Shown here: one piece after another, positions 1 to 64,000 of the stretch
How positions within the stretch are numbered: position 1 is the first letter of the stretch
How the letters are laid out: each line of letters begins with the position of its first letter
Source of the DNA: Alphaproteobacteria bacterium
Lineage (GTDB): Bacteria; Pseudomonadota; Alphaproteobacteria; JAJFFI01
Assembly (NCBI GenBank): GCA_030066595.1
Contig: JASJBI010000023.1
Location: 85,717-149,716, forward strand
Direction: 5' to 3'
DNA length: 64,000 nt
The notes under the pieces: model-generated
The model's database searches: none
What the model was told of the DNA's origin: nothing
What the model saw: the letters and a program-made list of their open reading frames with translations, nothing else
Translations under genes and position numbers: made by a program

Positions 1-117
1 CCTCAAGGACGACCCGGCGACCCGCGCCGTGATCGCCTGGATCCGGGACTGCTTCGCGTCGCTGGAGATCTCGTCTGAAATGACAGGATCGGAGCGCCGG
101 CCAACTGCCGAAAGATC

Positions 118-969
118 CTAAGCCGCGCGGATGCCCCGCATGCGCTCGTTGCGCCGGCGCAGCAGCTCGAGCGTCGCCAAGAGCGCGATCGAGACGCAGA
201 TCAGCACGGTGGCCACGGCCAGGATGGTGGGGCTGATCTGCTCCCGGATGCCGGACCACATCTGGCGCGGGATGGTGGTCTGCGCCGGGCCCGACAGGAA
301 CAGCACCGCCACCACCTCGTCGAACGAGGTGATGAAGGCAAACAGCCCGCCCGAGATCACGCCCGGCAGGATCAGCGGCACGATCACCTTGAAGAAGGTG
401 GTCGGCGGGGACGCGCCCAGGCTGGCCGAGGCGCGGGTCAGGCTGTGGTCGAAGCCGACCAGCGTCGCCGTCACGGTGATCACCACGAAGGGCGTGCCGA
501 GCGCGGCATGGGCCAGGATCAGGCCGGGATAGGTCTGGGCCAGGCCGACATTCGAATAGAAGAAGTACATGCCCGCCGCCGAGATGATGATCGGCACGAT
601 CATCGGCGAGATCAGCAACCCCATGATGACGGTGCGGAAAGGCATGAACGGCCGGCTCAGCCCGAGCGCCGCCAGGGTGCCCAAGGCGGTGGCGATGATC
701 GTTGCGGACACGCCAATGATCACGCTGTTCTGGACCGCCTGGATCCATTGCTCGTTGCGGAAGATGTCCTCGTACCAGCGCAGCGAGAAGGCGTCCGGGC
801 TCAAGCTCAACATGCCGGGGGTGAAGGTGAAATAGGGCTCGGCGTTGAAGGACAGCGGCACGATGATCAGGATCGGCGCGATCAGGAACAGGAACACCAG
901 GCCGCAGAAGAACCGGAAGCCGTAATACCAGGCCCGCTCACCAGCGCCGGCATAGGGAGGGAGTGCCAT
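118..969 (-). CDS. ABC transporter permease (PotC/PotI-like, polyamine-type importer)
   Basis: 283-aa polytopic hydrophobic ORF; last gene of a 4-gene ABC operon on the minus strand; 6-nt gap to the upstream permease. Confidence 0.85.
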   Translation of the reverse strand: MALPPYAGAGERAWYYGFRFFCGLVFLFLIAPILIIVPLSFNAEPYFTFTPGMLSLSPDAFSLRWYEDIFRNEQWIQAVQNSVIIGVSATIIATALGTLAALGLSRPFMPFRTVIMGLLISPMIVPIIISAAGMYFFYSNVGLAQTYPGLILAHAALGTPFVVITVTATLVGFDHSLTRASASLGASPPTTFFKVIVPLILPGVISGGLFAFITSFDEVVAVLFLSGPAQTTIPRQMWSGIREQISPTILAVATVLICVSIALLATLELLRRRNERMRGIRAA

Positions 970-975
970 ACCCGT

Positions 976-2238
976 TCACCCGAGCTTCATGTTGTCGACG
1001 CCGACGATGCGGTTGTAGAGGATGTAGAGCGCCAAGACGCCGCCGAGCAGGAGCGCACCCAAGGCGCCGGCCAGGCCCCAGTTCAACGATTTCTGCATGT
1101 GGAAGGCGATCAGGTTGCTGATCAGCTGTCCGGTGCGGCCGCCGACCAGCGCGGGCGTGATGTAGTAGCCGATCGACAGGATGAAGACGAGCAGCGAGCC
1201 CGCGCCGATGCCGGGTATGGTATTCGGGAAGTAGACCCGGAAGAAGGCCGTGGCCGGGGTCGCGCCCAGCGACCGCGCGGCCCGCACATAGCTCGGCGAG
1301 ATGGTCTTCATCACGCTGTACAGCGGCAGCACCATGAACGGGAGCAGGATGTGGGTCATGGCCACCACCGTCCCGGTCATGTTGTAGATCATCTGCACCC
1401 GGCTCTCATCCGAGATCAGACCCAGGGCCACCATGATGTCGTTCAACACGCCCTCGGTCTGCAGCATCACGATCCAGGACGTTGTCCGCACCAGGAGCGA
1501 GGTCCAGAACGGCAACAGCACCAGGATCATCAAGAGATTGCTGATCCGCACCGGCAAGGTCGCCATCAGGAAGGCGATCGGGTAGCCAAGCAACAGGCAC
1601 AGTACGGTGATCCCAAGGCTCACCCACAAGGTGCGCAGGAACAGGGGCACGTAGATCTGGCGGTCTTCGGCTTCGGACACGATCGACAGATCGTCGTCAT
1701 ATTTGAGGTCGAGCGCGGCCAGATAGTGGGTCAGGGTCAGGGGTTCCGACAGCACCTTGAGGGTCGTCCAGGTGCCCTGCTCGCCCCACTTCTTGTCGAT
1801 CTTGATGAGCGCCTCTTTCCACGGTCCGGCCTCGACCTTGGCCAGCCGGCGCGCCGATTTGGTGAACGTACTGCGCATCCCGCTGCGCTCGAAGTTCACG
1901 CGGGTAGCCACCCTGCCGATGGTGCGCGCCTTGCGGGCCGCCACCATCTCTTCGGCGAAGATGGCGAAGGTCGCCTCGTCGGGAATGCCCTGCCCGTCCC
2001 ACTCCTGAAGCGCCGCCGCCGTTCTGGGCAAGAGCGAGGGCAACAGCGAGTTGTCGACGCTGCGCAGCAGCATGCTGCCGATCGGGAAGATGAAGGCGAT
2101 CAGGACGAACGCCAGCAGCGGAATGACCAGCCCGAACGCCTTCAGCCGGTTGTTTCGGGTTGTCACGCGCAGCTTGGTCTTCAGCGGGACGCCGTCCGCT
2201 GTCTGGATGACCGGCCGCTCCATGGTCACGTCAGCCAT
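976..2238 (-). CDS. ABC transporter permease (PotB/PotH-like)
   Basis: 420-aa ORF with multiple TM segments and a permease EAA-loop region (SLGATPATAFFRVYFPNTIPG); sits between the SBP and second permease genes. Confidence 0.85.
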   Translation of the reverse strand: MADVTMERPVIQTADGVPLKTKLRVTTRNNRLKAFGLVIPLLAFVLIAFIFPIGSMLLRSVDNSLLPSLLPRTAAALQEWDGQGIPDEATFAIFAEEMVAARKARTIGRVATRVNFERSGMRSTFTKSARRLAKVEAGPWKEALIKIDKKWGEQGTWTTLKVLSEPLTLTHYLAALDLKYDDDLSIVSEAEDRQIYVPLFLRTLWVSLGITVLCLLLGYPIAFLMATLPVRISNLLMILVLLPFWTSLLVRTTSWIVMLQTEGVLNDIMVALGLISDESRVQMIYNMTGTVVAMTHILLPFMVLPLYSVMKTISPSYVRAARSLGATPATAFFRVYFPNTIPGIGAGSLLVFILSIGYYITPALVGGRTGQLISNLIAFHMQKSLNWGLAGALGALLLGGVLALYILYNRIVGVDNMKLG

Positions 2239-2330
2239 GGGACCCCTTGTGCAGTCTGCCCCTCGGCGAATCGGCTGGCGCCGGGGACAGCGGGAGGGAG
2301 GGCGGCCGCACGACCGCCCTCCGCCTCAGG

Positions 2331-3431
2331 TTACTTGGCCAGCCAGGCCGAGAACCGCTCGTTCAGCTCGTCCTGGTTGTCCGCCCAGAACTCGAAGCTG
2401 TTCTGCAGGGCGGTCTCGAAGTTCGCGGGCGTGGTCGGCATGTGCGGTTTCATGTCGATACCGGTTTCCGCATGCTTGCCCACCAGCGGCGCCGAAGACT
2501 TGCGCGCCGGGCCGTAGGAGATGTACTTGGCCTGGTCGGCGAGCCGCTGGGTGTCGGTCGAGAACTTGATGAACTCCAGCACCGCCTTCTTGTTCTTGGT
2601 GCCCTTGGGGATGCCCCAGAGGTCGATGTCCCAGACCTGGCCGTCCCAGATGATCACGAAGGGCTTGTTCTCGGAGACCTGGGCGTTGAAGATCCGGCCG
2701 TTATAGGCCGAGGTGATGGCCACCTCGCCGTCGGCCAGAAGCTGCGGCGGCTGGGCGCCCGCTTCCCACCAGACGATGCTGTCCTTGATGCTGTCCAGCT
2801 TCTTGAAGGCGCGGTCCCGGCCCTCGTCCGTCTCCAGCGTCTCATAGACCTTGTTGGCCGGCACGCCATCCGCCATCAGCGCCCATTCCAGGTTGATCTT
2901 CGGCGACTTGCGCAGGCCCCGCTTGCCCGGGAACGTCTTGGTGTCGAAGAAATCCGCGAGCGTCGTGGGCTTTTTGCCCGAGAACTTGGTGTCGTCATAG
3001 GCGACGATCGTCGACCACAGGATGGTGGCGACGCCGCACTCGTGCAGAGTGCCCTCGATGAAGTCCTCGGCCGCCGCCATGCCCTTGGGCGAAGGCGGCA
3101 GGATGGAGGCGTCGATCGGCTCCAAGAGGCCCTCGTCGCAGCCGCGCACGACATCGGCCAGCTCCAGATCGACCGCGTCCCAGGTAACGTTGCCGGCCTC
3201 GACCTGGGCCTTGATCTCCGCGAGCCCGCCGTTGTAGTCGACGGAATTGATCTTGTTGCCGGTCTTGGCCATCCACGGCTTGTGGTAGGCCTCGACCTGG
3301 CTCTTGGTGTAGGCGCCGCCCCAGGACACCACGGTGATGGTGTCCGCCGCGGAGGCCGCGCCGGCCGCGGCGAGGCTCAAGGCCACCGCCCCGGCCACCG
3401 CAAAGCTCGTCTTCGGAAGAATACCCGTCAT
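2331..3431 (-). CDS. ABC transporter periplasmic substrate-binding protein (PotD/PotF family)
   Basis: ORF 2331..3572 trimmed to Met48 (MTGILPKTSFAVAGAVALSLAAAGAASA is a signal peptide); ~365 aa mature size typical of a family-1 SBP. Confidence 0.8.
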   Translation of the reverse strand: MTGILPKTSFAVAGAVALSLAAAGAASAADTITVVSWGGAYTKSQVEAYHKPWMAKTGNKINSVDYNGGLAEIKAQVEAGNVTWDAVDLELADVVRGCDEGLLEPIDASILPPSPKGMAAAEDFIEGTLHECGVATILWSTIVAYDDTKFSGKKPTTLADFFDTKTFPGKRGLRKSPKINLEWALMADGVPANKVYETLETDEGRDRAFKKLDSIKDSIVWWEAGAQPPQLLADGEVAITSAYNGRIFNAQVSENKPFVIIWDGQVWDIDLWGIPKGTKNKKAVLEFIKFSTDTQRLADQAKYISYGPARKSSAPLVGKHAETGIDMKPHMPTTPANFETALQNSFEFWADNQDELNERFSAWLAK

Positions 3432-3538
3432 CGATTTCCTACTCCCTGTTTGCTGTCTGCCGGTTGCACCGGCTGTTTGCCTAGATCCGGCCGGCGCCAT
3501 GTGCCGCCGTCCCCAGACCGTTGAAATCCGGTTCGCCC

Positions 3539-4642
3539 TCACGTCCGGACGGACGCATCGAGCGCACGGCAATCCTCGGCCATCCAGCCCACCTTGACCT
3601 GTTCGCCCGGCTTGAGGTGGGCGTGGCCGGCGGCGTTCGGCACCTTGACGATGAAATCGTCATGGCCGCACAGATTGACCCGGGTCCGCACGTGATCGCC
3701 GAGATAGATCAGCTCTTCCACGCGGGCGTCGAACACGTTCGGCACGCTGCCGTTGGTCGGGTTGATGACCACCCGCTCGGGCCGCAGCGATAGCGTGGTC
3801 TCGGTCCCCTGGCCGTCGATGTTCACGGCCAGCGCCTGCACTTCGCCGCCGCCCTCGAGCTCGACCGTGCAGCCGCTGCCGTTAACGCCCCGGACCTGGC
3901 CGAAGAGCCGGTTGTTCTCGCCGATGAAGCTCGCGACGAAAGCGTTGTCAGGCTTCTCATACAAGACGTCCGGCGCGGCCAGCTGTTGGATCACGCCGTC
4001 GTCGAACACCGCGATGCGGTTCGACATGGTCAGTGCCTCGGACTGGTCGTGGGTGACATAGACCACCGTGACCTCGAGGTTCTCGTGGATGTGCTTGATC
4101 TCATATTGCATCTGCTCGCGCAGATTCTTGTCCAGCGCACCCAGGGGCTCGTCCATCAGCACCAGCTTGGGGTCGAAGACCAAGGCCCGCGCCACGGCCA
4201 CGCGTTGCTGCTGGCCGCCGGAGAGCTGGCCCGGCCGGCGCCCGCCGAAACCGCCGAGCTGGACCATGTCGAGGGCCCGGTTGACCCGCTGGGTGGTCTC
4301 TTCCTTGGGCGCCTTGCGCACCTGCAGCGGAAAGGCCAGGTTCTCCGCCACCGTCATGTGCGGGAACAGGGCGTAGTTCTGGAACACCATGCCGATGTCA
4401 CGCTTGTGCGGCGGCACATTGTTGATGGGATTGCCGTCCAGATAGATCTCACCATGGGTCGCGGGCTCGAACCCCGCGAGCATCATCAGGCAGGTGGTCT
4501 TGCCCGAACCCGAGGGGCCGAGCATGGTGATGAACTCGCCCTTCTCGATATCGAGATTGAGATTTTTGACGACGAGGGTCTCGCCGTCATAGCTCTTCTG
4601 GACTTCTCGAAAGCTGACGTAGGCCTCAATGCTGTTCGCCAT
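3539..4642 (-). CDS. ABC transporter ATP-binding protein (PotA/PotG-like)
   Basis: Walker [12 protein letters not shown] signature [15 protein letters not shown], Walker [14 protein letters not shown]-terminal TOBE-like domain; start trimmed to MANSIEAY (cat at 4640-4642). Confidence 0.85.
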
Positions 4643-4945
4643 GACCCGGCAATTGCCCCAACCCTGTTCAATGTCCCCGTCCTGATGGCGGGGTGTTTTT
4701 TTTCTTGCTGGCGCGCCAGAAGGCCGGCGGCCCCTCTGGCATGCCAGCGCAAATACTAAGGGATAACTTGGTGGAGGAAAACCCCGCGATTCCGACGCTT
4801 TTCCGTCGGATTCCGGCATCATGGCCAGCTCCGCCCAGCCAGACCAGTGAGCGATATCATCCAAGAATCAGGAGCTTATCGCCTACGCGGCCATGGAAAC
4901 CAAGACCGCGCATGAGGACCTGACAACGCCGCTCAGGCGCGTGCC

Positions 4946-6160
4946 TCAGGCCGCCTGGCGGAGGTGGAGCCGCTCCCAGACCTGGGTCAGCGCGGCGACC
5001 AGCGCGTCCATCTTGGCGTCGTCGTGCAGGGGCGAGGGCGTGATCCTGAGCCGCTCGGTGCCCTTGGGCACGGTCGGGTAGTTGATCGGCTGGATGTAGA
5101 TGCCGTGCTCCGCCATCAAGAGGTCGCTGGCCTGCTTGCAGGCCACCGGATCGCCCACCAGCACCGGCACGATATGGGTCTCGGACGGCATCACCGGCAG
5201 CCCCGCCTCGGCCAGGAGGTGCTTGAGCCGGGCCGCCCGCTCCTGATGCCGGTCGCGCTCCGTCTGGCTCGCCTTCAGGTGCCGCACCGAGGCCAGCGCC
5301 GCCGCCACCAGGGCCGGCGCCAGGGCGGTCGTGAAGATGAAACCCGGCGCGTAGCTGCGCACCGCGTCCACCAGTGCCGCCGAGCCCGCGATGTAGCCGC
5401 CCATCACCCCAAACGCCTTGGCCAAAGTGCCCTCGATCACCGTCAGCCGGTCCATCACCCCGTCCCGCTCGGCGATCCCGGCGCCCCGCGGGCCATAGAG
5501 ACCGACCGCGTGCACCTCGTCCAAATACGTCATCGCCCCGTAGCGCTCCGCCAGATCGCAGATCGCCCCGATCGGCGCCACGTCGCCATCCATGGAATAG
5601 ACCGACTCGAAGGCCACCAGCTTGGGCGCGTCTTGAGGCGCCGCCGCCAGCAACTCCTCCAGATGGGCCAGATCGTTGTGCCGGAAGATCCGCTTCTCCG
5701 TCCCGGAATGCTTGATCCCCTCGATCATCGAGGCGTGGTTCCAAGCGTCCGAAAAGATGATGCAGCCCGGCAGCAGCTTCGCCATGGTGCTCAAGCAGGC
5801 CTCGTTCGCCACATAGCCCGAGGTGAACAACAAGGCCGCCTCGGTCCCGTGCAGGTCCGCCAGCTCCCGCTCCAACAAAACATGCTGGTGCGTCGTCCCC
5901 GAGATGTTGCGCGTGCCGCCCGCCCCCGCCCCCATGCGCTCGGCCGTCGCCGTCATCGCCGCAACCACGTCCGCGTGCTGGCCCATGCCCAGATAGTCGT
6001 TCGAGCACCAGATCACCACGTCCCGCGGATCCTCGCCCCCACCGTAGCTCAAGGCCTCCGGAAACCGACCGCAGCGCCGCTCCAAATCCGCAAACACACG
6101 GTACCGACCCTCACCCTTGACCTGCTCGACCGCCTGACGAAACCGCTCTTCGTAGTTCAT
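4946..6160 (-). CDS. hemA: 5-aminolevulinate synthase
   Basis: Full-length similarity pattern to ALAS ([26 protein letters not shown]-lysine region [12 protein letters not shown]); start trimmed to MNYEERFRQ (cat at 6158-6160). Confidence 0.9.
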
Positions 6161-6253
6161 GATGCGCTCCCACACGCTGCCTCCCGCTCGCGCCGACGAT
6201 CCGGCCGCGAGGGGGTGCCTTACTTTATATCTGTGCCCATTTAGCGCCAAGCT

Positions 6254-6274
6254 TGGTTAATTGGCCATTAACCA
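6254..6274. promoter_or_regulatory. AT-rich perfect inverted repeat TGGTTAAT-N5-ATTAACCA in hemA upstream region (candidate operator)
   Basis: 8-bp perfect arms, centred ~105 nt upstream of the hemA start codon, inside the only AT-rich stretch (6219-6275) of a 68% GC region. Confidence 0.35.
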
Positions 6275-6393
6275 TAGGGTCGCAGTCTGCACGGCACTCA
6301 GCCGCTTCGCGTGATAGAACCGCACCGATCAGCAGACCGGCTACCTGTCCATCTTGTGTGGCCGAGTTGCCGGAGCAACACCGCTAGGACGAT

Positions 6394-7233
6394 ATGCCGA
6401 AAAGCCTTCCACAGCGCCTGAGGCGACGGGTCAGAGGCCGGATCCGGTCGGCGCTCGGTGACCTCCGCCTGCTGCCCTTCGTTCTTCCCCGCCGCTTCCA
6501 CGCCTACGGGTGCGGCATAGGCAAGACGGGCACCCACTCGATCAACGCGATCTTCAGCAACTATCGCACGGCCCATGAAGTCGACATACGGCGAACGGTA
6601 AGGCTTGTCGTCGCCTACAGGGATGGCACCATTTCGGATCAGGAGATCGAGCGGCTCCTGCTGCGACGCGACCGCCAACTTTGGCTGGAAATGGACTCGT
6701 CCGGCATCAACGGCGACCTGGCCAAGCCCCTGGCAAGGATCAGCCCCGAGGCGAAATTCGTCCTGACCATCCGCGATGTGTACAGCTGGGCCGATTCAGC
6801 CATCAACCAGATCATCAACTTTCGTCCCTTGACCACGCCGTGGGCCCCACTGTACCGGAGACGCTTGCGGCTCGGCGTTCTTCACCACACGCCTCAGGAT
6901 GAACCGCTCGAATCGCGCGGTCTTCCCCCTCTCGCGTCCTTCATGATCTCCTGGGATGAACGCAACCGAAATGTGCTCGACTCGGTGCCCGACGACCGTC
7001 TCATGATCGTGAGAACGCCTGAGATCGGGGCACAGGCCGCGGCGATCGGAGCCTTTGTCGGCGTGCCCGCGGACAACTTGGTTCTCGAGCGCGCGCAAAG
7101 CTACGTGACGAAGAACAAGCACGGCGTGTTGGCCGAGCTGGACAGCGCTTACGTTCGGGACATGGCCGAGCGATATTGCGGCGACCTGATGCGCCGGTTC
7201 TTTCCGGACGTTAGGCCCTATGACGGAACCTGA
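6394..7233 (+). CDS. sulfotransferase-family protein (hypothetical)
   Basis: 279 aa; N-terminal P-loop-like PAPS-binding-type motif GCGIGKTGTHS; lower GC and more A/T-ending codons than neighbours. Functional call is from the motif only. Confidence 0.5.
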   Translation: MPKSLPQRLRRRVRGRIRSALGDLRLLPFVLPRRFHAYGCGIGKTGTHSINAIFSNYRTAHEVDIRRTVRLVVAYRDGTISDQEIERLLLRRDRQLWLEMDSSGINGDLAKPLARISPEAKFVLTIRDVYSWADSAINQIINFRPLTTPWAPLYRRRLRLGVLHHTPQDEPLESRGLPPLASFMISWDERNRNVLDSVPDDRLMIVRTPEIGAQAAAIGAFVGVPADNLVLERAQSYVTKNKHGVLAELDSAYVRDMAERYCGDLMRRFFPDVRPYDGT

Positions 7234-7461
7234 CGCCGTCGTCTGAGGCCCGCTCGCCCCGCATGTCGCAGGGCCACCAGAATCCGTCCGGGTCGCAACA
7301 GGCGCCGATTTGCCGCTACCCTAGCGTTTCGACGAAAAACAGGACAGCACGCGGGACTTCGAGGGCAGACCATGACGGACGTTGACGGCTCAAGACCCGG
7401 ATTATTCTGTCGCTGGACGGCGCCGTCCCGCCGTCGCGCCGCGGCCTGAGGGAGCGACCGG

Positions 7462-7956
7462 ATGTACGCGGTCCGCCTCTGGTCGGTGCGCCACGCCAAG
7501 GGGCTGAACCGCCTCTATCACGCATTCGAGTGGGTGATCCGCCGGCTGCACCCCCTGTGCGCGCGGATCGGCTATGACCGGCTCGAGCGCCCGGTGGCGG
7601 CGGTCGAGAAACCGATCAAGGAATTCCTGTTCGACTGTCGCATGTGCGGCCAGTGCGTTCTGTCCGAGACCGGCATGTCCTGCCCGATGAACTGTCCCAA
7701 GGCGCTGCGCAACGGGCCCTGCGGCGGGGTGCGGGCGGATGGCGGCTGCGAGGTCGAGCCCGAGATGCGCTGCGTCTGGGTCGCCGCCTGGGAGGGCGCC
7801 CAGCGCATGGGCACGGAGCCGACCCTGGCGCTGCAGGCGCCCGTAGACCACAGCCTGCTCGGCCGCTCCTCCTGGCTGCGCGTGGTCCGCGCGCTCGGCC
7901 AAGAGGCCCAGCCTGTGGCGGACGAAGGCCGCAAGGGGGCGACGGTGCCGCGATGA
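7462..7956 (+). CDS. MTHFR C-terminal-domain (MetV-like) Cys-rich protein
   Basis: Cys cluster CRMCGQCVLSETGMSCPMNCPKALRNGPCGG; SD GAGGGAG 10 nt upstream; ATGA stop/start overlap with the downstream metF-like gene. Confidence 0.6.
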   Translation: MYAVRLWSVRHAKGLNRLYHAFEWVIRRLHPLCARIGYDRLERPVAAVEKPIKEFLFDCRMCGQCVLSETGMSCPMNCPKALRNGPCGGVRADGGCEVEPEMRCVWVAAWEGAQRMGTEPTLALQAPVDHSLLGRSSWLRVVRALGQEAQPVADEGRKGATVPR

Positions 7957-9047
7957 GCCAGGACGAAGGCGAGGTCCGCGAAGATCTGTTCGGCTATGCC
8001 AGTCCCGGCCCGCCGCCGCCCGGCTATTCCTCGCACGGATGGCTCGAGCATCTCTTGCGCAGCGGCGTGTTCGCGGTGACCGCGGAGCTCAACCCACCGG
8101 ACTCCGCCGATCCCTACGAGGTCTACGAGCGCGCCGCGGTCCTGGCCGAGGTGGTCGACGCGATCAACGCCACCGACGCCTCGGGCGCCAATGTGCACAT
8201 GTCCAGCGTCGGCATCTGCGCGCTCTTGACCCGGGACGATCTGGCGCCGGTGCTGCAGGTCTCCTGCCGGGACCGCAACCGCATCGCCATCCAGGGCGAC
8301 GTCCTTGGGGCCGCCGCCATGGGCGTATGCAACGTCTTGTGTCTGACCGGCGACGGGGTCGGCGTCGGCGACCAGCCCGAGGCCAAGCCGGTCTTCGATC
8401 TCGACTGCATGTCGCTCTTGAGCACGATCCGGATGATGCGGGACGAGGGCCGGTTTCTCTCCGGCCGGCCGCTCACCGAGCCGCCCAAGGTGTTCCTCGG
8501 CGCGGCCGCCAACCCGTTCGTGCCGCCCTACGACTTCCGCCCGCTCCGGCTGGCCAAGAAGATCGAGGCGGGCGCCCAGTTCGTGCAGACCAACTATTGC
8601 TTCGACCTGCCGATCCTCAAGGACTACATGGCCCGGGTGCGGGACCTGGGCCTCGACGAGACCTGCTTCATCCTGGTCGGCGTGGGGCCGCTGGCGAGCG
8701 CCCGCGCGGCCCGGTGGATCCGCTCCCGGGTGCCCGGCATCCACATCCCGGACGCGGTGGTCGAGCGGCTCGAACGCGCCGGCGACCCGCGCCTCGAGGG
8801 CAAGAAGCTCTGCATCGAGCTGATCCAGGAGATCCGCGAGATGCCGGGCGTGGCCGGCGTGCACATCATGGCCTACCGCCAGGAGGAGATGGTGGCCGAC
8901 ATCGTCGCCGAGTCGGGCGTGCTGGAAGGCCGCACCGAGGCGCAGATCGGGCTCGCCGGGCTCAGGCGGCAGCAGGCCCGCAAGCGCCGGACGATGCTGG
9001 AGATTCTCGGGCGCAGATTCCGTCGGACAGAAGACCGGGATAGCTGA
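7953..9047 (+). CDS. metF: 5,10-methylenetetrahydrofolate reductase (MetF family)
   Basis: ORF 7644..9047 trimmed to MSQDEGEV (atg 7953-7955); MetF-family TIM-barrel pattern (AVTAELNPP..., QFVQTNYCFD..., HIMAYRQEEM). Confidence 0.8.
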   Translation: MSQDEGEVREDLFGYASPGPPPPGYSSHGWLEHLLRSGVFAVTAELNPPDSADPYEVYERAAVLAEVVDAINATDASGANVHMSSVGICALLTRDDLAPVLQVSCRDRNRIAIQGDVLGAAAMGVCNVLCLTGDGVGVGDQPEAKPVFDLDCMSLLSTIRMMRDEGRFLSGRPLTEPPKVFLGAAANPFVPPYDFRPLRLAKKIEAGAQFVQTNYCFDLPILKDYMARVRDLGLDETCFILVGVGPLASARAARWIRSRVPGIHIPDAVVERLERAGDPRLEGKKLCIELIQEIREMPGVAGVHIMAYRQEEMVADIVAESGVLEGRTEAQIGLAGLRRQQARKRRTMLEILGRRFRRTEDRDS

Positions 9048-10016
9048 TCACGCCGGGACGCGGCGCTCCTCGCGCGGGGTGCGGCCGAAGTGCTCGCGGT
9101 AGCATTTCGAGAAGTGAGAGGCCGAGACGAAGCCGCAGGCCACCGCTACGCTGAGCACGGAAAGCGACGTCTGCATAAGGAGTTGCCGGGCGTGATTGAG
9201 ACGCAACTCCAAGTAATAGCGGGTCGGCGTGCGATGCAGGTATTTCTGAAACAGGCGCTCGAGCTGGCGCGTCGAGAGATCGACCTGCTGGGCCAGCGCG
9301 CGCTGGCTGAGCGGCTGCTCGATGTTCTGCTCCATGAGCCCGATCACCTCCAAGAGCTTGGGGTGGGCGATGCCGAGCCGCTGGCGCAGGTTCATGCGCT
9401 GGTGGTCGTGCTGGTCGCGCATGCGCTGGTAGATGAGCTCGTCGGAGACCGCGGCAGCCAGCTCGTAACCGTTCTGCACGGCGATCATCTTGAGCATCAA
9501 GTCGAGCGCCGCCGTGCCCCCCGAGCAGGTGAACCGGTTGCGGTCGATCTCGAAGATGTCCGAGGTGACGTCCAGATGGGGAAACTCCTCGGCAAAGCCG
9601 GGCAGGTTCTCCCAGTGGATGGTGCAGCGATAGCCGTCCAAAAGCCCGGCCCGGGCCAACAGATGGCTCGCCGTGCAGAGCGCGCCGATGTCGGCGCCGC
9701 GCGCCGCCAGGCGACGCAGCCAGGCGAACAGCTTGGCATCCTCCTGGCCCTGGACGTCGATGCCGCTGCACACCGCCACCGTGGGCACGAAGTCCACATT
9801 GCCCACCGCCTCGTCGGCGACCACGTCGACATGGCAGGAGGCGGTGACCGGCAGGCCGTCCATGGACAGCACCTGCCACTCGTAGAGCGGCTTGCCGCTG
9901 ACCCAGTTGGCCAGGCGCAACGGCTCCACCGCCGCCGTAAAGGCGGACATGGAGAATTTCGGCACCAGCACAAAGGCGATGCTCTCCGTCTTGTGGCTCT
10001 TCGTCGCCCCGAACAT
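9048..10016 (-). CDS. AraC-family transcriptional regulator with DJ-1/PfpI-like N-domain (GlxA-type)
   Basis: N-terminal DJ-1/PfpI-like region (GALCTASHLLARAGLLDGYRCTIHW) and C-terminal AraC HTH (...SVLSVAVACGFVSASHFSKCYREHFGRTP). Confidence 0.85.
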   Translation of the reverse strand: MFGATKSHKTESIAFVLVPKFSMSAFTAAVEPLRLANWVSGKPLYEWQVLSMDGLPVTASCHVDVVADEAVGNVDFVPTVAVCSGIDVQGQEDAKLFAWLRRLAARGADIGALCTASHLLARAGLLDGYRCTIHWENLPGFAEEFPHLDVTSDIFEIDRNRFTCSGGTAALDLMLKMIAVQNGYELAAAVSDELIYQRMRDQHDHQRMNLRQRLGIAHPKLLEVIGLMEQNIEQPLSQRALAQQVDLSTRQLERLFQKYLHRTPTRYYLELRLNHARQLLMQTSLSVLSVAVACGFVSASHFSKCYREHFGRTPREERRVPA

Positions 10017-10324
10017 GGCCGTTCCCTTGCCTCGCGATGCCGGCGAGTCGACGGGGATTCTAGCACAGTCATGTCGGATTTAGACAAGTAAAGCGGGCCC
10101 AACTCCCTGGTCTTTCTTGCCTCTCTCGGGCCAGGATTGCCGGGATGAGCGGCCCGCATCCCGACCGGCCGCCGCCATTCTCTGGTCAGAATCGAAATGT
10201 TGTTTCCGGGCCGGCGGGTCTATCATGTGTCGCCCAGCGCGGGATCCGAGCGCGGCGCCCGTAAGACGACTTGCGACCGCCGGCCGAGATTTGGCGCTGA
10301 CCGAGAGTGCATGAGTAGGAACAC

Positions 10325-10576
10325 ATGAAGCTCGTATTGGCCGTGTTTCTTGCCGTCGTCGCGGCTTCGGTCGTGACTTTCGTGCGGTATGAGAGCTTCA
10401 GCCCGTGCGTCTGGATGGAGCAGGATCTGGCTGAACAGTCCGGCCTGCCGGTGCTTGTCGTCCAGAGCCGGATCCGCGCAGGCTTTCTGATCGAGGGCGT
10501 GGTCGATCCCGATCCCTACGACTGCGTCCTTGCCTGGTGGCGATTCAGAGCGGAGGGGCTGCCCGAGGAGTCTTGA
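10325..10576 (+). CDS. small hypothetical protein with N-terminal TM/signal segment
   Basis: 83-aa ORF, MKLVLAVFLAVVAASVV hydrophobic start, purine-rich stretch before the ATG; no recognisable family. Confidence 0.3.
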   Translation: MKLVLAVFLAVVAASVVTFVRYESFSPCVWMEQDLAEQSGLPVLVVQSRIRAGFLIEGVVDPDPYDCVLAWWRFRAEGLPEES

Positions 10577-10690
10577 CCGGCGCACCCGGACCGACTGCCG
10601 CGAGACCGCCAGCGGACGCATCTCAGGCAGATCGCGAAAGGCCGCCCCTGATCCATTGCCGTCATCAGGTCGTGTCCAGGGCAACGGCAC

Positions 10691-12403
10691 ATGTCGGCTG
10701 GGAACGGTAGAGGGAGTCCCGCCGTCATGCGTCTCATTGCCTCGCTCGCGGCTCTCGTGGTCCCCACGCTGGCTGCGTTGGCGTTCTGGTGGTGGCAGGG
10801 CCGGCCGCTGGCGATCGTCGACCTGCCCGGCGGACGCCTCCAGTGTCTGTCCTACACGCCCTTCGAAGGGGATCAATCGCCGCTCGACAAGGACTACCGC
10901 GTTTCGGCCGAACGCATCCGCCGGGACATGGCTGCGCTGAAGCCCTACACGGACTGCCTTCGCACCTATTCCTCAATCGGCACCCAGGCCCAGGTGGTGC
11001 CGATCGCCCGGGAGCACGGCATGACGGTCATGGCCGGCGCCTGGATCAGCGGCGACGCCGAGACCGATGCCGAGGAGATCGACGGCGTGCTGCGCCTCGC
11101 CGCGGCCTATCCGGACACCGTCAGCACGGTCATCGTCGGCAACGAGGTCTTGCTGCGACGGGAAATGCCCGGAGACGCGCTTGCCGATCTGATCCGCTCG
11201 GTCAAGGCGCGCACCAGCAAGCCCGTCACCTACGCCGACATCTACGAGTTTTGGCGCCGCAATCCCCAAGTGGCGGCGTCCGTCGACCATCTGATGCTTC
11301 ATGTCCTGCCCTACTGGGACGACCCGCGGCCGGTCTCCATCGATCGGGTGCAGGACCACGTTCGGGGGATCGTCGCGCGGGCGCAGGCAACCTTTCCCGG
11401 CAAGACCATCGTCATCGGCGAGATCGGCTGGCCGAGCGCCGGCCGCACCCGGGGCGGGGCGGCGCCGGGCCGGGTCAATCAGGCGCGCTTCGTCCGCGAG
11501 TTCGCGGCGGGCGCCGCAAAGCTCGGTCTTCGCTACAACCTGATCGAGGCCATCGACCAGCCGTGGAAGAAGGGCGCGGAAGGGACCGTCGGCGGCTTCT
11601 GGGGCGTCCTCGACCGAAGCCGCGAGGCGAAGTTCCCGATGACCGGACCGGTCAGCGAATGGCCGCGCTGGCCGCTCGCCCTGGTCTTCGCGACGGTGCT
11701 CTCGGTCGCGACCGTGCTGGCCGGCTGCCGCGGCCGGCAGCGGTGCTCGATCCGCCAGATGCTCGCCCTGGCATTCCTGGGGCAAGTCCTGGGCGCGACC
11801 CTGGTGTTTCAGGCCGATCTCGTCGCGACGAGCAGCCGGAGCTGGCTGGGCTGGCTTGGCGGGGCGGCCATGGCGGCAACGTCGATCGCCGCCGCGGCGA
11901 CCGCCGTGCCCCTCATTCGCCGGGATGGCGGCGTCTGGGCCACGGTCCGTCCGGCCACGCAAAACGCGCTGCTGGCATGGCTTCGCCGCCCGCGGCTTGC
12001 CGCGCTGTCGCCGCCCCTATCGCTGGCGGCGCTGCAGGCCGCCGTGCTCGTGCCCGCGGCTATCGCCGCGATCGCGCTCGCCTTCGATCCGCGGCACCGG
12101 GACCTGCCGACGCCCTTCTATCTGATCCCGGCCCTGGCGTTCGGCGCACGCTGGCTGGCCGCGCGCAATGCCGGCACGCCGGCGCCGGACCGCCGCGAAG
12201 AAGCCTGGCTGGCGTTCGTGCTGGTGGCGGGCGGGCTGTTCTCGCTCGACGGCTGGCAGAATGTCGAGGCCATGGTCTGGACCTTGGTGGCGTGTGCGCT
12301 GGCGCTACCCTGGCTCGGCGCCTCGGCCCTCGAAGTCCGACGGCTGGTCGCGATCGTCGCCGCGCCGCGCCAGAGCGACGAGCGCGATGGCGGTCGCGGC
12401 TGA
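10691..12403 (+). CDS. glycoside hydrolase family 17 domain fused to polytopic membrane domain (NdvC-like beta-glucan synthesis/remodelling protein)
   Basis: GH17 hallmarks (IVGNEVL, catalytic-Glu region IGEIGWPSAG) in the N-terminal ~330 aa, followed by ~240 aa of hydrophobic TM helices; ~62 kDa as for NdvC. Confidence 0.7.
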   Translation: MSAGNGRGSPAVMRLIASLAALVVPTLAALAFWWWQGRPLAIVDLPGGRLQCLSYTPFEGDQSPLDKDYRVSAERIRRDMAALKPYTDCLRTYSSIGTQAQVVPIAREHGMTVMAGAWISGDAETDAEEIDGVLRLAAAYPDTVSTVIVGNEVLLRREMPGDALADLIRSVKARTSKPVTYADIYEFWRRNPQVAASVDHLMLHVLPYWDDPRPVSIDRVQDHVRGIVARAQATFPGKTIVIGEIGWPSAGRTRGGAAPGRVNQARFVREFAAGAAKLGLRYNLIEAIDQPWKKGAEGTVGGFWGVLDRSREAKFPMTGPVSEWPRWPLALVFATVLSVATVLAGCRGRQRCSIRQMLALAFLGQVLGATLVFQADLVATSSRSWLGWLGGAAMAATSIAAAATAVPLIRRDGGVWATVRPATQNALLAWLRRPRLAALSPPLSLAALQAAVLVPAAIAAIALAFDPRHRDLPTPFYLIPALAFGARWLAARNAGTPAPDRREEAWLAFVLVAGGLFSLDGWQNVEAMVWTLVACALALPWLGASALEVRRLVAIVAAPRQSDERDGGRG

Positions 12404-12778
12404 GGCCCAGGTGGCGTTGTAGAGGATGAGGCCAGCGCCGGCCGACGCCATGGCGACGACGCCAAGGGCGGCGGCACGGGCGGGCGCGCGTACCAGCAGG
12501 CACGCCAGGGCGAACGCGACGGCGGCCAATCCGAGACCGTTCCATTCGGTCACGACGATCAGCGCCGTGCGCAACGGGCACCAGACCGGCGCGCCGGCGG
12601 CGGCGCACAGAGCGCCCATCGCCTCGGGCTCGACGACGGCGTAGCGCGTGCCATACGCCAGCAGCACGAATGCCAAGAACACCAGGAGCGCCGGCAGCAC
12701 CGGCGCCCGGCGCCGGATGACGCCCATCGCAGAGATAGCCACCGAACGCGTCCTCATATCCCCATCGCGAAGCATCAA
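12305..12778 (-). CDS. hypothetical membrane protein
   Basis: 157-aa hydrophobic ORF; overlaps the GH17 gene 3' end by 99 nt (convergent), so one of the two calls may be wrong at that end. Confidence 0.3.
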   Translation of the reverse strand: MMLRDGDMRTRSVAISAMGVIRRRAPVLPALLVFLAFVLLAYGTRYAVVEPEAMGALCAAAGAPVWCPLRTALIVVTEWNGLGLAAVAFALACLLVRAPARAAALGVVAMASAGAGLILYNATWASAATAIALVALARRGDDRDQPSDFEGRGAEPG

Positions 12779-12919
12779 TCTAGCGCACGATCCGAGCCTA
12801 TGGTGACAGTTCTGCCGCAGTTTGGTCGGGCATCCGCCCCAAACCGCAGCAGAATTGAGTCCATAGGGCCGGAAAATGCTCTAGCCTAGGGTGGTCGCTC
12901 CCGAGAACAGGAATCCCCG

Positions 12920-13132
12920 GTGTCCAACGGCAATGTCCAGACCCAGCGCGATCCGAGCGGCGGCGGCCCCGCCGTCCCGGACGGCACGAATGACGACGAA
13001 CGGGGGCGTGGCGCCAAAACCGCGCTGATCGTCTATCTCTGTCTCGTGGGCATCCTGCTGCTCGGCATGCTGACCTTCATCGGGCTCTTCCTGCACGCCA
13101 TCGCCACCTACCAGGACTGGATCCCCGTCTGA
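12920..13132 (+). CDS. small hypothetical membrane protein
   Basis: 70 aa, GTG start preceded by AGGAA, single TM segment (LIVYLCLVGILLLGMLTFIGLFL). Confidence 0.3.
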   Translation: MSNGNVQTQRDPSGGGPAVPDGTNDDERGRGAKTALIVYLCLVGILLLGMLTFIGLFLHAIATYQDWIPV

Positions 13133-13228
13133 ACGACCTCGAGGCGCTGGCGCCAGGCCGTCTGGTCGCCCGCGGCGCCCGCGCTATAGTGCCGCCCGCA
13201 GTTTCAGCGCTCGGAGCAAGGCCCCGAC

Positions 13229-14473
13229 ATGGCAGACGACGTCAAGATCACGGAGCCGGCCGCCGCGCTCGCCATCGCCGAGCGGCTCGCGACGCTCGCC
13301 CTGGCCGGCGCGTCGGAAAGCGATCTCCTCGACGCGATGTGCGACGGGCTGGTCGCGGCGGGCGTGCCAGTGCGGCGGGTGCTGGTCGGCGTCGATCTCT
13401 TGCACCCCAAGCTCTGCGCCGAGAACGTGGTCTGGCGCCACGGCGCGGGCGCCGAGCGCACCCACTATCTGCGCGAGGACCTCGAGGAGACGGATGCGCA
13501 ATGGCGGCAAAGCCCCTTCTACCCCATGTCCGAGGCCGGCGAGACGCGCTTCCGCCAGCGCCTCGACGGCTCGGAGGATCCCGACCGCTTCCCGGTCTTC
13601 GCCGACCTGCGCGCGGCCGGCATGACGGACTACTTGGCCTACATCAGCACTCTGGGCGAGAACGCCACCATCGGCGAGATGGACAGCGTCTATTCGTCTT
13701 GGAGCACGGACCGCGCGGGCGGGTTTGAGGCCGCCGACATCGCCACCCTGGAGGCGCTGCTGCCGGTCTTCGTGCTGGCCTTCAAGTCCGCCCTGGTCGA
13801 CTGGATGGGGGAGTCCCTGATGGAGACCTATCTCGGGCGGGACGCGAGCCGGCGGGTGCTGCGCGGCGCCATCGACCGGGGCGCGGCCCGCTCGATCCGG
13901 GCTGTGATCTGGTACAGCGATCTCGAGGGCTCGACCCGCATCGCCGACACCGAGCCCCGCGACCGGCTGATGGCGCTCTTGAACGACTACGCCGAATGCG
14001 TCGTCGACGCGATCGACGCCCATGACGGCCAGGTGCTCAAATTCATGGGCGACGGCATCCTCGCGATCTTCGAGTTGGACGACGATCCGGAACAGGCCTG
14101 CGGCCGGGCGCTCCTGGCCGCGGGCGGCGCCTTGGCTACGGTGGCCGACCTCAACGCCCGGCGCCTGGCCGAGGGCCTGCCCACCACCCGGGTCAATCTG
14201 GCGCTGCATCTGGGCGACGTTCTGTACGGCAACATCGGCAGCCAGGACCGGCTCGATTTCACCGTGGTCGGCCCGGCGGTCAACGAGGCGAGCCGGATCG
14301 AGGCCATGTGCCGCGGGCTCGAGCAGGACGTGATCGTCTCGGCCGCGTTCGCCGCGGCCGCCGGGCGCATCGGCGGCCGCCTGGTCTCCCTCGGCCGCTA
14401 CGCGCTCCGCGGCGTGCGCCAGCCGCAGGAGCTCTTCACGCTGGATCCGGAGGCGCGGGCGACGGGGGACTGA
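13229..14473 (+). CDS. class III adenylate/guanylate cyclase with N-terminal sensor-like domain
   Basis: C-terminal CHD cyclase domain motifs (WYSDLEGSTRIA, KFMGDGILAIF, VNEASRIE); N-terminal ~200 aa of unknown sensor type. Confidence 0.8.
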   Translation: MADDVKITEPAAALAIAERLATLALAGASESDLLDAMCDGLVAAGVPVRRVLVGVDLLHPKLCAENVVWRHGAGAERTHYLREDLEETDAQWRQSPFYPMSEAGETRFRQRLDGSEDPDRFPVFADLRAAGMTDYLAYISTLGENATIGEMDSVYSSWSTDRAGGFEAADIATLEALLPVFVLAFKSALVDWMGESLMETYLGRDASRRVLRGAIDRGAARSIRAVIWYSDLEGSTRIADTEPRDRLMALLNDYAECVVDAIDAHDGQVLKFMGDGILAIFELDDDPEQACGRALLAAGGALATVADLNARRLAEGLPTTRVNLALHLGDVLYGNIGSQDRLDFTVVGPAVNEASRIEAMCRGLEQDVIVSAAFAAAAGRIGGRLVSLGRYALRGVRQPQELFTLDPEARATGD

Positions 14474-14490
14474 TCTCCCCATGAGATCAG
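14472..14490 (+). terminator. weak hairpin immediately after cyclase stop codon
   Basis: TGATCTC-CCCAT-GAGATCA, 7-bp stem; lies just before REP-like locus 1. Confidence 0.25.
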
Positions 14491-14521
14491 CGAGCCCATT
14501 GCAGTCGACACCAGTAGTCGG

Positions 14522-14622
14522 CCCTCATACTTCGACAAGCTCATCCTTCGAGACGCCGCCTTCATCCTGAGGAGGCCTACAAGGCCGTCTCGAAGGAGAA
14601 GGCGGCTCCTCAGGATGAAGTG
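14522..14622. repeat. REP/RIME-like palindromic intergenic mosaic element (locus 1)
   Basis: Shares the core (rc) ATGAGCTTGTCGAAGTATGAG and arms CCTTCGAGACG / GCCTTCATCCTGAGGAG with their reverse complements CGTCTCGAAGG / CTCCTCAGGATGAAG; lies between convergent genes. Confidence 0.6.
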
Positions 14623-14716
14623 CGATAATCGAAGGACGAAGGGCGAGGCCCGCGTCGTCTCCTTCGCTCCGCAGTACGAGCAGGCCAGTACGATCTTACT
14701 TATTGGTCAATCAGTC

Positions 14717-17152
14717 CTAAGCCCTCAGCCGTTCGTTCTCCGGGTCGAACGGGGACTCCGGGATCACCGTGGCGCGGTGGCGGTCGCCCAGGATCTCGAT
14801 CTCGAGATCGGTGCCAAGCTCGGCCAGCTCCGGCCGCACCATGCCCAGCGCCAGGCTCTTGCCCAGCCGCCAGCCGTAGTTGCCGCTGGTGGCGCGGCCG
14901 ACCAGGGTGCCGTTCTGGTAGATCGGCTCGTTGCCGCGGGCGTCCACGTCGCCGACGTCGTGCACCTCGAGCGTGACGAATGCATTTTGGAAGCCCCGCT
15001 GCTGCCACTCGACCAGGGCGTCGCGGCCGATGAACTGCTCCTTGTTCAGGCGCACGAACCGGTTCAGGCCGGATTCCAGCGCCGCGTACTCGATCGAGAG
15101 CTCCCGCGGGATCAGCCGGTAGGACTTCTCGACGCGCAGGCTGTCCATGGCGCGGATGCCGAAGGGTTGCAGATCGAATTCCGCGCCCGCGTCGAACAGG
15201 AGGTCGTAGATGTAGTTCTGCATCTCGATCGGATGATGCAGCTCCCAGCCCAGCTCGCCGACGAAATTGACGCGCAGCGCGTGGGCCTGGGCGCAGCCCA
15301 CATTGACGAACTGGCCCGAGAGCCACGGGAAGGTCTCGGTCGAGAGGTCCGTGTCCGTGACCTTCTGCAAGAGATCCCGTGAATGCGGCCCGGCCACGAC
15401 CAGCACGCCGTACTGGCTCGTCACCTTCTGCAGCCGGACGCTGCCGTCCGGGGGCAAGAGCTTGGTCAGATAGTCGTCGTCGTGCCGCTCCATGGCGCCG
15501 GCCGAGACCAGGTAGAACCGGTCCGGGGCCTGGCGGTAGATGGTGAACTCCGAACGCACGCCGCCGTTGCCCGACAACATGTGGCAGAGGCCGATGCGCC
15601 CGACCGTCTGGGGCAGCCGGTTGGCCACGAGCCCGTCGAGCCAGGCCTCGGCCCCCGGCCCGCTCACCTGGAACTTGGAGAAGGCGGACATGTCCAGGAG
15701 CCCGACCTTCTCGTGCACGTGCCGGCACTCGTTGCCGACATGCTCGAAATAGTTGGTGCGGCGGAAGGACCAGACATCCTTGGGCTCGACGCCTTCGGGC
15801 GCGAACCAGTTGGGGCGCTCCCAGCCGTACACCTGGCCGAACACGGCGCCGCGCGCCTTCATGCGGTCGTAGCAGGGGGTCTGCTTCAAGGGGCGCGCGG
15901 CCGGGCGCTCCTCGTCCGGGAAGTGGATGGTGAAGACGTTCGCATACGCCTCCTCGTTCTTCTCCTTGAGGTAGCCGCGCGAGGCATAGGGGCCGAACCG
16001 CCGCGGGTCGACGCCCATCATGTCGATGGTCGATTCACCCTCGACGATCCACTCGGCGAGCTGCCAGCCCGCACCGCCCGCCGCCGTGATGCCGAAGCTG
16101 TGGCCCTCGTTGAGCCAGAAGTTGGGCAGATCCCAGGCCGGGCCGATGATCGGCGAGCCGTCCGGCGTGTAGCAGATGGCGCCGTTGTAGACCTCCTTGA
16201 CGCCGACCTCGCCGAAGGCCGGCACCCGGAAGATCGCCGACTCGATATGCGGCTCCAGCCGGTCGAGATCCTCCTGGAACAGCTCGTATTCGGCGTTTTC
16301 GCTGGGGCCGTCCACATAGCAGCAGGGCGCGCCGATCTCGTAGGGGCCGAGCAAGAGGCCGCCGGCCTCCTCGCGCATGTACCAGGACGCGTTCGAGTCC
16401 CTGAGCACGCCCATCTCCGCCAAGCCCTGCTCGTGCCGGGCCTGGATCTCGGGGTGGGGCTCGGTGACGATGAACTGGTGCTCGACCGGGATCACCGGGA
16501 TCTCGAGCCCGACCATGGCGCCGGTCTGGCGGCAGAAGTTGCCGCTGGCCGAGACCACGTGCTCGCAGGTGATGTCGCCCTTGTCCGTCTGAACCCGCCA
16601 TTCGCCCGCGGCCGTGCGCTCGATACCGGTCACCGTGGTCTGGCGGTAGATCTCGGCGCCGCCGGTCCGCGCGCCTTTGGCCAATGCCTGGGTCAGATCG
16701 GCGGGCTGGATGTAGCCGTCCTCGGGATGCTGGATCGCGCCGATCAGCCCCTCGGTGTTGCAGAGCGGCCAGATCTCCTTGACCTGTTCGGGGGTGAGAT
16801 GGCGCACGTCGACGCCGATCGTCTTGGCCACGCCGACATAGTAGTTGTACTCGTCCATGCGCTCCGGGGACGAGGCGAGGCGGATGTTCGAGACCCGGCG
16901 CAGGCCCACGTCCTGGCCGGTCTCCTCCTCGAGCTTCCCGTAGAGCGCCACCGAGTATTTGTGGATCTGGCCGACGCTGTAGCTCATGTTGAAGAGCGGC
17001 AGGAGCCCGGCCGCATGCCAGGTGGAGCCCGAGGTGAGCTCCTTGCGCTCGACCAGCACCACGTCCGACCAGCCCTTCTTGACGAGGTGATAGAGCGTCG
17101 ACACGCCGACGACGCCGCCGCCGATCACCACCACGCGCGCGTGTGATTTCAT
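14717..17152 (-). CDS. dimethylglycine/sarcosine dehydrogenase-family oxidoreductase (FAD-dependent oxidase domain + GcvT-type folate-binding C-domain)
   Basis: 811 aa; N-terminal dinucleotide fold VVVIGGGVVGVSTLYHL, C-terminal aminomethyltransferase-fold region; length matches dimethylglycine dehydrogenase. Confidence 0.85.
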   Translation of the reverse strand: MKSHARVVVIGGGVVGVSTLYHLVKKGWSDVVLVERKELTSGSTWHAAGLLPLFNMSYSVGQIHKYSVALYGKLEEETGQDVGLRRVSNIRLASSPERMDEYNYYVGVAKTIGVDVRHLTPEQVKEIWPLCNTEGLIGAIQHPEDGYIQPADLTQALAKGARTGGAEIYRQTTVTGIERTAAGEWRVQTDKGDITCEHVVSASGNFCRQTGAMVGLEIPVIPVEHQFIVTEPHPEIQARHEQGLAEMGVLRDSNASWYMREEAGGLLLGPYEIGAPCCYVDGPSENAEYELFQEDLDRLEPHIESAIFRVPAFGEVGVKEVYNGAICYTPDGSPIIGPAWDLPNFWLNEGHSFGITAAGGAGWQLAEWIVEGESTIDMMGVDPRRFGPYASRGYLKEKNEEAYANVFTIHFPDEERPAARPLKQTPCYDRMKARGAVFGQVYGWERPNWFAPEGVEPKDVWSFRRTNYFEHVGNECRHVHEKVGLLDMSAFSKFQVSGPGAEAWLDGLVANRLPQTVGRIGLCHMLSGNGGVRSEFTIYRQAPDRFYLVSAGAMERHDDDYLTKLLPPDGSVRLQKVTSQYGVLVVAGPHSRDLLQKVTDTDLSTETFPWLSGQFVNVGCAQAHALRVNFVGELGWELHHPIEMQNYIYDLLFDAGAEFDLQPFGIRAMDSLRVEKSYRLIPRELSIEYAALESGLNRFVRLNKEQFIGRDALVEWQQRGFQNAFVTLEVHDVGDVDARGNEPIYQNGTLVGRATSGNYGWRLGKSLALGMVRPELAELGTDLEIEILGDRHRATVIPESPFDPENERLRA

Positions 17153-17289
17153 GGCTTCCTCCGCTCGGGCAAACGCCCTGCCCCGGCCGCCGACGGCCGA
17201 GTACGTTCGCTCTCCCTAAACCACCCCGGGCGTAGGCAAGCGCTGTTTTGCGACACCCGTCATTGCGAATGCGACAGCATGCGGGCTAC

Positions 17290-17334
17290 CGCGGGGTCTA
17301 GGCGAACTCATAGACCATTTCCTCGACCTGCCGC
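17290..17334. repeat. 45-bp imperfect direct repeat, copy A (intergenic, upstream of acyl-CoA synthetase)
   Basis: 40/45 identical to 20969..21013 in the same orientation. Confidence 0.7.
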
Positions 17335-17394
17335 CATGGTCCGGGGAATGGCGCGGGTGGTCGCGGAGCGACCCCGGAGCCGACCGGCCACATC

Positions 17395-19047
17395 TTGCAG
17401 ACCGTGGACCCTCCGAGCATGATGGCGGGCCGGCCCGACAGAGTTTCCCAACGGGCCGAACCCAAGGACCAGAGCCGGCCGATGGCCCCATTGCTCCATC
17501 TGGGACAGACACTCCAGGCGCACGCCCATGTGACGCCGGAGCGGACGGGCGCGGCCGATCTCGAGCGCAGCATGACCTTCCGGCAATGGAATGCGAGGGC
17601 CTGCCGGCTGGCGAACGCGCTCCTGGGCCTGGGGTTGAGCAAGGGTGATCGGGTTGCCGTGCTCGCCTACAACCGCATCGAATGGCTTGAGATCTACGCC
17701 GCCGTGGCCAAGGCGGGCCTGATCGCGGTGCCGGTCAACTTCCGGCTCGTCGCGCCTGAGATCCGATTCATCGTCGAGAACTGCGAGGCGCGGGCGCTGA
17801 TCGTCGAGGACGCGCTTTTGGGCGCCGTCGAGGAGACTCGCCACGATCTACCGATCGACCGGGGCGCCTTCGTTCATCTCGGCAAGAGCGCCGCGCCGGC
17901 CGGCTACGTGGCCTACGAAGACCTCATCGCTGCCGCTGCCGGGGACGAGCCCGATGCCCGAGTCGCGCCCGGGGACACCTGGTCCCTGATGTACACGTCC
18001 GGCACGACCGGCAATCCCAAGGGCGCGATCCGGAGCCACGGCGCCGGCGCGCTGCTGTCGCTGACGACGGAGGTCGAGCTCGGCTTCAGCGCCCGTGATA
18101 CGGGCCTTCTGGTCATGCCGATGTGCCACGCCAACTCGCTGAACTTCCTCGGCGCACTGACCTATTGTGGCGCGCCGGTGACGGTCTACAGCCGGCCACG
18201 TTTCGACCCGGAGCATCTCCTTCGCTCGCTCGCGAACGGCATCGCGACCTTCACGTCGCTGGTTCCGACGCACTACGTGATGATGCTGGGGCTTGGGCGA
18301 CAGCTTCTCGAGAGCCTCAATCCCGAGCGGATCACCAAGCTGATGATCTCTTCGGCGCCCGCCCGCCGAGACACCAAAGAGGCGATCCTCGGCTACTTTC
18401 GAAACTCGGGGCTCTGGGAGCTTTACGGCTCGACCGAACAGGGCTGGGCGACCATGTTGCAGCCCGAGGACCAGTTCAGAAAGCTCGGCTCGGTGGGACG
18501 GGAATGCATCGGCACGGCGCCGATCCGGCTGCTCGACGAGGAGGGCCGCGATGTGCCCCAAGGCCAGGTGGGCGAGCTCTACTCGGCGACGCCCTACGCC
18601 TTCGACGGGTACTGGAAGTTGCCGGACAAGACGGCAGAAGCCTTCCGCGGCGACCATCTTTCCGTTGGCGACCTCGCCTGGCGCGACGAGGACGGCTTCT
18701 ATTACCTGGTCGACCGCAAGAGCAACATGATCATCTCGGGCGGCGAGAACGTCTACCCGTCCGAGGTGGAGAACGCGCTGGGCGCCCATGCGGCGGTCAA
18801 GGACGTGGCGGTGATCGGGGTGCCGGACGCCAAATGGGGCGAACGGGTGCATGGGGTTGTGGTGCTGCATGCCGGCGCCGAGGCGAGCGAGGCGGAACTC
18901 GTGGCCTGGTGCCGCGAGCGCCTCGCCGGGTACAAGCGGCCGCGCTCGATCGCGATGATCCCCGAGGCGGACATGCCGCGGACCAGCACCGGCAAGATCC
19001 TGCATCGGGCGCTGCGCGAGCGCTTTGCGGAGACGGACGAGGCCTGA
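17395..19047 (+). CDS. AMP-dependent acyl-CoA synthetase/ligase (FadD-like)
   Basis: ANL motifs YTSGTTGNPKG, GYGSTE, SGGENVYPSEVE, terminal lysine region; true start possibly Met30 (17482) or MTFRQW. Confidence 0.85.
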   Translation: MQTVDPPSMMAGRPDRVSQRAEPKDQSRPMAPLLHLGQTLQAHAHVTPERTGAADLERSMTFRQWNARACRLANALLGLGLSKGDRVAVLAYNRIEWLEIYAAVAKAGLIAVPVNFRLVAPEIRFIVENCEARALIVEDALLGAVEETRHDLPIDRGAFVHLGKSAAPAGYVAYEDLIAAAAGDEPDARVAPGDTWSLMYTSGTTGNPKGAIRSHGAGALLSLTTEVELGFSARDTGLLVMPMCHANSLNFLGALTYCGAPVTVYSRPRFDPEHLLRSLANGIATFTSLVPTHYVMMLGLGRQLLESLNPERITKLMISSAPARRDTKEAILGYFRNSGLWELYGSTEQGWATMLQPEDQFRKLGSVGRECIGTAPIRLLDEEGRDVPQGQVGELYSATPYAFDGYWKLPDKTAEAFRGDHLSVGDLAWRDEDGFYYLVDRKSNMIISGGENVYPSEVENALGAHAAVKDVAVIGVPDAKWGERVHGVVVLHAGAEASEAELVAWCRERLAGYKRPRSIAMIPEADMPRTSTGKILHRALRERFAETDEA

Positions 19048-19077
19048 CGGGACAGCATCCACCGGGAGAAACGAGCC

Positions 19078-20814
19078 ATGGCTAAAGCATCAGTCGCCGA
19101 CCTCGGCTCCGGGCCGGAAAGCTGCGCGGCACGCATCGCGCAGTTCCTGGAGCGGCGCGCCATCGACCGGATCTTTGGCCTGCAGGGCGGTCACATCCAG
19201 CCGGTCTGGGACTGGCTGCCCCGTCACGGCATCCGCATCGTCGATGTGCGCGACGAGGGCGCGGCGGTACATATGGCCCATGCCCATGCCGAGCTCACGG
19301 GCGGGCTGGGTGTCGCGATGGCGACCGCCGGCCCCGGCGTCACCAACTGCGTCACCGCGATCGCCAATGCCTCGCTGGCGCGCGCACCGGTGCTGCTGAT
19401 CGGCGGCTGTCCGCCCCGCCCGCAGGTCAACAAGGGACCGCTGCAAGACATTCCCCATGTCGACATCATGCGGCCGATCACCCGGACGTCCCGCACCCTT
19501 CGGGTCGCCGATCAGGTGCTGCGGGAACTCGACGAGGCCGTCTCGCGCGCGCACGGAGACGCGGCCGAGCCGGGGCCGGCGTACCTCGAGATTCCGACCG
19601 ATGTGCTGCGAGAAGAGGTTCCGGACGCCCAGGTGCTCGAGGATTGGCTCCGGCCCAAGCCGCCGCGACGGCTTCCGCCCGATCCGGAGGCGGTGGCACG
19701 GGCGGTCGAGGCGGTCTGGTCGGCGCGCCGCCCGGTGGTCGTGACCGGGCGCGGCGCACGGGGCGCGGGGCAAGCGCTGATGCGCCTGCTTGACGCGACC
19801 GGCGCCCTGTACCTGGACACACAGGAAAGCCGGGGCCTCGTCCCCTCGGACCATCCCGGCTTCGCCGGCGCCGTGCGCGGCAACGCCATGGCCGATGCGG
19901 ACCTGCTGCTGGTCGTCGGACGCAAGCTGGACTATCAGCTCGGCTACGGCTCGCCCGCGGTCTTTCCGAACGCGCGGATCGTGCGGATCGCCGACACGGC
20001 GGGCGAGCTGGTCGACAACCGGCGGGGCGATCCCGAGCTCCTCGCAACCCCGGCGCTCGCGCTCGAGGCGATGGTCGAGGCGGCGGGCAACCGTCCATCG
20101 GCCCTCGATGCCGACTGGGCCGACGGCCTGCGCGCCAAGCAGCGGGCGCGGGCGGCAGCGGGCCTCGGCGAGGTGCCGGATCTGTGCGAGGACGGCAAGA
20201 TTCACCCGCGCCGGATCTTTGACGCCATAGCCGACGTCGCCGACCCCGACTACATCGCCGTCGCAGACGGCGGCGACATCCTGAGCTTCGCCAGGGTCGG
20301 ACTCGCCGCGCGCACCTATATGGACGCGGGCGCCTTCGGCTGCCTCGGGGTCGGCGTGCCCTTCGCGATCGCCGCCGCCCTGGCCTTCCCGGAGCGGCAG
20401 GTGATCTCGGTCAACGGCGACGGCGCATACGGGATCAACGCGATGGAGATCGACACCGCCGTGCGCCACGGGGCCAAAGCGGTCTTCATCGTTTCCAACA
20501 ATGCCGCGTGGAACATCGAGCGCTACGACCAAGAGGCCAACTATGGCGGTCGGGTGGCGGGGACCACGCTGCGCCACTCGGACTACGCCGCCATGGCGGT
20601 CGCCCTGGGCGCCCATGGCGAGCGGGTGGAGACGCCGGACGGACTTGCGGGCGCGCTCGACCGTGCGCTCAAGAATGCGCCGGCGGTCGTCGACGTCGTC
20701 ACCTCGCAGGCGGCCGTGTCCTCCGATGCGATGAAGGGGCTCGGCTATGTTCCCGACTACCAGCCCCTGACCGGCTGGGACGAGGCGGAACGGCGCCGGC
20801 GGGAAGAGGCCTGA
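19078..20814 (+). CDS. thiamine-diphosphate-dependent enzyme (acetolactate synthase / oxalyl-CoA decarboxylase / 2-hydroxyacyl-CoA lyase family)
   Basis: 578 aa; N-terminal ThDP Pyr domain ([20 protein letters not shown]), central domain, C-terminal PP domain ([15 protein letters not shown]...[16 protein letters not shown]). Confidence 0.85.
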
Positions 20815-20880
20815 GGACAGCGACCCTCCGAGACGGGCTAGGATCGGGAGACAAACGAGGTTGCGGAGTTTGGTTGGGCG

Positions 20881-20929
20881 GTAGACCGTTCGGGTCTGCG
20901 ACCTAGCGGCGAACCCCCATTCGTGGGGG
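20881..20929. terminator. pair of hairpins between convergent genes (putative bidirectional terminator)
   Basis: GTAGACC-GTTCG-GGTCTGC and CCCCCA-TTCG-TGGGGG (GC stem with UUCG tetraloop); no strong U-tract. Confidence 0.35.
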
Positions 20930-20964
20930 AGCGGGCCGGTGATGCAATCAAATCCGAATATGAT

Positions 20965-21948
20965 CTAGCGCGAGGTGTAGGCGAACTCGTAGACGATCTC
21001 CTCGACCTGCCGCGTGGCCTGGGACTGGCCGCCCTGGGAGAGGACCGTGCTGCTGACCTTCTGCTGCTCGATGCGGTGCGGTAACAGGGTGTCCGGCTCG
21101 GTCACCAGCCGCACCGTGGTGTCGATCCTCAACTGCTCGATGTGGAACTCGCCGGCGCCCTGCCCGGCCATCCGCTTGAGGAAGGCCTCGAGCGCCCGGG
21201 CCACCTTGTCGGAATCGACAAAGCTGCGCAGTTCGAGATGCACGCAGCGATCCGCGCTGGCCGCCTTGCCACAGCTCACCGGCCCGAGATAGCGATAGGC
21301 CGCCTTCATCGGCACTTCCGTGTTGCCCAGCACGGGAACAGCCATGCTGAAGTCCTGCTCATAGGTTTCGCCGCGGTCGAATTCGCCGCCGACCCATGCG
21401 CCCACGTCCCGGTTCCAGCTCTCTGCCATGCGCGCCTCGAGCTGCCGGTCGGACATGGCGCCTTCGATCGTCTGCTGCACCCGCTCTTTCGCCTGATCCG
21501 GAAGATCGGCAAGCAGCGCGGCATAGGCCTCGCGCAGATTCTGACGATAGCGCTCCATGTTCTCGAGCCGGAGGTAGCTTCCCTGCCTGTCGATCACATA
21601 GCTGGGCCGTTGGTTCGCGGCGCTGAGCATGAACTGCTGCAGCCTGCCCTGCATGCCGGAAACCGGCGGCTCGACCTGCACGTCGACCTGCGTCTTGCCG
21701 AAGGTAATGAGCTGTCCGTCGGCGACCGGCTTGGCCGCGAATCCGTAGCCGCCACGCACGACAATCACCTGCTGGCCCCGCTCAGCGGCCCGGGTCTTGC
21801 GCGCAGAGAACGTGGCCGTGCCCTCGACAGTCTCAGGCCAGGCAAAGGCGAGCGTCACGGTGTCCGCCCGGACCGGCGCGAACGGGAGCAGCAAGAGGGA
21901 GATCAAGAAGCTGGCGAGCCGGCAGCGGCGGACGCATCGGTCGCGCAT
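20965..21948 (-). CDS. secreted hypothetical protein
   Basis: 327 aa, signal peptide LASFLISLLLLPFAPVRA; no recognisable domain. Its 3' end carries copy B of a 45-bp direct repeat. Confidence 0.6.
   Translation of the reverse strand: MRDRCVRRCRLASFLISLLLLPFAPVRADTVTLAFAWPETVEGTATFSARKTRAAERGQQVIVVRGGYGFAAKPVADGQLITFGKTQVDVQVEPPVSGMQGRLQQFMLSAANQRPSYVIDRQGSYLRLENMERYRQNLREAYAALLADLPDQAKERVQQTIEGAMSDRQLEARMAESWNRDVGAWVGGEFDRGETYEQDFSMAVPVLGNTEVPMKAAYRYLGPVSCGKAASADRCVHLELRSFVDSDKVARALEAFLKRMAGQGAGEFHIEQLRIDTTVRLVTEPDTLLPHRIEQQKVSSTVLSQGGQSQATRQVEEIVYEFAYTSR
20969..21013. repeat. 45-bp imperfect direct repeat, copy B (3' coding end of secreted-protein gene 20965..21948)
   Basis: Encodes ...RQVEEIVYEFAYTSR* on the minus strand; copy A encodes RQVEEMVYEFA* with only synonymous/conservative differences. 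Confidence 0.7.
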
Positions 21949-22056
21949 GGAGCAGGTCCTTGGCAGACGTGTGACGATGAGCTGCGATCAGTCCGACAGG
22001 GCGGACGGCGGGTCAAATGAAATCTCTGTGTCCGCTCGTCGGGCCGGGCCGAGGCC

Positions 22057-24111
22057 TCAAAACCCCTTGCAAAGCCTCAGGGAGTCGAAGATCGCGGCAT
22101 GGATGTTGCGCGAGGCGACGGCGTCGCCCACCCGGAACAGCTCGAAGCGCCCGTCCGGATTCGCGGTCTTGGCCTGCGGCCGGCCCGCGACCAGCGCCGC
22201 CAGGTCGGTCTCGCCTCGATTGAGAGACAGTGGCTTGAGGGCGAAGTAGAGATCGTCCAGCGGCAGCGTGCCCGCCTCCACCACCACTTGGTCCACCTCC
22301 CGCCTCTCTTCGGTCTCGGCATAGACGTTCACGAGCGTGGCGACCAGCCGGTTTCCGGCCCGCTCGATGCCGACCAGCCGGCGGTCGGGGCTCATGGCGA
22401 CGCCCGCGCGATAAAGCGCGCGCAGATGGACCGGGAAGTTGGTGGCGCCGGTCTCCTCCGCGATGGTGCGGTCGGGGGTGGCGATCTCCAGCTCGGCGGC
22501 CGTCGCCGCCAGGACCTCGGCACAGGACACGCCCTGATGCTGGCCGGTCTCGTCATAGAGCAGCACCCGGCCCGCGGGCCGGACCGCGCCGGAGAGGACA
22601 TCCCAGGAACTGACCGCGAGATCGGCGCGCGCGAACCGGCCCGGGTTGGGCGCGCCGCCGGTGGCGATCACGACCACGTCCGGCGCCCCGGCCAGCACGT
22701 GCTCCGCCTCGGCCAGCACGTTCAGGCGCACATCGACCCCCAGCTTGCGCACCTGGCCGTCGAGCCAGCCGACGACGTCGCCCAGGTCTCCGCGCCAGGT
22801 TGCCCGTGCGGCGATGTTGACCTGGCCGCCGGTGCGATCCGCCGCCTCGAACAGGACCACGTCATGCCCCCGCAGGGCCGAGACCCGCGCCGCCTCGAGC
22901 CCGGCCGGGCCCGCGCCCACCACCACGACCTTGCGGCCGGGCCGGTCCGCGCGCGGCACCACATGGGGCATCGCGGCCTCCCGCCCGGTCGCCGGATTGT
23001 GCAGGCAGAGCGCCTCGCCGCCGACATAGATCCGGTCCAGGCAGTAGGTGGCGCCCACACACGGACGAATGTCTTCGGCCCGGCCCTCGGCCAGCTTGCG
23101 CATGATGTGCGGGTCGGCGAGATGCGCCCGGGTCATCGCCACCATGTCCACATGGCCGCCCTGGATCGCCTGCGCGGCGCTGTCCGGGTCCTTGATGTTG
23201 GTGGCGTGGAAGACCGGCAGCCCGGTCATCGCCTTCACCGCGCTGGCATAGTTGAGATAGGGCGAGAGCGGCGAGCCCATCGGCGGGATGAACTTGGCGA
23301 GCCCGGCATGGTCGCGGATCTGGCCCGCGTTGACATTGAGGAAGTCGAGCATGCCCGTGGCCGCGTAGCGGTCGACGATGGCCATGCCGTCCTCCTGGCT
23401 GAGCCCGCCCTTGATCAACTCGTCGACGACCAGGCGGATGCCGACGATGAAGTCGTCGCCGACGGCCCGGCGCACGGCTTCCAGTGCCTCGAGGCCGAAG
23501 CGCATGCGGTTCTCCAGGCCGCCGCCATAGGGGTCGGAGCGCCAGTTCACGGCGGGCGTCCAGAATTGATCGATCAGGTGGCCGGTGGCCAAGAGCTCGA
23601 CCCCGTCGAGCCCGCCCTCCTTGCAGCGCCGCGCCGCGGCGCCAAAGGCCGCGACAACCCGGCGGATGTCCTCGGGCTCCATCGCCTTGGCGACCGCGCG
23701 ATGGGCCGGCTCGCGCGCCGCCGAAGGTCCGATCACCGGCAGCCAGTGGTCGTAGCTCCAATGGGTGCGAAAGCCCATATGGGTGATCTGGCACATCAGC
23801 GCCGCGCCGTGCCGGTGGATGCGCGCGGCGAAGTCCTGAAAATGCGGGATGACCCGGTCGTCCGAGACGTCGAGCTGGCCGAAGGCGGGCGGCGAGTCCA
23901 GATCGACCACCGAGGAGCCGCCGAACATGGTCAGCGCCAGACCGCCCTTGGCCTTCTCCTCGTGATAGAGCTGATAGCGCGCCCGGGGCAGGCCGTCCTC
24001 GGCATAGGCCGGGGAATGGCTGGTGCTCATCACCCGGTTCCTGAGCTTCAGATGCTTGAGCCGGAACGGCTCGAACAGCGGTGCGTAGCGCACCTCCGGC
24101 TGGCCGGTCAT
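22057..24111 (-). CDS. NADH:flavin oxidoreductase (OYE-type FMN domain + Cys cluster + FAD/NAD(P)-binding domain; DgcA/StcD/TMADH/FadH-like)
   Basis: 684 aa; OYE barrel N-domain, Cys cluster CVGATYC...C, C-terminal Rossmann VVVVGAGPAGLEAA. This architecture is shared by N-methyl amine demethylases and 2,4-dienoyl-CoA reductase. Confidence 0.85.
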   Translation of the reverse strand: MTGQPEVRYAPLFEPFRLKHLKLRNRVMSTSHSPAYAEDGLPRARYQLYHEEKAKGGLALTMFGGSSVVDLDSPPAFGQLDVSDDRVIPHFQDFAARIHRHGAALMCQITHMGFRTHWSYDHWLPVIGPSAAREPAHRAVAKAMEPEDIRRVVAAFGAAARRCKEGGLDGVELLATGHLIDQFWTPAVNWRSDPYGGGLENRMRFGLEALEAVRRAVGDDFIVGIRLVVDELIKGGLSQEDGMAIVDRYAATGMLDFLNVNAGQIRDHAGLAKFIPPMGSPLSPYLNYASAVKAMTGLPVFHATNIKDPDSAAQAIQGGHVDMVAMTRAHLADPHIMRKLAEGRAEDIRPCVGATYCLDRIYVGGEALCLHNPATGREAAMPHVVPRADRPGRKVVVVGAGPAGLEAARVSALRGHDVVLFEAADRTGGQVNIAARATWRGDLGDVVGWLDGQVRKLGVDVRLNVLAEAEHVLAGAPDVVVIATGGAPNPGRFARADLAVSSWDVLSGAVRPAGRVLLYDETGQHQGVSCAEVLAATAAELEIATPDRTIAEETGATNFPVHLRALYRAGVAMSPDRRLVGIERAGNRLVATLVNVYAETEERREVDQVVVEAGTLPLDDLYFALKPLSLNRGETDLAALVAGRPQAKTANPDGRFELFRVGDAVASRNIHAAIFDSLRLCKGF

Positions 24112-24308
24112 AACCCGCCTCTCCTGGTCCTCCCGACCGACGAGACTAGCAGGCCCCAGCCCCGCCGCAAGCGACGCGTAAACGCCCGGAACCGCCTTCT
24201 CGGCGGCCCTGGGCTAATCGACCGGCCCTGTCAGTAGTGACAGTTTTGTTTGCCGATACAGGCAGTAGAATAAGGCAGTTCGAGCATGCCACGAGGGGAG
24301 ATAAGACC

Positions 24309-25037
24309 ATGCGGACTTGGAGTCCTTTGTTCAAACCAGCATTCGTGCTTTCCGTTCTCATCCTACCCCTACTCGCGGCTCCGGCGGCGGGCGAGACAAA
24401 GAAGAAGGACCTCGGCATCACCGAGGCCAAGATCCAGGCGGTCAAATGGTGCAAGGACGCGGGCGCAAACGCACCCGAGGCGTTCGCCTTCTGCACCTCC
24501 GGCTTCCTTACGGACGCAGAAATCCGGAAGTGCGTCGGCGAGCGCGGATGCTTCGGCAGCGACTTGGTCGGCATGCCGGGCTTCGCCGCCTGCAACACGC
24601 CAGAGGCGAAGCGGGTCTTCGGCCAGGCCGCAGGCTGTGGCGCCAAGAAGTGCACGGGCAACCCCGGCCGCTTCTATGTCGTCAACATGGCTGGCGATCC
24701 GGTTTGGCCGAACACGATCTCCGATTGCGCACCGCAAGACCGGTTTACGGCCAGCCCGGGACAGGGCGCCTGGCTGTTGCAGGGCCCGGGCGTGATGTCG
24801 CTGCGGGTCTGGGGCGGCGGCCTGACCGGCCCCGGCGCGAAGAGCGGCGGCGCAGCCAAGATCGCCCGGGATTCGACCAACGTCGACGGGCTGACGGAGG
24901 CCGGCGCGCAGACGGCGGCAGAGGACGGCACCTGGGAGCTGGTGTCGGGCCGGATGTACAAGCTCGACTACAACAAGAGCGGCCAAGTCGTGCCGTTCGA
25001 TATCACGCCGCGCTACGAGGGAAAGCCGAAACAGTAG
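24309..25037 (+). CDS. secreted Cys-rich hypothetical protein
   Basis: ORF 24237..25037 trimmed to MRTWSPLF... (atg 24309); signal peptide, 9 Cys in the mature part; locally low-GC upstream region. Confidence 0.55.
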   Translation: MRTWSPLFKPAFVLSVLILPLLAAPAAGETKKKDLGITEAKIQAVKWCKDAGANAPEAFAFCTSGFLTDAEIRKCVGERGCFGSDLVGMPGFAACNTPEAKRVFGQAAGCGAKKCTGNPGRFYVVNMAGDPVWPNTISDCAPQDRFTASPGQGAWLLQGPGVMSLRVWGGGLTGPGAKSGGAAKIARDSTNVDGLTEAGAQTAAEDGTWELVSGRMYKLDYNKSGQVVPFDITPRYEGKPKQ

Positions 25038-25232
25038 TGCGATAAGAGCGACCGCCGGTGGGCGCCTGCATGGTTAGGCGCCCACCGAGGCAGGAGCGGC
25101 GGCGCCTGGCCTGATCGGCCTGCGTCCCGCGTCTTGCCCGTGACCGCGCAGGGCATCTGCGCCGCCTCCCGGCGAGATGCTGTCGTCTCGTGGCCAGTGA
25201 CATCCGTGCGCCATTGGCGATAATCCGGAGCC

Positions 25233-26132
25233 ATGGCCGCGATCCACTATGTCTCCGAGGCGCTCGACGACGAAACGCGGGGCGCGCGACTGTTTCGCGG
25301 CGACATCCTGGTCTTCGAGGATGTCGCGCCGATGCACGCGCTCTGTGCCCGCACTCAGGAGCTGATCCGAGAGGCCTTCGGCGACGACGACCCTGAAACC
25401 TGCCAAGACCGACTGGATCGCGACTCCTTCGTGGCTGCCGCGCGCGCCGCCCGGGCACGCTATCGCAAGGATCCAGAGGTCGCGGCCCTCGCCCGGCACG
25501 TGCTCGCCGCCACCGGGGTCGCGCTCTCCCGCACCTATTGGGATCGGCTGATCCTGCGAGTGCTACCCTCGGGAAAGAGCCATTCCGCGCGGCGCATCGA
25601 ACGCCTCGGACCGCACCGCGACAGCTGGGGGTCGAATCTCATGGCCCAGGTCAACTGGTGGGCGCCGATCTTTCCGATTGCGCCGGAGCGGACCGTCGCC
25701 CTGTACCCGAACTACTTCGACCGTCCGATCGCCAATTCCAGCGCCGACTGGGACCTGGATGAGTTGCGCGCGCGTCAGCGGGCGATCGCCGCGGGCGAAG
25801 AGCTGACGCCCTATCCCCTGCTGCCGGTGCCGACCGAAGAGATCGAGACCGCGTCGGAGCTGCGACTGTCGCCGGAACCGGGTGATCTGATCTGCTTCTC
25901 CAGTGCACATCTGCACGCGAGCGTCGCCAACGAGACCGGCCTGGCGCGCTTCAGCACCGAGTTCCGAACGGTTAACCTGGACGATCTGCGGGCCGGCCGG
26001 GGCGCGCCCAACGTGGATGGCCGCGCGCCGCGCTTGGGCGCGGACCTGTTCACGCGCACAACCGATGGCCTGTCCCTGGCCGAAGAGATGGTCGGATTTG
26101 TCGTCAATGCGCCGCCCAAGTCGCGCGCGTGA
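25233..26132 (+). CDS. hypothetical protein, possibly PhyH-like Fe(II)/2-oxoglutarate dioxygenase
   Basis: 299 aa; HxD-like motif LGPHRDSW and a distal His (SSAHLHAS) suggest a PhyH-type facial triad; weak assignment. Confidence 0.5.
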   Translation: MAAIHYVSEALDDETRGARLFRGDILVFEDVAPMHALCARTQELIREAFGDDDPETCQDRLDRDSFVAAARAARARYRKDPEVAALARHVLAATGVALSRTYWDRLILRVLPSGKSHSARRIERLGPHRDSWGSNLMAQVNWWAPIFPIAPERTVALYPNYFDRPIANSSADWDLDELRARQRAIAAGEELTPYPLLPVPTEEIETASELRLSPEPGDLICFSSAHLHASVANETGLARFSTEFRTVNLDDLRAGRGAPNVDGRAPRLGADLFTRTTDGLSLAEEMVGFVVNAPPKSRA

Positions 26133-26243
26133 TATTGGAAGTCGGCCGAAACACAATCGCCCCACCCCGGCCTATCTAACTTGCGCCTCGGCGGGCCCGG
26201 CAGCGGGCGCCGGCAACCCAGACATGCGAAGGAGCGTTGGGTA

Positions 26244-27635
26244 ATGGCAGAGCAGGTGGCCACCTCAGGCAATGGCGCGGGGCAGGGTGCGCCCGGCGTC
26301 GGACACAAGGCGAACGGCGGCGGCCATGCCGCGGTCCGCCAGATCACCTCGGTCGATCAGGGCGACCGGATCGTCCCCATCAATCTTAGGCAGAGCGGGC
26401 CGACGCCGGTCCAGATGCTGATCTCCACCCGCGTCCGGAAGAACGCCTACTGGCACCTATCGCACCAGGCGGGCTGTTGGCGGGCCACGGTGTACAACCG
26501 CATGTACCACCCGCGCGGCTACGTCCGTCCCGAGGACGGCGGCGCCATGGTCGAATACGACGCCATCGTCAACCACGTCACCATGTGGAACGTGGCCGTC
26601 GAGCGCCAGATCCAGGTCAAGGGCCCCGATGCCGAGGCCTTCGTCAACTACGTGATCACCCGCGACGCCACCCGCATCGAGCCGATGCACGGCAAATACG
26701 TGATCCTGTGCAACGAGAAGGGCGGGATCCTGAATGACCCGGTGCTGCTGCGACTGGCCGAGGACGAGTTCTGGTTCTCGCTGTCGGACTCGGACATCCT
26801 GTTCTGGCTCCAGGGCGTCAATGTCGGCAGGAAGTTCAACGTCGAGATCAGCGAGATCGACGTCTCGCCGGTGCAGATCCAGGGGCCCAAGTCCGAGGCC
26901 TTGATGGCGGATCTGGTCGGCGACGGCATCCGCGACATGCCCTATTACGGCCTGTTGGAGGCCAAGGTCGGCGGCCGCGACTGCGTCATCTCCCAATCGG
27001 GCTTTTCCGGCGAGAAAGGCTACGAGATCTATCTGCGCGACTCGATGCTGTATGCCGAGGACATGTGGAACGCCGTGCTCGAGGCCGGCAAGAAGCACAG
27101 CCTCATGGTGATCGCCCCGGCGCACCACCGGCGCATCGCCGCGGGCATCCTGTCCTGGGGCCAGGATCTGGACCACGAGACCCTGCCCTTCCAGTGCAAT
27201 CTGAGCTACCAGGTCCCGCGCAAGAAGACCGCCGACTACATCGGCAAGGCGCGCCTGGAAGAGGTGCGCGCGCAGGTCGAGGCCGGCAACCCGCCTTATA
27301 AGAACACGCTCGTGGGCATTGCATTGGGCGGCAAGCCGATCGAGGACTACGCCCCCGATTTCTGGCTGATCTCGGGCGAGGACGGCGGCGCGCCGGTGGG
27401 CTACGTCACCTCGCCCTGGTACTCGCCCGAGCTCGAAACCAATATTGCCATGGGCTATGTGCCGTGGGAGATGCGCGATCTCGGCACGCGGCTCAAGATC
27501 TGGCTGCCGGACCAGTATGCCGAGACGCCGGGCGTGCCCGTGGACGGCCGGATCGTCGAGGTCCCGTTCCGCCCGTCGGTCAACCCGAACGCCCGCGAGA
27601 TCGCCAAATCCGAAGGCCGCGACGCGGCATTCTGA
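26244..27635 (+). CDS. aminomethyltransferase (GcvT/DmdA) family protein, probable THF-dependent demethylase
   Basis: ORF trimmed to MAEQVATS (atg 26244, SD AGGAG upstream); GcvT-fold pattern (YDAIVNHVTMWNVAVERQIQVKGPDAEAFVNYVITRD...); 463 aa with ~100-aa N-terminal extension relative to GcvT. Confidence 0.8.
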   Translation: MAEQVATSGNGAGQGAPGVGHKANGGGHAAVRQITSVDQGDRIVPINLRQSGPTPVQMLISTRVRKNAYWHLSHQAGCWRATVYNRMYHPRGYVRPEDGGAMVEYDAIVNHVTMWNVAVERQIQVKGPDAEAFVNYVITRDATRIEPMHGKYVILCNEKGGILNDPVLLRLAEDEFWFSLSDSDILFWLQGVNVGRKFNVEISEIDVSPVQIQGPKSEALMADLVGDGIRDMPYYGLLEAKVGGRDCVISQSGFSGEKGYEIYLRDSMLYAEDMWNAVLEAGKKHSLMVIAPAHHRRIAAGILSWGQDLDHETLPFQCNLSYQVPRKKTADYIGKARLEEVRAQVEAGNPPYKNTLVGIALGGKPIEDYAPDFWLISGEDGGAPVGYVTSPWYSPELETNIAMGYVPWEMRDLGTRLKIWLPDQYAETPGVPVDGRIVEVPFRPSVNPNAREIAKSEGRDAAF

Positions 27636-27859
27636 CCGTTCTTTGTTCGGCCAGGTAGGCCATCCCTCCCTCGATTGCCCGCTTCCGACACGTCCTCGGA
27701 AGCGGGCTTCCTTTGAGATGGCGCCATGCGCCGGCCAGATGGCGTCCGGCCGCCGGGCAGCAGTCGCGGATCCACGCCAGAGGCCTGAAATAGCTGGAAA
27801 CGAGACAGGATTGGCGGCACAATCGCGCCCCGCATAAGGACTTGAGGGGACCCCAGCAC

Positions 27860-28243
27860 ATGATGAAGCCCAAGCGTCTGCGCCTTGCCGTCTTGACTTG
27901 GCTCACCGCCGCCCTGCTGGCCACGCCGGCCCTAGCCTTCCTGGACGGCTACGAGGGCGTGTTCGGCACACGGGGCCTCAAGCTCACGGACGATGACAGA
28001 AAGATCATCGGCGAAGCGGTCGAAGCCGCCTTGGCAGATCTCAAGCTGGGGCAAAACAAGGATTGGAGCAACCCGAAGACGGGCGTCTACGGCAGCGTCA
28101 CCCCCCTGCGCGAAGAGCAATACAAGGGCATGCGGTGCCGCGAATACATGCTGGTGATCAAGGCCCCGGACAATCCCCGCGTGCACCAGTTCCGCATCCC
28201 CGAATGCTTGGTGCCGGGCGAAGGCTGGAAGATGGCCTTTTAG
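27860..28243 (+). CDS. small secreted protein with 17-kDa-surface-antigen-like C-terminal domain
   Basis: Signal peptide; motif NPKTGVYGSVTPL...YKGMRCREY resembles the conserved C-terminal segment of the Rickettsia 17-kDa-antigen / COG4520 family. Confidence 0.55.
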   Translation: MMKPKRLRLAVLTWLTAALLATPALAFLDGYEGVFGTRGLKLTDDDRKIIGEAVEAALADLKLGQNKDWSNPKTGVYGSVTPLREEQYKGMRCREYMLVIKAPDNPRVHQFRIPECLVPGEGWKMAF

Positions 28244-28471
28244 GCCCACTGCGCCGCCGCCCCAAGACTCCGAGACCCTGACACGACCGGCCGCGACTGG
28301 CAAAGTTGCGGCGTCGACACCGCTGGGAAGCCCGCCCGCGGGACGCATTGTCCCGTGCGGGCCAGCCCATTGGTCCGGCTGGCAGGCCGGTACGGAACCC
28401 CCTATCCTTGGCGCGATTCTGCGGCCCGCAAGCGGGACGGCCGGATTCTGCATCGCGGAGGGGAGGACGGT

Positions 28472-29818
28472 ATGCTTTGCATTTGGGACCCTATTTCGTC
28501 TCGTCGGATCTTGACGCTCTGTCTGGCGCTTGCGGCATTGATGCTGCTGGCGCTTGGCCCGTCTCCTGCCCAGGGCCAGGTCACGCGGGCGGAGCTGCGC
28601 GAAGATCTCTTCCGGTACACGGGTCGCTACATCGACCAGCTTTCGGAAGCCCTGGACGCACTTAGGAGCAAAGCCAAGACAGCCCGGGTCCGGCGCCAAG
28701 CGCAGGACAGCAAGGTGGCCGCTGGGGAGAACGCGATCCGGATCAGCGTCGGCCCGTATCCGGAGGTGAACCTGCTCGACATGGTGGTGCTGGTCTCTCT
28801 GCAGCGCACTGTCCTGGAAGACCACTGGATCCCCAAGGAGTTCGGCAAGAAGAGCGGCGCCCCCTTGGCACGCGTCCTCCGCAAGCTCGAGGCCGAAATC
28901 TGGAGCATCGCGGCCAAAGTGCTGTCCGCGCCGCAGCAAGAGGAGTTGCGCCGACTGATCAAGGAATGGCGTAAACGAAATCCCGAGGTCATCTACGTCG
29001 AAGCCACGCGTTTCGGCGATTTCTCGAAGGAGTTCGCCAAGTCGGCGCTGGCCAAAGCGGGCTCGCCCGGGTTCCTGCTGCCGGAGGTGGGGGCCGCGGG
29101 CGAAGCGGTGGAAGAGCTGCGCCTGTTGGGCGAGCGGCTGATGTTCTATCTGCAGTACCTGCCGCCCCTCACGCGGGCGCAGGCGGATCTGATCGCGCTC
29201 GACCTCCTCAATCAGCCGGAGACCCGAACCCTCTTGGCCAACGCGGACGCGATCACCGCGCAGGTGAAGCAGTTCAATGTGACGCTCGAGGCCCTGCCCG
29301 ATGAGATCGCGGCGCGCCAGATCGAGGTCGTCGACCATGCCGTGGCGCGCCTGAAGGAAGAGCAAGAACTGCTGCTGAACCAACTCCAAGAGAGCGATGA
29401 ACGCATGCGCGGATTTCTCGCGGATGTAAGGAAGACCGCGGAAGTAGGGCAGGCGCTCGCGGCCCAGATCGACAGCACGACCGACAAGGTCACGGTCCTG
29501 GTCGAGCCCGACGAGACGGATCCCTTCACGCCGACCAGAATCGCCCAGTTGTTGGGCCAGGCGGACCAAGTGGCGCAACGGACGGAACGGCTCGTCGATG
29601 CCGCGCAAACGCTGCTCGTCTCGGCGCCGGCTGGCGAGAGCTCCGCCGCGCTCATCACGCTGGTCGACAGGATCGATCGGGAAGCCGACGACTTGGTGGA
29701 CCGGTTCTTTTGGGGGATGCTGATCCTGCTGCTCGTGATCCTAATCGGGGCGCCGATCTCGATGCTCGCCTACCGGTATGCGTCACAGCGGCTACCCCAG
29801 CCCGCGGGAAAGGCGTAG
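28472..29818 (+). CDS. hypothetical membrane-anchored periplasmic coiled-coil protein
   Basis: ORF trimmed to MLCIWDP (atg 28472, SD GGAGGA); signal peptide, long A/L/E/Q/R-rich helical region, C-terminal TM FFWGMLILLLVILIGAPISMLAY. Confidence 0.6.
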   Translation: MLCIWDPISSRRILTLCLALAALMLLALGPSPAQGQVTRAELREDLFRYTGRYIDQLSEALDALRSKAKTARVRRQAQDSKVAAGENAIRISVGPYPEVNLLDMVVLVSLQRTVLEDHWIPKEFGKKSGAPLARVLRKLEAEIWSIAAKVLSAPQQEELRRLIKEWRKRNPEVIYVEATRFGDFSKEFAKSALAKAGSPGFLLPEVGAAGEAVEELRLLGERLMFYLQYLPPLTRAQADLIALDLLNQPETRTLLANADAITAQVKQFNVTLEALPDEIAARQIEVVDHAVARLKEEQELLLNQLQESDERMRGFLADVRKTAEVGQALAAQIDSTTDKVTVLVEPDETDPFTPTRIAQLLGQADQVAQRTERLVDAAQTLLVSAPAGESSAALITLVDRIDREADDLVDRFFWGMLILLLVILIGAPISMLAYRYASQRLPQPAGKA

Positions 29819-29852
29819 AGCCGACGGAAAGGCCGTTCCGATCGGCCGCGGC

Positions 29853-30287
29853 CTATCGCGCCAGCGCGAACTTCCAGACCTGGCCCGAAGCGGTGTCGGT
29901 CGCCTGATACATGTTCGGCCCGTATTTGCGGCCGCCGGTCGGTGCGATCTGGAAACAGCGCTCCTTGCCGGCCCAGAGCTCCTGCCAGCGCAGGCACAGC
30001 GTCCCGCCCGCCACCCGCCAGTCGCCTTCGTCCGAGAAGTTCATGGGCGAAGCGCCGTCGGGGGAGCCGATCATCAGGGTGTAGGAAGCCGTCATGCGGC
30101 CGTCTGCGGTGAACCGCCAGAGATCGTCGCGTGAGTACCGGTCCCGGTCCGGGAGCTCCGATGTGTAGAGGGTCATACCCACGAACAGGCGCGCAAGCGC
30201 GTCATCGGCCGCGCGCTCCTGCGCGGCGCCGATTCCGGCGGCGGCGCAGAGCGCCAGGGTCGAACAGATCCGGATCAGGCTGCGCAC
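29853..30287 (-). CDS. secreted hypothetical protein
   Basis: 144 aa, signal peptide MRSLIRICSTLALCAAAGIGAAQ; no family recognised. Confidence 0.5.
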   Translation of the reverse strand: MRSLIRICSTLALCAAAGIGAAQERAADDALARLFVGMTLYTSELPDRDRYSRDDLWRFTADGRMTASYTLMIGSPDGASPMNFSDEGDWRVAGGTLCLRWQELWAGKERCFQIAPTGGRKYGPNMYQATDTASGQVWKFALAR

Positions 30288-30379
30288 ACAGGTTCTCCAA
30301 GACTATGGCAATCGAACACCCACAACATGCGACCGCCCCTCGCACGTCAATCCCGGCGCTTCGGTTGTCTTCGCATCGC

Positions 30380-30393
30380 GCAAAGCGTTTTGC
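30380..30393. promoter_or_regulatory. near-perfect 14-bp palindrome GCAAAGCGTTTTGC upstream of second Pot-like ABC operon (candidate operator)
   Basis: Located ~48 nt upstream of atg 30441 in a locally low-GC divergent promoter region; followed by TAACAT (-10-like). Confidence 0.25.
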
Positions 30394-30440
30394 TAACATC
30401 CCCCGGGGCGGAACCCGTTACTGGAAAACACCTGGACGGG

Positions 30441-31655
30441 ATGTTTTCTGAAACCGAGTGTGATCCATCGGGATCACGATCGCAAATCGGCAGGGGGTTG
30501 CAGCGGGAATTGGGGGACGCGCGGAAACCAGCCGCGACAGGCGCGGACATTCGCCTAAGCGGCGTGTCGAAACGCTACGGCGACATCGTCGCAGTGGACG
30601 AGATCGAGCTGACGATCCCGGGCGGCGCGTATTGCTGTCTGCTGGGACCGAGCGGCTGCGGCAAGACGTCCACATTGCGCATGATCGCAGGCCACGAAAC
30701 CATTTCGTCGGGCGAGATCGCGATCGGCGGACAGGTGGTGAACGGCCTGGCGCCGGCGCAGCGCCCGACGGCGATGATGTTTCAGAACTACGCGCTGTTC
30801 CCACATCTGAACTGCCTGGACAACGTGGCGTTCAGCCTGAAGATGCAGGGCGTCGGCAAGACGGAGCGCCACGACAAGGCCCGCGAGCTCTTGAGCCTGG
30901 TGCACATGGAGGGCTTTGCGGCGCGGTTGCCGGCCCAGCTGTCCGGCGGCCAGCAGCAGCGTGTCGCCCTGGCCCGTGCGCTGGTCACCAATCCCCAGGT
31001 CCTGCTGCTGGACGAGCCCTTATCGGCGCTCGACCCGTTCCTCAGGGTGCGCATGCGGGACGAGCTGCGCCGGCTGCAGATCGAGCTGGGCATCACATTT
31101 GTCCATGTCACCCACTCGCAGGAAGAGGCGATGGCGCTCGCCGATCTCATCGTCGTGATGGACCACGGACGGATCGAGCAGGTGGGCGCGCCGCGCACCG
31201 TCTACAGCGAGCCGGCGACCCTGTTCGTCGCCCGTTTCATCGGCGGCCACAACATCATCACCGGGACGGTGGCCGAACAGGGCAACGGCATCGCGACCCT
31301 GTCCGGGCCGGGCGGTCAGCGCTTCCGCGTGCCGAGCCCGTCGGTGCCGACCGGCGCCTCGATCGCCTTCGCGGTCCGGGCCGACAAGATTGCGCTGGAG
31401 AAGGCGGCGCAGACCCAGTCCACCGACGGCCACAGCGGCGCCCTGCCCGGTACGGTGACATCGGTCGAATATCAGGGCGCATGGGTACAGGTCGGGCTCG
31501 ACGCCGCCGGCGTGGATGAATTCACGGTGGCGCTCAACGAGTCGGCGTTCTTCGATCAGCCGGTCGAGGTCGGCGACCAAGTCTCGGCCGTCTGGGCGCT
31601 GGAGCATGTTCACTTACTCGCTGGCGCGCCGATCGCCGGCGCAGAACCGTATTGA
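30441..31655 (+). CDS. ABC transporter ATP-binding protein (PotA-like)
   Basis: Walker A GPSGCGKT, signature [15 protein letters not shown], Walker B LLLDEPLSALD, C-terminal TOBE domain; start set to MFSETE (atg 30441) after a low-GC promoter-like region. Confidence 0.85.
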   Translation: MFSETECDPSGSRSQIGRGLQRELGDARKPAATGADIRLSGVSKRYGDIVAVDEIELTIPGGAYCCLLGPSGCGKTSTLRMIAGHETISSGEIAIGGQVVNGLAPAQRPTAMMFQNYALFPHLNCLDNVAFSLKMQGVGKTERHDKARELLSLVHMEGFAARLPAQLSGGQQQRVALARALVTNPQVLLLDEPLSALDPFLRVRMRDELRRLQIELGITFVHVTHSQEEAMALADLIVVMDHGRIEQVGAPRTVYSEPATLFVARFIGGHNIITGTVAEQGNGIATLSGPGGQRFRVPSPSVPTGASIAFAVRADKIALEKAAQTQSTDGHSGALPGTVTSVEYQGAWVQVGLDAAGVDEFTVALNESAFFDQPVEVGDQVSAVWALEHVHLLAGAPIAGAEPY

Positions 31656-31687
31656 CGCAAACACACATCAGGGAGAAGGAGGGTCTC

Positions 31688-32998
31688 GTGAGCAAGAAAA
31701 GCAGAAAGACAATCGCACACCCCGGCACGACAAAGGCCGTTTCGCGCCGGAAGGTGATCAAAGGAGCCGGCGCGGTCGCCGGGCTGGCCGCCGGCAGCGG
31801 CCTGGTCAAGGGTTTCCCCTACGTCATGGCGGCCGATCCCATCACGCTGCGCTACGCCAGCACGGCGGTCACCCAGGACACGCGGCTGGCTGCAAAGGTC
31901 AAGGAAGACCTTGGCATCACCATCCAGTACATCCCGCTGACCTCGGACGACGTCGTCAAGACCGCGGTGACCCAGCCGAACCGGTTCGACATCCTCGAGC
32001 CCGAGGTCTGGATGGTGAAGAAGATCGTGCCGTCCGGAAACCTGCGTGGCATGGACACGCGCCGGATCAAACAGGCCGGCAACATCACCACCGTGTTCAC
32101 CGAAGGCAAGGTTGCCGGCAAGAAGATCGGCGACCAGGGGACCGCACCGATCAAGGTCGTCTACCTGACCGGCGAAGAGAGCAAGACGTTCTCCAAGGAC
32201 GCCACGCGCTGGATGTCGATCATCCCGTCGGTCTACAACGCCGACACCCTGGGCATCCGGCCGGATCTGATCGGCCGTCCGATCGAGAACTGGCACGAGC
32301 TCTTGAACCCGGAGTTCAAGGGCAAGGCCGCGATCCTGAACATTCCGTCGATCGGCATCATGGATGCGGCGATGGTGGTCGAATCCATGGGCGAGCACAC
32401 CTATGGCGACAAGGGCAACATGACCCGCGATGAGATCGACCTGACCATCAAGGTGCTGACCGAGGCCAAGAAGGCCGGACAGTTCCGCGCCTTCTGGAAG
32501 GAGTTCAACGAGTCGGTGAACCTGATGGCCTCAGGCGAGGTGGTGATCCAGTCCATGTGGTCGCCGGCCGTCACCAAGGTCCGCTCGCAGGGCATCCCCT
32601 GCATCTACCAGCCCTTGAAGGAGGGCTACCGGGCCTGGGCGTCGGGCATCGCGCTGCCAGTGACGCTCAAGGGCAAGAAGCTCGATGCGGCCTATGAGCT
32701 CATCAATTGGTACCTGTCCGGCTGGGCCGGCGCGTTCCTGAACCGGCAGGGCTACTACTCGGCGGTGCTGTCGACGGCGGAGGCGTCCATGGAGCCCTAT
32801 GAGTGGGACTACTGGATGCTCGGCAAGCCGGCGGCCAAGGACATCAAGGCCCCGGACGGCACCGTCATCGAGAAGGCCGGCACCGTGCGCGACGGCGGCT
32901 CCTTCAACGAGCGCATGGGGGCGGTTGCCTGCTGGAACGCGGTCATGGACGAGAACCGCTACATGGTCCGGAAATGGAACGAGTTCATCGCCGCCTGA
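31688..32998 (+). CDS. ABC transporter substrate-binding protein (PotD/PotF family) with Tat-type signal
   Basis: GTG start after GGAGAAGGAGG; twin-Arg motif SRRKVIKGAGAVAGLAAG; SBP family-1 size. Confidence 0.8.
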   Translation: MSKKSRKTIAHPGTTKAVSRRKVIKGAGAVAGLAAGSGLVKGFPYVMAADPITLRYASTAVTQDTRLAAKVKEDLGITIQYIPLTSDDVVKTAVTQPNRFDILEPEVWMVKKIVPSGNLRGMDTRRIKQAGNITTVFTEGKVAGKKIGDQGTAPIKVVYLTGEESKTFSKDATRWMSIIPSVYNADTLGIRPDLIGRPIENWHELLNPEFKGKAAILNIPSIGIMDAAMVVESMGEHTYGDKGNMTRDEIDLTIKVLTEAKKAGQFRAFWKEFNESVNLMASGEVVIQSMWSPAVTKVRSQGIPCIYQPLKEGYRAWASGIALPVTLKGKKLDAAYELINWYLSGWAGAFLNRQGYYSAVLSTAEASMEPYEWDYWMLGKPAAKDIKAPDGTVIEKAGTVRDGGSFNERMGAVACWNAVMDENRYMVRKWNEFIAA

Positions 32999-33059
32999 GC
33001 TGATCGGATTTGCGCCGGGGCGGCACCGATGCCGCCCCGGCGGTCCGTTCATCGCCCAA

Positions 33060-33938
33060 ATGCGATCCCATCGTCCGACCGTCGCCTATCTGCAGGCCGC
33101 GCCCCTGGCGCTGGTCTTTCTGCTGTTCTTCGTCGTGCCGCTCGTGCTGACGGTGATCGTCAGCGTCTGGGACTACAACGAATACCAGATCATTCCCGAC
33201 TTCACCTTCAACAACTACCGGGAGATCTTCGAGGGCTGCATCGCCGACCTGCCGGCGCTCTGCGTGACCTTCAAGACCTATTGGAGCACAGTCAAATACG
33301 GCTTTCTGGTCTGGCTGTGCACGCTCGTGATCGGCTTCACGATCGCCTATTTCCTGGCCTTCCACGTCCGCACCCTGACCGTCCAGATCGTGCTGTTCCT
33401 GATCTGCACCATTCCCTTCTGGACCTCGAACGTGATCCGCATGATCTCCTGGATCCCGCTCTTGGGCCGGAACGGGCTGGTCAACGACGCCTTGTTGGGG
33501 CTCGGTCTGGTGAGCGAGCGACAGGAGTGGCTCCTGTTCTCGGGCTTCTCGGTCGTGCTCGCCTTCGTGCACCTCTACACGCTGTTCATGATCGTGCCGA
33601 TCTTCAACTCGATGATGCGGATCGACCGGACGCTCTTGGAGGCGGCCAACGACGCCGGCGCCAGCGGCTGGCAGACGCTTACCAACGTGGTGATCCCGTT
33701 GTGCAAGCCGGGCATCACGATCGGGTCCATCTTCGTGATCACCATCGTCATGGGCGATTTCATCACCATCGGCGTCATGGGTGGCCAACAGATCGCCTCG
33801 ATCGGCAAGGTCATCCAGGTGGAGATGTCCTATCTGCAGTTCCCGGCAGCGGCGGCCAACGCCGTCATCCTGCTCGCCGTCGTGCTGATGATCATCTACG
33901 CCATGACCCGGCTGGTCGACATCCGGAAGGAACTCTAG
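33060..33938 (+). CDS. ABC transporter permease (PotB-like)
   Basis: ORF trimmed to MRSHRPTVAYL (atg 33060); 6 TM segments, permease EAA-loop region. Confidence 0.85.
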   Translation: MRSHRPTVAYLQAAPLALVFLLFFVVPLVLTVIVSVWDYNEYQIIPDFTFNNYREIFEGCIADLPALCVTFKTYWSTVKYGFLVWLCTLVIGFTIAYFLAFHVRTLTVQIVLFLICTIPFWTSNVIRMISWIPLLGRNGLVNDALLGLGLVSERQEWLLFSGFSVVLAFVHLYTLFMIVPIFNSMMRIDRTLLEAANDAGASGWQTLTNVVIPLCKPGITIGSIFVITIVMGDFITIGVMGGQQIASIGKVIQVEMSYLQFPAAAANAVILLAVVLMIIYAMTRLVDIRKEL

Positions 33939-33961
33939 CGGTGCGCGGGGATCGGCGTCCG

Positions 33962-34846
33962 ATGAGCTTCTACCTGCTGGCGGGGGTCTTTGCCCTGTTC
34001 GTGTTGTTCCTCTACGGCCCCATGGGCACGATCATCGTGCTGTCCTTCCAAGGCTCGCAGGGCGGGCTGACCTTTCCGATGGACGGCGTGTCGACCTTCT
34101 GGTTCTCAAAGCTCATGGAAGGCGTTGGCGTGGTCGACATCTGGGCCGCTTTCCGCCGCTCGATCCGCCTCGGCCTTATCGTAATGCTGCTGACGGTGGT
34201 GTTCTCCGTCGCGGCCGGGCTGGCCTTCCGCAAGCGGTTCCTCGGCGCCGGCACGCTCTTCTACGTGGTCGTCGCGAGCTTGATCGTGCCGTCGATCGTC
34301 GTCAGCCTGGGTATCGGGCTCGAGTTCCGGCTGATCGACGATCAGGTCCGGGCGGTCGGCGGCTCCCTCGGCGTCACGTCGATCGTCGAGGACTACACCA
34401 CCTCCATGGGCCTCTTCACCTCGGCGCTGGGCGCGCATCTGACCTGGACGCTGCCCTTCGGGTTGCTCATCATGTTCGCGGTGTTCAATCGGTTCGACAA
34501 ATCCTACGAGGAAGCGGCCCGCGACCTCGGCGCAAGCGACTGGCAGAGCTTCCGCCACGTGGTGCTGCCGATCATCGCGCCCAGCCTGATCGGCGTGGCG
34601 CTGTTCGGCTTCACCCTGTCCTATGACGAGCTGGCCCGCTCGTCCCAGGCCGCGGGCGATCTCAATACCCTGCCGCTCGAGCTGCAGGGGCTGACCACCA
34701 CGGTGACCACGCCGGAGATCTATGCGCTGGGCACGGTGACCACCGGCGTCTCCTTCACCGTGATCCTGCTGGCGCTGGGGCTGGTGCTGTGGCTGCGGCG
34801 CCGGCGGGAACGCCACGGAACCGACGCCGGCCAGGGGATGGTCTGA
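33962..34846 (+). CDS. ABC transporter permease (PotC-like)
   Basis: Embedded in a longer GC-frame ORF; real start MSFYLLAG (atg 33962); EAA loop YEEAARDLGASDWQSFRHVVLPI. Confidence 0.85.
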   Translation: MSFYLLAGVFALFVLFLYGPMGTIIVLSFQGSQGGLTFPMDGVSTFWFSKLMEGVGVVDIWAAFRRSIRLGLIVMLLTVVFSVAAGLAFRKRFLGAGTLFYVVVASLIVPSIVVSLGIGLEFRLIDDQVRAVGGSLGVTSIVEDYTTSMGLFTSALGAHLTWTLPFGLLIMFAVFNRFDKSYEEAARDLGASDWQSFRHVVLPIIAPSLIGVALFGFTLSYDELARSSQAAGDLNTLPLELQGLTTTVTTPEIYALGTVTTGVSFTVILLALGLVLWLRRRRERHGTDAGQGMV

Positions 34847-35583
34847 TGCGAATCCTGGTCGTCAATCCGAACACCACCGCCTCGATGACCGAGAAGATCG
34901 GCGCCGCGGCCCGGTCCGTCGCCGCGCCCGGCACCGAGATCATCGCGGTCAACCCGGCGCACGGCCCCGAGAGCATCGAGGGCTATTACGACGAGGTGTT
35001 CTCCGTCCCGGGCCTGCTCGAGGAGATCGCCAAGGGCGAGGCGGGCGGGGTCGACGGCCATATCCTCGCCTGCTTCGACGACACCGGGCTCGACGCCGCG
35101 CGTACCGCCGCCACGGCGCCCGTGGTGGGGATCTGCGAAGCCGCCCTGCATACCGCCGCGCTGGTCGCCGGATCCTTCTCGATCGTCACCACCCTGGCGC
35201 GCTCGGTTCCGGCCCTGGAAAGCCTGGTACAGAAATACGGCATGGCCCGCCAGTGCCGCCGGGTACGGGCCTCGGAGGTGCCGGTGCTCGCGCTGGAGGA
35301 CCCGGACTCGGACGCACGCGCGGAGATCCGCGCCGAGATCGCCCGCGCGGTCGAGGAGGACCGGGCCGAGGCCATCGTGCTGGGCTGCGCCGGCATGGCC
35401 GATCTCACCCGCGATCTCTCGGCCGAGTTCGGGCTGCCCGTCATCGACGGCGTCGTCGCGGCGGTCAAGCTCGTCGAGGGGCTGGCCGCCCTGGGCCTGA
35501 AGACCAGCAAGGTCGGCGGCTATGCGGCGCCCTTGCCCAAGACATACGCCGGCGACTTCGCCCGCTTCTCACCGAAAACCTGA
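34846..35583 (+). CDS. Asp/Glu/hydantoin racemase family protein
   Basis: MRILVVNPNTT... with two conserved Cys-containing segments (ILACFDDTG; VLGCAGMADL); TGATG overlap with the upstream permease, so co-transcribed. Confidence 0.75.
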   Translation: MRILVVNPNTTASMTEKIGAAARSVAAPGTEIIAVNPAHGPESIEGYYDEVFSVPGLLEEIAKGEAGGVDGHILACFDDTGLDAARTAATAPVVGICEAALHTAALVAGSFSIVTTLARSVPALESLVQKYGMARQCRRVRASEVPVLALEDPDSDARAEIRAEIARAVEEDRAEAIVLGCAGMADLTRDLSAEFGLPVIDGVVAAVKLVEGLAALGLKTSKVGGYAAPLPKTYAGDFARFSPKT

Positions 35584-35607
35584 GCCAGATCTGTCGGGAG
35601 AGCGATC

Positions 35608-36453
35608 ATGACCGAGGAGGCCTTTTCCATCGCGACCATGAGCCGGGCCGAGGTAGACGCAGCCGTCGACCGGGCGGCCGCCGAAGGCTGGAATCCCGGC
35701 CTCGACGACGCCGACTGCTTCTATGCCGCCGATCCGAACGGCTTCCTGGTCGGCCATCTGGACGGTCAGCCGGTCGCCTCGATCTCGGTTGTCGCCTATG
35801 ACGACGCCTATGGTTTCCTCGGCTTCTATATCGTCGAGGAAGGCTATCGCGGCCGCGGGCTCGGCTTGCGCATTTGGCGGGCCGGCATGGCGTATCTCGG
35901 CGGCCGCACCGTCGGCCTCGACGGCGTGGTCGAGCAGCAGGCGAACTACCGGAAATCCGGCTTCGTCCTGGCCCATCGCAATATCCGCTATGAGGGCCGG
36001 ATCGACGCGGCCGCGCCGGTCGAAGGAGTCGTGGACGCGGCCGATGCGCCGTTCGAGGCCATCCTGGACTACGACCGGCCGTTCTTCCCCGCGCCCCGGC
36101 GGCGGTTCCTGGAGTGCTGGCTTCAGCCCGGCAAACGGGCCGCGCGCGTGCTGATGGAGGACGGACGGATTGCCGGCTACGGCGTCCTGCGGCCCTGCCG
36201 CAGGGGACACAAAGTGGGACCCCTGTTCGCCGAAACGCCCGAGGGCGCCGAGCGGTTGTTGCACGCGCTCGCCGCGACCATCCCCGGGGAGCTCCTCTAC
36301 CTGGATCCGCCGGAGCCGAACGCCCAGGCGATCGCCCTGGCCGAGCGCCACGGCATGACGCCCATATTCGAGACCGCGCGGATGTACAAGGGCGCCGCCC
36401 CCGACCTGCCGCTCGACCGGATCTTCGGCATCACCACCTTCGAGCTGGGCTAG
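35608..36453 (+). CDS. GNAT-family N-acetyltransferase (two-domain)
   Basis: 281 aa; acetyl-CoA-binding motif region YRGRGLGLRIWRAG within the N-terminal GNAT fold. Confidence 0.7.
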   Translation: MTEEAFSIATMSRAEVDAAVDRAAAEGWNPGLDDADCFYAADPNGFLVGHLDGQPVASISVVAYDDAYGFLGFYIVEEGYRGRGLGLRIWRAGMAYLGGRTVGLDGVVEQQANYRKSGFVLAHRNIRYEGRIDAAAPVEGVVDAADAPFEAILDYDRPFFPAPRRRFLECWLQPGKRAARVLMEDGRIAGYGVLRPCRRGHKVGPLFAETPEGAERLLHALAATIPGELLYLDPPEPNAQAIALAERHGMTPIFETARMYKGAAPDLPLDRIFGITTFELG

Positions 36454-36486
36454 TCGGCGGCGGGGAAACCGAACGCCAACTTGCTC

Positions 36487-36656
36487 GCCCTTCGGTCTTC
36501 GACTGCCGCGCTTCATCCTGAGCAGCGCCAACTGGCACGTCTCGAAGGAGACGCGCGGCGCTCAGGATGAAGGCCTCAGGACGACGTTTGAGGTCCGTCA
36601 GCGACGGCCACGAACCTCATGCTGAGCCTGTCGAAGCATGAGCCTGTCGAAGCATA
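36487..36656. repeat. REP/RIME-like palindromic intergenic mosaic element (locus 2, with tandem CATGAGCCTGTCGAAGCAT x2)
   Basis: GCTTCATCCTGAGC ... GCTCAGGATGAAGG long hairpin enclosing CGTCTCGAAGGAGACG, followed by a duplicated 19-mer containing the GAGCYTGTCGAAG core. Confidence 0.6.
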
Positions 36657-36697
36657 AGGCCCCGGGCGTCACCGATGACGCCGCAGAGAGCAGAGCT

Positions 36698-37075
36698 TTA
36701 GAACTCCAGGTACGGGCCGCTGGTGCCCTTGACGTAAGAGCCGTACATGCGGCAGTTCGGCGAGGTGTCGCCCTCGCCGCCTGGGCAATACGACTGGAGC
36801 CGCTCGCAGTCGTTCGGGACGACGAAGCAGCTTTCCGGCGCGTTGCTCTCGAGCACGCATTTGCGCTGGGCACCGTTGATGGCGTCCCGGCGCTCGGCGC
36901 CGCGGGCGAGCCACATGTCGCCCTGGATGTCGGTTGACCCACACTGATAGCCGCTGACCTCGTCCGGCAGGCAGTTGCCGACCGAACAGCCCGCCTTCGC
37001 CATGTGCCCCGTGGGATCACAGCCGCCGAGCGCGGCGAGGCAAAGAACCGCAATGGAAAACAGGATCGCGCGCAT
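36698..37075 (-). CDS. Cys-rich lipoprotein (hypothetical)
   Basis: ORF trimmed to MRAILFSIAVLCLAALGGC (lipobox LGGC); 12 Cys in 125 aa. Confidence 0.5.
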   Translation of the reverse strand: MRAILFSIAVLCLAALGGCDPTGHMAKAGCSVGNCLPDEVSGYQCGSTDIQGDMWLARGAERRDAINGAQRKCVLESNAPESCFVVPNDCERLQSYCPGGEGDTSPNCRMYGSYVKGTSGPYLEF

Positions 37076-37155
37076 GTGCCTTTGTCCTCGTCCCAGCCCT
37101 GTCCGATCATCGCCGAGAGTGCGGCGGGCCGCAAGCGGCATCGGCGGCCACGGCG

Positions 37156-38370
37156 TCAGCTCGCTGCAGCCGAGGATGCCACGTCACTTCTCGCCTCGCT
37201 GAAGGCCCGGCGAAACCCTTCGACGCTCCTGTCGATCATCTCGTCGTTGGCGGTCAGCGAGATCCGGAAGTAGCCCGGGATGTCGCAGATCGTGCCCGGC
37301 AGCACGTAGACGTTGTGGCTGGCCAGGCTCTCGGCGAAGGCGAGGTCGTCCTCGATCGGGCATTTCGGCAACAGATAGAACGTGCCCTCCGGGACGTGCA
37401 GCTGGTAGCCGATCTCGCGCAGGAAGCCGATCATGCGGTCGCGCTTGCGCTGCAGGTGGTCGATGTCGATCGACATGGCCTCCAGGTCCTCGATCGCGTG
37501 CTGCAAAGTGGCGTTCGGGAACAGCCAGCCCGCGGAGACCTGCGTCGTCATGATCAGCCGGCGCAGCGGCGCGCGGTCCGGGATGTTGGGCGAGAGCGCC
37601 AGCCAGCCGATCCGCTCGCCCGGCGTAAGCAGGGCCTTGCCATAGCTGTAGGAGATGGCCGTGTAGGGGTAGTGCTCGGCCGGGCTGATGAAGCGCAGGC
37701 CGTCGAACATCAGCCGGCTGTAGGGCTCGTCCGACAACAGCAGGATCGGCCGCCCGTGCCGGGCCGAGGCGTCCGTGAGCACGGCAGCCAAACGGTCCAG
37801 CGTTTCCGCCGGATACATGCGGCCGGTCGGGTTGTTGGGCGTGTTCACGATCACCATTGCGGTCTTGGCCGAGATCGCCGCCCCGATGGCGTCCACGTCC
37901 AGATCCAGATCGTCCGCCCGGACCCGCACCATGACCGGCGTGGCGCCGAACAGGCGGATCATGGCCTCGTAGTTGAACCAGGGAGGCAGGTTCATGATCA
38001 CCTCTTCGCCCGGATCGACGAACGCCTGCAGGGCCGTGGCGATGGCGCCGAAGGCGCCGTTGGTCATGGCGATGTCGTCCGCTTCGAAGGGCAGGCCGGT
38101 TCGGTCGCGCAGGCCGCGCGCCACCGCCTGTTGCGCCGTCTCCTCGGAGAGCTTGTAGGCGAACCAGTTCTTGTCCCGGGGCTCGACCCAGGTCTTCAAC
38201 GCGTTCACGAAAGCGCGAAGCGGCATGTCGTGCGGGTTGCCGAGGACGAAATCGCAGATCTCGGGATCGCCCGCCCGCGCGGCGTAGGGACCGTCCTTGA
38301 GATAGTTCAGCAGGGTCGATTTCGCGGCGGCCGAGGCCAGCGCGCGCTCGGAGATCAGCCCCTTGGACAT
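37156..38370 (-). CDS. PLP-dependent aminotransferase (class I/II)
   Basis: ORF trimmed to MSKGLISE (cat 38368-38370); fold-type I pattern incl. PLP-lysine region YSYGKALLTPGERIGW and NPTGRMY. Confidence 0.85.
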   Translation of the reverse strand: MSKGLISERALASAAAKSTLLNYLKDGPYAARAGDPEICDFVLGNPHDMPLRAFVNALKTWVEPRDKNWFAYKLSEETAQQAVARGLRDRTGLPFEADDIAMTNGAFGAIATALQAFVDPGEEVIMNLPPWFNYEAMIRLFGATPVMVRVRADDLDLDVDAIGAAISAKTAMVIVNTPNNPTGRMYPAETLDRLAAVLTDASARHGRPILLLSDEPYSRLMFDGLRFISPAEHYPYTAISYSYGKALLTPGERIGWLALSPNIPDRAPLRRLIMTTQVSAGWLFPNATLQHAIEDLEAMSIDIDHLQRKRDRMIGFLREIGYQLHVPEGTFYLLPKCPIEDDLAFAESLASHNVYVLPGTICDIPGYFRISLTANDEMIDRSVEGFRRAFSEARSDVASSAAAS

Positions 38371-38557
38371 GGCGGTGTTCCTCCCGGACGGGCGAACGAT
38401 TGTCCCGCGGCACGCCGAAGTCCGAGGCATGTCCGCCAGCCCACGATAGCACAGGCGGTCGCCGCGGGCGTAGCGACGTGGTAAGCGGGATCGAACAGAT
38501 CTCGGCGTATCAACCCGGTTGGCCCACAGCCAGGAGGCCAAATAGCGCGCCCTTGGC

Positions 38558-39121
38558 TCAGGGCGCGCCGCCGAGCCGCGCGCGGTCGACCCAGACCCGT
38601 TCCCAATCCTCCGGCACGTCCACGGTCAGATCGGGACCGCCGACGATGGCGAATTCCGGCGCCGGGCCCAGCACCATCTGCCGCCGCCAGCAGCTCACCG
38701 GTCCGTTCGCGGTGGCGCACAGGTCGCTGAGCGTCGGCTGGCGCGGAACGCCGCGCGGCTTGACCAGCCAGACCGCGCGCGACGGTCCGAGCGGCTCGCC
38801 CGCGCCCTGGATCAGCTCGTAGAGCCCGCCGTAACCGACCCCCATCTTCTCGGCGATCGCGCCATGGACCGCTGCCATGCCGCCGGTAATGGCGAGATCG
38901 TTCAGGGGATCCAGCGCCCAGGAGCCGTCGACCAGGTTCCAGTCTTCGTAGCCGTCCAGGTCGGCGAGCCACGGCACGGCGGAAATGCGGTAGGCCGCCG
39001 AGCTTCGAAAACCCGGCGCGCCGGCCGTCGCCAGCCGGTCGTGGAAGGCGGTCAGCGCCGCCTCGTAGTCGGGCTGGGCGACACCGTCCTGCGGCCGATG
39101 CCAGAAGATGTATGCGCGCAT
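38558..39121 (-). CDS. hypothetical protein
   Basis: 187-aa ORF with normal codon bias, no recognised motifs. Confidence 0.45.
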   Translation of the reverse strand: MRAYIFWHRPQDGVAQPDYEAALTAFHDRLATAGAPGFRSSAAYRISAVPWLADLDGYEDWNLVDGSWALDPLNDLAITGGMAAVHGAIAEKMGVGYGGLYELIQGAGEPLGPSRAVWLVKPRGVPRQPTLSDLCATANGPVSCWRRQMVLGPAPEFAIVGGPDLTVDVPEDWERVWVDRARLGGAP

Positions 39122-39199
39122 GGTGTCTCACAGGTCGGTTGGCTTGGGCGCCGCACCCTGGTGATGCGCGACGCGTTCGGTCTATCCGATTCTTGCGCC

Positions 39200-41776
39200 C
39201 TATTCCCCCGCCGCCGCGCTCTCTTGCGCGACCTCGGCCAAGCGCGTGTCGGCGACCGCACGAATATCCGCCTCCAGCACGGGATTGGCCCGCAGCAGCT
39301 TGCGGAAATCGCGGTCCTCGAGCACCAGCAGGTGGCAATAGCCCACGGCGACCACATCCGCGGTGCGCGGCCGGCGGGTCAGGAGGGCAAGCTCGCCGAA
39401 GAACTCGCCGGGTCCGAGGCTGATTGGCCCCCCGGCAACGTGCACCTCGACCGCGCCCGCGACCACGAAGTACATCTGCCCGCCCTGCGCCCCCTTGCGG
39501 ACCAGACGTTCGCCTGGCAGCGCAAGTCGGGGGCGCAGCAGCTGGGCGATGGCCATCAGCCGTTCCTGCTCCAGATTGGCGAACAGCGGCACCCGGCCGA
39601 TCATCTCCAGCAGGTCGAAGCCGAGATCGAGCTGCGGCCGGTGCTCCAGCGCGGCGCGGCGAACCCGCAAGTCCTCGAGCAGATGGTTGTAGAGCTCCCG
39701 CCCGATCAGCGACTCCTGGAAGCGGTCGTGATACTCGGCCGCCTCCACGCGCAGGGCCACACGCTGCAGATACTGCCGGCGCAGCGCTGCCGTGTAGCCG
39801 GGGTAGAGCAGCTCGAGGGCGGACAAAGCGTCTTCGACCGCCTGACGCCGTCGCACAAGCAGGTCCGAAAGCGCGTCGCTGCAGTCTGCTCCGAGCAACG
39901 GGTGGATGGCCGTGCGGTTGAAGCGGATCAACTCGGCCAGCACCAGACGCAGGATGATGAGCGTTTCGAAGCGGTCCGCCAGCACCCGGGCCAAAGGAGC
40001 GCTCCAGCCCAGGCGCCGATGCAGCCAAAGCGCCACCCGAAACGCCCGCGAGAGCTGAACGTCCATCTGGCTCGCCCGTTCGTAGCCGGCCTCGCCCGCC
40101 GTCTTGACCCGGTCGACCAGGCGATTGGCGCTTGCGACGAACCGGCCGACCATGCGGCGCGAGATGGTCCGCTCCTCGAAATGTTTCAGGTAGAGCTGCT
40201 TTTCCCGATTGGCCAGCGTCATCAGGCCGATCTGCTCCATGTCATGCAGTCGCGCCGCCCCGGCGGGCGCCCCTTCCGCCGAATCCGAGGGCGGCGACAC
40301 AGCGTCCGAGTCCAGGCCGTATTCCCGCGCCACGGCCCGCACCTCTTCGCCCACGACCTGGCGCGAGAGCGCCATGACCCGATCCCTGAGCGCCCGCTCG
40401 GTCGGGCTCAACTGGTCGAGCTTCAGCGCGTGCAACAACGGCCGCAGGCTGGGCGCGCCGGCGAACAGGGTGAACAAGACATAGGCGGTCGCCAGCACGG
40501 CCACGAAATTCTGGATCTCGCCCGGCACGAACGGGTTCTCATACACCGCCAGCGCCAAGGCGAGTGTGACCGCGCCGCGCAGCCCACCCCACAGGATCAC
40601 GGCCTTGTAGCGATGCCCGATCGGCTCGCCGAGACCGGCCGCGACCAGAGCCGGCCAGAGCCCGTACAGCACCAGCGCCCGCGCCGCCAGCGCGGCCGCC
40701 ACCAACAATGCCAACAGCCCAACATCCGCGGCGCGCGCCTCGGGCAGCACCTGCGCCGCCAGCATGGACGCCAGGATGAAGATCATCGAGTTGGCCCAGA
40801 ACTCCAGGTGGCGCCAGGTCTGGGTGAGCGTGCCCCAGGTCGCCGGCGCCAGCCGCGTCCGGCCGTACACCGCGAAGGTCAGGGCCGCGGTGACCACGGC
40901 GACCACGCCGGACACCGACAGCCAGACTTCCGCCACCAGATAGGACATATAGGCCAGCGGCACCGTCAGAGTGATCTCGGCGACCGAGATCTCGCGCAGC
41001 CAGGGCAGAATGGCGCAGGTGGCCGCGGCGATGAGGTAGCCGAACAGCGCCCCGCCGACCATGACCAAGAGGAAGTTCAGGACGCCGGCCGCGGGTCCCA
41101 CACCGCCGGCGCCGGTCACCATCGCCAGCAGCACCACGAAGCCGGCGATCGCGGCGGCGTCGTTGAACAGGCTTTCGCCCGCCACCAGGATCGAGAGCCG
41201 TCGCGGCGCGCCGATATCCCGGAACAGCGCCACGACCGCCGCCGGATCGGTGGGCGCGATGATCGCGCCCAAGAGAAGACAGGCGACCAGGCCCAGTTGG
41301 GTGACCGCCGAGAGCGCGCCGCCCACCACCAGAATGGAGACCACCACGGCGACGACCGCAAGCAACAGCACCGCCGCGAACTCGTCGATCAGCAGCCGCA
41401 CGTCGATGGTCAGCCCAGCGGTGAACAGGAGCGGCGGCAGGAAGATCAGCAGCAGCGCATCGGTGCCGAGCTCGAGCCCCGCCAGTCCCCTGAGGATGGT
41501 CTCGGCGATGCCCGGCTCGGCCCCTTCGCCCAGCGCGTTGGCGATAAATCCGAGGCCGAGCCCGAACGCCGCCAGCAGCATGGCCGGCGGCAGCATGAGA
41601 CGCTCGGCCAGCGGCATCAGGAGGCTCACGCAGGTGAGCAGCACCATGACGGCGAGGACGGTGACGAAGATCTCCGGCATCAGCGACTCCGCGACCGACG
41701 GGCCGGCACAATGCCCGATGATGGCGCCTGGCGCCAGCGCCAACGGCGCCAGCATGGCGCGCTCCAGGGCTCCCAC
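39200..41776 (-). CDS. NhaP-type Na+(K+)/H+ antiporter (CPA1) fused to C-terminal cyclic-nucleotide-binding domain
   Basis: ~420 aa polytopic CPA1 exchanger, regulatory linker, then cNMP-binding fold (GEFFGELALL...RTADVVAV). Track start is GTG; alternative starts at Met8/Met33. Confidence 0.8.
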   Translation of the reverse strand: MGALERAMLAPLALAPGAIIGHCAGPSVAESLMPEIFVTVLAVMVLLTCVSLLMPLAERLMLPPAMLLAAFGLGLGFIANALGEGAEPGIAETILRGLAGLELGTDALLLIFLPPLLFTAGLTIDVRLLIDEFAAVLLLAVVAVVVSILVVGGALSAVTQLGLVACLLLGAIIAPTDPAAVVALFRDIGAPRRLSILVAGESLFNDAAAIAGFVVLLAMVTGAGGVGPAAGVLNFLLVMVGGALFGYLIAAATCAILPWLREISVAEITLTVPLAYMSYLVAEVWLSVSGVVAVVTAALTFAVYGRTRLAPATWGTLTQTWRHLEFWANSMIFILASMLAAQVLPEARAADVGLLALLVAAALAARALVLYGLWPALVAAGLGEPIGHRYKAVILWGGLRGAVTLALALAVYENPFVPGEIQNFVAVLATAYVLFTLFAGAPSLRPLLHALKLDQLSPTERALRDRVMALSRQVVGEEVRAVAREYGLDSDAVSPPSDSAEGAPAGAARLHDMEQIGLMTLANREKQLYLKHFEERTISRRMVGRFVASANRLVDRVKTAGEAGYERASQMDVQLSRAFRVALWLHRRLGWSAPLARVLADRFETLIILRLVLAELIRFNRTAIHPLLGADCSDALSDLLVRRRQAVEDALSALELLYPGYTAALRRQYLQRVALRVEAAEYHDRFQESLIGRELYNHLLEDLRVRRAALEHRPQLDLGFDLLEMIGRVPLFANLEQERLMAIAQLLRPRLALPGERLVRKGAQGGQMYFVVAGAVEVHVAGGPISLGPGEFFGELALLTRRPRTADVVAVGYCHLLVLEDRDFRKLLRANPVLEADIRAVADTRLAEVAQESAAAGE

Positions 41777-42148
41777 GCAGGTCCGGCACGGCTACGCAAT
41801 ATCATTCAATATCAAAGAGATTGGCCCGAGTTGCCAGCGTTCTCTGTGGGCTTCCGCACATGCGGAGGCCGGCGCCGACCTCCGCGTTGGGGTCGTCGGA
41901 CGCCGCCCGGAGCGGCGCCCGGCCGGGTCGAATATGAGCCACTAGAAGGCCGTCTCACGACAGTATCGGGTCTGGCCGGGGTCTACCGTTTCGCCGGATC
42001 GGTGTCGTGGCCGGGCCGGCAGAACGGGCCTATACTGCTGGCAAACAGGGCCGGGATTGGCGCGAAACGGCGCCTCGCGCTCGGGCAAACGGGCGGAAAG
42101 AACCGGGCCGACGACACAAAGCGCGCCGGTTGAACGCGCGCCCAACTC

Positions 42149-43804
42149 GTGAGGGGAGGCCTCGAGATGGCGACAGACCATGCATTGATGCAAGAGGAGA
42201 TGCGGGCCAAATCCGGCTGGCTCAAAGGGCTCAATCCGGAAGTGGCGCTGATCTCCAAATTCATCGTATTCGCCTTGGTTATCTTTGCGGCGATCTGGAC
42301 GAAGGAGGCGGGCGGCCTGTTCTCCGCCGTCAAGGATTGGATGGTGACCGGGCTGAAATGGTACTACATCGGCATTGTCGCCATCTTCCTGTTCTACTGC
42401 TTCTGGCTGCTGATCAGCCGCTACGGCAACATCCGCCTGGGCCGCGACGACGAGCGCCCGGAATTCAGCTATTTCTCCTGGTTCGCGATGCTGTTCGGGG
42501 CCGGCATGGGCATCGGACTGGTGTTCTGGAGCATCGCCGAGCCGATGTACCATTTCGACAGCAATCCGTTCATCGCGGAAGGCCAGTCCCAGACCGCCGA
42601 AGGCGCCAGGACGGCGATGCGGATCACCTTCTTCCACTGGGGCCTCCACCCCTGGGCGATCTACGTGATCGTGGCGCTGTCGCTGGCCTACTTCGCCTAT
42701 CGGCGCGGCCTGCCCCTGTCGATCCGATCGTCGTTGTATCCCTTGATCGGCGACCGGATTTACGGGCCGATCGGCCATGCTGCGGACATCCTGGCGATCT
42801 TCGGCACCGTGTTCGGCGTGGCGACCTCGCTGGGCCTCGGCGTGCAGCAGATGGCCACCGGCCTGTATGAGCTCACCGGCGCCGAGATGTTCATTCAGCT
42901 CGACGCCGAGGGCAACCAGGCGCCCAACACCGCCGCGATGCTGGTGCTGATCGCGATCATCTCGGCCATCGCCACGGTCTCGGTGGTCTCGGGCGTGGGC
43001 AAGGGCATCCGCATCCTGAGCGAGCTCAATCTCTGGCTCTCCATCTCGATCCTGGTGTTCCTACTGGTCTTCGGGCCGACGCTGTTCCTGCTGGAATCCC
43101 TGCTGCAGGCGACTGGCGACTACCTGCAGCACGTCATCCCGCTGAGTTTCTGGACGGCGGCCAACATCGAGACGCCGTGGCAGGGCTGGTGGACCGCGTT
43201 CTACTGGGGCTGGTGGATCTCCTGGGCCCCCTTCGTGGGCATGTTCATCGCCCGCATCTCCCGCGGCCGGACCATCCGCGAATTCGTGCTGGGGGTCCTG
43301 CTGGTGCCCACGCTGCTGGCCTTCGTCTGGCTGACGCTGTTCGGCGGCACCGCGCTCCACATCGAGCTGTTCGGAGACGGCGGCATCGTCGAGGCGGTGA
43401 AGAAGGACGTGACCGTCGCCCTCTACACCACGTTCGCAAAGATGGACGTGGGCTTCGTCGGCACCCTGTTCTCGGCCGTGGCGACCTTGCTGATCGCCAC
43501 CTACTTCATCACCTCGTCCGATTCCGGCACGCTGGTGGTGAATACGTTGATGTCGGCCGGCGATCCGAATCCGCCCACGGTGCACCGGGTGATCTGGGGC
43601 CTCGGTGAAGGTGCCGTGGCCGCCGTGCTGTTGGTGGCGGGCGGGCTGTCGGCGCTGCAGACCGCCTCGATCACCGGCGCCCTGCCCTTCTCGGTGATCA
43701 TGATCTTCATGTGCATCGGGCTGACCAAGGCGTTGAGCGAAGAGCAGGTCGGGCCGCAGTTCGCGCCGGCGGCCAGTGGCGGCGGCGCGCCTGCCGGCGA
43801 ATAG
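42149..43804 (+). CDS. BCCT-family (betaine/carnitine/choline) transporter
   Basis: 551 aa, 12 TM, BCCT signature-like Trp-rich segment (WTAFYWGWWISWAPFVGMFIARIS); possible start MATDHAL at 42167. Confidence 0.85.
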   Translation: MRGGLEMATDHALMQEEMRAKSGWLKGLNPEVALISKFIVFALVIFAAIWTKEAGGLFSAVKDWMVTGLKWYYIGIVAIFLFYCFWLLISRYGNIRLGRDDERPEFSYFSWFAMLFGAGMGIGLVFWSIAEPMYHFDSNPFIAEGQSQTAEGARTAMRITFFHWGLHPWAIYVIVALSLAYFAYRRGLPLSIRSSLYPLIGDRIYGPIGHAADILAIFGTVFGVATSLGLGVQQMATGLYELTGAEMFIQLDAEGNQAPNTAAMLVLIAIISAIATVSVVSGVGKGIRILSELNLWLSISILVFLLVFGPTLFLLESLLQATGDYLQHVIPLSFWTAANIETPWQGWWTAFYWGWWISWAPFVGMFIARISRGRTIREFVLGVLLVPTLLAFVWLTLFGGTALHIELFGDGGIVEAVKKDVTVALYTTFAKMDVGFVGTLFSAVATLLIATYFITSSDSGTLVVNTLMSAGDPNPPTVHRVIWGLGEGAVAAVLLVAGGLSALQTASITGALPFSVIMIFMCIGLTKALSEEQVGPQFAPAASGGGAPAGE

Positions 43805-43840
43805 CTCGGCTGATTTCGGGCTGAGCCCACCGTTGCCTTG

Positions 43841-43872
43841 GGGGCGGCGCGATCGCGCCGCCCCTTTGCTGT
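43841..43872 (+). terminator. rho-independent terminator after BCCT transporter gene
   Basis: Perfect GC palindrome GGGGCGGCGCGATCGCGCCGCCCC followed by TTTGCTGT, 37 nt after the stop codon. Confidence 0.6.
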
Positions 43873-43994
43873 CCGGCAGCGGGCGCAATCCAGCCCTGGA
43901 CATTGCTTACCGCCCAAGCATCCGTCCTCTATAATCGAGTATGAGGGACGCCACAGCGGCTCCTTGCAGAGCCGCGCCAGCGGAATGCGAACGC

Positions 43995-45395
43995 ATGCCA
44001 AGGCTGCCACTCGTCGTCATTTTCCTGCTCACCCTGCTTTCCGGCGGCGCGGTCGGCGCGGAGCCCCTGATCCCGATCCTGAACCTCAAGGGACCGATCG
44101 GCCCTGCCACCTCGGACTATGTCGAGCGTGGTCTCGAGCAGGCGCGCGAGCAGGGTGCCGAGGCCGTCGTCTTGCGGATCGACACGCCGGGCGGGCTCGA
44201 CAGCGCGATGCGCGACATTATCAAGTCCGTTCTGTCGTCGCCGGTGCCGGTCGTGGCCTATGTGGCGCCGAGCGGCGCCCGCGCGGCCAGCGCCGGGACC
44301 TACATCCTGTATGCGAGCCACGTGGCCGCCATGGCGCCGGGAACCAGCGTGGGGGCGGCGACGCCGGTCCCGATCGGGCTGCCGAGCCCGCTGCCGTCAC
44401 CACCACGTCCGGAACGCCAACCGGAGAAAAACGGAGAGCCGGACGAAGAGCAAACAACCGACGACACGCCGCCGCGCGAGCCAAAACCGGCTGTACGCCC
44501 AACCATGGGCGACAAAGCGGTCAGCGACGCGGCCGCCTACATCCGCAGCCTCGCCCGGATGCGCGGGCGCAACGCCGACTGGGCCGAGAAGGCGGTCCGC
44601 GAGGCGGCGAGTCTCGGCGCCGAGGAGGCGCTCGAGATCGGCGTCATCGACATCGTCGCCCCCACCCTTGAAGATTTGCTGGCGCAGCTCGACGGGCGCC
44701 AGGTCGTCGTGCTGGGACAGACACGGTCTCTCTCGACGAAGGCGGCGCGAACAGTGGAGATCGAAGCCGACTGGCGGACCGAGCTCTTGGCGGTGATCAC
44801 CAATCCGAACGTGGCCTACATCCTGATGCTCGTCGGCATCTATGGCCTGATGTTCGAGTTCATCAACCCGGGCGCGCTGGTGCCGGGAATCGTCGGCGCC
44901 GTCTGCCTCGTGCTTGCGCTCTATGCCCTAAACGTGCTGCCCATAAACTACGCCGGTCTCGCGCTGATGCTGCTGGGCATCGGGCTGATGACCGCCGAGG
45001 CCTTCGCGCCCAGCTTCGGGGTGCTGGGCATCGGCGGCGCGGCCGCGTTCGCGATCGGCTCCGTGATCCTGTTCGAGGCCGGCGGCCCCCATTTCGCGGT
45101 GTCCTGGGCGGTGGTCGGCGCCGTCGCTTTGAGCAGCCTCGCCTTTTCCATGATCGTGATTGCGATGGCGGTCAAGGCGCGCCGTCGACCGGTGGTGACC
45201 GGGCGGCGGGAGATGATCGGCAGCAAGGGGCAGGTGTTGGAATGGTCGGGCCGCACGGGACGGGTGCGGACGCACGGTGAGATCTGGCAGGCGTCCGCGC
45301 ACACGCCGCTGGAGCCGGGACAGGAGATCCGTGTCGCCAGCCTTGAGGAGCTCACTCTTGTGGTCGAGCCCGTGCCGAAGAAGGATGAGCAATGA
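43995..45395 (+). CDS. NfeD-like membrane-bound serine protease (ClpP-class)
   Basis: ORF trimmed to MPRLPLVV; periplasmic ClpP-like domain (IDTPGGL...), Pro-rich linker, TM region and C-terminal OB-fold domain. Confidence 0.8.
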
Positions 45396-46192
45396 TGCCT
45401 GAACTGACTTACGCGCCCTATGTCTTCGTCGTCCTGCTGCTCGCCATTCTGGCGGTCTCGCTCAAGATCCTGCGCGAGTACGAGCGCGGTGTGATCTTTT
45501 TGTTGGGCCGGTTCTGGAAGGTCAAGGGGCCCGGGCTGATCATCGTCATCCCGGTGATCCAGCAGATTGTGCGGGTCGATCTGCGCACGCGCGTCCTCGA
45601 TGTGCCCGAGCAGGACGTGATCTCCCGCGACAACGTCTCGGTGAAGGTCAACGCGGTGGTGTATTTCCGCGTCATCGACCCGCAGAAATCGATCATTCAG
45701 GTCGAGGATTTCCACGCCGCCACCAGCCAACTGGCCCAGACCACGCTGCGGTCGGTGCTCGGCCAACACGAGCTCGACGAAATGCTGGCCGCGCGGGAGC
45801 GGCTCAACGACCACATCCAGAAGATCCTGGATGCGCAAACAGACGCCTGGGGGATCAAGGTCTCCAATGTCGAGCTCAAGCATGTCGACCTGGACGAGAG
45901 CATGATCCGCGCCATCGCCAAGCAGGCGGAGGCGGAGCGCGTGCGCAGGGCCAAGATCATCAACGCGGAGGGCGAGCTGCAGGCGGCGGAGAAACTCTTG
46001 CAGGCGGCGGAGATCATCGCCCAGGAGCCCGAGGCGCTGCAGCTTCGTTATTTCGGCGCGCTGCACGATATCGCCAGCGAGCGCACGTCGACGATCGTAT
46101 TTCCCCTGCCCATCGACATCCTGAGCGCCTTCCGACGGCTTGGCGGCAAAGCTGCGGGAGAGGAATCAGGTGGCGCGCCTGCCGGAGAATAG
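45392..46192 (+). CDS. SPFH/band-7 (stomatin-like) protein
   Basis: N-terminal TM then SPFH domain ([34 protein letters not shown]); ATGA overlap with nfeD. Confidence 0.85.
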
Positions 46193-46316
46193 GCGGCACG
46201 AGACAGGCAGGCCGGAAAGGGCCAGAGCAAGAGAGGGCCGAAGTGCTGGCGGAGGGGCTCTGGTGCCATCACGACCGGTTCACGAATTGCAAACGGAGAT
46301 GGGCTAGGGTAAGCCT

Positions 46317-47804
46317 ATGAATCCGGCCGATATCCTTGCCGAGCACGCGCGCACCAGACCCGACCACCCGGCCATCGAGGACGGCGACCGGATCGTCAAT
46401 TACGGTGAATTGAACGACCGCGTCGCAAGCGCGGCCGCCAACCTGCAACGCGCCGGGATCGAGCCCGGAGACATCGTCGGCATCATGCTGCCGGACTCGG
46501 CCGACTACCTGATCACGCTTTGCGCCGTGGCGAATGCCGGCGCGGTTACCTTCGCGATCGATCCCCAGCTACCGCCCAGGGAGAAGGAGTGCAGCCTGGT
46601 TGACGTGCCCGTGAAGGCGATCATCGCGCAGGCGGATGCGCAACCCGTGCCCAATGTCACCCGTCTTCCGCTCGACCGGGTGGTGCGGCCGCAAGCGGAG
46701 AACCCAGAGCCATTCGTCGCGCCGAACCTCCAGCCAGACCATCCGCATACCTTCGTCCAAACGTCAGGCACAACCGGCAATCCAAAGCGGCTCCTCTTGA
46801 GCCATGCCCAAAGAGCCGACTTCATAGAGCGCAACATGCGTACGGAAGGTTGGGTTTCGACCGACCGGTACCTGGCCGTCGTGCAGATGACATTCAGCAT
46901 CGGACGCGTGAGCTGTATCGGCATGCTCCATATCGGTGCAACGGTGGTCATCAACTCTGCAACCTCCGCCGCAGAGTTGGTCTCCCGGGTACAAGATCAG
47001 CGGATCACGATCCTACGCCTGACATCCGCCCATCTGCGCGGACTGCTCGACCACGCCGCTCACCGTTCTGCGGATGACCTGCCCCTGTTCCCGAACCTGC
47101 GTATGCTGGCCGTGACCGCGGCGCCGACCGCGCACGAACTGCGTCTGCTCGTGCGAACATCTCTAACACCGAATTTGCTCGAGCGATACGGAACCAACGA
47201 AATCGGGGTTGTCGCGGTGTCGGCACCCCCCGACCAGGACGCTTACCCGGACTCGCTTGGGCGCGTGATCGACGGTATCCAAGCGCAGGTCGTGGATGCC
47301 AACGACCAGCCCTTGCCCTCGGGCCAGGCCGGCTTGATTGGATTTCGCGGACCGAGATTGCCAACCGAGTATTATCGAAATGCGGAAGCGACCGCCCAGT
47401 GTTTTCGAGATGGCTGGTTCTATCCCGGCGATCTGGCCGCCTTGAACGAAGACGGCTACGTGTTCTTCAAGGGTCGGGCGGATGACGTCATCAACAACCA
47501 AGGCGCCAAGTTCTATCCCGTCGAAATCGAGACCGTTCTGTTGTCGCATCCGGCCGTGACGGAGGCGGCGGTCTTCGGCTGGCCGCATAAGCAGTTTGGA
47601 GAGTGCGCAGTGGCCGTCGTCGTAGCCAAGGCGCAGATCACGGCTGAGGCGCTGGCCCAGTTCTGCCGGGAACGTATTGCCGCATACAAGGTGCCGGTCT
47701 GGATCATGTTTGTGTCGGCGATGCCCAAGAACCCGATGGGCAAGATCGTCAAGGCCCGGCTCAGAGAGATGTTCCGAGGGCAAACGGCCCGGCAGTCGGA
47801 ATGA
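46317..47804 (+). CDS. adenylate-forming (ANL) acyl-CoA ligase, paralog 1 of 3
   Basis: TSGTTGNPK, GWFYPGDLAAL, DGYVFFKGRADD, AYKVPVWIMFVSAMPKNPMGKIVK; 495 aa. Confidence 0.85.
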   Translation: MNPADILAEHARTRPDHPAIEDGDRIVNYGELNDRVASAAANLQRAGIEPGDIVGIMLPDSADYLITLCAVANAGAVTFAIDPQLPPREKECSLVDVPVKAIIAQADAQPVPNVTRLPLDRVVRPQAENPEPFVAPNLQPDHPHTFVQTSGTTGNPKRLLLSHAQRADFIERNMRTEGWVSTDRYLAVVQMTFSIGRVSCIGMLHIGATVVINSATSAAELVSRVQDQRITILRLTSAHLRGLLDHAAHRSADDLPLFPNLRMLAVTAAPTAHELRLLVRTSLTPNLLERYGTNEIGVVAVSAPPDQDAYPDSLGRVIDGIQAQVVDANDQPLPSGQAGLIGFRGPRLPTEYYRNAEATAQCFRDGWFYPGDLAALNEDGYVFFKGRADDVINNQGAKFYPVEIETVLLSHPAVTEAAVFGWPHKQFGECAVAVVVAKAQITAEALAQFCRERIAAYKVPVWIMFVSAMPKNPMGKIVKARLREMFRGQTARQSE

Positions 47805-47871
47805 GCCCGGTAGAACCAGCCCGGCGCAAGCGGCCTGGCCCGGCTCAAGCGACGATCACGGATCCCCTGCA

Positions 47872-49356
47872 ATGAACCTCGCGGATATCCTGAGCCGTCA
47901 TGCGGAGACCCGCCCGGACCGCCCGGCCATCGAGGACGGCGATCGGACGATCACGTATGGGGAGCTCGATGTCCGCGTGACCGACGCGGCAGCACGGCTG
48001 CAGGCGGCCGGGGTGCGGTCAGGCGACGTCGTCGGCGTCATGCTGCCGGACTCGGCCGACCATTTGATCGTGCTCTGGGCACTCGCGCGGGCCGGCGGCG
48101 TGGCGCTCTCGCTCAATGCGGCACTGCCGATGACTGAGAAGCTCCGAAGTGTCGCCCAGGTCGATGTCACGCACTTGATCACGGATCCGGGCAGCCCTGG
48201 GGTCGGGGATCTGCGCGTTCTGCCGGTACAGGACGTCGTAACCAGCGCGCCGCCAGAGGCAACCGAAACGGCGCCCTTCGTCGCCCCCGCGCTCCGGCCC
48301 GAGGCCCCCGTCACGATGCTGCAGACGTCCGGAACCACGGGCGCCCCGAAACTGATTGTGCGCAGCCACGCGCAGTTCAAGGACTACATCCGGCGAGACC
48401 AGCAGGGCCATGGCTTCACGCCAACCGATCGATACCTGGCCGTGGTCCGGATGTCCTTCTCCTTCGGGCGCGACAGCTGTCTCAGCATGACCTACATCGG
48501 GGCGACGGTCGTCATCGACCGCTCCACTTCCCGGGATGGCCTGATCGCCGCCGTGCGGGAAGAACGGATCACGGCCTTGATCCTCACCCCGGCGCATCTG
48601 CGCGCCCTTCTCGACCACGCCGACGTCGATGGCGTCCTGTTTCCCCAAGTCCGGGCACTGGTCGTGGGCTCGGCGGCAGTCACCTCCGAGGAACGGCTGC
48701 GCGCACGCCTGCGGCTGACACCCAGCCTGCAGGAACGATATGGTCTCAATGAAACCGGGGCCATCGCTGTTGCCGCTCCGGCCGATCAAGACGCCGTGCC
48801 CGACGCCGTGGGGCGATTGCTGGACGGAATCGACGCACAAGTCGTGGATTCCGACGGCCGGCCCTTGCCCACTGGGGAAGTCGGGTTGATCGGCTTCCGT
48901 GGAGCGCACTTTCCGACAGGGTACTTCCGAGACCCGGACGAGACGGCGCGCGCCTTCCGCGACGGTTGGTTCTATCCCAGTGATCTCGCGGCCCTGAACG
49001 ACGATGGATATGTCTTCCTCAAGGGCCGGGCGGACGACGTCATCAGCAACGAAGGCGCCATGTTCTACCCGATCGAAGTGGAGAACGTCCTGCTTATGCA
49101 CCCGGCCGTGGCCGAGGTGGCGGCCTTCGGCTGGCCGCACCCCCGGCAAGGCGAGGTCACGGCGGCGGCGGTCGTAATGAAGTCCGCCATCTCGTTCGAT
49201 GAGCTGTTCCGCCATTGTCAGCAGCACTTGGCGGCATACAAAGTGCCCAAAATGATCCTCGCGGTTCAGGAGATGCCCAAGAACCCGATGGGCAAGATCG
49301 TCAAGGCCCAGCTCAAGGAGCTCTTGCGGAAGGAACTGGCAAAGGATTCTACTTAA
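47872..49356 (+). CDS. adenylate-forming (ANL) acyl-CoA ligase, paralog 2 of 3
   Basis: ORF trimmed to MNLADILSRH (atg 47872); same motif set as paralog 1, near-identical C-terminal third. Confidence 0.85.
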   Translation: MNLADILSRHAETRPDRPAIEDGDRTITYGELDVRVTDAAARLQAAGVRSGDVVGVMLPDSADHLIVLWALARAGGVALSLNAALPMTEKLRSVAQVDVTHLITDPGSPGVGDLRVLPVQDVVTSAPPEATETAPFVAPALRPEAPVTMLQTSGTTGAPKLIVRSHAQFKDYIRRDQQGHGFTPTDRYLAVVRMSFSFGRDSCLSMTYIGATVVIDRSTSRDGLIAAVREERITALILTPAHLRALLDHADVDGVLFPQVRALVVGSAAVTSEERLRARLRLTPSLQERYGLNETGAIAVAAPADQDAVPDAVGRLLDGIDAQVVDSDGRPLPTGEVGLIGFRGAHFPTGYFRDPDETARAFRDGWFYPSDLAALNDDGYVFLKGRADDVISNEGAMFYPIEVENVLLMHPAVAEVAAFGWPHPRQGEVTAAAVVMKSAISFDELFRHCQQHLAAYKVPKMILAVQEMPKNPMGKIVKAQLKELLRKELAKDST

Positions 49357-49483
49357 CCACGAGAGCCGCCCGGTCGGCCATCTTGCCCGTCCCCCGAGCG
49401 GCGCTGGGATCTCCCGGCGCAAACGGGCGAACGGCGAGACGACCGCATCCTGGGAGGCGCCTTAACGCCCAAGAGGGACTACC

Positions 49484-50950
49484 GTGAACATTGCCGATGC
49501 TCTGAGAGATCATGCCCGCGACCGGCCGCACCATCCGGCGATCGAGGACGGCGACCGCGTCATCACCTATGCCGAGCTCGACGCGCTCGTGGACGCGGCG
49601 GCGGCCAATCTGCAGGCCGCCGGCATCGCGCCCGGCGACGTCGTCGGCATGACGCTGCCGGATTCCGCCGAGCACCTCATCATGTTTTGCGCCGCGGCGC
49701 GTGCCGGCGCCGTCATGCTGGCGATCGACAACGCATTGCCGCTGGCCGAGAAACAACGGCTCGTTGCGAACGCGAACCCGCGGGCGCTGATCGCGACGGC
49801 GGGCTCTCAGACGATCGGCGACCTGCCCGTCTTGCCGGTCGGCAAGATCTGTGGGCCGGCAACGTCGGCATTCGAGAGACCGGTCCTCGAGGCGGACCAC
49901 CCGCTCATCATCGCTCAATCGTCGGGAACAACGGGCGTGCCGAAATCCTTCCTGTGGAGTCACGCCCAAATGCATGAGCAGGCTCGTCGGCATCAGAGGT
50001 TCCTCGGCCTGTCGTGGCAGGACCGTTATCTGGCCGTCATCAGGATGAGCTTCGTCTGGGAACGCAAGACCTGTTTGATCTTGTTTTGCCTGGGCGCGAC
50101 GATTGTCGTGAATCACACCCGGTCCGTGGAAGACCTCGTCATGCGCGTGGCCGCGGGCCGGATCACGGTGCTGATCCTGACGCCCGCGCACCTGACGCAC
50201 ATTCTCGGATACCCGTCCGACCAGGCCCCTTTGTTTCCGTCGTTGCGTGTGATGCTCGTGGGCGGCGCGCCGCTCGCGCACCAAGACCGCATTCTGGCGA
50301 AAGAGCGGCTGACGCCGAGTTTCTATGAACAGCTTGGCACCAACGAGACCGGTTTCATGATTCTGTCAACGCCCGCCGACCAGGATGCCCATCCGGATGC
50401 CGTCGGGCGCGTCATCGAGGGAATCGAGGCACAGGTGTTGGACGCGGACGGGCACCCCCTGCCGCCGGGCGACGTGGGGTTGGTCGGCTTCCGCGGTGAG
50501 GTTTTCCCGACCGAATACGTCAACAACCCCAAGGACACGGCGCGCGCCTTCCGCGACGGTTGGTTCTATCCCGGCGATCTCGCCGCCATCGATGCGGATG
50601 GCTACTATTTCTTCAAGGGCCGGGCGGACGACATCATCAGCAACGAAGGCACCAAATTCTACCCGATCGAAGTGGAGAACGTCCTGCTTATGCACCCGGC
50701 CGTGGCCGAGGTGGCGGCCTTCGGCTGGCCGCATCCGGCGCACGGCGAAATGGCCGCGGCGGTGGTCACAACGAAAGCGCCGGTAGGCGCAGAGGAGCTG
50801 GAGCAGTTCTGCCGAGAACGCGTCGCCTATTACAAGGTGCCGGCTTGGATCATGATCGTGTCGGCGATGCCCAGAAACCCGATGGGCAAGATCGTCAAGA
50901 CCCGGCTCAAGGAGATGTTGCGCGCGGAACTCGCCAAGGCTTCGCCCTGA
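49484..50950 (+). CDS. adenylate-forming (ANL) acyl-CoA ligase, paralog 3 of 3
   Basis: GTG start after AGAGGGA; MNIADALRDH...; same motif set. Confidence 0.85.
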   Translation: MNIADALRDHARDRPHHPAIEDGDRVITYAELDALVDAAAANLQAAGIAPGDVVGMTLPDSAEHLIMFCAAARAGAVMLAIDNALPLAEKQRLVANANPRALIATAGSQTIGDLPVLPVGKICGPATSAFERPVLEADHPLIIAQSSGTTGVPKSFLWSHAQMHEQARRHQRFLGLSWQDRYLAVIRMSFVWERKTCLILFCLGATIVVNHTRSVEDLVMRVAAGRITVLILTPAHLTHILGYPSDQAPLFPSLRVMLVGGAPLAHQDRILAKERLTPSFYEQLGTNETGFMILSTPADQDAHPDAVGRVIEGIEAQVLDADGHPLPPGDVGLVGFRGEVFPTEYVNNPKDTARAFRDGWFYPGDLAAIDADGYYFFKGRADDIISNEGTKFYPIEVENVLLMHPAVAEVAAFGWPHPAHGEMAAAVVTTKAPVGAEELEQFCRERVAYYKVPAWIMIVSAMPRNPMGKIVKTRLKEMLRAELAKASP

Positions 50951-50986
50951 CCGGCATTTCGACCTGGGCCGGCCCCGCTGAAACCC

Positions 50987-51460
50987 CTATCCGCCGAGAT
51001 GCAACAGCTCGGGCCGGATCATCCAGGCGACCGTCCAGGCGCCGGCCTCGTCCCGCTCGAGACAGAGCAGGCTGCCCGGCCGGAAGGCCGCAACGGCAGG
51101 CTCCTCCCGTCCCGTCAGCAGCCGGGAGGCGAGCCGCGCCATGAAGGGCAGATGCCCGACCAGCACCGTGTCCTCCGCCATACCCTGCGCCTCCGCCGCG
51201 ATCGGCTCGACCGGATCGTTCGGCGCGAGCCCGGCGGCGGTCTCGATCGCCGCCTGCGGCGCGATGCCGCGGGCCAGCGCCTCGGCCGTCTCGCGCGCCC
51301 GGGTCTTGCCGCTGTGCACCACGCGGTCGGCGCTGACGCCCTGCCGCTCAAGGAACCTGGCCAGCGCCTCCACGTCGGCGCGGCCGGCGCTGGTCAGCGG
51401 CCTGTCCGGGTCGACGTCCTTCGGCGCCGCCTCGCCGTGCTGGACCAGATAGAGCTTCAT
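50987..51460 (-). CDS. histidine-phosphatase superfamily protein (SixA-like phosphohistidine phosphatase)
   Basis: N-terminal catalytic motif LYLVQHGEA (RHG-type His), C-terminal His region (LVGHLP); 157 aa as for SixA. Confidence 0.7.
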
Positions 51461-51831
51461 GCCAGCGCCTCCACGGTGATCGGGGCGCCGTCCCGCACGG
51501 GCGCCAGCGTGCGCACATCCTCCACCGCCCGGCCCCAGATGTTGGTCGGCGCGGCCAGCCGGATCTCGTCACCGCGCGAGATCGGCGTACGTCCGAAGCC
51601 GATGGCGATCGCGTCGCCCTCGACCCAGAAGGCGAGTTCGCCCGGCTCGACCACGTCGCGCGCGCCTGCCTCCCGGTCGACCTGGACCGGCGTCGAGAAG
51701 TAGACCTCCTCGCCCCAGGTCCGCGCGTCCGACGTGAACGGCAGGCTCTCGTGAATCGCATCCGCCGTCGGCGTCTCGAACAGCTCGGCGGTCAGAACGA
51801 CCGAGCCGATGGTCATCTTGATCTTGCGCAT
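51457..51831 (-). CDS. cyclophilin-like-fold protein (PF04126-type, function unknown)
   Basis: [23 protein letters not shown]...[17 protein letters not shown] resembles the conserved TM1367-like cyclophilin-like family; start chosen at Met8 of the ORF to avoid a 16-nt overlap. Confidence 0.55.
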
Positions 51832-51836
51832 GTCGT

Positions 51837-52622
51837 TCAGTCCTCCGACCATTTGGTGCGCATCTTCGGCACGGGCTGGCCGTCGACGAGGATGTCGTCC
51901 ACCCGCTCGTTATAGAAGCACAGATAGCCCTTGATCCGCGGGCATTCCGGGATCGGCTCCGGATAGGTCCAGACGATGTCGTCATAGCTGCGCCCGCCGA
52001 TCCGCGCCGAATAGTAGCTTGCGGTCCCCTTGTAGGGGCACTGCGTGTGGCTGTCGCTCGGGGTCAGGAGATCCATCCGGACATCGTCCGGTGGGATGTA
52101 GTAGCGCGTCGGCAGGCCGGTTTCGAACAGAAAGCGCGCCTGCGTCGTCTCCGCGACCGTCTCGCCGCCGAGCACGACCCGGACCGGCCGGGACGAGTTG
52201 ACCACGTCGACGCGGGAGTAGGGATCGCGTGCGTGCACGAACACCTCTTCGTCCTCCTCGTACCAGTGGTCCATGGGGTCCCAGTAGAAGGCGACATGGC
52301 CCTTGATGGCCGCGACCTGTTCGATCGGCGTCTCATAGCTCCAGGCGGCATTCTCGGCGCTTTTGTCGCCGACCCGCACCGTCCAATAGGAGGCATCGCC
52401 CTTGTAGGGGCAATGCGTACGATGTTCGCTCGGCGCCAGCAGATCCGTACGCACGTCCGTACGCGGAAAATAGTAGACGGGCAAATGCCCGGTCTCGTGC
52501 AGCAGCAACATGTCGGTGCTGTCGGCGACCGTCTCGCCGGCGAAGGCGACCCGCACCCGGCGCGGGCTCGGCTCCACGATCACCCGATGGCCGGGGGCAA
52601 GTGGATCGGCGATCAAGGGCAT
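51837..52622 (-). CDS. tandem DUF427-domain protein
   Basis: Two repeats of the DUF427 pattern ([13 protein letters not shown]..., YYFPxxDVRxDLLxPSxxxTxCPYKGxASYW...). Confidence 0.7.
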
Positions 52623-52655
52623 GGCTTGAACTCCTTGCCTGCGCGACGGGGCAAC

Positions 52656-53537
52656 TCAGGTGCCGACCTTGAGCGGGGCGACAAGCCCGCGCAGCGTCGC
52701 GATCACGCTCAAGGCGGTGATGCGGCCGGTGCGCGGGTTCTCCTCGGTCGGCACGTTCTCGATGGTCATGGTAAAGCGCGCGCTGTCCGCGTCCACGGTG
52801 ATGGTGTGGGTATTCCGGCTGACCCCCGGGTCCGCCCAGATCTCGAGCCGGGTCCGGTCCGGGCCGATGCCGGCCAGGCTCAGCGCCGCGGCCACGTTGA
52901 CATTGGCCGGAAAACCCGCGACGCCGTCCCGCGCCGTCCCCTCGAAGACCTTGCGCGGCTCGGTGAGACCCTCGAGCGAGATGCCCTGGCGCTCCAAGTG
53001 GGGCGCGCCCGCGAGCCCCGAGGGCGGCTTGCGCGTGACCAACGTCACCGAGCGGATCTCGCCTTCGGCGGCCGCGCGCACCGCGTCGAGGCCCAACAGC
53101 GCGCCGGTCGGCGCGACGATGCGGGCACCGGTCTCCCCCGCCAGCGCGACCAGTTCCGGTCGGGCCAGCAGAGCGCCGACGCTGACCGGCAGGAAAATCC
53201 GGCCGGCCCGGATGGCGGGCTCGGCGATCCGGTCGAACACCGCGGCCGGCGCGCACTCGACGACCACCTCGGCGTGCTCGGGGAGGCTCTCGAGGGCCAC
53301 CACCGGGACGGGATTACCGAAATCTTCCAGGCGCCGCCGCGCGTCGTCCACCCGTCGGGCCGAAACTGCCGCCAGGACAAGGCCGGGCACGCCGGCATCG
53401 AGGCGCCGGGCAACGGCCCGCCCGATGGCGCCGAACCCACCCAATGCCACGCGCAGATCGCGCCGCGGTCCCCCATCCGGCTGTTGCTGGCTTTCGCCCA
53501 TGAGCATGCTCTCCACTGATTTCATCGATATCGACAA
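52656..53537 (-). CDS. aspartate dehydrogenase-family (NadX-like) NAD(P)-dependent dehydrogenase
   Basis: Rossmann LGGFGAIGRAVARRL and a C-terminal domain matching the NadX/DUF108 family; exact start (Met1/5/11/13) uncertain. Confidence 0.75.
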   Translation of the reverse strand: MSISMKSVESMLMGESQQQPDGGPRRDLRVALGGFGAIGRAVARRLDAGVPGLVLAAVSARRVDDARRRLEDFGNPVPVVALESLPEHAEVVVECAPAAVFDRIAEPAIRAGRIFLPVSVGALLARPELVALAGETGARIVAPTGALLGLDAVRAAAEGEIRSVTLVTRKPPSGLAGAPHLERQGISLEGLTEPRKVFEGTARDGVAGFPANVNVAAALSLAGIGPDRTRLEIWADPGVSRNTHTITVDADSARFTMTIENVPTEENPRTGRITALSVIATLRGLVAPLKVGT

Positions 53538-53697
53538 GGTCGGGCAATGGTTGGAGCTTATTCTTGGATTAGGCTAGTCTCTCCGCCCGAACAAGCACAA
53601 GGCGCCGGCTGTTTGCAACGGCCGGCCGGGGACAGGGCCGGAATGCCTGGGCCAGGTCCCCGACATTGTCGAAACGTTTGCAGGTGGGAGGCAACGA

Positions 53698-54666
53698 ATG
53701 ACCAAGCGGATGAATGCAGCTTTCATTGCCGCGGCTGCGGCTCTGGCCGTGGTCATTTCCGGCCCAGCCGGAGCGGCGGATATTTCGTGCAGCACGGCCA
53801 AGCTGATCGTGCCGTGGAAACCGGGCGGCGGCACGGACGTGATCTTTCGCGTCATTGCCGAGGCCGTGAACAAGGCCGGCGCGAAGCCCCAGATCCAGGT
53901 CGTCAACATTGCCGGGCAAGGCGGCAACAAGGGTGCCAAGGAGGCCGTAAAGGCCAAGCCAGACGGCTGTACGCTGTTCGCGATCCATCAGAGCGCCATG
54001 ACCAGCTATCTGAACGGCCGCGTCGACTTCACCTGGGACGCGTTCGAGCCGGTCGCGATGGTGACCCACACGCCGTCGATCATCGGCGCCAACAAGGGCG
54101 TGCCCTATGAAGACGTCGCGGGACTGGTGGACAACGCGAAGAAGAACCCGGGCAAGGTTCTGGCCGGCGGCACGCTGGGCTCAACCAGCCATTTCATCTT
54201 TATCCTGTTGGAGGACGCGGCCGGCATCAAGCTCAAGCACATCTCCTATGACGGCACCCGCGAGCGGATGACCGCGCTGTTGGCCGAGAACATCCAGGTC
54301 GGCGAGATCAACGTCACCGCCGCCCAGAAGTACATCGCCAGCAAGGAGCTCAAGGCCTTGGGCATCGCTACCGCGGAGCGGGACCCCCGCGTGTCCGAGG
54401 TCAAGACGCTCAAGGAGCAGGGCATCGACCTGGTGTTCGGCCTGGATCGGGGCGTTATGCTGCCCAAAGGGACTCCGGCGGACATCGTGAAGCACCACGA
54501 GGCGGCCCTGTCCAAGGCGATGAACGACCCGGCCGTGAAGGCCGCGCTCGAGGGCAAGGGCAGTTCCGTGCGCTATCTCGGCAGCGCGGACTACCGCAAG
54601 CATCTGGCCGGCAGCTTCGAGGAGCTCAAGACAGCCGCCATCAAGGTCGGCCTCTACAAGCAATAG
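53698..54666 (+). CDS. tctC: tripartite tricarboxylate transporter substrate-binding protein TctC (Bug family)
   Basis: Signal peptide, Bug-family pattern (VPWKPGGGTDV...), 322 aa. Confidence 0.85.
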   Translation: MTKRMNAAFIAAAAALAVVISGPAGAADISCSTAKLIVPWKPGGGTDVIFRVIAEAVNKAGAKPQIQVVNIAGQGGNKGAKEAVKAKPDGCTLFAIHQSAMTSYLNGRVDFTWDAFEPVAMVTHTPSIIGANKGVPYEDVAGLVDNAKKNPGKVLAGGTLGSTSHFIFILLEDAAGIKLKHISYDGTRERMTALLAENIQVGEINVTAAQKYIASKELKALGIATAERDPRVSEVKTLKEQGIDLVFGLDRGVMLPKGTPADIVKHHEAALSKAMNDPAVKAALEGKGSSVRYLGSADYRKHLAGSFEELKTAAIKVGLYKQ

Positions 54667-54689
54667 TCCCCAGAGCCTCTCTCGAAGCC

Positions 54690-54800
54690 GCCTGACGGCA
54701 CACCCGAGCTCACCCTCGCACTTCGACAGCCTCAGTGTGAGGGTGAGGGATTTCCAGATCCGGACCTCACCCTGAGCTTGTCGAAGGGTGAGGTCAGACG
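54690..54800. repeat. REP/RIME-like palindromic intergenic element (locus 3, tctC-tctB spacer)
   Basis: Two hairpins CTCACCCTCGCAC-N13-GTGTGAGGGTGAG and GACCTCACCCT-N12-AGGGTGAGGTC, the second containing CTGAGCTTGTCGAAG core. Confidence 0.55.
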
Positions 54801-54830
54801 GCCGTCCGAGACCTGCTCCGGCACCATCAC

Positions 54831-55352
54831 GTGAGGGAATCAGGGGGCAGCATTACGGGAACCATGCGGAGTATCCGGCGCGACACGCTGGTCGCCTTGG
54901 GCCTGCTGCTGATCTGCGGCACCTTCTTCGCGGCCAGCTTCGACATCCGCGAGACCAGCTACGCTTCGCTGGGCTCCGAGGTGTGGCCGCGGGTGATCCT
55001 GGCGGTGCTGTTCGTGCTCTCGCTCGCCCTCTTGGCCCAGTCGCTGCGGGTCAAGGACGCGCCCGCACAAGCCGAGCATGCGGGACTCGGCGCCTGGTTC
55101 GCCGCCTACCGCAACCCGCTCTGGTGCTACCTGCTGTTCGGCCTCTATCTCCTCACTCTGCCCTATCTCGGCATGCTGGCCGGCGGCGCGCTGTTCGTGT
55201 TTGCCACCTTGACGGCGATCGGCCGGCGGGATCTGCGCGCGCTCGCCATCAATGCGGTCATCGGCATCGGCATGGTCGGCTTCATGTGGACCGTGTTCCG
55301 CTACGGTCTGAACGTGATCTTGCCCGAAGGCGAGCTGTTCTATGGCTGGTGA
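54831..55352 (+). CDS. tctB: tripartite tricarboxylate transporter TctB-family small membrane protein
   Basis: ~160 aa, 4 TM, sits between tctC and tctA; start possibly MRSIRRD (54864). Confidence 0.7.
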   Translation: MRESGGSITGTMRSIRRDTLVALGLLLICGTFFAASFDIRETSYASLGSEVWPRVILAVLFVLSLALLAQSLRVKDAPAQAEHAGLGAWFAAYRNPLWCYLLFGLYLLTLPYLGMLAGGALFVFATLTAIGRRDLRALAINAVIGIGMVGFMWTVFRYGLNVILPEGELFYGW

Positions 55353-55376
55353 ACCGGGCAGAGATGTGAGGCGCCG

Positions 55377-57062
55377 GTGATCTTCGACAACATCCTGGCG
55401 GCGAGCGGCGCGATCTTCGAGATCGGCACCATCGCGCTCATGTTCCTGGGCGTGACCGCGGGGCTGATCGCCGGCGCCATTCCGGGCTTCACCATCGCCA
55501 TGGCGGTCGTGCTGACCCTGCCCTTCACCTTCGGCATGACCGCGGTCCAGGGCGTGGCGACCATGATCGGCGTTCTGGTCGGCGGCCTGTCGGGCGGGCT
55601 CATGGCCGGCATGCTCACGGGCATTCCTGGCACGCCGTCCTCGGTCGCGACCACCTTCGACGGCTTCCCCATGGCGCGCAAGGGCCGGCCGGGCCTGGCC
55701 CTCGGTCTGGGCGTCTGGTCGTCCTTTTTCGGCGGCATCATCGGCGCCATCGTGCTGGTCACCCTGGCGCCGCAGCTCGCCCGGGTCGGCCTCGAGTTCG
55801 GCCCCTGGGACTACTTCGCGCTGGTCATGTTCGCGCTCACCATCACCGCGAGCCTGGCCGGCGACAATCTGCTCAAGGGGCTGATCGCCGGCGCGCTCGG
55901 GCTCTTGGCCGCGACCATCGGCGAGGACGAGGTGAATGGCGTCGCCCGCTTCACCTTCGGCGCGGACGCCTTCGAGCAGGGTTTCGCTTTCCTGCCGGTC
56001 CTCGTCGGGCTGTTCGCCTTCAGCCAGCTGCTCTCGGACGTCAAGGACCGGGACAAGGCGCTCGAGCCGCTCATGGCCAGGGGCACCAAGGCGGTCCGGG
56101 TCGAGCACCGTAGGGCGATCGTCGAGGTGCTCAAGCGCTGGACCACGCTCCTGCGCTCGGCCCTGATCGGCGTCTTCACGGGCATCCTGCCGGGCGCCGG
56201 CAGCTCGGTCTCGAACATCCTCGCCTACGATCAGGCCAAGAAGGCGTCGAAGACCCCGGAGGACTTCGGCAGCGGCATCCCCGACGGCATCGTCGCACCG
56301 GAATCCTCGAACAACGCGACCGAGGGCGGCGCGCTCATTATGCTGATGGCGCTGGGCATCCCCGGCGACGTGATCACGGCGGTGATGCTGGGCGCGCTCC
56401 TGATCCACGACGTCATCCCGAGCCCGTCCTTCATCTCGGACGAGCCGGTGCTGGCCTACAGCATCTTCATCGCCTTCTTCCTGGCGCATTTCATCATGGT
56501 CACCATGCAGGCGGTCTGCCTGCGCGCCTTCGTGTTGATCACCCGGGTGCCCATGTATGTGCTGGCGGCGATCATCCTGGCCTATTGCGCGATCGGCGTG
56601 TTCGCCCTGAACAACGTGGAGTTCGACCTCTGGACGCTGTTCATCTTCGGCGTCATCGGCTACCTGCTGCGCTCGTTGGGCTTTCCGCTCGCGCCGATGA
56701 TCCTGGGCGTGGTGCTGGGCAACATCGCCGAGCTGAACCTGAACCGCGCCTGGTCGATCGAGCCCAGCCTGACGCCTTTCCTGACCCGCCCCTGGTCGCT
56801 CCTGTTCTTCACCTTCGCGCTCTTCTCGGCCGCCTTCCCCTGGTACCAGAAGCACCGCCGGGAGATGAAGTGGACGCTCGTCTATCTGCCGCTCTTCTGC
56901 ATCGCGGTGTCGGGACCGCTGGCGCTGATGGACGGATGGGTCCGCCCGGTGCTGGGCGCCGGCCTCCTGGTGTTCGGTACCGTCACCCTCGTGCGCCGAG
57001 CCCGGGCCGGCTGGCGGATCGAGCGCCCGCCCGCGCCACCCTCCCGGAGCGAAGAGACTTAG
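55377..57062 (+). CDS. tctA: tripartite tricarboxylate transporter TctA-family large membrane protein
   Basis: 561 aa polytopic; GTG start; typical TctA Gly-rich segments (GVLVGGLSGGLMAGMLTGIPG). Confidence 0.85.
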   Translation: MIFDNILAASGAIFEIGTIALMFLGVTAGLIAGAIPGFTIAMAVVLTLPFTFGMTAVQGVATMIGVLVGGLSGGLMAGMLTGIPGTPSSVATTFDGFPMARKGRPGLALGLGVWSSFFGGIIGAIVLVTLAPQLARVGLEFGPWDYFALVMFALTITASLAGDNLLKGLIAGALGLLAATIGEDEVNGVARFTFGADAFEQGFAFLPVLVGLFAFSQLLSDVKDRDKALEPLMARGTKAVRVEHRRAIVEVLKRWTTLLRSALIGVFTGILPGAGSSVSNILAYDQAKKASKTPEDFGSGIPDGIVAPESSNNATEGGALIMLMALGIPGDVITAVMLGALLIHDVIPSPSFISDEPVLAYSIFIAFFLAHFIMVTMQAVCLRAFVLITRVPMYVLAAIILAYCAIGVFALNNVEFDLWTLFIFGVIGYLLRSLGFPLAPMILGVVLGNIAELNLNRAWSIEPSLTPFLTRPWSLLFFTFALFSAAFPWYQKHRREMKWTLVYLPLFCIAVSGPLALMDGWVRPVLGAGLLVFGTVTLVRRARAGWRIERPPAPPSRSEET

Positions 57063-57066
57063 CCCG

Positions 57067-58377
57067 CTAGCCGCCGTACAGATACGACACGGCGATCACC
57101 GCGCCCACGATGCCGGCGAGGTCGGCGGTCAGCGCCGCGGCCAGCCCGTGCCGCACGCGGCGGATGCCGACCGCGCCGAAATAGACCGCGAGCACGTAGA
57201 AGGTGGTCTCGGTCGAGCCCTGGAAAGTGCTGACCAGATAGCCGGTGTAGCTGTCCGGGCCGATCGCCGGGTCCTGGATGATCGAGGCCAGGATACCATA
57301 GGCGCCCGAGCCCGAGAGCGGGCGCAACAGCGCCATCGGCAGGGCGTCGGCCGGCAGCCCGACGAGCTCGGTCACCGCGCCCAAGGGCACGATCAGGAGA
57401 TCCATCGCGCCCGAGGCCCGGAACATGCCGACCGCGACCAGGATGGCGACCAGATAGGGGATGATGCGCAGCGCCACCTGGAAGCCGTCCTTGGCGCCCT
57501 CGACGAACACCTCGTAGACGGGCACGCCGCGGACGAAGCCGAAGCCGAGCAGCAGCAGCATCAGGCCGGGGATGATCCAGGGGGAGATCGCCGCGCCGAA
57601 CAGGATCGCCAGCGGGATCAGGGTCACCACCACGATCAGCGCGAGCCAGGAGACCCAGGCGGGATAGGCGGCCGAGGCCTCGCCCGGCAGCGCGCCCGCA
57701 TGCGCAGCCGGCGCCGAAGCTTCGGGGGCACCGGGTTCTTCGAACGCCGGCGCCACCGGCACCGCGGAGAAGCGCTGATACATCTTGGCCGCGATGATCG
57801 CGACCGTGGTCGAGCAGATGGTGGCGAAGAGCGTGGTCGGCAGGATGCCGGCCGGATCGCCGGAGCCTGCGGCGGCGCGCAGTGCGATCACGCCGGTCGG
57901 CAACAGCGTTACGCTCGAGGTGTTGATGGCGAGGAACAGCACCATGGCGTTGGTCGCGGTGCCCTTGTGCGGGTTGAGGCCGTCGAGCTCCTGCATGGCG
58001 CGGATGCCGAAGGGCGTTGCCGCATTGCCCAGCCCCAGCGCGTTGGCCGACATGTTCAGGATCATGGCCCCCATGGCCGGGTGATCGGCGGGCACCTCGG
58101 GGAAAAGCCGGACCATGAGGGGCCGCACCACCCGCGCGATGATCGCCAGCAGACCGCCCGCCTCGGCCACCTTCATCAGTCCCAGGAACAGCGCCATCAC
58201 GCCGACCAGTCCCAGGGCCAGGGTGACCGAGCCCTTGGCCGATTCGATCATGGCCGTGGCCAGCGCCTGCATCGGCGCCTCGACCTCCGGGCCACCCGTG
58301 GGCGGCGTCCAGCTCACCTGGCGCCAGGCCGCGACCAAGAAGGAGACCAGCACGATGGCGAAGAAGATGACGTTCAC
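57067..58377 (-). CDS. nucleoside-recognition (Gate) domain membrane protein (fused SpmA/SpmB-like)
   Basis: 436 aa, two Gate-domain halves separated by an Ala/Pro-rich linker. Confidence 0.75.
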   Translation of the reverse strand: MNVIFFAIVLVSFLVAAWRQVSWTPPTGGPEVEAPMQALATAMIESAKGSVTLALGLVGVMALFLGLMKVAEAGGLLAIIARVVRPLMVRLFPEVPADHPAMGAMILNMSANALGLGNAATPFGIRAMQELDGLNPHKGTATNAMVLFLAINTSSVTLLPTGVIALRAAAGSGDPAGILPTTLFATICSTTVAIIAAKMYQRFSAVPVAPAFEEPGAPEASAPAAHAGALPGEASAAYPAWVSWLALIVVVTLIPLAILFGAAISPWIIPGLMLLLLGFGFVRGVPVYEVFVEGAKDGFQVALRIIPYLVAILVAVGMFRASGAMDLLIVPLGAVTELVGLPADALPMALLRPLSGSGAYGILASIIQDPAIGPDSYTGYLVSTFQGSTETTFYVLAVYFGAVGIRRVRHGLAAALTADLAGIVGAVIAVSYLYGG

Positions 58378-58482
58378 GGCGCGTCCGTCGGTTTGCCGGC
58401 GCGCAGGTGCCCGCGCACAGGGCCGGATCGATGACGGCTGATCATAGAAGCGGCCCCGGAGGCGGGAAAAGCGGCTTCTCGG

Positions 58483-59103
58483 CTAGCGCCGCCCGCGTCT
58501 CGGTCGCGGCGGCGATTTGCGTGGAACTTCAACCCAGACATAGCCGAGCTCGTCGCTGCCCGGCTTGCGTTCGTAGCGCAAGACCCAGCTGCGCCCGTTC
58601 CGTGAATCGAACAGCAGATTGATTCGCGGATCGCCGATGTTGATGTCGCGCTGGGCCTGATGGAGCTCGAGGATCACGAACTGGCCGCGCCGGGAGGACC
58701 GCGCCACCGGTGCGGCGCCCGGAGCCGGCCGCGGCCCGGTCGTGATCAGCGGCCGGGGCCCCGGTCCCGGTCGCTCGGGGCGCGGCCCGGATGGAAGCGG
58801 GGACGGCGTCGTCTGCGATGCCTGCGGGGCCGGCGAGGTCCGCGGGACCTCAGAGGTCCGCGGGCCCGTCGTAGGCTGCGGGGTCTGCGTCGCCTCGGGA
58901 GCTTCGCTCTTCTGCACGGCTTCGCTCCTCTGCGACGCAGGCGTCTTGCCATTTGCCTGCTTCGACCTCGGCGGATCGAGCGGCACGATCAAGGGCGCCG
59001 GCGTGCCCGTGGGGCCCGACGGCTGCCCGGTTTCCGCGACGGCCTGGCCCGCAAGGGCGACACACAGCAAGGCCGCAAATGGAATCTGATGCCGGCTTGT
59101 CAT
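58483..59103 (-). CDS. secreted Pro/Ser/Thr-rich hypothetical protein
   Basis: Signal peptide FAALLCVALAGQAVA; low-complexity P-rich middle; structured C-terminal ~70 aa. Confidence 0.5.
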   Translation of the reverse strand: MTSRHQIPFAALLCVALAGQAVAETGQPSGPTGTPAPLIVPLDPPRSKQANGKTPASQRSEAVQKSEAPEATQTPQPTTGPRTSEVPRTSPAPQASQTTPSPLPSGPRPERPGPGPRPLITTGPRPAPGAAPVARSSRRGQFVILELHQAQRDINIGDPRINLLFDSRNGRSWVLRYERKPGSDELGYVWVEVPRKSPPRPRRGRR

Positions 59104-59195
59104 GGTTTACGGTTCTGCATGCAAAGGCGCCCAGCTCCGCGCGCCCGGAGCCTAGCAAGCAAGTGATTAACCGGATGTGAAGAGGTCATGCCCGG

Positions 59196-60455
59196 TCACC
59201 TCCGCCGGGTCATGATCGCCGCCACGATCGCCCCGCCGGCGCACAACGCCGCCATGGCGAAATAGGCTGCGCCCCCTGCCGCCCCGTAGAGCACACCGGC
59301 GAGCGGGATCACGATGCCCGCGGCGACGCCCATGACGATCGACGAGTAGAGGCTCTGCGCCGAGGCCGACTCGCTGGCCGGCACCGTGCGCGCGATGAAG
59401 GTCATGGCCGCGAGATGCGCGGCGCCGAAGGTGAAGGCGTGCAGGCATTGCACGACGAGCAGCGCGGGCAAAGCGGTGGTCAGAGCGGTCACGGTCCAGC
59501 GCAGCACGCCGGCAAGACCGGCCAAGAGCAGGAGCGGAACCGGTCCGATCCGCTGGAGCACGGCGGCGCCGGCGGCGAACAGGATGACTTCGGCCAGCAC
59601 GCCGAGCGCCCAGAGCGCGCCGATGAGGCTGGAGGACAGGCCGGCGGCCTGCCAGTGCAGGGTGGCGAAGCCGTAGTAGACGGCGTGGCTGGTCTGCACG
59701 AGCGAGGCCGCCAGCAGCATCAACAGAAAGCCCCGATCGCCCATCAGGCGGCGCAGGGGTGTTGTCGGCCTCGCAGCACCCTGCGGCGCGTCGCCTTTGG
59801 ATATGTCCGCGCCTGCGGACGGCTGCTTCGCCTGTCCCACGGCGACCCGCACATCGGGCAGCAGGAAACAGGCGCCCAGGATCAACACCGCGCCGGCAAT
59901 GACGCACCAGAGGATGATTGAGGCGGAGGCGTCCGCCAGCAGCCAGCCGCCACCCATGGCGCCGGCGATGAAGGTCAGCGAGCCCCAGAGCCTCACCCGG
60001 CCATAGGCGAAGCGCCCTTCGCGCGCCGCCAGCAGCGTGACGTTCTCGCCCAGCGGCCCAAGCGCGCCGATCGCCCCGAAGGCCAGCACGGTGACGGCCG
60101 CCAGCGCCGCAAAACCGGACACGAGGGCAAACAGCACATAGCCGGCCAGACCGATCAGCGCCAGCGCGATCATGGTTTGCCGCCGCGCGCCGGTCCGGTC
60201 GGCCACATGGGCGACCGCCGGATTGATCAGCACCTTGGCGACCAATCCGATCGCAACCAGCGTGCCGATCTCGGCCGGTCCCATGCCGCGCGACGCCAGC
60301 CAGACGGGCCAGAACGGCAGCTGCAGCCCCATCAGGAGAAAAAGTGCGCTATAGTAGGCCGCGAGCCGGGCCGGAACGGCGCGACCCCAGCGTCGCGCGG
60401 GGTCGGATGAAAACGCCTCAATCATCTTCGGATCCTGTCCGACCGCAGCAGCCAT
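59196..60455 (-). CDS. MFS transporter
   Basis: 419 aa, 12 TM, MFS loop 2-3 motif (ADRTGARRQ). Confidence 0.8.
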   Translation of the reverse strand: MAAAVGQDPKMIEAFSSDPARRWGRAVPARLAAYYSALFLLMGLQLPFWPVWLASRGMGPAEIGTLVAIGLVAKVLINPAVAHVADRTGARRQTMIALALIGLAGYVLFALVSGFAALAAVTVLAFGAIGALGPLGENVTLLAAREGRFAYGRVRLWGSLTFIAGAMGGGWLLADASASIILWCVIAGAVLILGACFLLPDVRVAVGQAKQPSAGADISKGDAPQGAARPTTPLRRLMGDRGFLLMLLAASLVQTSHAVYYGFATLHWQAAGLSSSLIGALWALGVLAEVILFAAGAAVLQRIGPVPLLLLAGLAGVLRWTVTALTTALPALLVVQCLHAFTFGAAHLAAMTFIARTVPASESASAQSLYSSIVMGVAAGIVIPLAGVLYGAAGGAAYFAMAALCAGGAIVAAIMTRRR

Positions 60456-60486
60456 CTGCAGACAAACAACTATCCCATTCTGGCAA

Positions 60487-61695
60487 TTGCGGAACTATTC
60501 CAAAGGTCCCTATGATGACGTTGCGTCTGTCGGGCACGAACGACACGGCCCGGCGGACCGATGGGGGGAGCAGGCTCTGAAGGTTCTGCACGTCATCACC
60601 GACCTGGGCGTCGGTGGCGCCGAGACCATGTTGGCCTCGCTGCTGATGACCGACGGCGTCGGACGGGACGCACATGTCGTCAGTTTGCTGCCCGGAGGGG
60701 AGCTTCGCGACCGGCTGGCTGAGGCAGGCATCCCTGTGTACGACCTGGGCATGCGGCGCGGTGGCATAACCGTGGCCGGCATCTGGCGGTTGGCCCAAAT
60801 CATCCGCCGGGTCAGGCCCGCCGTGGTGCAAAGCTGGATGTATCACGCGGATCTCGTCTCGCTGCTGGCGCTCATCCTGTCCGGCCGGCGTGGCTCCACC
60901 ACGCTGGTCTGGGGCATTCGCTGCTCGGACATGGATACCAGCAAGTATGGTCGCGCGCTCAAGACGGTAATCCGGACCTGCGTCCTCTTGTCGCGGCTGC
61001 CGGACGCGGTCGTCGCCAACTCGCAAGCCGGCGCTGACGTGCATCGCGGGCTGGGCTATCGGCCGCGGACCCTGGAGGTGGTCTGGAACGGCATCGACAG
61101 CAAGCGTTTCTGCCCCGACCCCGAGGCTCGCGCGGCGGTTCGAGAGGAACTGGGCATCGCGCCCGACCGGGTGGTGCTGGCGCATGTGGCGCGGGTCGAC
61201 CCGATGAAAGACCATGCTTCCTTCCTGGCCGCATTGGAGCGACTGCCCGGAGTGACCGCCCTGACCATCGGGACCGGAACGGAAAGCCTGCCGGAGCGAC
61301 CCAACCTGCTGCGCCTTGGGCGGCGCGACGACGTCTCGCGGTTGCTCGCCGCGAGCGACATCATCGTCTCGTCCTCGGCCTTCGGCGAAGGCTTCTCGAA
61401 TGCCATTGCGGAAGGCATGGCCGCCGATCTGCCGGCCGTCGCCACCGATGTGGGCGACGCCCGCGTCATCGTGGGCCGGGCCGGACGCATCGTGCCGCCC
61501 GGCGATCCGGCCGCGCTGGCGGAGGCGGTCGCCGAGCTGGTCGCTCTGGGCCCGGGCGGCCGGGCCCAGCTGGGCGCGCGAACACGCATTGCGACGACCT
61601 TTCCGTTGAGCCGGGCGGCCGATGAGTTCGCTGCCCTGTACCAGCGGCTCGGTGCGGACAAGCGCACGGCGGCCAACCAAGCTGTTGAGGCTTAG
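60487..61695 (+). CDS. glycosyltransferase family 4 (GT-B, group 1)
   Basis: N-terminal KVLHVITDLGVGGAE, C-terminal EGFSNAIAEGMAADLPAVATDVG (E-X7-E region). True start may be a non-ATG codon just before LKVLHV. Confidence 0.8.
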   Translation: MRNYSKGPYDDVASVGHERHGPADRWGEQALKVLHVITDLGVGGAETMLASLLMTDGVGRDAHVVSLLPGGELRDRLAEAGIPVYDLGMRRGGITVAGIWRLAQIIRRVRPAVVQSWMYHADLVSLLALILSGRRGSTTLVWGIRCSDMDTSKYGRALKTVIRTCVLLSRLPDAVVANSQAGADVHRGLGYRPRTLEVVWNGIDSKRFCPDPEARAAVREELGIAPDRVVLAHVARVDPMKDHASFLAALERLPGVTALTIGTGTESLPERPNLLRLGRRDDVSRLLAASDIIVSSSAFGEGFSNAIAEGMAADLPAVATDVGDARVIVGRAGRIVPPGDPAALAEAVAELVALGPGGRAQLGARTRIATTFPLSRAADEFAALYQRLGADKRTAANQAVEA

Positions 61696-61807
61696 GCCCT
61701 TTACCCTGCGAGAGCTCCGGGACGGGCGCGCTTGACACGGTTCTCACCGCCCGTGACACTGACCGTCCCAACAAAGACAAAAGTCATAATCGATAGGGGA
61801 GGACGTC

Positions 61808-63115
61808 ATGAAGATTCCGCACATCCGGCGACTCGCGCTGGCCAGTATGGCCACCCTGGCGCTCGTGGCGCTGCCAATCGCGGCCCAGGCGGAGAAGGAG
61901 GTGAAGGTCGGGGTGATCTTCGACTATTCCGGGCCGCTCGCAGGCGGCGGATCGGAAGCCGGCGGCGTGGCCACCAAGATCGCCGTCGACCTGGTCAACG
62001 AGCGCGGCGGCATCGAGGGATACAAGATCAACGCCATCTACGCCGACGCCCAAAGCAAACCCGACATCGCGATCAACGAGGCTGAGCGGCTCCTGAACCA
62101 GGAGAAGGTCGACCTGCTGCTGGGCTTCTATTCGAGCGCGCAGTGCGTGCCGGTGGCCGCCAAGGTGGACGCGCTCAAGCAGTTCATGTGGGCGAACATC
62201 TGCATCTCGTCGGCGGTCTTCAAGGACCGGAACCTGAAATACGTCTTCCGGCCGCAGGTGCATTCCGATCAATACGGCGTCGCCTCGGTGCAGTTCGTCT
62301 CGGAGGTCGCCAAGGAGAAGCTGGACACGCCGCTGGCCGACCTGCGCGTCGCGATCATTCACGAGGACGGCCCCTATGGCAGCGGCGTCGCCTCCGGCAA
62401 CGACAAGGCGGCCAAGGAAAAGGGCATGAAGGTGGTCCTCAACGAGGGCTACGCCGCCACCGCGCCCGATCTCAGCTCGCTCATCACCAAGCTCAAGCGG
62501 GCCAAGCCCGACGTGATCCTGCACACCGGCTACAACCCGGACATCACATTGTTCTTCCGCCAGGCGCGGGAGCTGGGCTTGCGCTTCAAGATGCTGATCG
62601 GGCATGGCGCCGGTTACGCGCAGATCGACAAGCTGATCGACACCTTCGGCGAGGATGTGAACCACGTGTTCAACGTCGACCCGGTCGCGGCGCAACTGCT
62701 CGACCCGGCGACGCTCAAGCCTGGTCTCGGAGACCTCACCTCAGAGCTCGTTAAGCGGTATAAGCTTGCCAAAGGCGTCAAGGAGGTCCCGCCGCACGCC
62801 AGCATGGGATTCAATCACACCTGGATCTTTCTGAACGACGTGCTGCCGCGCGCCATCAAACAGCATGGCGGCATCGATCCGGAGGCGCTCCGCAAGGCGG
62901 CGCTCGAGACCGACATCCCGGACGGCGGAACGATCCAGGGCTACGGCGTGAAGTTCTTCCCGGCCGGGCATCAGATGGCCGGACAGAACGAGCGCTCGAC
63001 ACCGGTGGTCATGCAGTACATCGACGGAGAGACCAAGATCGCATGGCCGAAGGCGATCCGCACGGTCGACCCGGTGGTGCCGCTGCCGGCGGCGTCGCCC
63101 TACGCCGCGAAGTAG
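61808..63115 (+). CDS. ABC transporter substrate-binding protein (LivK/branched-chain amino acid type I PBP family)
   Basis: Signal peptide; type I PBP pattern (KVGVIFDYSGPLAGGG..., DLLLGFYSSAQC...). Confidence 0.85.
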   Translation: MKIPHIRRLALASMATLALVALPIAAQAEKEVKVGVIFDYSGPLAGGGSEAGGVATKIAVDLVNERGGIEGYKINAIYADAQSKPDIAINEAERLLNQEKVDLLLGFYSSAQCVPVAAKVDALKQFMWANICISSAVFKDRNLKYVFRPQVHSDQYGVASVQFVSEVAKEKLDTPLADLRVAIIHEDGPYGSGVASGNDKAAKEKGMKVVLNEGYAATAPDLSSLITKLKRAKPDVILHTGYNPDITLFFRQARELGLRFKMLIGHGAGYAQIDKLIDTFGEDVNHVFNVDPVAAQLLDPATLKPGLGDLTSELVKRYKLAKGVKEVPPHASMGFNHTWIFLNDVLPRAIKQHGGIDPEALRKAALETDIPDGGTIQGYGVKFFPAGHQMAGQNERSTPVVMQYIDGETKIAWPKAIRTVDPVVPLPAASPYAAK

Positions 63116-63140
63116 GCGCTCGTACGGCCGATCCCGAGCG

Positions 63141-63902
63141 GTGCTCGCGGTCCAGGATCTTACGAAGCAGTTCGGCGGCTTCGTCGCCGTGAACCGCGTC
63201 TCGTTCGCGGTCGAGGAGGGTGAGATCCTGGGCCTGATCGGCCCCAACGGGTCCGGCAAGAGCACGGTCTTCAACGTGGTCGCGGGGACGCTGCCGCTGA
63301 CGGCCGGGTCGGTCCGCTTCGAAGGCAAGGAGATCGGCGGCCTGCCGCCGGACCAGGTCTGCCATCGGGGTATCGCGCGCACCTTCCAAATCCCGCGCCC
63401 GTTCAAGCGGCTGTCGCTGCTCGAGAACGTCGCGGTTTCGGCTTTCTATGGCCAGAACCGCGACATCTCGCGCAGCCGCGCCTGGGAGCAGGCCGAGGAG
63501 GCCTTGGCGCTGGTCAAGCTGCCCACCGAGGCCACGGCCACGGTCGATGCGCTCGGGGCCGCCGGCCTGAAGAAGCTCGAGCTTGCCCGCGCGCTCGCCA
63601 CGCAGCCGAAGCTGGTGCTGGCCGACGAAAGCCTGGGCGGGCTCGACGAGGCCGAGATGGAGCAGGCCGCCGACATGCTGCAGGACATTCGCCGGCAGAA
63701 GGGCATCACCATCATCTGGGTCGAGCACATCATGGGGGTGTTGATGCGCGTGGTCGATCGCGTGATCGTGCTGGACCACGGCGAGAAGATCGCCGAGGGC
63801 CTGCCGCGGGCGGTGGCGGAGGACCCGCGGGTCATCGAGGTGTATCTCGGTCGCCAAGGCACCGCGGCGGCCGCAGCGGCCGACGCCGCGCGGCCGTCCT
63901 GA
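63141..63902 (+). CDS. ABC transporter ATP-binding protein (LivG-like)
   Basis: Walker A GPNGSGKST, Q-loop, signature LGGLDE-type region, Walker B LVLADE. Confidence 0.85.
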   Translation: MLAVQDLTKQFGGFVAVNRVSFAVEEGEILGLIGPNGSGKSTVFNVVAGTLPLTAGSVRFEGKEIGGLPPDQVCHRGIARTFQIPRPFKRLSLLENVAVSAFYGQNRDISRSRAWEQAEEALALVKLPTEATATVDALGAAGLKKLELARALATQPKLVLADESLGGLDEAEMEQAADMLQDIRRQKGITIIWVEHIMGVLMRVVDRVIVLDHGEKIAEGLPRAVAEDPRVIEVYLGRQGTAAAAAADAARPS

Positions 63903-63913
63903 GGCTGGCGGCC

Positions 63914-64000
63914 CGTGCTCGAACTACGCTCCGTCTCGGCCCGCTACGGCAGCTTTCAGGCCCTGTTCGACGTCTCGCTCGACGTGCGCGCGGGCGAGGC
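63914..64000 (+). CDS. ABC transporter ATP-binding protein (LivF-like), 5' fragment running off window
   Basis: GTG start 12 nt after the livG stop; VLELRSVSARYGSFQALFDVSLDVRAGE is the typical LivF N-terminus. Confidence 0.5.

Follow-up and report, generated by a model that had tools for sequence, protein, structure and literature searches.

The gene pair at positions 7462–9047 of the window, a 64,000-nucleotide stretch of an alphaproteobacterial contig, encodes a two-subunit methylenetetrahydrofolate reductase (MTHFR) of the MetVF kind. This enzyme probably acts oxidatively, serving as CH3-THF dehydrogenase in a GbdR-like-regulated betaine (N-osmolyte) catabolic regulon that would be fed by a GcvT-family enzyme. 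The enzyme type is already known; its pairing with a DmdA-like demethylase and a betaine neighbourhood is newly described here. The genes considered below are as follows.

118..4867, minus strand: ABC transporter (two permeases, solute-binding protein, ATPase; Pfam)
7462..7956, plus strand: metV-like small subunit, 164 aa (PF12225)
7953..9047, plus strand: metF-like MTHFR catalytic subunit, 364 aa (PF02219), sox-linked subclade
9048..10016, minus strand: GbdR-like regulator, GlxA-family, DJ-1/PfpI and AraC HTH domains (PF01965, PF12833)
14717..17152, minus strand: dimethylglycine-dehydrogenase-like (DMGDH-like) gene (DAO, FAO_M, GCV_T and GCV_T_C)
22057–24111: OYE/Fe-S oxidoreductase (Oxidored_FMN and Pyr_redox_2; Pfam)
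25224..26132, plus strand: PhyH-like ORF (Fe(II)/2-oxoglutarate dioxygenase family) adjoining the GcvT-family gene (homology to locus L093)
26244..27635, plus strand: DmdA-related GcvT-family, putatively THF-dependent enzyme (PF01571, PF08669)
42149..43804, plus strand: BCCT betaine/carnitine/choline-family transporter (PF02028, 642 bits)

A coupled gene pair encodes an MTHFR with a cysteine-rich subunit

First-pass annotation of the window had assigned the pair to the MetV/MetF two-component MTHFRs. Profile searches confirm a genuine two-gene enzyme with a predicted flavin subunit and a small, presumably iron-sulfur subunit: the product of 7462–7956 matches PF12225 (MTHFR C-terminal/DUF5981) with an E-value of 1.3e-26 (92.5 bits, cut-off 23) and that of 7953–9047 matches PF02219 (MTHFR) with an E-value of 1.1e-27 (97.6 bits, cut-off 24). 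The concern, raised at the same time, that the small ORF is a spurious GC-frame ORF is answered by the PF12225 match and by codon usage, since its GC3 bias is like that of real genes; both frames of the pair are strongly biased (GC3 of 0.91, and 0.83 for the longer frame taken from stop to stop) in a window of 67% GC. The start and stop codons of metF and metV overlap as ATGA at 7953–7956. The coupling postulated from this overlap is supported by its conservation, a 4-nt NTGA-type overlap being kept in 70 of 79 homologous loci. A Shine-Dalgarno-like GAGGGAG motif is found 7–13 nt 5′ of the metV ATG. A scan of positions 6000–11000 for sigma-70 promoters and terminators gave nothing useful, and an Rfam scan of the same region revealed no riboswitch of SAM, B12 or THF type 5′ of metV.

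The metV product contains the cysteine pattern CRMCGQC...CPMNCP...GPCGG...C...C. Its eight core cysteines (C59, C62, C65, C74, C78, C87, C96 and C104) are all invariant in 83 distinct homologues and, judged by their number, can provide sufficient ligands for two [4Fe-4S] clusters. The N-terminal MYAVR.W is also kept across homologues. Neither sequence nor profile searches revealed relatives of MetV in the PDB. An AlphaFold model has a mean pLDDT of 72, falling to 52–56 in the cysteine-rich core, and a Foldseek search of the PDB with this model returned zero matches.

The metF product aligns with Escherichia coli MetF in hhalign with 92.8% probability. Equivalents of E. coli Glu28, Asp120 and Lys172 are retained as E45, D134 and K203 and are invariant. 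The position of Gln183 is occupied by Asn214, a change that could alter folate handling, and that of Gly61 (Leu48 in the S6MTHFR enzyme discussed below) by Thr74. As anticipated at first pass, this is not the canonical single-gene metF: the protein scores 43.9 bits against TIGR00676, whose cut-off is 293.7, and its top NCBIfam match is the MTHFR half of YitJ-type NF006396 (197 bits). Pfam scans of the window ORFs with coding-like GC3 detected no canonical metF among them.

Relation to acetogen and sphingomonad enzymes

With a PF02219 catalytic subunit, a separate cysteine-rich PF12225 subunit and metV directly 5′ of metF, the pair has the features that define MetVF enzymes. No RnfC2, HdrABC or MvhD partners were detected by Pfam among window ORFs with coding-like GC3. 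By these sequence features the enzyme is type II of the acetogen classification, which includes the MetVF of Clostridium ljungdahlii and C. formicoaceticum (Oppinger et al. 2021, PMC8760232) and equals type 3 of Yu et al. 2025 (PMC11868366). Gene order, domain families, cysteines enough for two [4Fe-4S] clusters and the lack of an RnfC2 or Hdr/Mvh partner beside the pair are thus common to both. In contrast to the acetogens, the host of the window pair is an aerobic alphaproteobacterium without Wood-Ljungdahl genes; the pair is situated in a betaine-catabolism context with an AraC/GlxA regulator, and its proposed direction is oxidative, with a presumed high-potential acceptor.

MetVF purified from acetogens does not use NADH or NADPH (PMC8760232), and by analogy this agrees with the earlier suggestion that the cysteine-rich partner links the enzyme to some electron carrier that is not NADH. 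Gly61 of E. coli MetF leaves room for NADH, while Leu48 of S6MTHFR blocks this site (PMC11868366). The acetogen biochemistry, together with Thr74 in place of Gly61, leads us to predict that the window enzyme passes electrons to something other than NAD(P). MetVF-type enzymes are further expected to bind FMN and about two [4Fe-4S] clusters per heterodimer and to be inactive with NAD(P)H; in the window protein Thr74 and Asn214 are the residue-level hints that bear on this.

Lignin-demethylating sphingomonads, which had been named as a second precedent for MetVF, proved not to be one. The enzyme of Sphingobium lignivorans SYK-6, encoded in ligM-metF-ligH, is a type 4 MTHFR (S6MTHFR) with homologues in Methylorubrum CM4 and Rhizorhabdus Ndbn-20, and no MetV appears in the paper describing it (PMC11868366). 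Unlike the window pair, S6MTHFR consists of one FAD-containing subunit and has no MetV. Its structure, 7XG9, is absent from PDB matches of window MetF (E≤0.01) and likewise from those of a profile of its subclade (E≤0.001). MetF2 of Methylorubrum CM4 was also considered as a relative and rejected, the CM4 enzyme being type 4 (PMC11868366); the finding of no MetV-like matches on Methylobacterium/Methylorubrum plasmids supports the rejection. What the two systems may have in common is their logic: CH3-THF formed by a THF-dependent demethylase, whether of the GcvT family or of another kind, is oxidised by an MTHFR that is dedicated to this step and does not use NADH, as we propose for the window.

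Most metVF pairs lie in the cobalamin-dependent mtg operon

The MetVF family is very large in aerobic Proteobacteria, each subunit being represented by at least 8,000 clusters of proteins at 90% identity. Some 70 of the 80 closest MetV loci among the matches listed have the operon mtgC-DUF1638-PF13769-metV-metF-mtgD-ramA; in most loci, translational coupling links metV to the PF13769 gene. Loci of this type often include genes for a GbdR-like regulator and a DMGDH-like protein, and the annotated mtg clusters of Sinorhizobium meliloti and Paracoccus aminovorans additionally hold an MttB-family gene.

The mtg operon encodes the glycine-betaine system, dependent on cobalamin, that Mausz et al. 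2025 (PMC12478193) described. In that work MetF2 of Ruegeria pomeroyi (SPO1862), encoded beside mtgD, was induced more than any other protein on glycine betaine, choline and carnitine. On betaine it rose by ~8 log2 units, with no rise in canonical SPO3323; neighbouring SPO1861 responded with it under part of the conditions, and MetF2 was proposed to oxidise CH3-H4F to CH2-H4F (PMC12478193). A MetV partner of MetF2 is not mentioned there. Window MetF is 65.6–66.4% identical to its counterparts in the mtg clusters of S. meliloti and P. aminovorans, which serves as a proxy for orthology with SPO1862. Like MetF2, it is an MTHFR paralogue outside the canonical type that is linked to betaine catabolism and has a GlxA/GbdR-type regulator nearby, and the same conversion of CH3-H4F to CH2-H4F is its proposed job. 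The adjoining regulator gene is an indirect hint that the window pair, too, may be induced by glycine betaine, choline and carnitine. Unlike MetF2, it belongs to a separate sox-linked subclade, and the window pair does not adjoin mtgC, mtgD, ramA, DUF1638 or PF13769 genes. Searches by Pfam (ORFs with coding-like GC3) and tblastn (E≤10) found no mtgB, mtgC, mtgD, ramA, DUF1638, PF13769, folD or purU in the window, and this set was also not found in ~10–15 kb of the left flank.

The link to mtg genes raises the possibility that MetVF is bidirectional, oxidising CH3-THF during growth on methylated osmolytes and otherwise supplying it for methionine, and so mirrors MtgD/MtgC. Indeed, MtgC and MtgD are genetically needed for both methionine synthesis and betaine demethylation, metVF is embedded between their genes in most loci, and classical MetH is absent in ~70% of marine MtgBCD genomes. 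We nevertheless think a dual role unlikely: R. pomeroyi keeps SPO3323 as a separate canonical metF, and in the subclade of the window metVF is no longer part of the mtg operon and instead accompanies catabolic genes of the sox and GcvT-family kinds.

The sox-linked subclade joins metVF to a DmdA-related gene

The sox-linked subclade is marked by Asn at the E. coli Gln183 position, by QTN and LAEV motifs and by an IGLxGLR tail. In four loci encoding the closest MetF relatives (73–85% identical; L093, L095, L099 and L100) the order is soxBDAG-metV-metF, then a gbdR-like gene, then a gene that we call GcvT434, a 434-aa DmdA-related GcvT-family gene flanking metVF. In L098, also among the closest, it is metF-GcvT434-DMGDH, with the DMGDH-like gene directly after the GcvT-family gene. 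The components of this arrangement are found in and around the window. The genes soxG-soxA-soxD-soxB are located ~6–11 kb to the left of window position 1 (locus L089). The regulator gene is convergent with metF with zero spacer between them; its product is 61–64% identical to the same-position regulators of L093 and L095 and scores 409.9 bits against the GbdR model NF052371, below the cut-off of 480, hence only "GbdR-like". GcvT434 of L093 and L095 is 81–82% identical to the product of 26244–27635.

Further neighbours also have counterparts. The DMGDH-like protein is 59–63% identical to products of genes adjoining metVF or mtg operons in ~20 loci. The BCCT transporter is 55% identical to that of L093, BCCT genes being also found in L099 and in haloarchaeal L097, and the ABC solute-binding protein is 54% identical to one from the L093 neighbourhood. 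The PhyH-like ORF gave no Pfam match at E≤1e-4 and is 46% identical to a faintly PhyH-annotated ORF beside the L093 GcvT-family gene. No 9-mer that could be a shared regulator-binding motif is common to the intergenic regions of the window, L093 and L095; a 14-mer search of the same regions allowing up to 3 mismatches produced only GC-rich matches barely above shuffled controls.

The neighbours named at first pass were thus correctly identified, Pfam families agreeing for 14717–17152, 22057–24111, 26244–27635 and 42149–43804, and the betaine or methylated-amine link drawn from them holds, with support from conserved synteny in relatives with soxBDAG, the GbdR-like regulator, and GcvT-family, DMGDH-like and BCCT genes. 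The OYE/Fe-S gene falls outside the conserved neighbourhood: 86 of 86 loci compared (L001–L086) contain no match to it.

Window MetF deviates at 25 positions that are ≥90% conserved among operon-type MetFs. These deviations, the loss of mtgC, DUF1638, PF13769, mtgD and ramA as neighbours, and decay seen elsewhere (an IS-truncated metV in L098, a metV without metF in L026) might indicate a decaying or non-functional duplicate stranded after loss of the mtg operon. Such an origin is extremely improbable. Both ORFs are intact with GC3 of 0.83–0.91, all eight cysteines and the catalytic Glu and Asp are retained, and the ATGA overlap and the Shine-Dalgarno-like motif are preserved. Moreover, most of the deviations are common to members of the conserved subclade and are therefore synapomorphies; decay as a reading of them was rejected.

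The GcvT-family enzyme is predicted to make CH3-THF

The product of 26244–27635 has the GcvT fold, as does DmdA, and its top PDB match is DmdA 3TFH (164 bits, compared to 125 for GcvT). It is 32–35% identical to annotated roseobacter DmdA and scores 272 bits against the NCBIfam DmdA model NF009133, below the cut-off of 410. Unlike DmdA, its orthologues occur in sox/DMGDH/BCCT contexts and on haloarchaeal megaplasmids. No known betaine demethylases were found in the sox-linked subclade loci examined. DmdA is a precedent for direct transfer of an onium methyl group to THF with formation of CH3-THF. The GcvT-family protein had been listed at first pass as a producer of CH2-THF; given its relation to DmdA, CH3-THF is the more likely product.

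Haloarchaeal orthologues of GcvT434 (56–65% identical) adjoin a gene for an MTHFR that is unrelated to window MetF and matches S6MTHFR 7XG9 with an E-value of 3e-36; a haloarchaeal representative of the GcvT-family protein is Haloarcula WP_011222745.1. Oxidation of CH3-THF by S6MTHFR has been shown experimentally, and that enzyme works with THF-dependent demethylases (PMC11868366). As judged by sequence, the S6MTHFR-type enzyme of haloarchaea is a non-orthologous replacement of MetVF in what would be the same function. The pairing of GcvT434 with a CH3-THF oxidiser of this type implies that GcvT434 makes CH3-THF and that MetVF oxidises it.

Proposed role of MetVF

In the scheme that follows, the catalytic direction, the cofactors, the electron acceptor, and what the GcvT-family enzyme uses and forms are inferred. 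The DmdA-related enzyme would transfer a methyl group to THF, yielding CH3-THF; cobalamin-dependent MtgBCD enzymes, if encoded elsewhere in this genome, may be an additional route for methyl groups to THF. Since no mtg genes were found in the window or the ~15 kb to its left, the source of CH3-THF rests on the predicted activity of the GcvT-family enzyme. MetF, presumably a TIM-barrel flavoprotein interconverting 5-CH3-THF and 5,10-CH2-THF, would oxidise CH3-THF to CH2-THF, while the putative [4Fe-4S] clusters of MetV would wire its flavin to an external redox partner, so that electrons would exit via MetV and reach an acceptor that is not NAD(P)+. The CH2-THF formed would join that from the DMGDH-like enzyme and SoxBDAG; both SoxBDAG and DMGDH yield CH2-THF. 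The role assigned to MetVF at first pass, reoxidation of CH2-THF derived from DMGDH and GcvT, does not hold. MTHFR works between CH3-THF and CH2-THF, and oxidation of CH2-THF therefore needs no MetF.

A housekeeping function would run the same reaction in reverse, MetVF using CH2-THF from sarcosine and dimethylglycine and a low-potential donor acting via MetV to make CH3-THF for methionine. MTHFRs are reversible, MetVF of acetogens is mostly known for the reductive reaction, and Yu et al. assumed type 3 enzymes to be reductive (PMC11868366); metVF directly follows soxBDAG, which makes CH2-THF, and the window lacks a canonical metF. Several observations make this reading unlikely. The gene adjoining metF is for a catabolic GbdR-like regulator, and SAM, B12 and THF riboswitches are absent. 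Betaine induces MetF2 beside mtgD in R. pomeroyi and not canonical SPO3323. The haloarchaeal partner of GcvT434 is of the S6MTHFR type, which is unable to reduce CH2-THF (PMC11868366). Finally, in Halomonas metV is linked with the C1 oxidation genes purU and folD (GcvT-like-metV-purU-folD in locus L060). We therefore favour the oxidative role.

A more specific reading, which we put forward tentatively, is that GcvT434, MetVF, SoxBDAG, the DMGDH-like enzyme, BCCT and the GbdR-like regulator constitute a full pathway, independent of cobalamin, by which glycine betaine or a closely related onium osmolyte is converted to glycine. GcvT434 would be the missing first-step betaine:THF methyltransferase and MetVF an Fe-S-wired CH3-THF dehydrogenase. 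A betaine:THF methyltransferase of such kind has no description in the literature searched.

Implications

An Fe-S MTHFR of acetogen type is widespread in aerobic Proteobacteria and is tied there to osmolyte demethylation. Genetically tractable aerobes (S. meliloti, Paracoccus, Ruegeria) would open to testing the question of the MetVF redox partner, which is open even in acetogens, and the PF13769 protein is a concrete candidate for this partner. The sox-linked subclade points to a so far uncharacterised DmdA-related demethylase whose predicted product is CH3-THF, a prediction that follows from the pairing of GcvT434 with two unrelated MTHFR types, one in bacteria and one in archaea. If the GcvT434 substrate is glycine betaine, gene markers of marine and hypersaline betaine turnover would need revising. 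The route would then be a fourth for aerobic betaine demethylation, beside GbcAB, BHMT and MtgBCD, and would be common to Alphaproteobacteria and haloarchaea, with the S6MTHFR-type enzyme replacing MetVF in the latter.

The metV–metF gene pair

Profile searches of the window, whose base composition is about 67% GC, identified two overlapping open reading frames:

7462–7956, + strand, MetV-like ORF, 164 aa, Pfam PF12225 (E = 1.3e-26)
7953–9047, + strand, MetF-like ORF, 364 aa, PF02219 MTHFR (E = 1.1e-27)

Both matches bear out the identities assigned in the first-pass annotation; PF12225 is the MTHFR C-terminal family, currently labelled DUF5981 in Pfam. An ATGA at 7953–7956, where the metV stop overlaps the metF start, agrees with the translational coupling proposed earlier, and an NTGA overlap is kept in 70 of 79 loci. 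A GAGGGAG motif lies upstream of the metV ATG. GC3 values of the two frames (0.91 and 0.83) are those of genuine genes of this genome. Since both frames carry the bias typical of real genes, the pair is confirmed, and the possibility that the small ORF is a spurious GC-frame artefact is ruled out.

A Sulfotransfer_4-like ORF (6394–7233, + strand, E = 2e-7) is located directly 5′ of metV and reads in its direction, 228 bp separating the two. In relatives the ORF is not conserved upstream of metV, although L005 carries a Sulfotransfer_5 gene close to its sox genes.

Homologues and the mtg operon

Each subunit has homologues in at least 8,000 clusters, the best matches being 60–85% identical among the matches listed. 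Genomic context was surveyed in 80 loci from species-representative genomes (Steroidobacteraceae, Halomonadaceae, Rhodospirillales, Sneathiella, Hyphomicrobiales and others). Mapping of reference proteins onto these loci revealed that about 70 of the 80 share one operon, ordered corrinoid protein–DUF1638–PF13769 “virulence factor”–MetV–MetF–pterin-binding methyltransferase–RACo/RamA-like activator. Among these roughly 70 operon loci, a GbdR-like regulator adjoins the operon in some 25, and a DMGDH-like gene, 59–63% identical to window 14717–17152, is found in about 20. Annotated records of cultured bacteria contain the same cluster; in those of S. meliloti and Paracoccus aminovorans it is extended by an MttB/MtgB gene, annotated “trimethylamine methyltransferase family”, and a GlxA-family regulator is encoded close by.

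The operon is the system of Mausz et al. 2025 (PMC12478193), in which MtgB, MtgC and MtgD carry out glycine betaine demethylation onto H4F. According to that work, MetF2 (SPO1862, adjoining mtgD) is the protein most induced on betaine, choline and carnitine, with CH3-H4F oxidation as its proposed role, and the adjacent “uncharacterized protein” SPO1861 is co-induced under part of the conditions (supplementary table); MetV and PF12225 are nowhere mentioned. An earlier study had connected RamA-like and DUF1638 proteins with the Phaeobacter split methionine synthase (PMC5764234).

The PF13769 protein (L003–L086, e.g. L005:9638–9946) is about 100 aa long; it has the conserved motif WRDIPAQV and lacks a Cys cluster. 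Its gene is the direct 5′ neighbour of metV at about 70 loci, and in most of them the stop overlaps or abuts the metV start (about 60 of 75 have a distance of −1 to +10 nt). The protein may be a third component of proteobacterial MetVF. The gene is absent from the window, and the sox-linked subclade, comprising window MetF and its closest relatives P0122–P0137, has none immediately upstream of metV.

An extra MTHFR paralogue, 49% identical, is inserted between PF13769 and metV–metF in L014 (a Dongiaceae MAG, 6204–8601), and a second, distant metV–metF–RACo set (35–40% identical) stands back to back with the main operon in L081 (5175–9629). At L026 (Billgrantia campisalis, 9887–12364) prfC comes straight after metV and metF is missing; B. 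gudaonensis (L001) differs. At L098 (9755–10000) metV is truncated to 81 aa beside an IS transposase. These two metV genes point to decay in other parts of the family.

Conserved residues of MetF and MetV

Window MetF falls far short of the canonical MetF equivalog TIGR00676 (43.9 bits, cut-off 293.7) and is non-canonical, as the first reading had it. Among NCBIfam models it matches best to NF006396, a YitJ-type bifunctional model, over the MTHFR half (197 bits). A profile of 21 family members was aligned with E. coli MetF at an alignment probability of 92.8%.

Residues of E. coli MetF and their counterparts in window MetF
Glu28: E45, invariant in the family
Asp120: D134, invariant in the family
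Lys172: K203, invariant in the family
Gly61 (Leu48 of S6MTHFR, the single-subunit type 4 MTHFR of Sphingobium SYK-6): Thr74, Thr or Val in the family
Gln183: Asn214, Gln in 60 of 60 operon-type relatives, Asn in the sox-linked subclade

Leu48 of S6MTHFR blocks NADH (PMC11868366). Window MetF departs from operon-type MetFs at 25 positions conserved to 90% or more among the latter. Most of these departures are common to P0122–P0137 (73–85% identical) and are therefore signatures of the subclade, not decay: QTN for QTQ, LAEV for FDG, xDL for xGY and a C-terminal IGLxGLRxQ tail. That the window pair is a decaying remnant is unlikely, because the ORFs are intact, the ligands are conserved and so is the subclade.

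Eight MetV cysteines (C59, C62, C65, C74, C78, C87, C96 and C104) are invariant in 83 of 83 distinct homologues. Judged from sequence, they would fit two [4Fe-4S] clusters, the number both predicted for acetogen MetV and measured in it (PMC8760232). No solved structure related to MetV was found by sequence, profile or fold, and its AlphaFold model is weak across the Cys core.

The sox-linked subclade

None of mtgB, mtgC, mtgD, ramA, DUF1638, PF13769, folD and purU was found in the window and about 15 kb of its left flank; the window pair is a variant distinct from the operon type. Contexts of the subclade were read at six loci.

Gene context of metV–metF in the sox-linked subclade
L093, L095, L100: soxB–soxD–soxA–soxG–metV–metF, convergent GbdR-like regulator, then GcvT434 (a 434-aa DmdA-related GcvT-family gene)
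L099: GcvT-family gene ahead of soxB, otherwise as above; BCCT and formate–THF ligase in addition
L098: (IS-truncated metV)–metF–GcvT434–DMGDH-like
L094: soxG remnant ahead of metV–metF

The same gene set is present in the window region, dispersed across about 55 kb:

L089:10849–14880, about 6–11 kb left of window position 1, soxG–soxA–soxD–soxB, heterotetrameric sarcosine oxidase
9048–10016, GbdR-like regulator, 61–64% identical to those of L093 and L095
25224–26132, PhyH-like ORF, 46% identical to its L093 counterpart
26244–27635, GcvT-family gene, 81–82% identical to GcvT434, the best conserved of the set
BCCT transporter, 55% identical to its counterpart in a relative
ABC solute-binding protein, 54% identical to its counterpart in a relative

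LysR, radical-SAM, ABC transporter, ALA synthase and sulfotransferase-like genes lie between soxGADB and metVF; in relatives soxBDAG is joined directly to metVF. The gene set of the relatives (sox, GbdR-like, GcvT434, BCCT, DMGDH-like) upholds the betaine-type neighbourhood of the first-pass annotation. The OYE/Fe-S gene (22057–24111) that it had placed in the module has no syntenic support.

The converging metF and regulator genes have zero spacer in the window (9045–9050) and overlap by 4 nt in L093 (11089–11092) and L095 (11095–11098), leaving no terminator space. Three tandem AMP-binding (acyl-CoA synthetase-like) genes occupy 46317–50950 (+ strand), the first two ORFs overlapping; a fourth (17314–19047, + strand) stands beside a TPP enzyme, divergent from the DMGDH-like gene. 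A Na+/H+ exchanger fused to a cyclic-nucleotide-binding domain (39200–41791, − strand) and an adenylate/guanylate cyclase-domain protein of the same region (13190–14473, + strand) may be an osmotic signalling pair.

The GcvT-family enzyme and the direction of catalysis

The closest solved structure to the GcvT-family protein is DmdA 3TFH (164 bits, versus 125 bits for GcvT). DmdA is a known precedent for methyl transfer to THF. That the window protein is DmdA itself was rejected (272 bits versus a 410-bit cut-off; 32–35% identical to annotated DmdA).

True orthologues are encoded on haloarchaeal megaplasmids at 56–65% identity (L096, Haloarcula marismortui pNG700, and L097), which suggests that a betaine-type catabolic module was transferred between domains. 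Their neighbourhood comprises genes for DHFR, FolD, formate–THF ligase and BCCT, a pair of DMGDH-like genes (each about 855 aa) and a gene for an MTHFR of 286 aa. This MTHFR has no relationship to window MetF at the BLASTP level and matches S6MTHFR (7XG9/7XLF, E = 3e-36). S6MTHFR is a CH3-THF oxidiser with scarcely any NAD(H) binding, and it “couples with THF-dependent demethylases” (PMC11868366). Sphingomonads had been named earlier as a MetVF precedent, wrongly, the SYK-6 enzyme being single-subunit type 4.

MTHFR works solely between CH3-THF and CH2-THF, and SoxBDAG and DMGDH-type enzymes yield CH2-THF directly, so a catabolic MTHFR is sensible only if some step gives CH3-THF. The initial proposal, reoxidation by MetVF of folate that CH2-THF-producing enzymes have loaded, misses the target chemically. 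CH3-THF oxidation by MetVF is the best reading: the GcvT-family enzyme would produce CH3-THF and MetVF would consume it. Two unrelated MTHFR types have been recruited beside one GcvT-family enzyme, one type in bacteria and the other in archaea, and this is strong comparative evidence for the assignment. The Halomonas sp. C05BenzN locus (L060, 8520–12370), GcvT-family gene–metV–purU–folD with no metF beside that metV, points the same way; a further metV copy, on the opposite strand, is found about 9 kb off (550–987).

Thermodynamics agrees with this reading: with the CH2-THF/CH3-THF couple near −200 mV, NAD+ is an unfavourable oxidant of CH3-THF, a difficulty that an Fe-S wire to an acceptor of higher potential would remove. 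We consider a reductive MetVF supplying methionine less likely, and a MetVF with a dual role equally so. The non-NADH carrier raised at first pass is probable by analogy, NAD(P)H not being used by purified acetogen MetVF (PMC8760232).

This kind of enzyme is already known, as acetogen MetVF and as MetF2 of the MtgBCD system, and so is the coupling logic, from type 4 MTHFR with a demethylase. New relative to the literature searched are the pairing of an Fe-S type MTHFR of an aerobe with a GcvT-family demethylase and a sarcosine oxidase operon, the signature residues of the sox-linked subclade, and the suggestion that the DmdA-related enzyme may serve as a betaine demethylase independent of cobalamin.

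Follow-up and report, generated by a model that had tools for sequence, protein, structure and literature searches.

In a 64-kb stretch of DNA from an alphaproteobacterium (the window), an acyl-CoA ligase gene and the gene of a ThDP enzyme lie between two similar sequences, one of which is the 3′ end of a gene encoding a 327-aa secreted protein. This arrangement raises the question of whether the repeat records the arrival of the two genes and, if so, how they were joined to the chromosome. Comparison with related loci makes it quite probable that the repeat was left behind when the cassette was inserted, in a single event, close to the end of the 327-aa gene. The earlier note on this DNA had proposed recombination at that site, and the candidate joining mechanisms are now narrowed beyond that proposal.

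Results

Both repeat copies correspond to the tail of the 327-aa gene

A repeat search of the window returned a direct repeat of 49 nt with 43 identical positions (88%), whose copies A (17286–17334) and B (20965–21013) both read on the minus strand and are spaced 3,679 nt apart. With a 701-nt query against the window, blastn-short recovered a 45-nt core (17290–17334 versus 20969–21013; 40/45, 88.9%, E = 3.8e-8). The earlier note had counted 40/45 by eye and the identity is no lower than that; its 45-nt block is real, but the full match is 4 nt longer and includes the stop codon. Mismatches are scattered through the block, the longest identical run (15 nt) lying at its cassette-proximal end. 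Similarity ends sharply, with 14/40 identical positions past the stop codon and 10/40 upstream of the block (chance, about 11/40), and no A/B homology was found outside the 49 nt on either side. The remaining direct repeats nearby, in a repeat search of the region, are about 30 nt long with 65–80% identity. Exactly two genes, those of the ligase and the ThDP enzyme, are bracketed by the copies, as originally described.

Copy B is the working tail of the 327-aa gene, an intact ORF (20965–21948, minus strand) with a predicted signal peptide ending in VRA before D. It comprises the last 15 codons plus TAG, rather than the 11 codons plus stop first reported, and its minus-strand translation, RQVEEIVYEFAYTSR*, is the true end of the ORF. 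Read in the same register, copy A gives RQVEEMVYEFA*TPR*, with an internal TAG at 17298–17300 and the old terminal TAG, at 17286–17288, aligned with that of B. The six differences (A/B: GAA/GAG, ATG/ATC, TAT/TAC, TAG/TAC, CCG/TCG and CGG/CGC) fall in five cases on third codon positions (P = 0.018 against a uniform expectation), in keeping with the mostly third-position changes and the TAC to TAG change in A that had been pointed out. The in-frame match and the aligned stops also support the proposal that copy A was formerly coding: as judged from its reading frame, it is a displaced, dead relic of the gene tail that has acquired TAG from TAC and is no longer translated.

In an AlphaFold2 model of the 327-aa protein (pLDDT 84.5), the last strand (residues 308–324) includes the duplicated tail. 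The tail is conserved in distant homologues, with Q314 and Y324 invariant, and in terms of this predicted structure it is the conserved C-terminal β-strand of the protein. A fold search with the model gave only weak matches (TM 0.37–0.39), and the family is very small, with only 5 clusters among 5.8 billion proteins.

The insert is a ligase–lyase module that occurs in other contexts

The inserted segment (17335–20964, plus strand; 3,630 nt) opens with the cassette's own upstream region (17335–17481), for which homologues were found among the fetched loci only in L001, a near-identical relative, and in L041, where the cassette lies in an unrelated context. This region holds a promoter-like block, TTGCAG (17395–17400) and CATGAT (17418–17423) separated by a 17-nt spacer, which is conserved upstream of the ligase gene in L041, L042 and L044. 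The block scores below the threshold of the sigma-70 scan, and the promoter and terminator scan gave no hits; from its conservation we infer a function as a candidate control element.

The first gene (17482–19047, plus strand) encodes an AMP-forming, FadD-like acyl-CoA ligase of 521 aa. Its start is probably at 17482, as set by homology to 521-aa relatives, and in L041 a stop codon interrupts the frame that begins at the upstream ATG; for annotation, the 114-codon ORF 17298–17642 should not be called a gene. The best NCBIfam match of the ligase, NF004837, scores 427, below the cut-off of 476, and its best PDB matches are FadD5 and FadD13. The second gene (19078–20814, plus strand) encodes a 578-aa protein, previously described as a ThDP lyase/decarboxylase. 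The ThDP assignment stands, but the protein can be identified more specifically as a ThDP-dependent 2-hydroxyacyl-CoA lyase of the actinobacterial-type family, with 1024 bits to NF058623 (cut-off 600) and 726 bits, over residues 16–577, to the actinobacterial 2-hydroxyacyl-CoA lyase of PDB 7pt1.

Between the convergent lyase and 327-aa genes lies an orphan right flank of 150 nt (20815–20964), of which neither the window nor the fetched loci, L001 excepted, contain a homologue. It contains two short GC hairpins (about 20881–20899 and 20914–20929; overall fold z-score only −1.2) and an AT-rich near-palindrome that abuts the stop codon of the 327-aa gene. A candidate third, degraded copy of the tail within this flank (CTAGCG..GCGAAC, 20903) proved to be at chance level, since 249/500 and 301/500 shuffles scored equally. 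The spacers gave no Rfam match and no significant RNA structure on folding.

At the DNA level, positions 17330–20810 are 87% identical to the cassette in L041. L042 likewise has the ligase–lyase pair as a unit, flanked by an ABC transporter and a LysE gene, and L043 and L044 have it beside a GST gene. Its distribution shows the pair to travel among alphaproteobacteria as a self-contained unit. None of these four loci has a copy of the 49-mer beside the cassette, and no donor of the cassette was found. Plasmid carriage was seen only for distant lyase homologues (at most 67% identity) on Cupriavidus, Azoarcus, Methylibium and Mycobacterium plasmids.

Scanning of 38 predicted proteins across the 64 kb, and of the genes called in L001, revealed no integrase, transposase or recombinase domains, and no terminal inverted repeats were found at the insert. 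As in islands, it is the target gene's 3′ end that supplies the direct repeats. The features of an integron cassette are lacking: there is no integrase, the flanks hold no Rfam or structured element, and the two inserted genes form a unit that brings an upstream control block along. The compositional check that had been suggested did not set the cassette apart from its flanks in GC, GC skew or codon usage; its GC3 of 0.86–0.87 lies within the window range of 0.76–0.95. Being compositionally unremarkable, the cassette carries no independent signal of foreign origin.

Related contigs preserve the empty site

Two metagenome contigs from one population of a related organism (L002 and L003), the sole empty-site lineage available and a fairly distant one, carry the flavoprotein gene, the 327-aa gene, a spacer of 130 nt and the dimethylglycine-dehydrogenase-like gene in that order, with a single tail and neither ligase nor lyase. 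Their 327-aa protein is 70% identical to that of the window and the neighbouring genes are 82–86% identical. The ligase and ThDP genes are thus absent between the dehydrogenase-like and 327-aa genes in this lineage, the synteny comparison that the earlier note had called for, and the empty site supports its proposal that the secreted-protein gene received the cassette at its 3′ end. The outcome that the note would have taken as a refutation, the repeat pair lacking any cassette indel, did not turn up beyond near-identical relatives (L001). Searches for further comparators with the 327-aa protein yielded 3 loci from species-representative genomes and 24 from JGI metagenomes, all at no more than 43% identity, in unrelated contexts and uninformative on the site; with the dehydrogenase as query, the closest match beyond the clade, L045 at 83%, has other neighbouring genes. 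Protein matches point to two further contigs, one of 17,277 nt with P0247 and a lyase at 98% identity (P0006, P0127) and one of 7,551 nt with P0248 and P0128, which probably has a third empty site.

The side on which the old neighbourhood was kept can be read from the flanks. Positions 17153–17285 (minus strand), beyond copy A, align with the 130-nt spacer of L002 at a score that 0/500 shuffles reach, whereas the sequence beyond copy B gives no significant alignment with it (83/500 shuffles reach the score). This ancestral spacer, which contains a conserved pair TGTCGCA-N14-TGTCGCA at 17249–17276, lies between copy A and the 811-aa dimethylglycine-dehydrogenase-like gene with DAO and GcvT domains (14717–17152, minus strand). 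That gene is 86% identical to its counterpart in L002, and synteny marks it as the one that originally followed the 327-aa gene. Upstream of copy B, gene order agrees with that of the empty site, and the adjacent Old-yellow-enzyme/FadH-type flavoprotein gene (22057–24111, minus strand) is found in the same place in occupied and empty sites.

The tails differ at 6 sites between A and B, at 11 between A and L002 and at 12 between B and L002, and four-fold-site divergence is 0.12 between A and B as against 0.29–0.37 from L002. The two copies are closer to each other than to L002, which argues that the duplication post-dates the split from that lineage. With L002 as the outgroup, three derived changes fall in the constrained copy B and two to three in the supposedly neutral copy A. 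At the six sites where A and B differ, the L002 tail is, in order, A-type, A-type, B-type, B-type, neither and A-type. As only one, fairly distant, empty-site lineage is available, polarity and these outgroup inferences rest on few sites.

Discussion

From what is observed, namely the repeat pair, the empty site, its polarity, the lack of mobile-element genes and the presence of the module elsewhere, we propose the following probable sequence of events, in which (i) the ancestral order would have been flavoprotein, 327-aa secreted protein and dimethylglycine-dehydrogenase-like gene, all on one strand; (ii) a segment of 3.63 kb comprising the control block, ligase and lyase would have been joined to the 327-aa gene at a point 49 nt short of its end, facing the other way; (iii) the last 49 nt of the gene, exactly to the stop codon, would thereby have come to lie on both sides of the insert, with copy B completing the gene; and (iv) copy A would have remained joined to the old spacer, with the dehydrogenase gene behind it. 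Because the protein ends in this conserved β-strand, insertions would presumably have persisted only if they restored the tail. The joining itself would have been illegitimate and independent of a recombinase, as the lack of mobile-element machinery and 4–5 nt of GC-rich microhomology at the ligase-side junction suggest. At this left junction (17330–17334) the gene tail reads GCCGC (GCGGC on the coding strand) and the native upstream sequence of L041 has CGGC; homology to L041 starts at 17330–17335, which coincides with the repeat boundary, so that 4–5 nt are shared, with L041 serving as only an 87% proxy for the donor. A microhomology this short and GC-rich is weak evidence.

Two routes to such a scar deserve most consideration. 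With a slight preference, we tentatively favour import of tail B together with the cassette from a related strain, through a homologous anchor in the gene and one illegitimate joint; this has somewhat short of an even chance of being correct. The features in its favour, the five third-position differences of the six and a copy B at least as derived (three changes) as copy A (two), are suggestive only. It is also quite possible, if on balance doubtful, that the tail was duplicated in place, the cassette having been captured by break repair or template switching within the organism's own lineage. Synthesis would then have departed from the gene at its stop codon, run through 3.63 kb of foreign template and resumed on the gene 49 nt further upstream, at GCGGC, so that A and B were identical at birth and all six differences arose later. 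Such a route would take a single event and would need no donor carrying the rare 327-aa gene; the microhomology sits at the re-entry junction, and no 327-aa homologue adjoins the ligase–lyase pair in any fetched locus. It fits poorly, however, with the concentration of differences at third positions and with the fact that A, free to drift at 49 sites, shows hardly more derived changes than the constrained B, if as many. The end of the repeat exactly at the stop codon, a coincidence of about 1 in 100, is really explained neither by import nor by copying in place.

Other readings place the event differently or dispense with it. Both tails and the cassette could predate the split from L002, the cassette having then been lost from L002 and L003 by recombination between the 49-nt repeats; such a deletion would leave one tail and an intact spacer, as in L002. 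We consider this improbable, because A and B differ from each other at about half as many sites as either does from L002 and because the pattern of the L002 tail is unlike the B-then-A mosaic of a single crossover, so that gene conversion between A and B would be required. Even so, the repeat would be an insertion scar, merely an older one. A repeat boundary at the end of a gene is typical of the attachment sites of integrative elements, and the direct repeats here are formed from a gene's 3′ end and stop exactly at it, with a near-palindrome abutting copy B. The 49-nt copies might accordingly be att sites of a small non-autonomous element that supplied a replacement tail and relied on an integrase encoded elsewhere. 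Site-specific integration of this kind is very unlikely given the absence of an integrase or recombinase among the scanned genes of the 64 kb and of L001, the four other loci in which the cassette lacks an adjoining 49-mer, a target gene so extremely rare that it would poorly serve a family of elements, and the spread of six mismatches over the block, with its longest identical run at the cassette-proximal end. We give equally little credence to the stronger claim that the copies are working attachment sites of a new type of integrase-less, promoter-bearing metabolic cassette, mobilised in trans to the 3′ end of the 327-aa gene and equipped with a replacement tail, which, if true, would account for the exact boundary at the stop codon. 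That the two copies represent a conserved regulatory motif, or match by accident, with no insertion involved, can practically be dismissed: both do lie near gene ends, but nothing further speaks for this, and against it stand an E value of about 4e-8, the in-frame match with aligned stop codons, the related genome with a single copy and no cassette, and the lack of an Rfam match or significant structure.

The favoured import route resembles a known process. In homology-facilitated illegitimate recombination, described in naturally transformable bacteria such as Acinetobacter and Streptococcus pneumoniae, foreign DNA enters via one homologous anchor and one microhomology joint. Here, too, mobile-element genes are lacking, a putative short GC-rich microhomology lies at one junction, the foreign segment would adjoin a stretch homologous between the parents, and the tail differences resemble allelic divergence filtered by selection. 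The described cases, however, mostly delete recipient DNA at the joint, whereas in the present locus the joint would lie 49 nt inside the anchor and so produce a duplication. The term itself occurs in PMC6382021.

Elements with dedicated machinery match less well. Genomic islands, ICEs and their integrase-less derivatives can integrate at gene 3′ ends and bring a substitute for the end that they displace; islands in tRNA genes and the elements that occupy the fda 3′ end of Streptococcus thermophilus are examples. Our locus shares with them repeats derived from the 3′ end of the target, an intact gene, a displaced tail at the far side and a repeat that ends where the gene ends; it differs in the absence of an integrase, in an insert of only two metabolic genes, in a cassette that lacks the repeat in its other locations and in a very rare target gene. 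Target-site duplications of insertion sequences and transposons, typically 2–14 bp, likewise flank the insertion as a direct repeat of the target, but the repeat described here is 49 bp long and imperfect and is accompanied by neither terminal inverted repeats nor a transposase.

As to gene content, the closest parallel we can draw is the 2-hydroxyisobutyrate lyase–ligase gene cluster of Actinomycetospora chiangmaiensis DSM 45062 (PMC7176365; structures in PMC8760513), in which, as here, a ThDP-dependent 2-hydroxyacyl-CoA lyase of the same family is encoded beside an acyl-CoA ligase gene; in the window the two genes are co-oriented. Unlike in that cluster, the ligase, by its best matches, appears to be a FadD-like protein, of 521 aa, rather than the 465-aa 2-HIBA-CoA ligase, mpdBC genes are absent and the host is an alphaproteobacterium. 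Lyases of this family attract attention in synthetic one-carbon chemistry (PMC8760513, PMC11271303).

In summary, the locus records the acquisition of genes cleanly, yet it is an ordinary case and opens no new biological question. It provides a natural pair of occupied and empty sites for the entry of a catabolic two-gene module into a chromosome without mobile-element machinery. With the duplicated tail being the conserved terminal β-strand of the 327-aa protein, it also suggests how selection on a target gene may filter the insertions that survive.

Results

The self-repeat search resolved two direct copies of 49 nt, copy A (17286-17334) and copy B (20965-21013), which are spaced 3,679 nt apart and identical at 43 of 49 positions (88%). 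The self-alignment recovered the repeat as the earlier note had described it, including the exact count of 40/45 for its 45-nt core (blastn-short E = 3.8e-8), and extended it by 4 nt to take in the stop codon. Over the 9 kb around the two copies, the remaining direct repeats have lengths of about 30 nt and identities of 65-80%. Copy B is the true 3' end of the minus-strand ORF 20965..21948, which encodes a 327-aa protein ending in …ATRQVEEIVYEFAYTSR, and copy A, whose terminal TAG lines up with that of copy B, translates in register with it as RQVEEMVYEFA*TPR*. Similarity beyond the repeat breaks off sharply (14/40 matches directly after the stop codon, 10/40 upstream of the block, where chance gives about 11/40), and the repeat terminates precisely with the final base of the stop codon. 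A regulatory motif or a chance match is excluded. The rest of a 114-codon ORF that ends in copy A (17298..17642) shows no similarity to the 327-aa protein; as this ORF overlaps the 5' region of the ligase gene on the opposite strand, it is not a gene. At the right-hand junction, the AT-rich imperfect palindrome ATCATATTCGGATTTGAT (20946-20964, minus/coding strand; 14/18 positions self-complementary) adjoins the stop codon of the 327-aa gene, in surroundings otherwise 68% GC.

Domain and profile matches place two plus-strand genes between the copies, an AMP-forming acyl-CoA ligase (17482..19047) and a ThDP-dependent 2-hydroxyacyl-CoA lyase (19078..20814; NCBIfam NF058623, 1024 bits with a cut-off of 600), the latter matching the solved actinobacterial enzyme 7pt1 at 726 bits. 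Gene calls for close relatives of the ligase give 521 aa; in L041, a short contig carrying the same gene pair, a stop closes the frame of the upstream ATG. The flanking genes lie on the minus strand and encode a dimethylglycine-dehydrogenase-like DAO + GcvT protein of 811 aa (14717..17152), the 327-aa protein, which carries a signal peptide and matched nothing in Pfam or NCBIfam, and an old-yellow-enzyme/FadH-type flavoprotein (22057..24111). Protein records for this region are MDJ0949123, MDJ0949125 and MDJ0949126, from an alphaproteobacterial MAG. Genes of methylated-amine and one-carbon metabolism are abundant across the window (1-64000), among them the dimethylglycine-dehydrogenase-like gene, a GcvT-like gene (26181-27635, identified through synteny with the near-identical relative L001), an MTHFR-like gene (7644-9047), a BCCT betaine/choline transporter (42149-43804) and several ABC transporters. 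Two tandem AMP-binding (acyl-CoA ligase-like) paralogues (47677-49356 and 49484-50950, plus strand) have near-identical peptide stretches in common and bear no relation to the cassette ligase locus.

L001, an independent metagenome scaffold (99% protein relative, 99.82% DNA identity), has the same structure with both tail copies. L002 and L003, metagenome contigs of a related organism, carry a 70% relative of the 327-aa protein in the one-strand order flavoprotein gene (82% aa), 327-aa gene, 130 nt, dehydrogenase gene (86% aa over 440 aa), with a single tail and with ligase and lyase both absent, the arrangement that the earlier note had proposed looking for as a check. In the window, 133 nt separate copy A from the start of the dehydrogenase gene; these 133 nt match the L002 spacer at 82/137 positions (local score 41, compared with 20.7 ± 3.6 for shuffles, 0/500 reaching the score), whereas the 150 nt beyond copy B give no alignment to it (83/500 shuffles reach the score). 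Copy A and its downstream sequence thus correspond to the old gene end and old spacer; copy B and its upstream sequence are the rest of the old gene, and 17335-20964 is new. The in-register tail and the empty site together support the proposal that copy A was once coding and that the cassette was put into the 3' end of the secreted-protein gene. More distant 327-aa homologues and an 83% dehydrogenase homologue lie in unrelated neighbourhoods and are unusable as outgroups. Upstream of the dimethylglycine-dehydrogenase-like gene, the direct pair TGTCGCA-N14-TGTCGCA (17249-17276, minus strand), conserved in the L002 spacer and unique in the window, could serve as an operator. The gene at 9048-10016 encodes a regulator of AraC type that includes a DJ-1/PfpI domain, the architecture of GbdR.

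The same ligase-lyase pair occurs at 83-87% DNA identity in other contexts, namely on L041, flanked by a sugar ABC transporter and a LysE gene (L042, a 1.18-Mb contig), and followed by a convergent GST gene (L043, L044). A non-coding block, TCTTGC(A/C)…GCATGAT(T/G)GCG, is conserved in the window (17392-17424, plus strand), L041, L042 and L044, four contexts that otherwise differ, at some 60-90 nt before the start of the ligase gene. In the window it comprises TTGCAG (17395-17400), 17 nt and CATGAT (17418-17423); a simple sigma-70 scan did not pass it, and we interpret it as a probable promoter or operator (regulator site) belonging to the module itself. L041 homology starts at 17330-17335, the repeat boundary, where CGGC/GCGGC is common to three sequences (4-5 nt microhomology). 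The right-hand 150 nt (20815-20964) had no match in any sequence searched, and RNA folding gave two small GC hairpins and no significant overall structure. The scan of 38 predicted proteins across the 64-kb window, and of the annotated genes of L001, turned up no integrase, transposase or phage domain; nor were there terminal inverted repeats, an Rfam family in the cassette flanks or a copy of the 49-mer in L041-L044. GC skew and codon usage, which the earlier note had thought worth comparing, did not set the cassette apart: its GC3 (0.86-0.87) lies inside the window range (0.76-0.95), and base composition is likewise unremarkable. The inserted segment is portable as a unit but cannot be recognised as a mobile element. 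Between the window and L001, 14 of 37 differences cluster in about 570 nt (18744-19311; ligase 3' end and lyase 5' end), a pattern suggestive of a short tract recombined in from a different cassette allele. Distant lyase homologues (48-67% identity) lie on large plasmids (NZ_AP025173.1, NZ_CP062805.1, NC_020548.1, NC_008826.1, NZ_CP032156.1) of Cupriavidus, Azoarcus, Methylibium petroleiphilum PM1 and Mycobacterium sp. ELW1.

The 327-aa family is very rare (five clusters among 5.8 billion proteins), and its tail is conserved even in homologues of 26-43% identity, with Q314 and Y324 invariant. The confident AlphaFold2 model (mean pLDDT 84.5, pTM 0.80) shows a large curved antiparallel sheet with helices, in which residues 308-324 form the last long strand. 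Fold matches to a type VI secretion cargo-complex protein and to vitellogenin/MTP/ApoB lipid-binding (lipid-transfer) sheets are weak (TM 0.37-0.39) and carry no functional conclusion.

Discussion

The evidence supports a one-off, recombinase-independent illegitimate insertion. Copies A and B differ at 6/49 sites, and from the L002 tail at 11 and 12, respectively; as they are nearer to each other than either is to L002, the duplication is younger than the split from the L002 lineage. With four-fold-degenerate divergence between window and L002 of 0.29-0.37 and A/B divergence of 0.12 (wide error, 49 sites), the insertion is neither very recent nor ancient. An older insertion followed by loss of the cassette in L002 is improbable: the copies are each other's closest relatives with respect to L002, and the L002 tail, A-type at sites 16, 19 and 46, B-type at 25 and 37 and neither at 41, is not the B-then-A mosaic expected from one crossover between the repeats.

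As to how the second tail arose, we slightly favour its arrival with the cassette, which would have come from a related strain along with that strain's tail and integrated with homology in the 327-aa gene anchoring one end and an illegitimate joint closing the other. Five of the six A/B differences fall at third codon positions (P = 0.018, a small sample), and when the changes are polarised on L002 as outgroup, 3 are derived in the selectively constrained copy B and 2 (again a small sample) in copy A, which should have drifted at all 49 sites; both observations lean to import. However, import demands a donor with the rare gene already beside the cassette, and none was found. Duplication in place is only slightly less probable; here template switching or break repair would exit at the stop codon and use the GCGGC microhomology to return into the gene, and the copies would have been identical at birth. 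Neither variant predicts the repeat end at the stop codon better than roughly 1 in 100; site-specific integration would fit this exact end, but is very improbable, as no recombinase was found in the genes scanned and the element does not carry its own attachment site at its other loci.

In its working the footprint resembles homology-facilitated or microhomology-mediated illegitimate recombination, and its likeness to islands that enter the 3' ends of genes and supply a replacement end is superficial. The cargo is similar to the lyase-ligase cluster with which Actinomycetospora degrades 2-hydroxyisobutyrate (PMC7176365), but differs in its FadD-like ligase and lack of diol-oxidation genes. Judging from the structural model, insertion 49 nt before the gene end would delete the last strand unless a second tail copy restored it, and selection on the tail of the 327-aa gene accounts for the intact copy B of the surviving allele. 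The phenomenon is of a known kind, an acquisition scar, here in unusually clean form.

Follow-up and report, generated by a model that had tools for sequence, protein, structure and literature searches.

Sets of multiple acyl-CoA ligases are common in metabolically versatile bacteria, as in the many FadD paralogs of Mycobacterium and the several aromatic and alicyclic acid CoA ligases of Rhodopseudomonas palustris, where one genome holds divergent paralogs of the adenylate-forming (ANL) family, some of them adjacent, and each is thought to handle a different acid. The three ligase genes analyzed here, which we call Lig1, Lig2 and Lig3, differ from such sets in that the paralogs all come from one narrow subfamily that recurs in head-to-tail arrays of two to at least five genes. 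Their best single-domain matches are FadD-type fatty acyl-CoA synthetases (M. tuberculosis FadD5, 8r2q, and FadD13, 3r44; PRK06187/PRK08316), FadD5 being found with an E value of 1.6e-55 in a phmmer search and 290 bits in the profile search. Like these enzymes, Lig1-3 have the two-domain ANL architecture, the catalytic residues of motifs A3, A5, A7, A8 and A10 and the sequence known as motif 4; unlike them, they are short (488-495 aa), share only about 30% identity, carry Phe for His at index 373 and Asn for Thr in A5, and lack a Gly behind the Pro-Lys of the P-loop. The best structural neighbors (TM 0.81-0.89) are aryl and substituted-acid CoA ligases, namely MenE (5x8f), 4-chlorobenzoate-CoA ligase (CBL; 3cw9), 4-coumarate-CoA ligase (5bst), feruloyl-CoA synthetase (8wev) and oxalyl-CoA synthetase (6qjz), which are also standalone and of similar size. 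Identity to them is only 22-29%, and the lack of conservation among the pocket residues means that no substrate assignment can be carried over from this group. NRPS A-domains (LgrA) and EntE/DhbE share with Lig1-3 a Phe where PheA has Phe234, and the EntE-EntB structure aligns with a TM of 0.87. The best NCBIfam match is PRK06187 (303-312 bits against a cutoff of 476), no cutoff is reached among the families listed (including PRK06187, PRK08316, FadD3, MenE, MatB, FadD5 and DHB-AMP ligase), and the identity of the subfamily to solved structures does not exceed about 30%. Judged by these scores and identities, the subfamily is uncharacterized, and since it has no characterized relative we infer both substrate and acceptor.

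The window, a stretch of 64 kb, contains the three genes consecutively on the + strand, exactly where the earlier note had placed them. Lig1 spans positions 46317-47804 (ATG start, 495 aa, AMP-binding and AMP-binding_C domains; MDJ0949147.1), Lig2 spans 47872-49356 (494 aa, an ANL paralog; MDJ0949148.1) and Lig3 spans 49484-50950 (GTG start, 488 aa, an ANL paralog; MDJ0949149.1). The NCBI label of Lig1, "class I adenylate-forming enzyme family protein," is representative of the generic annotation given to all three. The start used for Lig2 is an ATG that falls in line with the conserved N-terminus, MNxADIL; called mechanically, the ORF extends back to a TTG at 47677. The spacers measure 67 nt (47805-47871) and 127 nt (49357-49483), again as first described, and the longer one is 100% identical to that of a strain variant (L020). 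The idea that each gene has its own ribosome-binding site is right for Lig1, with AGGG about 8 nt ahead of the start, and for Lig3, with GAGGGA about 6 nt ahead of the GTG, and fails for Lig2, which is preceded by a weak GGA only. No terminator-like sites were found in either spacer or downstream of Lig3, and an Rfam scan of positions 45800-51500 returned a single chance-level match (16.7 bits, the gathering score being 90). The three genes, upstream of which lie NfeD/SPFH genes, are presumably co-transcribed. An octamer, GCAA[A/G]CGG, occurs ahead of each start and is probably there by chance, because the upstream regions of the three genes do not align. A fourth ANL gene in the window, at 17395-19047, is unrelated, with 27-30% identity to Lig1-3.

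All three proteins match Pfam AMP-binding (PF00501) with 187-213 bits (E values of 1e-55 to 1e-63; cutoff 29.9) and AMP-binding_C (PF13193) with 60-70 bits (gathering cutoff 24.5). An AF2 model of Lig1 (pLDDT 92.5, pTM 0.89) has the two-domain ANL fold, and Foldseek searches with it gave E values of 1e-45 to 1e-41 and TM scores of 0.85-0.89 to MenE, CBL, EntE, McbA and 4CL. Pairwise protein identity among the three is 54-57%, far over chance and above the 30% line below which the earlier note would have read the genes as independent recruits. Together with the intact motifs, these matches and identities bear out the description of the genes as standalone ANL ligase paralogs in tandem.

In Lig1 the P-loop (A3), TSGTTGNPK, lies at 46761-46787 and is followed by Arg where Gly is usual; the A4 segment F193-S194-I195-G196-R197-V198 lies at 46893-46910, with Phe at the His/Phe234 position; and the A5 residues N294-E295 of YGTNE lie at 47196-47201, with the invariant Glu preceded by Asn in place of the usual Thr. 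The A7-A8 block, FYPGD...GRADDVINNQGAK, occupies 47418-47510 and holds the invariant D372, R387 and D389 as well as the family-specific K398. Motif 4, HPAVTEAAVFGWPHKQFGECA, follows at 47547-47609, and the catalytic Lys476 of A10 (PKNPMGK) is encoded at 47742-47744, all on the + strand. Across 44 family members S150, T152, G154, K157, E295, D372, R387 and D389 are invariant, K476 is found in 43 and the A5 Asn in 42. In place of the usual PKG of the P-loop the variants PK[R/L/S] and PK[S/T/R] occur. The motif blocks that the earlier note had seen as shared are present with few substitutions, namely SSGTTG and MPRNPMGK in Lig3 and YPSD and GAMFYP in Lig2. Disrupted catalytic motifs, which it had suggested looking for as a sign of pseudogenes, were not found: the three ORFs are intact and each keeps the complete catalytic set of P-loop, A5 Glu, A7 Asp, A8 Arg with the hinge Asp, and A10 Lys.

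Lig2 deviates from the family consensus at two positions, G371S in A7 and K398M in the A8 region, and is otherwise intact. Both positions are at least 90% conserved and Lig2 also has the weakest ribosome-binding site, which would suit an enzyme that is catalytically impaired or regulatory, or a set of redundant isozymes acting on one substrate for reasons of dosage or differential regulation. We regard such explanations as improbable. Over the 93 well-conserved alignment columns (each at least 90%), Lig1, Lig2 and Lig3 show 3, 5 and 3 departures, so that Lig2 falls within the range of a family whose median is 3 and whose 90th percentile is 7; Met recurs at the K398 position (2 of 44 members), and omega between the paralogs is 0.31-0.40. 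Redundancy is further opposed by the residues that face the acyl pocket on A4 and after A5, which are different in each of the three copies.

Where the copies diverge agrees in part with the proposal that they differ mainly in the mid-region. The A4-A5 region (alignment columns 196-300) does show a drop, to 23-40% three-way identity, but it ranks second, the lowest values (10-20%) falling in columns 76-150, directly before the P-loop; over the C-terminal 200 columns identity is 50-70%. Within the pocket, where residues were compared at the NRPS-code equivalents and at the indices of Clark et al., the equivalents of specificity-code positions 235/236/239 read S/I/V in Lig1, S/F/D in Lig2 and V/W/K in Lig3, and these positions are hypervariable across the 44 members of the subfamily. 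Because the pocket-facing residues differ between the copies and vary so widely in the family, Lig1-3 probably take different acid substrates.

Taking these data together, we judge it reasonably probable that Lig1-3 are functional, anciently diverged paralogs of one mainly alphaproteobacterial ANL subfamily, each of them most likely a standalone carboxylic-acid:CoA ligase and the three probably differing in the acid they activate. In such an enzyme the N-terminal domain would bind ATP, through the P-loop, A5 Glu and A7 Asp, together with a carboxylate, and Lys476 of the C-terminal domain would catalyze formation of the acyl-AMP. A rotation of the C-terminal domain at the GRADD hinge would follow, and then transfer of the acyl group to the thiol of CoA.

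The choice of CoA as the acyl acceptor is one we infer from sequence features, among them motif 4 (HPA[VI]A[ED]AAV[VI]G[VI]P[DH][PE]x[WAR]G[EQ]V[PV]), which is reported to occur in groups that use CoA and to be missing from NRPSs and FAALs (PMC6122825). Lig1, Lig2 and Lig3 match this motif (Clark et al. 2018) at 14, 15 and 14 of the 21 positions, with the core HPAV.E.A.FG.PH...GE intact. Unlike in NRPS A-domains, the equivalent of Asp235, which binds the alpha-amino group in FDxS, is Ser, Ser and Val in Lig1, Lig2 and Lig3. The amino-acid adenylation model TIGR01733 scores 183-196 bits with Lig1 and Lig2, under its cutoff of 317.4, and is absent among the 25 matches listed for Lig3. Carrier (PP-binding) and condensation genes are lacking throughout the 64 kb, and neither these nor thioesterase or PKS genes occur in the window or beside any of the arrays examined. 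The earlier note had concluded that there is no carrier or condensation partner and that the genes are not NRPS A-domains, and on both counts the analysis agrees with it; its class of "CoA or AMP ligases" is a plausible one for these sequences. FAALs, which are typified by an insertion specific to their N-terminal domain, by an association with PKS/NRPS carrier proteins and by the lack of motif 4, are a poor fit too on the last two counts, given the presence of motif 4 and the lack of a PKS/NRPS context. LgrA is the top profile hit by total score, which we rejected as a sign of NRPS affinity because its 324 bits are the sum of two A-domains (169 + 153). Compared by single domain, the closest matches are acyl-CoA synthetases, with 290 bits for FadD5 against 169 per LgrA A-domain.

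Several features are nevertheless atypical for CoA ligases. Index 373 is His in 65% of ANLs (His207 in CBL) and Phe is the NRPS state; Lig1-3 and 41 of the 44 family members have Phe (Phe193 in Lig1). Human MACS has Trp at this index, so His is no absolute requirement. The Lys at index 650 (family K398), a position that contacts the alpha-phosphate, is a basic residue as in NRPS/MACS, and the A5 Asn and the missing Gly of PKG add to the list. The structural comparison also counts against CoA ligases, as the Foldseek scores for EntE-EntB (carrier-loading) and McbA (amide-forming) match those for the CoA ligases themselves. Such features would fit standalone adenylating enzymes that work without CoA and instead load a carrier encoded elsewhere, in the manner of EntE/DhbE, or form amides by joining the acyl-adenylate directly to an amine, in the manner of McbA/CfaL, the array then building or tailoring a small metabolite. 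Some relatives do lie beside other types of ligase, either CapK_C-like (L103/L022/L024) or ATP-grasp/cyanophycin-synthetase-like (L102/L017). We consider this explanation rather unlikely in view of motif 4, the per-domain profile scores and the gene contexts described above.

The conclusion that the three genes arose together at this site, by local amplification followed by substrate diversification, is the part of the earlier note that the data largely refute. It has in its favor that Lig1-3 are adjacent, co-oriented and alike in length, that Lig1 and Lig2 are mutual best or near-best matches, and that a comparable lineage-specific expansion is seen at locus L016, where P0079, P0085 and P0091 form an exclusive clade in 99 of 100 replicates. 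In our tree, which is a neighbor-joining tree with 100 bootstrap replicates, an exclusive clade of Lig1, Lig2 and Lig3 appears in only 2 replicates, whereas Lig3 groups with proteins of other genomes to the exclusion of Lig1 and Lig2 in 88; the Lig1/Lig2 relationship is recovered in only 53. Lig3 is 59-63% identical to these foreign proteins compared with 55-56% to its own neighbors, and its orthogroup is common to other genomes (P0016-P0019, P0021, P0030, P0042 and P0064). The dS between copies is 0.9-1.2, near saturation, and the spacers show no residual homology to one another. From the bootstraps, the Lig3 identities, the dS values and the unalignable upstream regions, a recent triplication is very improbable; Lig1-3 are, on this sequence evidence, ancient paralogs predating the lineage of this genome. 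The strain variant L020 differs at 4 positions in Lig3 and 18 in Lig2, too few for an informative dN/dS. GC3 of the genes is low (0.76-0.82 versus 0.85-0.93), which we did not take as a mark of horizontal acquisition because loci L016, L017 and L018 show the same offset.

The subfamily is found mainly in metagenome-assembled genomes (MAGs) of Alphaproteobacteria, where its genes stand alone or in arrays of two, three or at least five. Homology hits with an E value of 1e-30 or better number 473. Besides the locus described here, arrays occur at L016 (at least five genes), L001 (two), L018/L019 (two), L029 (at least two) and L104/L105 (two), and the MAG that contains Lig1-3 probably has another array, of two genes (MDJ0950634-35). 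L104 pairs a Lig3-type with a P0006-type gene, which indicates that the paralog lineages are combined differently elsewhere. The Lig1-3 array is made up of paralog lineages older than this genome. The shared Phe373, A5 Asn, Lys650 and missing P-loop Gly could also mark a previously unrecognized, functionally coherent "array" type of ANL enzyme whose members stand head-to-tail because they cooperate, for example by forming hetero-oligomers, by activating in succession several carboxylates on a single substrate, or by making amides without a carrier so as to assemble a small product, and are not independent acid scavengers; we think this a doubtful proposition. A literature search on tandem ANL arrays found nothing specific. 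When the neighbors of 19 loci were clustered and nine contexts read, no neighbor was shared across the subfamily, and no CoA-dependent downstream enzyme was consistently adjacent in the contexts examined.

In evolutionary terms, the analysis replaces a recent triplication with old paralog lineages whose combinations vary between genomes. It also delimits a coherent ANL subfamily, mostly from Alphaproteobacteria, that is recognizable by signature residues, is hypervariable at pocket positions and recurs in arrays reaching at least five genes. Identification of the substrates may help to explain the uptake of diverse organic acids by uncultured Alphaproteobacteria and could provide new ligases for biocatalysis.

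A search of plasmids returned only relatives of 36-39% identity, in Variovorax, Comamonas and Rhizobium, all of them generically annotated. A context of a CapK_C-like gene, a ligase and convergent Opp ABC genes is confined to a single clade (L001/L022/L024/L103), and other neighbors were seen once each, namely a flavin reductase (L016), prophage genes (L018) and cyanophycin-synthetase-like genes (L102).

Three adjacent genes for class I adenylate-forming (ANL) ligases lie on the forward strand of the window as consecutive ORFs: Lig1 (46317-47804, ATG start, 495 aa), Lig2 (47872-49356, 494 aa) and Lig3 (49484-50950, GTG start, 488 aa). Their positions agree with those of an earlier note made from the sequence alone, the spacers being exactly 67 nt (Lig1-Lig2) and 127 nt (Lig2-Lig3), and the motif blocks that it quoted are there with a few substitutions. 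The mechanical ORF of Lig2 extends back to a TTG at 47677, and its start was set at the ATG at 47872 because this codon aligns with the conserved MNxADIL N terminus. Pairwise alignment of the three proteins, as the note had proposed, yielded identities of 54-57%, and each has a Pfam AMP-binding domain (187-213 bits) and an AMP-binding_C domain (60-70 bits). Although the note gave every gene its own ribosome-binding site, a plausible Shine-Dalgarno sequence stands only before Lig1 (AGGG) and Lig3 (GAGGGA), Lig2 having just GGA, the weakest of the three. No terminator-like hairpin was found in either spacer or 3' of Lig3, and an Rfam scan of 45800-51500 gave no match above chance; with such short spacers and no terminators, co-transcription would be plausible. 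A tblastn search across the window revealed no extra copies or fragments, the other ANL that it found being an unrelated gene (17395-19047, 27-30% identical). An octamer, GCAA[A/G]CGG, recurs 20-65 nt 5' of each start (46290-46297, 47828-47835 and 49421-49428), probably by chance, having been noticed post hoc in GC-rich DNA (window GC ~67%) among upstream regions that are otherwise unalignable. The GC3 of the three genes is 0.76-0.82 versus 0.85-0.93 in their window neighbours. Recent transfer was rejected as the reading of this offset, which is consistent across subfamily loci (L016 3389-10678, L017 10001-11473 and L018 2058-5145) and so is a family trait.

The earlier note took the array for a local triplication, a reading that did not survive phylogenetic analysis. 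When 121 family members were placed in a neighbour-joining tree with the unrelated ANL of the window as root, an exclusive clade of Lig1, Lig2 and Lig3 appeared in 2 of 100 bootstrap replicates. Lig3 grouped instead, without Lig1 or Lig2, with eight proteins from other genomes (P0016-P0019, P0021, P0030, P0042 and P0064) in 88 of 100; it is 59-63% identical to these versus 55-56% to Lig1 and Lig2, which paired as sisters in just 53 of 100. In addition, dS between the copies is near saturation (~0.9-1.2, with dN of ~0.37 and omega of 0.31-0.40), and the three upstream regions have no alignable sequence in common. The array therefore consists of paralog lineages that are older than the lineage of this genome. 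Among 185,579 representative genomes the best relatives are 45-51% identical, all from MAGs assigned to Alphaproteobacteria, Hyphomicrobiales or Rhodospirillales. In a large protein database, 473 relatives pass E ≤ 1e-30, and the best 120 of them are 42-57% identical, mostly with no name or a generic one.

Arrays of such genes recur elsewhere (surveyed at ≥44% identity). The longest, on Logan contig SRR23272297 (L016, 2758-10678), follows a flavin-reductase gene and has at least five head-to-tail ligases with spacers of 13-143 nt; its last two genes overlap by 4 nt, the final copy is cut by the contig end, and three of its copies form a lineage-specific clade in 99 of 100 replicates. Two copies are present at L001, where either copy pairs with an ortholog of its own from another contig (100 of 100 replicates), at L018/L019/L021 and at L104/L105, where a gene of the Lig3 type, with 55% identity to Lig3, adjoins one of the P0006 type on 20 contigs; L029 has at least two. 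Single genes were found at L002, L017, L022, L024, L027, L031 and L100, and at L020 the Lig2/Lig3 region of the window recurs as a strain variant with 98-99% protein identity. The L018 pair (2058-5145, MDJ0950635/34, ENA ERZ23486754 scaffold_4) comes from the same metagenome sample as the window, and its accessions fall in the block of Lig1-3; from this numbering, a single MAG probably carries at least five members as a three-gene and a two-gene array. The 90% cluster of Lig1 (P0001) also includes a 52-aa JGI protein, "thioredoxin 1" (P0121), apparently through an artefact of clustering or bookkeeping.

Lig1-3 belong to an uncharacterised ANL subfamily; the observation of the earlier note is real, and its interpretation is in part supported. 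NCBI lists the proteins as MDJ0949147-49 under the generic label "class I adenylate-forming enzyme family protein", and in an NCBIfam search they reached no curated family, the best being PRK06187 "long-chain-fatty-acid--CoA ligase" at 303-312 bits versus a cutoff of 476. The nearest solved structures are just ~30% identical (FadD5, 8r2q; feruloyl-CoA synthetase, 8wev; oxalyl-CoA synthetases). At the alignment positions of Clark et al. (PMC6122825), the subfamily has Phe at index 373 in 41 of 44 members, the NRPS state, instead of the His of most CoA ligases. Lys occupies index 650 in 41 of 44 and Tyr index 652 in 43 of 44, Asn replaces the A5 Thr in 42 of 44, and the PK of the P-loop is followed by Ser, Thr or Arg where Gly is usual.

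That the enzymes might be amino-acid-activating NRPS domains is a reading to which the family profile lends a first hit in the PDB, LgrA, at 324 bits; two A-domains together make up this score (169 + 153), whereas FadD5 reaches 290 bits with one domain. In the alignment to LgrA, Asp235, which binds the α-amino group of NRPS substrates, is replaced by Ser, Ser and Val in Lig1, Lig2 and Lig3, TIGR01733 scores under its cutoff, and no carrier-protein motif, PP-binding or condensation domain was found anywhere in the window. They are therefore not such domains, as the earlier note had held. Clark et al. (PMC6122825) describe a motif 4 that lines the active site and that the carrier-protein-loading NRPSs and FAALs lack. 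Lig1-3 match it at 14-15 of 21 positions (HPAV[TA]E[AV]A[VA]FGWPH...GE), which favours CoA as the predicted acceptor, short of proof.

None of the three copies looks like a pseudogene, and the catalytic residues are intact in all. Invariant in the 44-member family alignment (Lig1 numbering) are Ser-150, Thr-152, Gly-154 and Lys-157 of the P-loop, Glu-295 (A5), Asp-372 (A7), and Arg-387 and Asp-389 (A8/hinge), and the A10 lysine, Lys-476, is kept in 43 of 44. Of 93 columns with ≥90% conservation among 121 family members, Lig1 and Lig3 each deviate in 3 and Lig2 in 5 (family median 3, 90th percentile 7). Two changes are seen in Lig2 alone, G371S in the YPGD motif of A7 and, in the A8 region, K398M, the latter at index 650, an AMP α-phosphate contact in other ANLs. 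A confident AlphaFold2 model of Lig1 (pLDDT 92.5, pTM 0.89) superposes on MenE, 4-chlorobenzoate-CoA ligase, EntE, McbA and 4CL with TM scores of 0.85-0.89. We are highly confident that Lig1-3 are functional, ancient ANL paralogs.

The earlier note had placed their divergence mainly in the mid-region. The A4-A5 region (columns 196-300) is indeed fairly variable, with 23-40% three-way identity, but the minimum (10-20%) falls directly before the P-loop, in columns 76-150; the maximum (50-70%) runs from column 286 to ~420. The equivalents of specificity-code positions 235/236/239 in the A4 helix are S/I/V in Lig1, S/F/D in Lig2 and V/W/K in Lig3, and are hypervariable family-wide (N/F/S/T/V/L, V/W/A/M/D/F and N/R/E/D/S/H). 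The residues past the A5 NE also vary (IGVVAV, TGAIAV and TGFMIL, respectively). Constant catalytic residues with a varied pocket are what substrate diversification would predict, the substrates themselves not being readable from sequence. In the mechanism that we propose, each enzyme would bind Mg-ATP via the P-loop, Glu-295 and Asp-372 and adenylate a carboxylate with the aid of Lys-476; the C-terminal domain would then rotate about the GRADD hinge and the acyl group would pass to CoA, as motif 4 and the nearest relatives suggest. The variable pocket positions suggest that the three copies may take different acids. The full statement, functional ancient paralogs with CoA as acceptor and distinct substrates, we consider rather probable. 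The recurrence of arrays and the signature residues of the subfamily are of mild interest; as long as no substrate or distinctive partner is known, a specialist would find nothing surprising here.

Neighbour clustering across 19 loci revealed no neighbour common to the whole subfamily. In the window, NfeD and SPFH/band-7 genes precede the array on the same strand, genes for a SixA-like phosphatase, a cyclophilin-like protein, a DUF427 protein and aspartate dehydrogenase are convergent to it, and the array is flanked by a BCCT transporter on its upstream side and by TctCBA on its downstream side; the remainder of the window codes for ABC transporters, aminotransferases, enzymes of one-carbon and betaine metabolism and the like. 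Elsewhere, the L018 pair adjoins prophage-like genes (RusA, LexA-like and an HTH_3-Peptidase_S24 repressor), and other members lie near SDR, ECH or metallo-β-lactamase genes. Such a context is in keeping with activating enzymes that are self-contained and supply general metabolism. One clade (L103 7666-14123, L022 908-4964, L024 3161-8073 and L001 227-4469) shares a conserved context: a CapK_C-like gene of ~440-476 aa (PaaK-type, a highly divergent ANL) stands immediately 5' of the ligase, and an ABC transporter of the Opp/Dpp type (SBP_bac_5 and two permeases) is convergent. At L001 the CapK-like gene is replaced by two ligases of the subfamily. The two subfamily ligases of one genome (JGI 3300063044, 2.05-Mb contig), at L102 (2839-12341) and L017 (7491-11473), both adjoin ATP-grasp/RimK-like genes; those at L102 are cyanophycin-synthetase-like (ATP-grasp and Mur_ligase), and a tandem pair of less closely related ANL genes (32-36% identity) lies nearby. 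The unrelated ANL of the window (17395-19047, +; PRK06187 at 427 bits, below cutoff) is followed after 30 nt by a ThDP enzyme gene (NF058623 "2-hydroxyacyl-CoA lyase", 1024 bits versus a cutoff of 600), and the two (17395-20814, +) look like a 2-hydroxy-acid CoA ligase and lyase pair. The window also encodes a DAO-FAO_M-GCV_T fusion that resembles dimethylglycine/sarcosine dehydrogenases, another GCV_T protein, an MTHFR-like protein and a BCCT transporter (14717-17152, -; 26181-27635, +; 7644-9047, +; 42149-43804, +), which in combination suggest a region of betaine or methylamine one-carbon catabolism.

Follow-up and report, generated by a model that had tools for sequence, protein, structure and literature searches.

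L-Aspartate dehydrogenases have been reported from the alphaproteobacteria R. palustris and B. japonicum. The human ASPDH is a 2-aminomuconate reductase, and in the metazoan 2-aminomuconate reductase the catalytic His is shifted by two residues relative to the prokaryotic aspartate dehydrogenases. Among the solute-binding proteins of the TTT family of importers, BugD is known for aspartate and BugE for glutamate, and the carboxylate loop of BugD is formed by residues A15-G16-G17-D20 (PMC5812351). DUF427 (PF04248) is a beta-tent fold domain, from a fold family without a zinc site (PMC4287342). Literature searches on DUF427, PF04248, NTP_transf_9 and PF04126 returned that paper and incidental list entries; functional data on these families were not found there. 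A paper combining an aspartate dehydrogenase with a tripartite tricarboxylate transporter was also not found in the literature.

In the window (the whole 64-kb stretch of DNA that was analysed), a NadX-like gene leads a string of four minus-strand genes and lies head-to-head with the genes of a TTT importer. The features are as follows.

46317..50950, three ANL ligase genes, converging on the string
50987..51460, minus strand, SixA-like histidine phosphatase gene (TIGR00249)
51457..51831, minus strand, cyclophilin-like (CypL) gene of the TM1367 type, 124 aa (PF04126)
51837..52622, minus strand, tandem DUF427 gene (PF04248, twice)
52656..53501 or 53507, minus strand, NadX-like gene of the NAD(P)-dependent aspartate dehydrogenase family (PF01958 and PF03447, PRK13302)
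53508..53697, divergent intergenic region between nadX and tctC, with a CTAGCCTAATCC motif at 53577..53566 on the minus strand
53698..54666, plus strand, tctC, TTT periplasmic solute-binding protein (PF03401, 125 bits)
54831..55352, plus strand, tctB, small membrane subunit (PF07331, 59 bits)
55377..57062, plus strand, tctA, large membrane subunit (PF01970, 453 bits)

The layout given in the original prediction was confirmed: the four domain families (NadX, DUF427, PF04126 and SixA) were recovered by profile search, all above curated cut-offs, and the neighbours are tctC, tctB and tctA on the divergent side and the three ANL ligases on the convergent side. The four genes are as tightly packed as had been stated, with gaps of 33 nt and 5 nt and then a 4-nt ATGA overlap in the order from nadX to SixA, and a GGAG-type Shine-Dalgarno sequence precedes all four starts. 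The NadX-like gene starts at ATG 53507 or 53501, and TTG 53537 is the start of the longest open reading frame; its product has 281 aa in public gene calls, corresponding to a start at 53501. Among the matches listed, CypL homologues are nearly all 123-127 aa long and mostly exactly 124 aa, indicating that ATG 51831, not 51852, is the start of the CypL gene. A terminator consensus scan was at chance level, with three matches against 1.5 expected. Because none of them is conspicuous inside the string, co-transcription of the four genes is plausible. An Rfam scan of the whole window gave no match. All four proteins have solved sequence relatives in the PDB, which carry no functional annotation beyond that given below.

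The association of nadX with tctCBA, also part of the original prediction, was upheld and is the sole arrangement that was found in several separate lineages. NadX orthologues at 70-78% identity are abundant, and only five orthologous loci outside the window clade (70-76% identical) were looked up. At four of these five (L178, L179, L180 and L182), tctC, tctB and tctA are positioned head-to-head with nadX; L183 is the exception and has no such pair. The pair is present in L178/L182, L179, L180 and the window clade and absent in L183. Counted by lineage and not by locus, it occurs in four of five, and in none of the 157 loci that served as controls (Fisher p = 2e-7). The TctC encoded beside nadX is 60-65% identical to the window TctC in L178, L179, L180 and L182, but the identity falls to 30% for another TctC of L180, indicating that the nadX-adjacent TctCs are true orthologues. 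The TctB and TctA orthologues in L178-L182 are 46-51% and 69-74% identical, respectively. In L014, the closest relative, tctC is likewise head-to-head with nadX, and TctC and TctA are 83% and 91% identical to those of the window. What follows nadX varies with the lineage: it is an M23 peptidase gene or, on the opposite strand, ICMT or DUF1217. No DUF427, CypL or SixA gene was found beside nadX at any of the five loci outside the clade. The divergent tctCBA-nadX pair is a conserved arrangement in several related lineages, in what is a small sample.

The TTT set of the window is complete, and all three subunits matched their profiles. TctC has an N-terminal signal-like sequence and a 'PGGGTD' loop, whose GGGTD corresponds to the carboxylate loop of BugD. 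Solved TTT binding proteins with differing ligands matched TctC about equally, at E between 1e-33 and 1e-28; assigning a ligand to TctC from PDB sequence matches was rejected, as these do not discriminate between receptors of different ligands. In the intergenic region, CTAGCCTAATCC is conserved without change between the window and both L014 and L181, and a similar CCTAGCCTACC occurs in L179. The copy at 53577..53566 is a possible promoter element of nadX. A sigma-70 consensus scan gave no match in 53508..53697.

The reading that on balance appears probable is that the conserved functional unit is the divergent pair of tctCBA and nadX, in which a TTT importer is combined with a dehydrogenase that is NAD(P)-dependent and acts on an amino-dicarboxylate, and that the three genes behind nadX are passengers, probably co-transcribed with it. 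TctCBA would take up a carboxylate, and the adjacent aspartate dehydrogenase family enzyme would oxidise it, if the reaction runs in that direction. The simplest candidate substrate is L-aspartate, which would be converted through iminoaspartate to oxaloacetate and ammonium. In the narrow clade of the window, the tandem DUF427 and CypL genes would have come to lie directly behind nadX; a SixA-like gene follows them only in the window organism. These three genes are probably transcribed with nadX but would be passengers that a local rearrangement had placed there, and their products would not act in a common pathway.

The NadX-like protein matched Asp_DH_C (PF01958) with 110 bits, NAD_binding_3 (PF03447) and, at equivalog level, the NCBIfam model PRK13302, whose cut-off of 253 bits it exceeds with 375. 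Its Rossmann GxGxxG is GGFGAIG. The His in 'RNTHTITV' aligns with that in 'HNIHIVRI' of TM1643 and 'ENIHEILV' of the A. fulgidus aspartate dehydrogenase; the catalytic His is thus at the prokaryotic position, without the metazoan shift. The equivalog match, the position of this His and the activity reported for the R. palustris and B. japonicum enzymes all argue against a reading in which TctCBA supplies a different amino- or imino-dicarboxylate and the enzyme, no aspartate dehydrogenase, uses that compound. This reading is a tentative and less likely alternative. Family members at 50-60% identity adjoin other transporters (sugar-type ABC, Ehu-type ABC and TRAP), and these varied neighbours, together with the activity of human ASPDH on 2-aminomuconate, indicate that the substrate range of the family is wider than aspartate. 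Homologues in the same identity range also occur within varied catabolic clusters containing amidase, RidA, RraA and prolidase-like genes, which is consistent with a different substrate.

A role in de novo NAD synthesis was also considered, in which the NadX-like enzyme would make iminoaspartate for NadA and the TTT importer would bring in an NAD precursor, e.g., quinolinate or nicotinate. This is the canonical role of the NadX family in Thermotoga, and quinolinate or nicotinate is the ligand of two TTT binding proteins, Bug27 and Bug69 (PMC11452294). However, no Pfam family of the nadA/nadC type (NadA or quinolinate phosphoribosyltransferase) was found among the genes called within 6 kb of nadX in L178-L183 or in the part of the window whose genes were scanned (35.6 to 60.5 kb), and of the solved proteins that matched TctC, Bug27 did so most weakly (E=1.9e-20 versus 1e-33). 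A role in NAD synthesis is unlikely.

The tandem DUF427 protein matched PF04248 in two stretches (256 bits), with a CPYKG motif in each domain, and its only solved relative is PDB 3DJM (E=2.6e-14). None of three contigs looked up shared its window context, and the tandem DUF427 homologues on plasmids, with an identity of about 50%, have unrelated surroundings. The CypL protein matched PF04126 over profile positions 1-120 of 120 with 133 bits; its relatives in the PDB are 2NNZ (E=3.6e-24), 2KA0 and 1ZX8. The 80 genomes with CypL homologues span many phyla, and no neighbouring gene recurs among them; the plasmid collection gave no match to CypL. The order NadX-DUF427-CypL is kept in the window, L014 and L181 at 76-84% protein identity, with gaps of 24-33 nt and 1-5 nt; the DUF427 and CypL genes are clade-specific neighbours of nadX. 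A functional link among the three within this clade is possible. The kept order and spacing, and the finding that tandem DUF427 genes elsewhere are often embedded in transporter or oxidoreductase operons, would be expected of a true three-enzyme module acting on an imported substrate in this narrow clade. Such a module is nevertheless improbable, as the assemblies are closely related and the common order may be simple inheritance. The pairing recurs in no independent lineage, and in L015 the DUF427 and CypL genes are on opposite strands.

A combined proposal is that the tctCBA-nadX pair of several alphaproteobacterial lineages is an undescribed module for uptake and oxidation of aspartate or a related amino-dicarboxylate, and that one clade also recruited the tandem DUF427 protein and CypL to it in an accessory enzymatic role. 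This proposal is quite doubtful. If true, it would give the first physiological context for mesophilic 'non-NadB' aspartate dehydrogenases and the first functional anchor for the orphan families DUF427 and PF04126.

The SixA-like protein matched TIGR00249 with 114 bits against a cut-off of 74.5, and PDB 1UJB with E=1.4e-10. It retains the nucleophile His8 and, from the histidine-phosphatase core, Arg54 and His103, and the motif is QHG, not RHG. QHG is present in 110 of 150 representatives of this SixA-like subfamily and is thus the majority state, so it was rejected as a mark of a decaying gene. The scan of window genes from 35.6 to 60.5 kb showed no phosphorelay or PTS gene, and the plasmid collection contained one match, from Ilyobacter, at 40% identity. 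The statement that three of the four families have no assigned function stands for DUF427 and PF04126 but not for SixA, which biochemically is a phosphohistidine phosphatase.

The four genes had originally been described as a conserved operon, but their adjacency is essentially confined to this genome or lineage, an outcome that the original prediction had itself named as refuting it. Partners were sought within 10 kb of a 66-84% identical CypL gene in 80 genomes and were absent in 78 of them. One genome had NadX and DUF427 adjacent, without SixA, and one further genome had DUF427 and SixA nearby, on other strands. With a 59-71% identical tandem DUF427 gene as the anchor, none of the 79 non-self metagenome loci had any partner beside it. 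All four genes occur together only in the window and in L098, a second assembly of the same organism. In L014, NadX-DUF427-CypL is present, and SixA and the three ANL ligases are absent from the locus; SixA is likewise absent after CypL in L181. SixA and the ligases belong to a block of about 9.7 kb, from BCCT to SixA, that is extra relative to L014 and was found in the window only. GC3 gave no sign of foreign origin for this block. Because neither the four-gene set nor the ANL ligases are conserved, the CoA or AMP activation step that had been proposed to follow uptake and the dehydrogenase falls, together with three of the four 'pathway' genes. A single conserved, undescribed pathway that would unite the four genes with tctCBA and all three ANL ligases, from carboxylate uptake through dehydrogenation or amination to activation, is highly improbable: the tight packing on one strand, the real nadX-tctCBA link and an ANL gene that is also found beyond tctA in L178 and L182 speak for it, but the set is limited to the window organism, the closest relative lacks SixA and all three ligases at the locus, and DUF427 and CypL orthologues lie elsewhere in unrelated contexts, with no domain fusions among the 360 homologues listed.

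As the four-gene pathway fails against related genomes, DUF427, PF04126 and the SixA subfamily gain no functional anchor from this locus. The pairing of tctCBA with nadX provides a modest but testable lead, namely, that one aspartate dehydrogenase-like orthologous group travels with its own TTT importer. To our knowledge, the physiological role of mesophilic aspartate dehydrogenases is ill-defined, and ligands are known for only a minority of TTT receptors. Through this pairing, the ligand of TctC and the substrate of the dehydrogenase could be assigned together.

Compared with known systems, the window SixA-like protein shares His8, Arg54, His103 and the TIGR00249 match with E. coli SixA (1UJB), whereas the RHG Arg of SixA phosphohistidine phosphatases is replaced by Gln, as in most of its subfamily. 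The solved DUF427 protein 3DJM has a single domain, in contrast to the window protein, which is a tandem fusion of two full-length PF04248 domains. CypL has a full-length PF04126 domain and PDB sequence matches in common with the cyclophilin-like proteins of the TM1367/AF2241 type, but its orthologous group is unusually well conserved relative to that type, with 66-84% identity across phyla. TctC resembles the binding proteins of the Bordetella BugD/BugE systems in its signal peptide and its GGGTD water-bridging carboxylate loop, and the tctCBA set is complete as in those systems. In sequence, however, TctC is no closer to BugD/BugE than to terephthalate-binding or unassigned receptors. The NadX-like protein has the two-domain architecture of the L-aspartate dehydrogenases known from T. 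maritima (TM1643), A. fulgidus, P. aeruginosa, R. eutropha, B. japonicum and R. palustris, and it shares with them the Rossmann GxGxxG, the NVNVA and ENPxT motifs and a catalytic His at the equal alignment position. Its sequence match to the solved thermophile structures is weak (77 and 71 bits, E=2e-20 and 2e-18). Unlike the genes in known nadA/nadC operons, the NadX-like gene stands head-to-head with the genes of a TTT importer.

The original prediction placed four minus-strand open reading frames with defined gaps in this region, and these are present. Each of the assigned domain names was matched in profile searches (NadX-like, two DUF427, PF04126 and SixA). From nadX onward, the string comprises the following genes.

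52656..53537, minus strand, NadX-like dehydrogenase (longest ORF, TTG start; likely ATG start at 53507 or 53501; 281 aa in public gene calls)
51837..52622, minus strand, tandem DUF427 protein (two PF04248 domains, 256 bits)
51457..51831, minus strand, cyclophilin-like protein CypL (PF04126, 133 bits, whole profile covered)
50987..51460, minus strand, SixA-like phosphatase (TIGR00249, 114 bits against a cutoff of 74.5)

The NadX-like protein contains the Asp_DH_C and NAD_binding_3 domains and scored 375 bits with NCBIfam PRK13302 (cutoff, 253). The CypL start was set at ATG 51831 because the listed homologues are mostly exactly 124 aa long (nearly all 123 to 127 aa). In order from nadX, the genes are spaced by 33 nt and 5 nt and then overlap by 4 nt (ATGA), and a GGAG-type ribosome-binding site precedes each of the four start codons. 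Scans of the region yielded no Rfam family, no sigma-70 consensus and no convincing internal terminator, and transcription of the string as one mRNA is thus plausible from the sequence. No fusion joining any two of the four families was found among 360 listed homologues. The tctC, tctB and tctA genes diverge from the string, on which three AMP-binding (ANL) ligase genes converge, also as predicted. The window stems from an uncultured alphaproteobacterium and has a G+C content of about 63 to 71%, and the sole RNA gene detected in its 64 kb is a tRNA-Arg (TCG) at 22831..22915 on the minus strand.

The string had been proposed to be a conserved operon of unknown function. This did not hold: in a neighborhood comparison anchored in turn on CypL, tandem DUF427 and NadX (three of the four genes), the four-gene adjacency was found in the window organism alone. 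For CypL, one genome per species was scanned, and the resulting 80 loci (protein 66 to 84% identical, flanks of up to 10 kb each, 74 with at least 800 bp upstream) were probed by tblastn with the other window proteins. The window gene order of NadX (78% identity), DUF427 (76%), CypL (84%) and tctCBA was present only at L014, the locus of the closest relative, which lacks SixA. The second-closest locus, L015 (CypL, 81%), has DUF427 (58%) and SixA (56%) within 3.3 kb (7071..10375) on differing strands but lacks NadX and tctCBA; the trio could be a remnant of synteny or reflect a weak association of these genes. No partner genes were detected within the flanks of the remaining 78 loci. When the neighboring ORFs were clustered de novo, no family exceeded 13 of the 80 loci, and the recurrent neighbors were generic (ABC ATPase, SDR, SnoaL, dihydroorotate dehydrogenase and 5'-3' exonuclease). 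The neighborhoods on three individual contigs with a CypL homologue were equally variable.

The DUF427 anchor covered 80 metagenome loci (protein 59 to 71% identical) and L098, the second assembly of the window organism and a 100% copy of the window itself. NadX, CypL, SixA and TctC were absent from the flanks of all 79 non-self loci. Five NadX orthologues from long contigs (70 to 76% identical) were likewise not followed by DUF427, CypL or SixA (0/5), and the 2.9-kb contig of a close relative, L181 (NadX, 78%), carries NadX-DUF427-CypL. In the plasmid collection, the sole set checked for SixA, a single distant homologue was found. These anchored comparisons place all four genes together in the window organism only, and the NadX-DUF427-CypL trio only in one narrow clade (window/L098, L014 and L181).

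Every window ORF was mapped onto L014. There, CypL is directly followed by a 72% identical orthologue of window gene 39200..41776, which encodes a Na+/H+ exchanger carrying a cNMP-binding domain, so an additional block of about 9.7 kb (about 41.8 to 51.46 kb) is present in the window. SixA is a member of this block, together with the following genes absent at L014.

42149..43804, BCCT transporter
43941..45395, NfeD
45392..46192, SPFH protein
46317..50950, plus strand, three consecutive ANL ligase genes

The block was either gained by the window or lost by L014, and GC3 values (0.76 to 0.95) gave no sign that it is foreign. Whichever way it arose, neither SixA nor the ANL ligases accompany the dehydrogenase stably. 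The second and third ligases share about 55% protein identity in the L098 alignment and are therefore tandem paralogues. No specific NCBIfam model for the ligases reached its cutoff.

The tctC, tctB and tctA genes of the tripartite tricarboxylate transporter (TTT) are head-to-head with nadX in four of the five orthologue loci (L178, L179, L180 and L182), a layout equal to that in the window, L014 and L181. The pair-associated proteins are 60 to 65% (TctC), 46 to 51% (TctB) and 69 to 74% (TctA) identical to those of the window; a second TctC at L180 shares 30% identity with the window TctC. As judged by sequence, the nadX-adjacent transporters are orthologues rather than chance members of the large TctC family. 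With L178 and L182 counted as one lineage because they are mutually syntenic, the pair occurred in 4 of 5 lineages (L183 lacks it) versus 0 of 157 control loci, which were those of the CypL and DUF427 anchor sets (Fisher P, ~2e-7). The gene after nadX varies by lineage (M23 peptidase, or ICMT or DUF1217 on the other strand), indicating that nadX has no conserved downstream partner in those genomes, where it may be transcribed alone. Between nadX and tctC, upstream of nadX, lies the motif CTAGCCTAATCC (53577..53566, minus strand), which the window, L014 and L181 share without change; L179 has a similar motif, CCTAGCCTACC, in that region. CTAGCCTAATCC may serve as part of a promoter or as an operator. 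A literature search pairing aspartate dehydrogenase with tripartite tricarboxylate found no paper. The tctCBA-nadX pair is a reasonable guilt-by-association lead. All components of the locus fall in known families; the transporter-dehydrogenase pair is genuinely conserved, and the string attached to it is a juxtaposition specific to this lineage.

The DUF427 domain adopts a beta-tent fold and has no known function (PMC4287342). Its tandem form is abundant, and the contexts differed again in three looked-up contigs and two plasmids. One or two glyoxalase/VOC-superfamily genes precede it on the same strand in 26 of the 80 metagenome loci (L100-L103, L131-L134 and others), many of which belong to one soil series and may be non-independent. 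It also occurs inside ABC-transporter operons (L001 and L006/L007) or behind four PhyH dioxygenase genes (L005). CypL (124 aa) is 66 to 84% identical across MAGs (L014-L093) labeled Alpha- and Gammaproteobacteria, Deferrimicrobiaceae, Methylomirabilis, Acidobacteriota, Nitrospiraceae, Nitrospinia and SAR324. It had no conserved neighbor in the 80 loci, and 72,556 plasmids yielded no match to it. Such conservation across phyla is unusual for an orphan protein.

The SixA-like protein retains the nucleophile His and two further residues of the core, with QHG replacing RHG (residue 7), also in the independent assembly L098. Gene decay was rejected as the explanation, since most of the 150 best 50%-identity cluster representatives have Q (Q in 110, R in 38). 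QHG is therefore a subfamily trait, and the protein is predicted to represent a SixA subfamily whose phosphate pocket is altered.

Homologues of the aspartate dehydrogenase (AspDH) family with 50 to 60% identity to the window enzyme lie beside sugar-type ABC, Ehu-type ABC or TRAP importers, indicating that the family overall tends to be encoded beside uptake systems. On a Pseudoroseomonas plasmid, a homologue (59%) occurs in a LysR-AspDH-TctC layout with a nonorthologous TctC. Bosea and Azospirillum plasmids (L094 and L095) carry a cluster of sugar-type ABC transporter, polysaccharide deacetylase, AspDH, SDR and RraA, joined by amidase and RidA in Azospirillum only. Rhizobium and Mesorhizobium plasmids (L186 and L187) carry a cluster of prolidase-like protein, EhuABCD-like transporter, AspDH and GntR. 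The homologues in these two conserved clusters are 50 to 60% identical to the window enzyme, and the clusters suggest uncharacterized substrates within the family. A gamma-glutamyltranspeptidase gene is close to the NadX orthologue at L180 (9611..11401) and L183 (6831..8648), immediately downstream of it in the latter.

The window TctC has a signal peptide and a GGGTD loop. In TTT receptors, this type of loop holds the proximal ligand carboxylate via two water molecules, and known receptors include BugD for aspartate and BugE for glutamate (PMC5812351). TctCBA would import L-aspartate or a close amino-dicarboxylate, which the dehydrogenase would then oxidize in an NAD(P)-dependent reaction to an imino acid, and this would be hydrolyzed to a 2-oxo acid and ammonium. 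However, the window TctC is similarly well matched by solved TTT receptors that bind different ligands, and the AspDH family is known to be plastic. A NAD-biosynthetic role for the NadX-like enzyme is less likely, as nadA and nadC are absent near nadX in all loci examined (L178-L183) and Bug27, described as a nicotinate/quinolinate binder (PMC11452294), is the weakest structural-sequence match to the window TctC.

With regard to aspartate oxidation, the window dehydrogenase retains the GxGxxG, NVNVA and ENPxT motifs, and the alphaproteobacterial AspDH members of R. palustris and B. japonicum are reported L-aspartate dehydrogenases. Its catalytic histidine is positioned as in the Thermotoga and Archaeoglobus enzymes, whereas the metazoan 2-aminomuconate reductase is marked by a shifted catalytic histidine, a shift that the window enzyme does not have.
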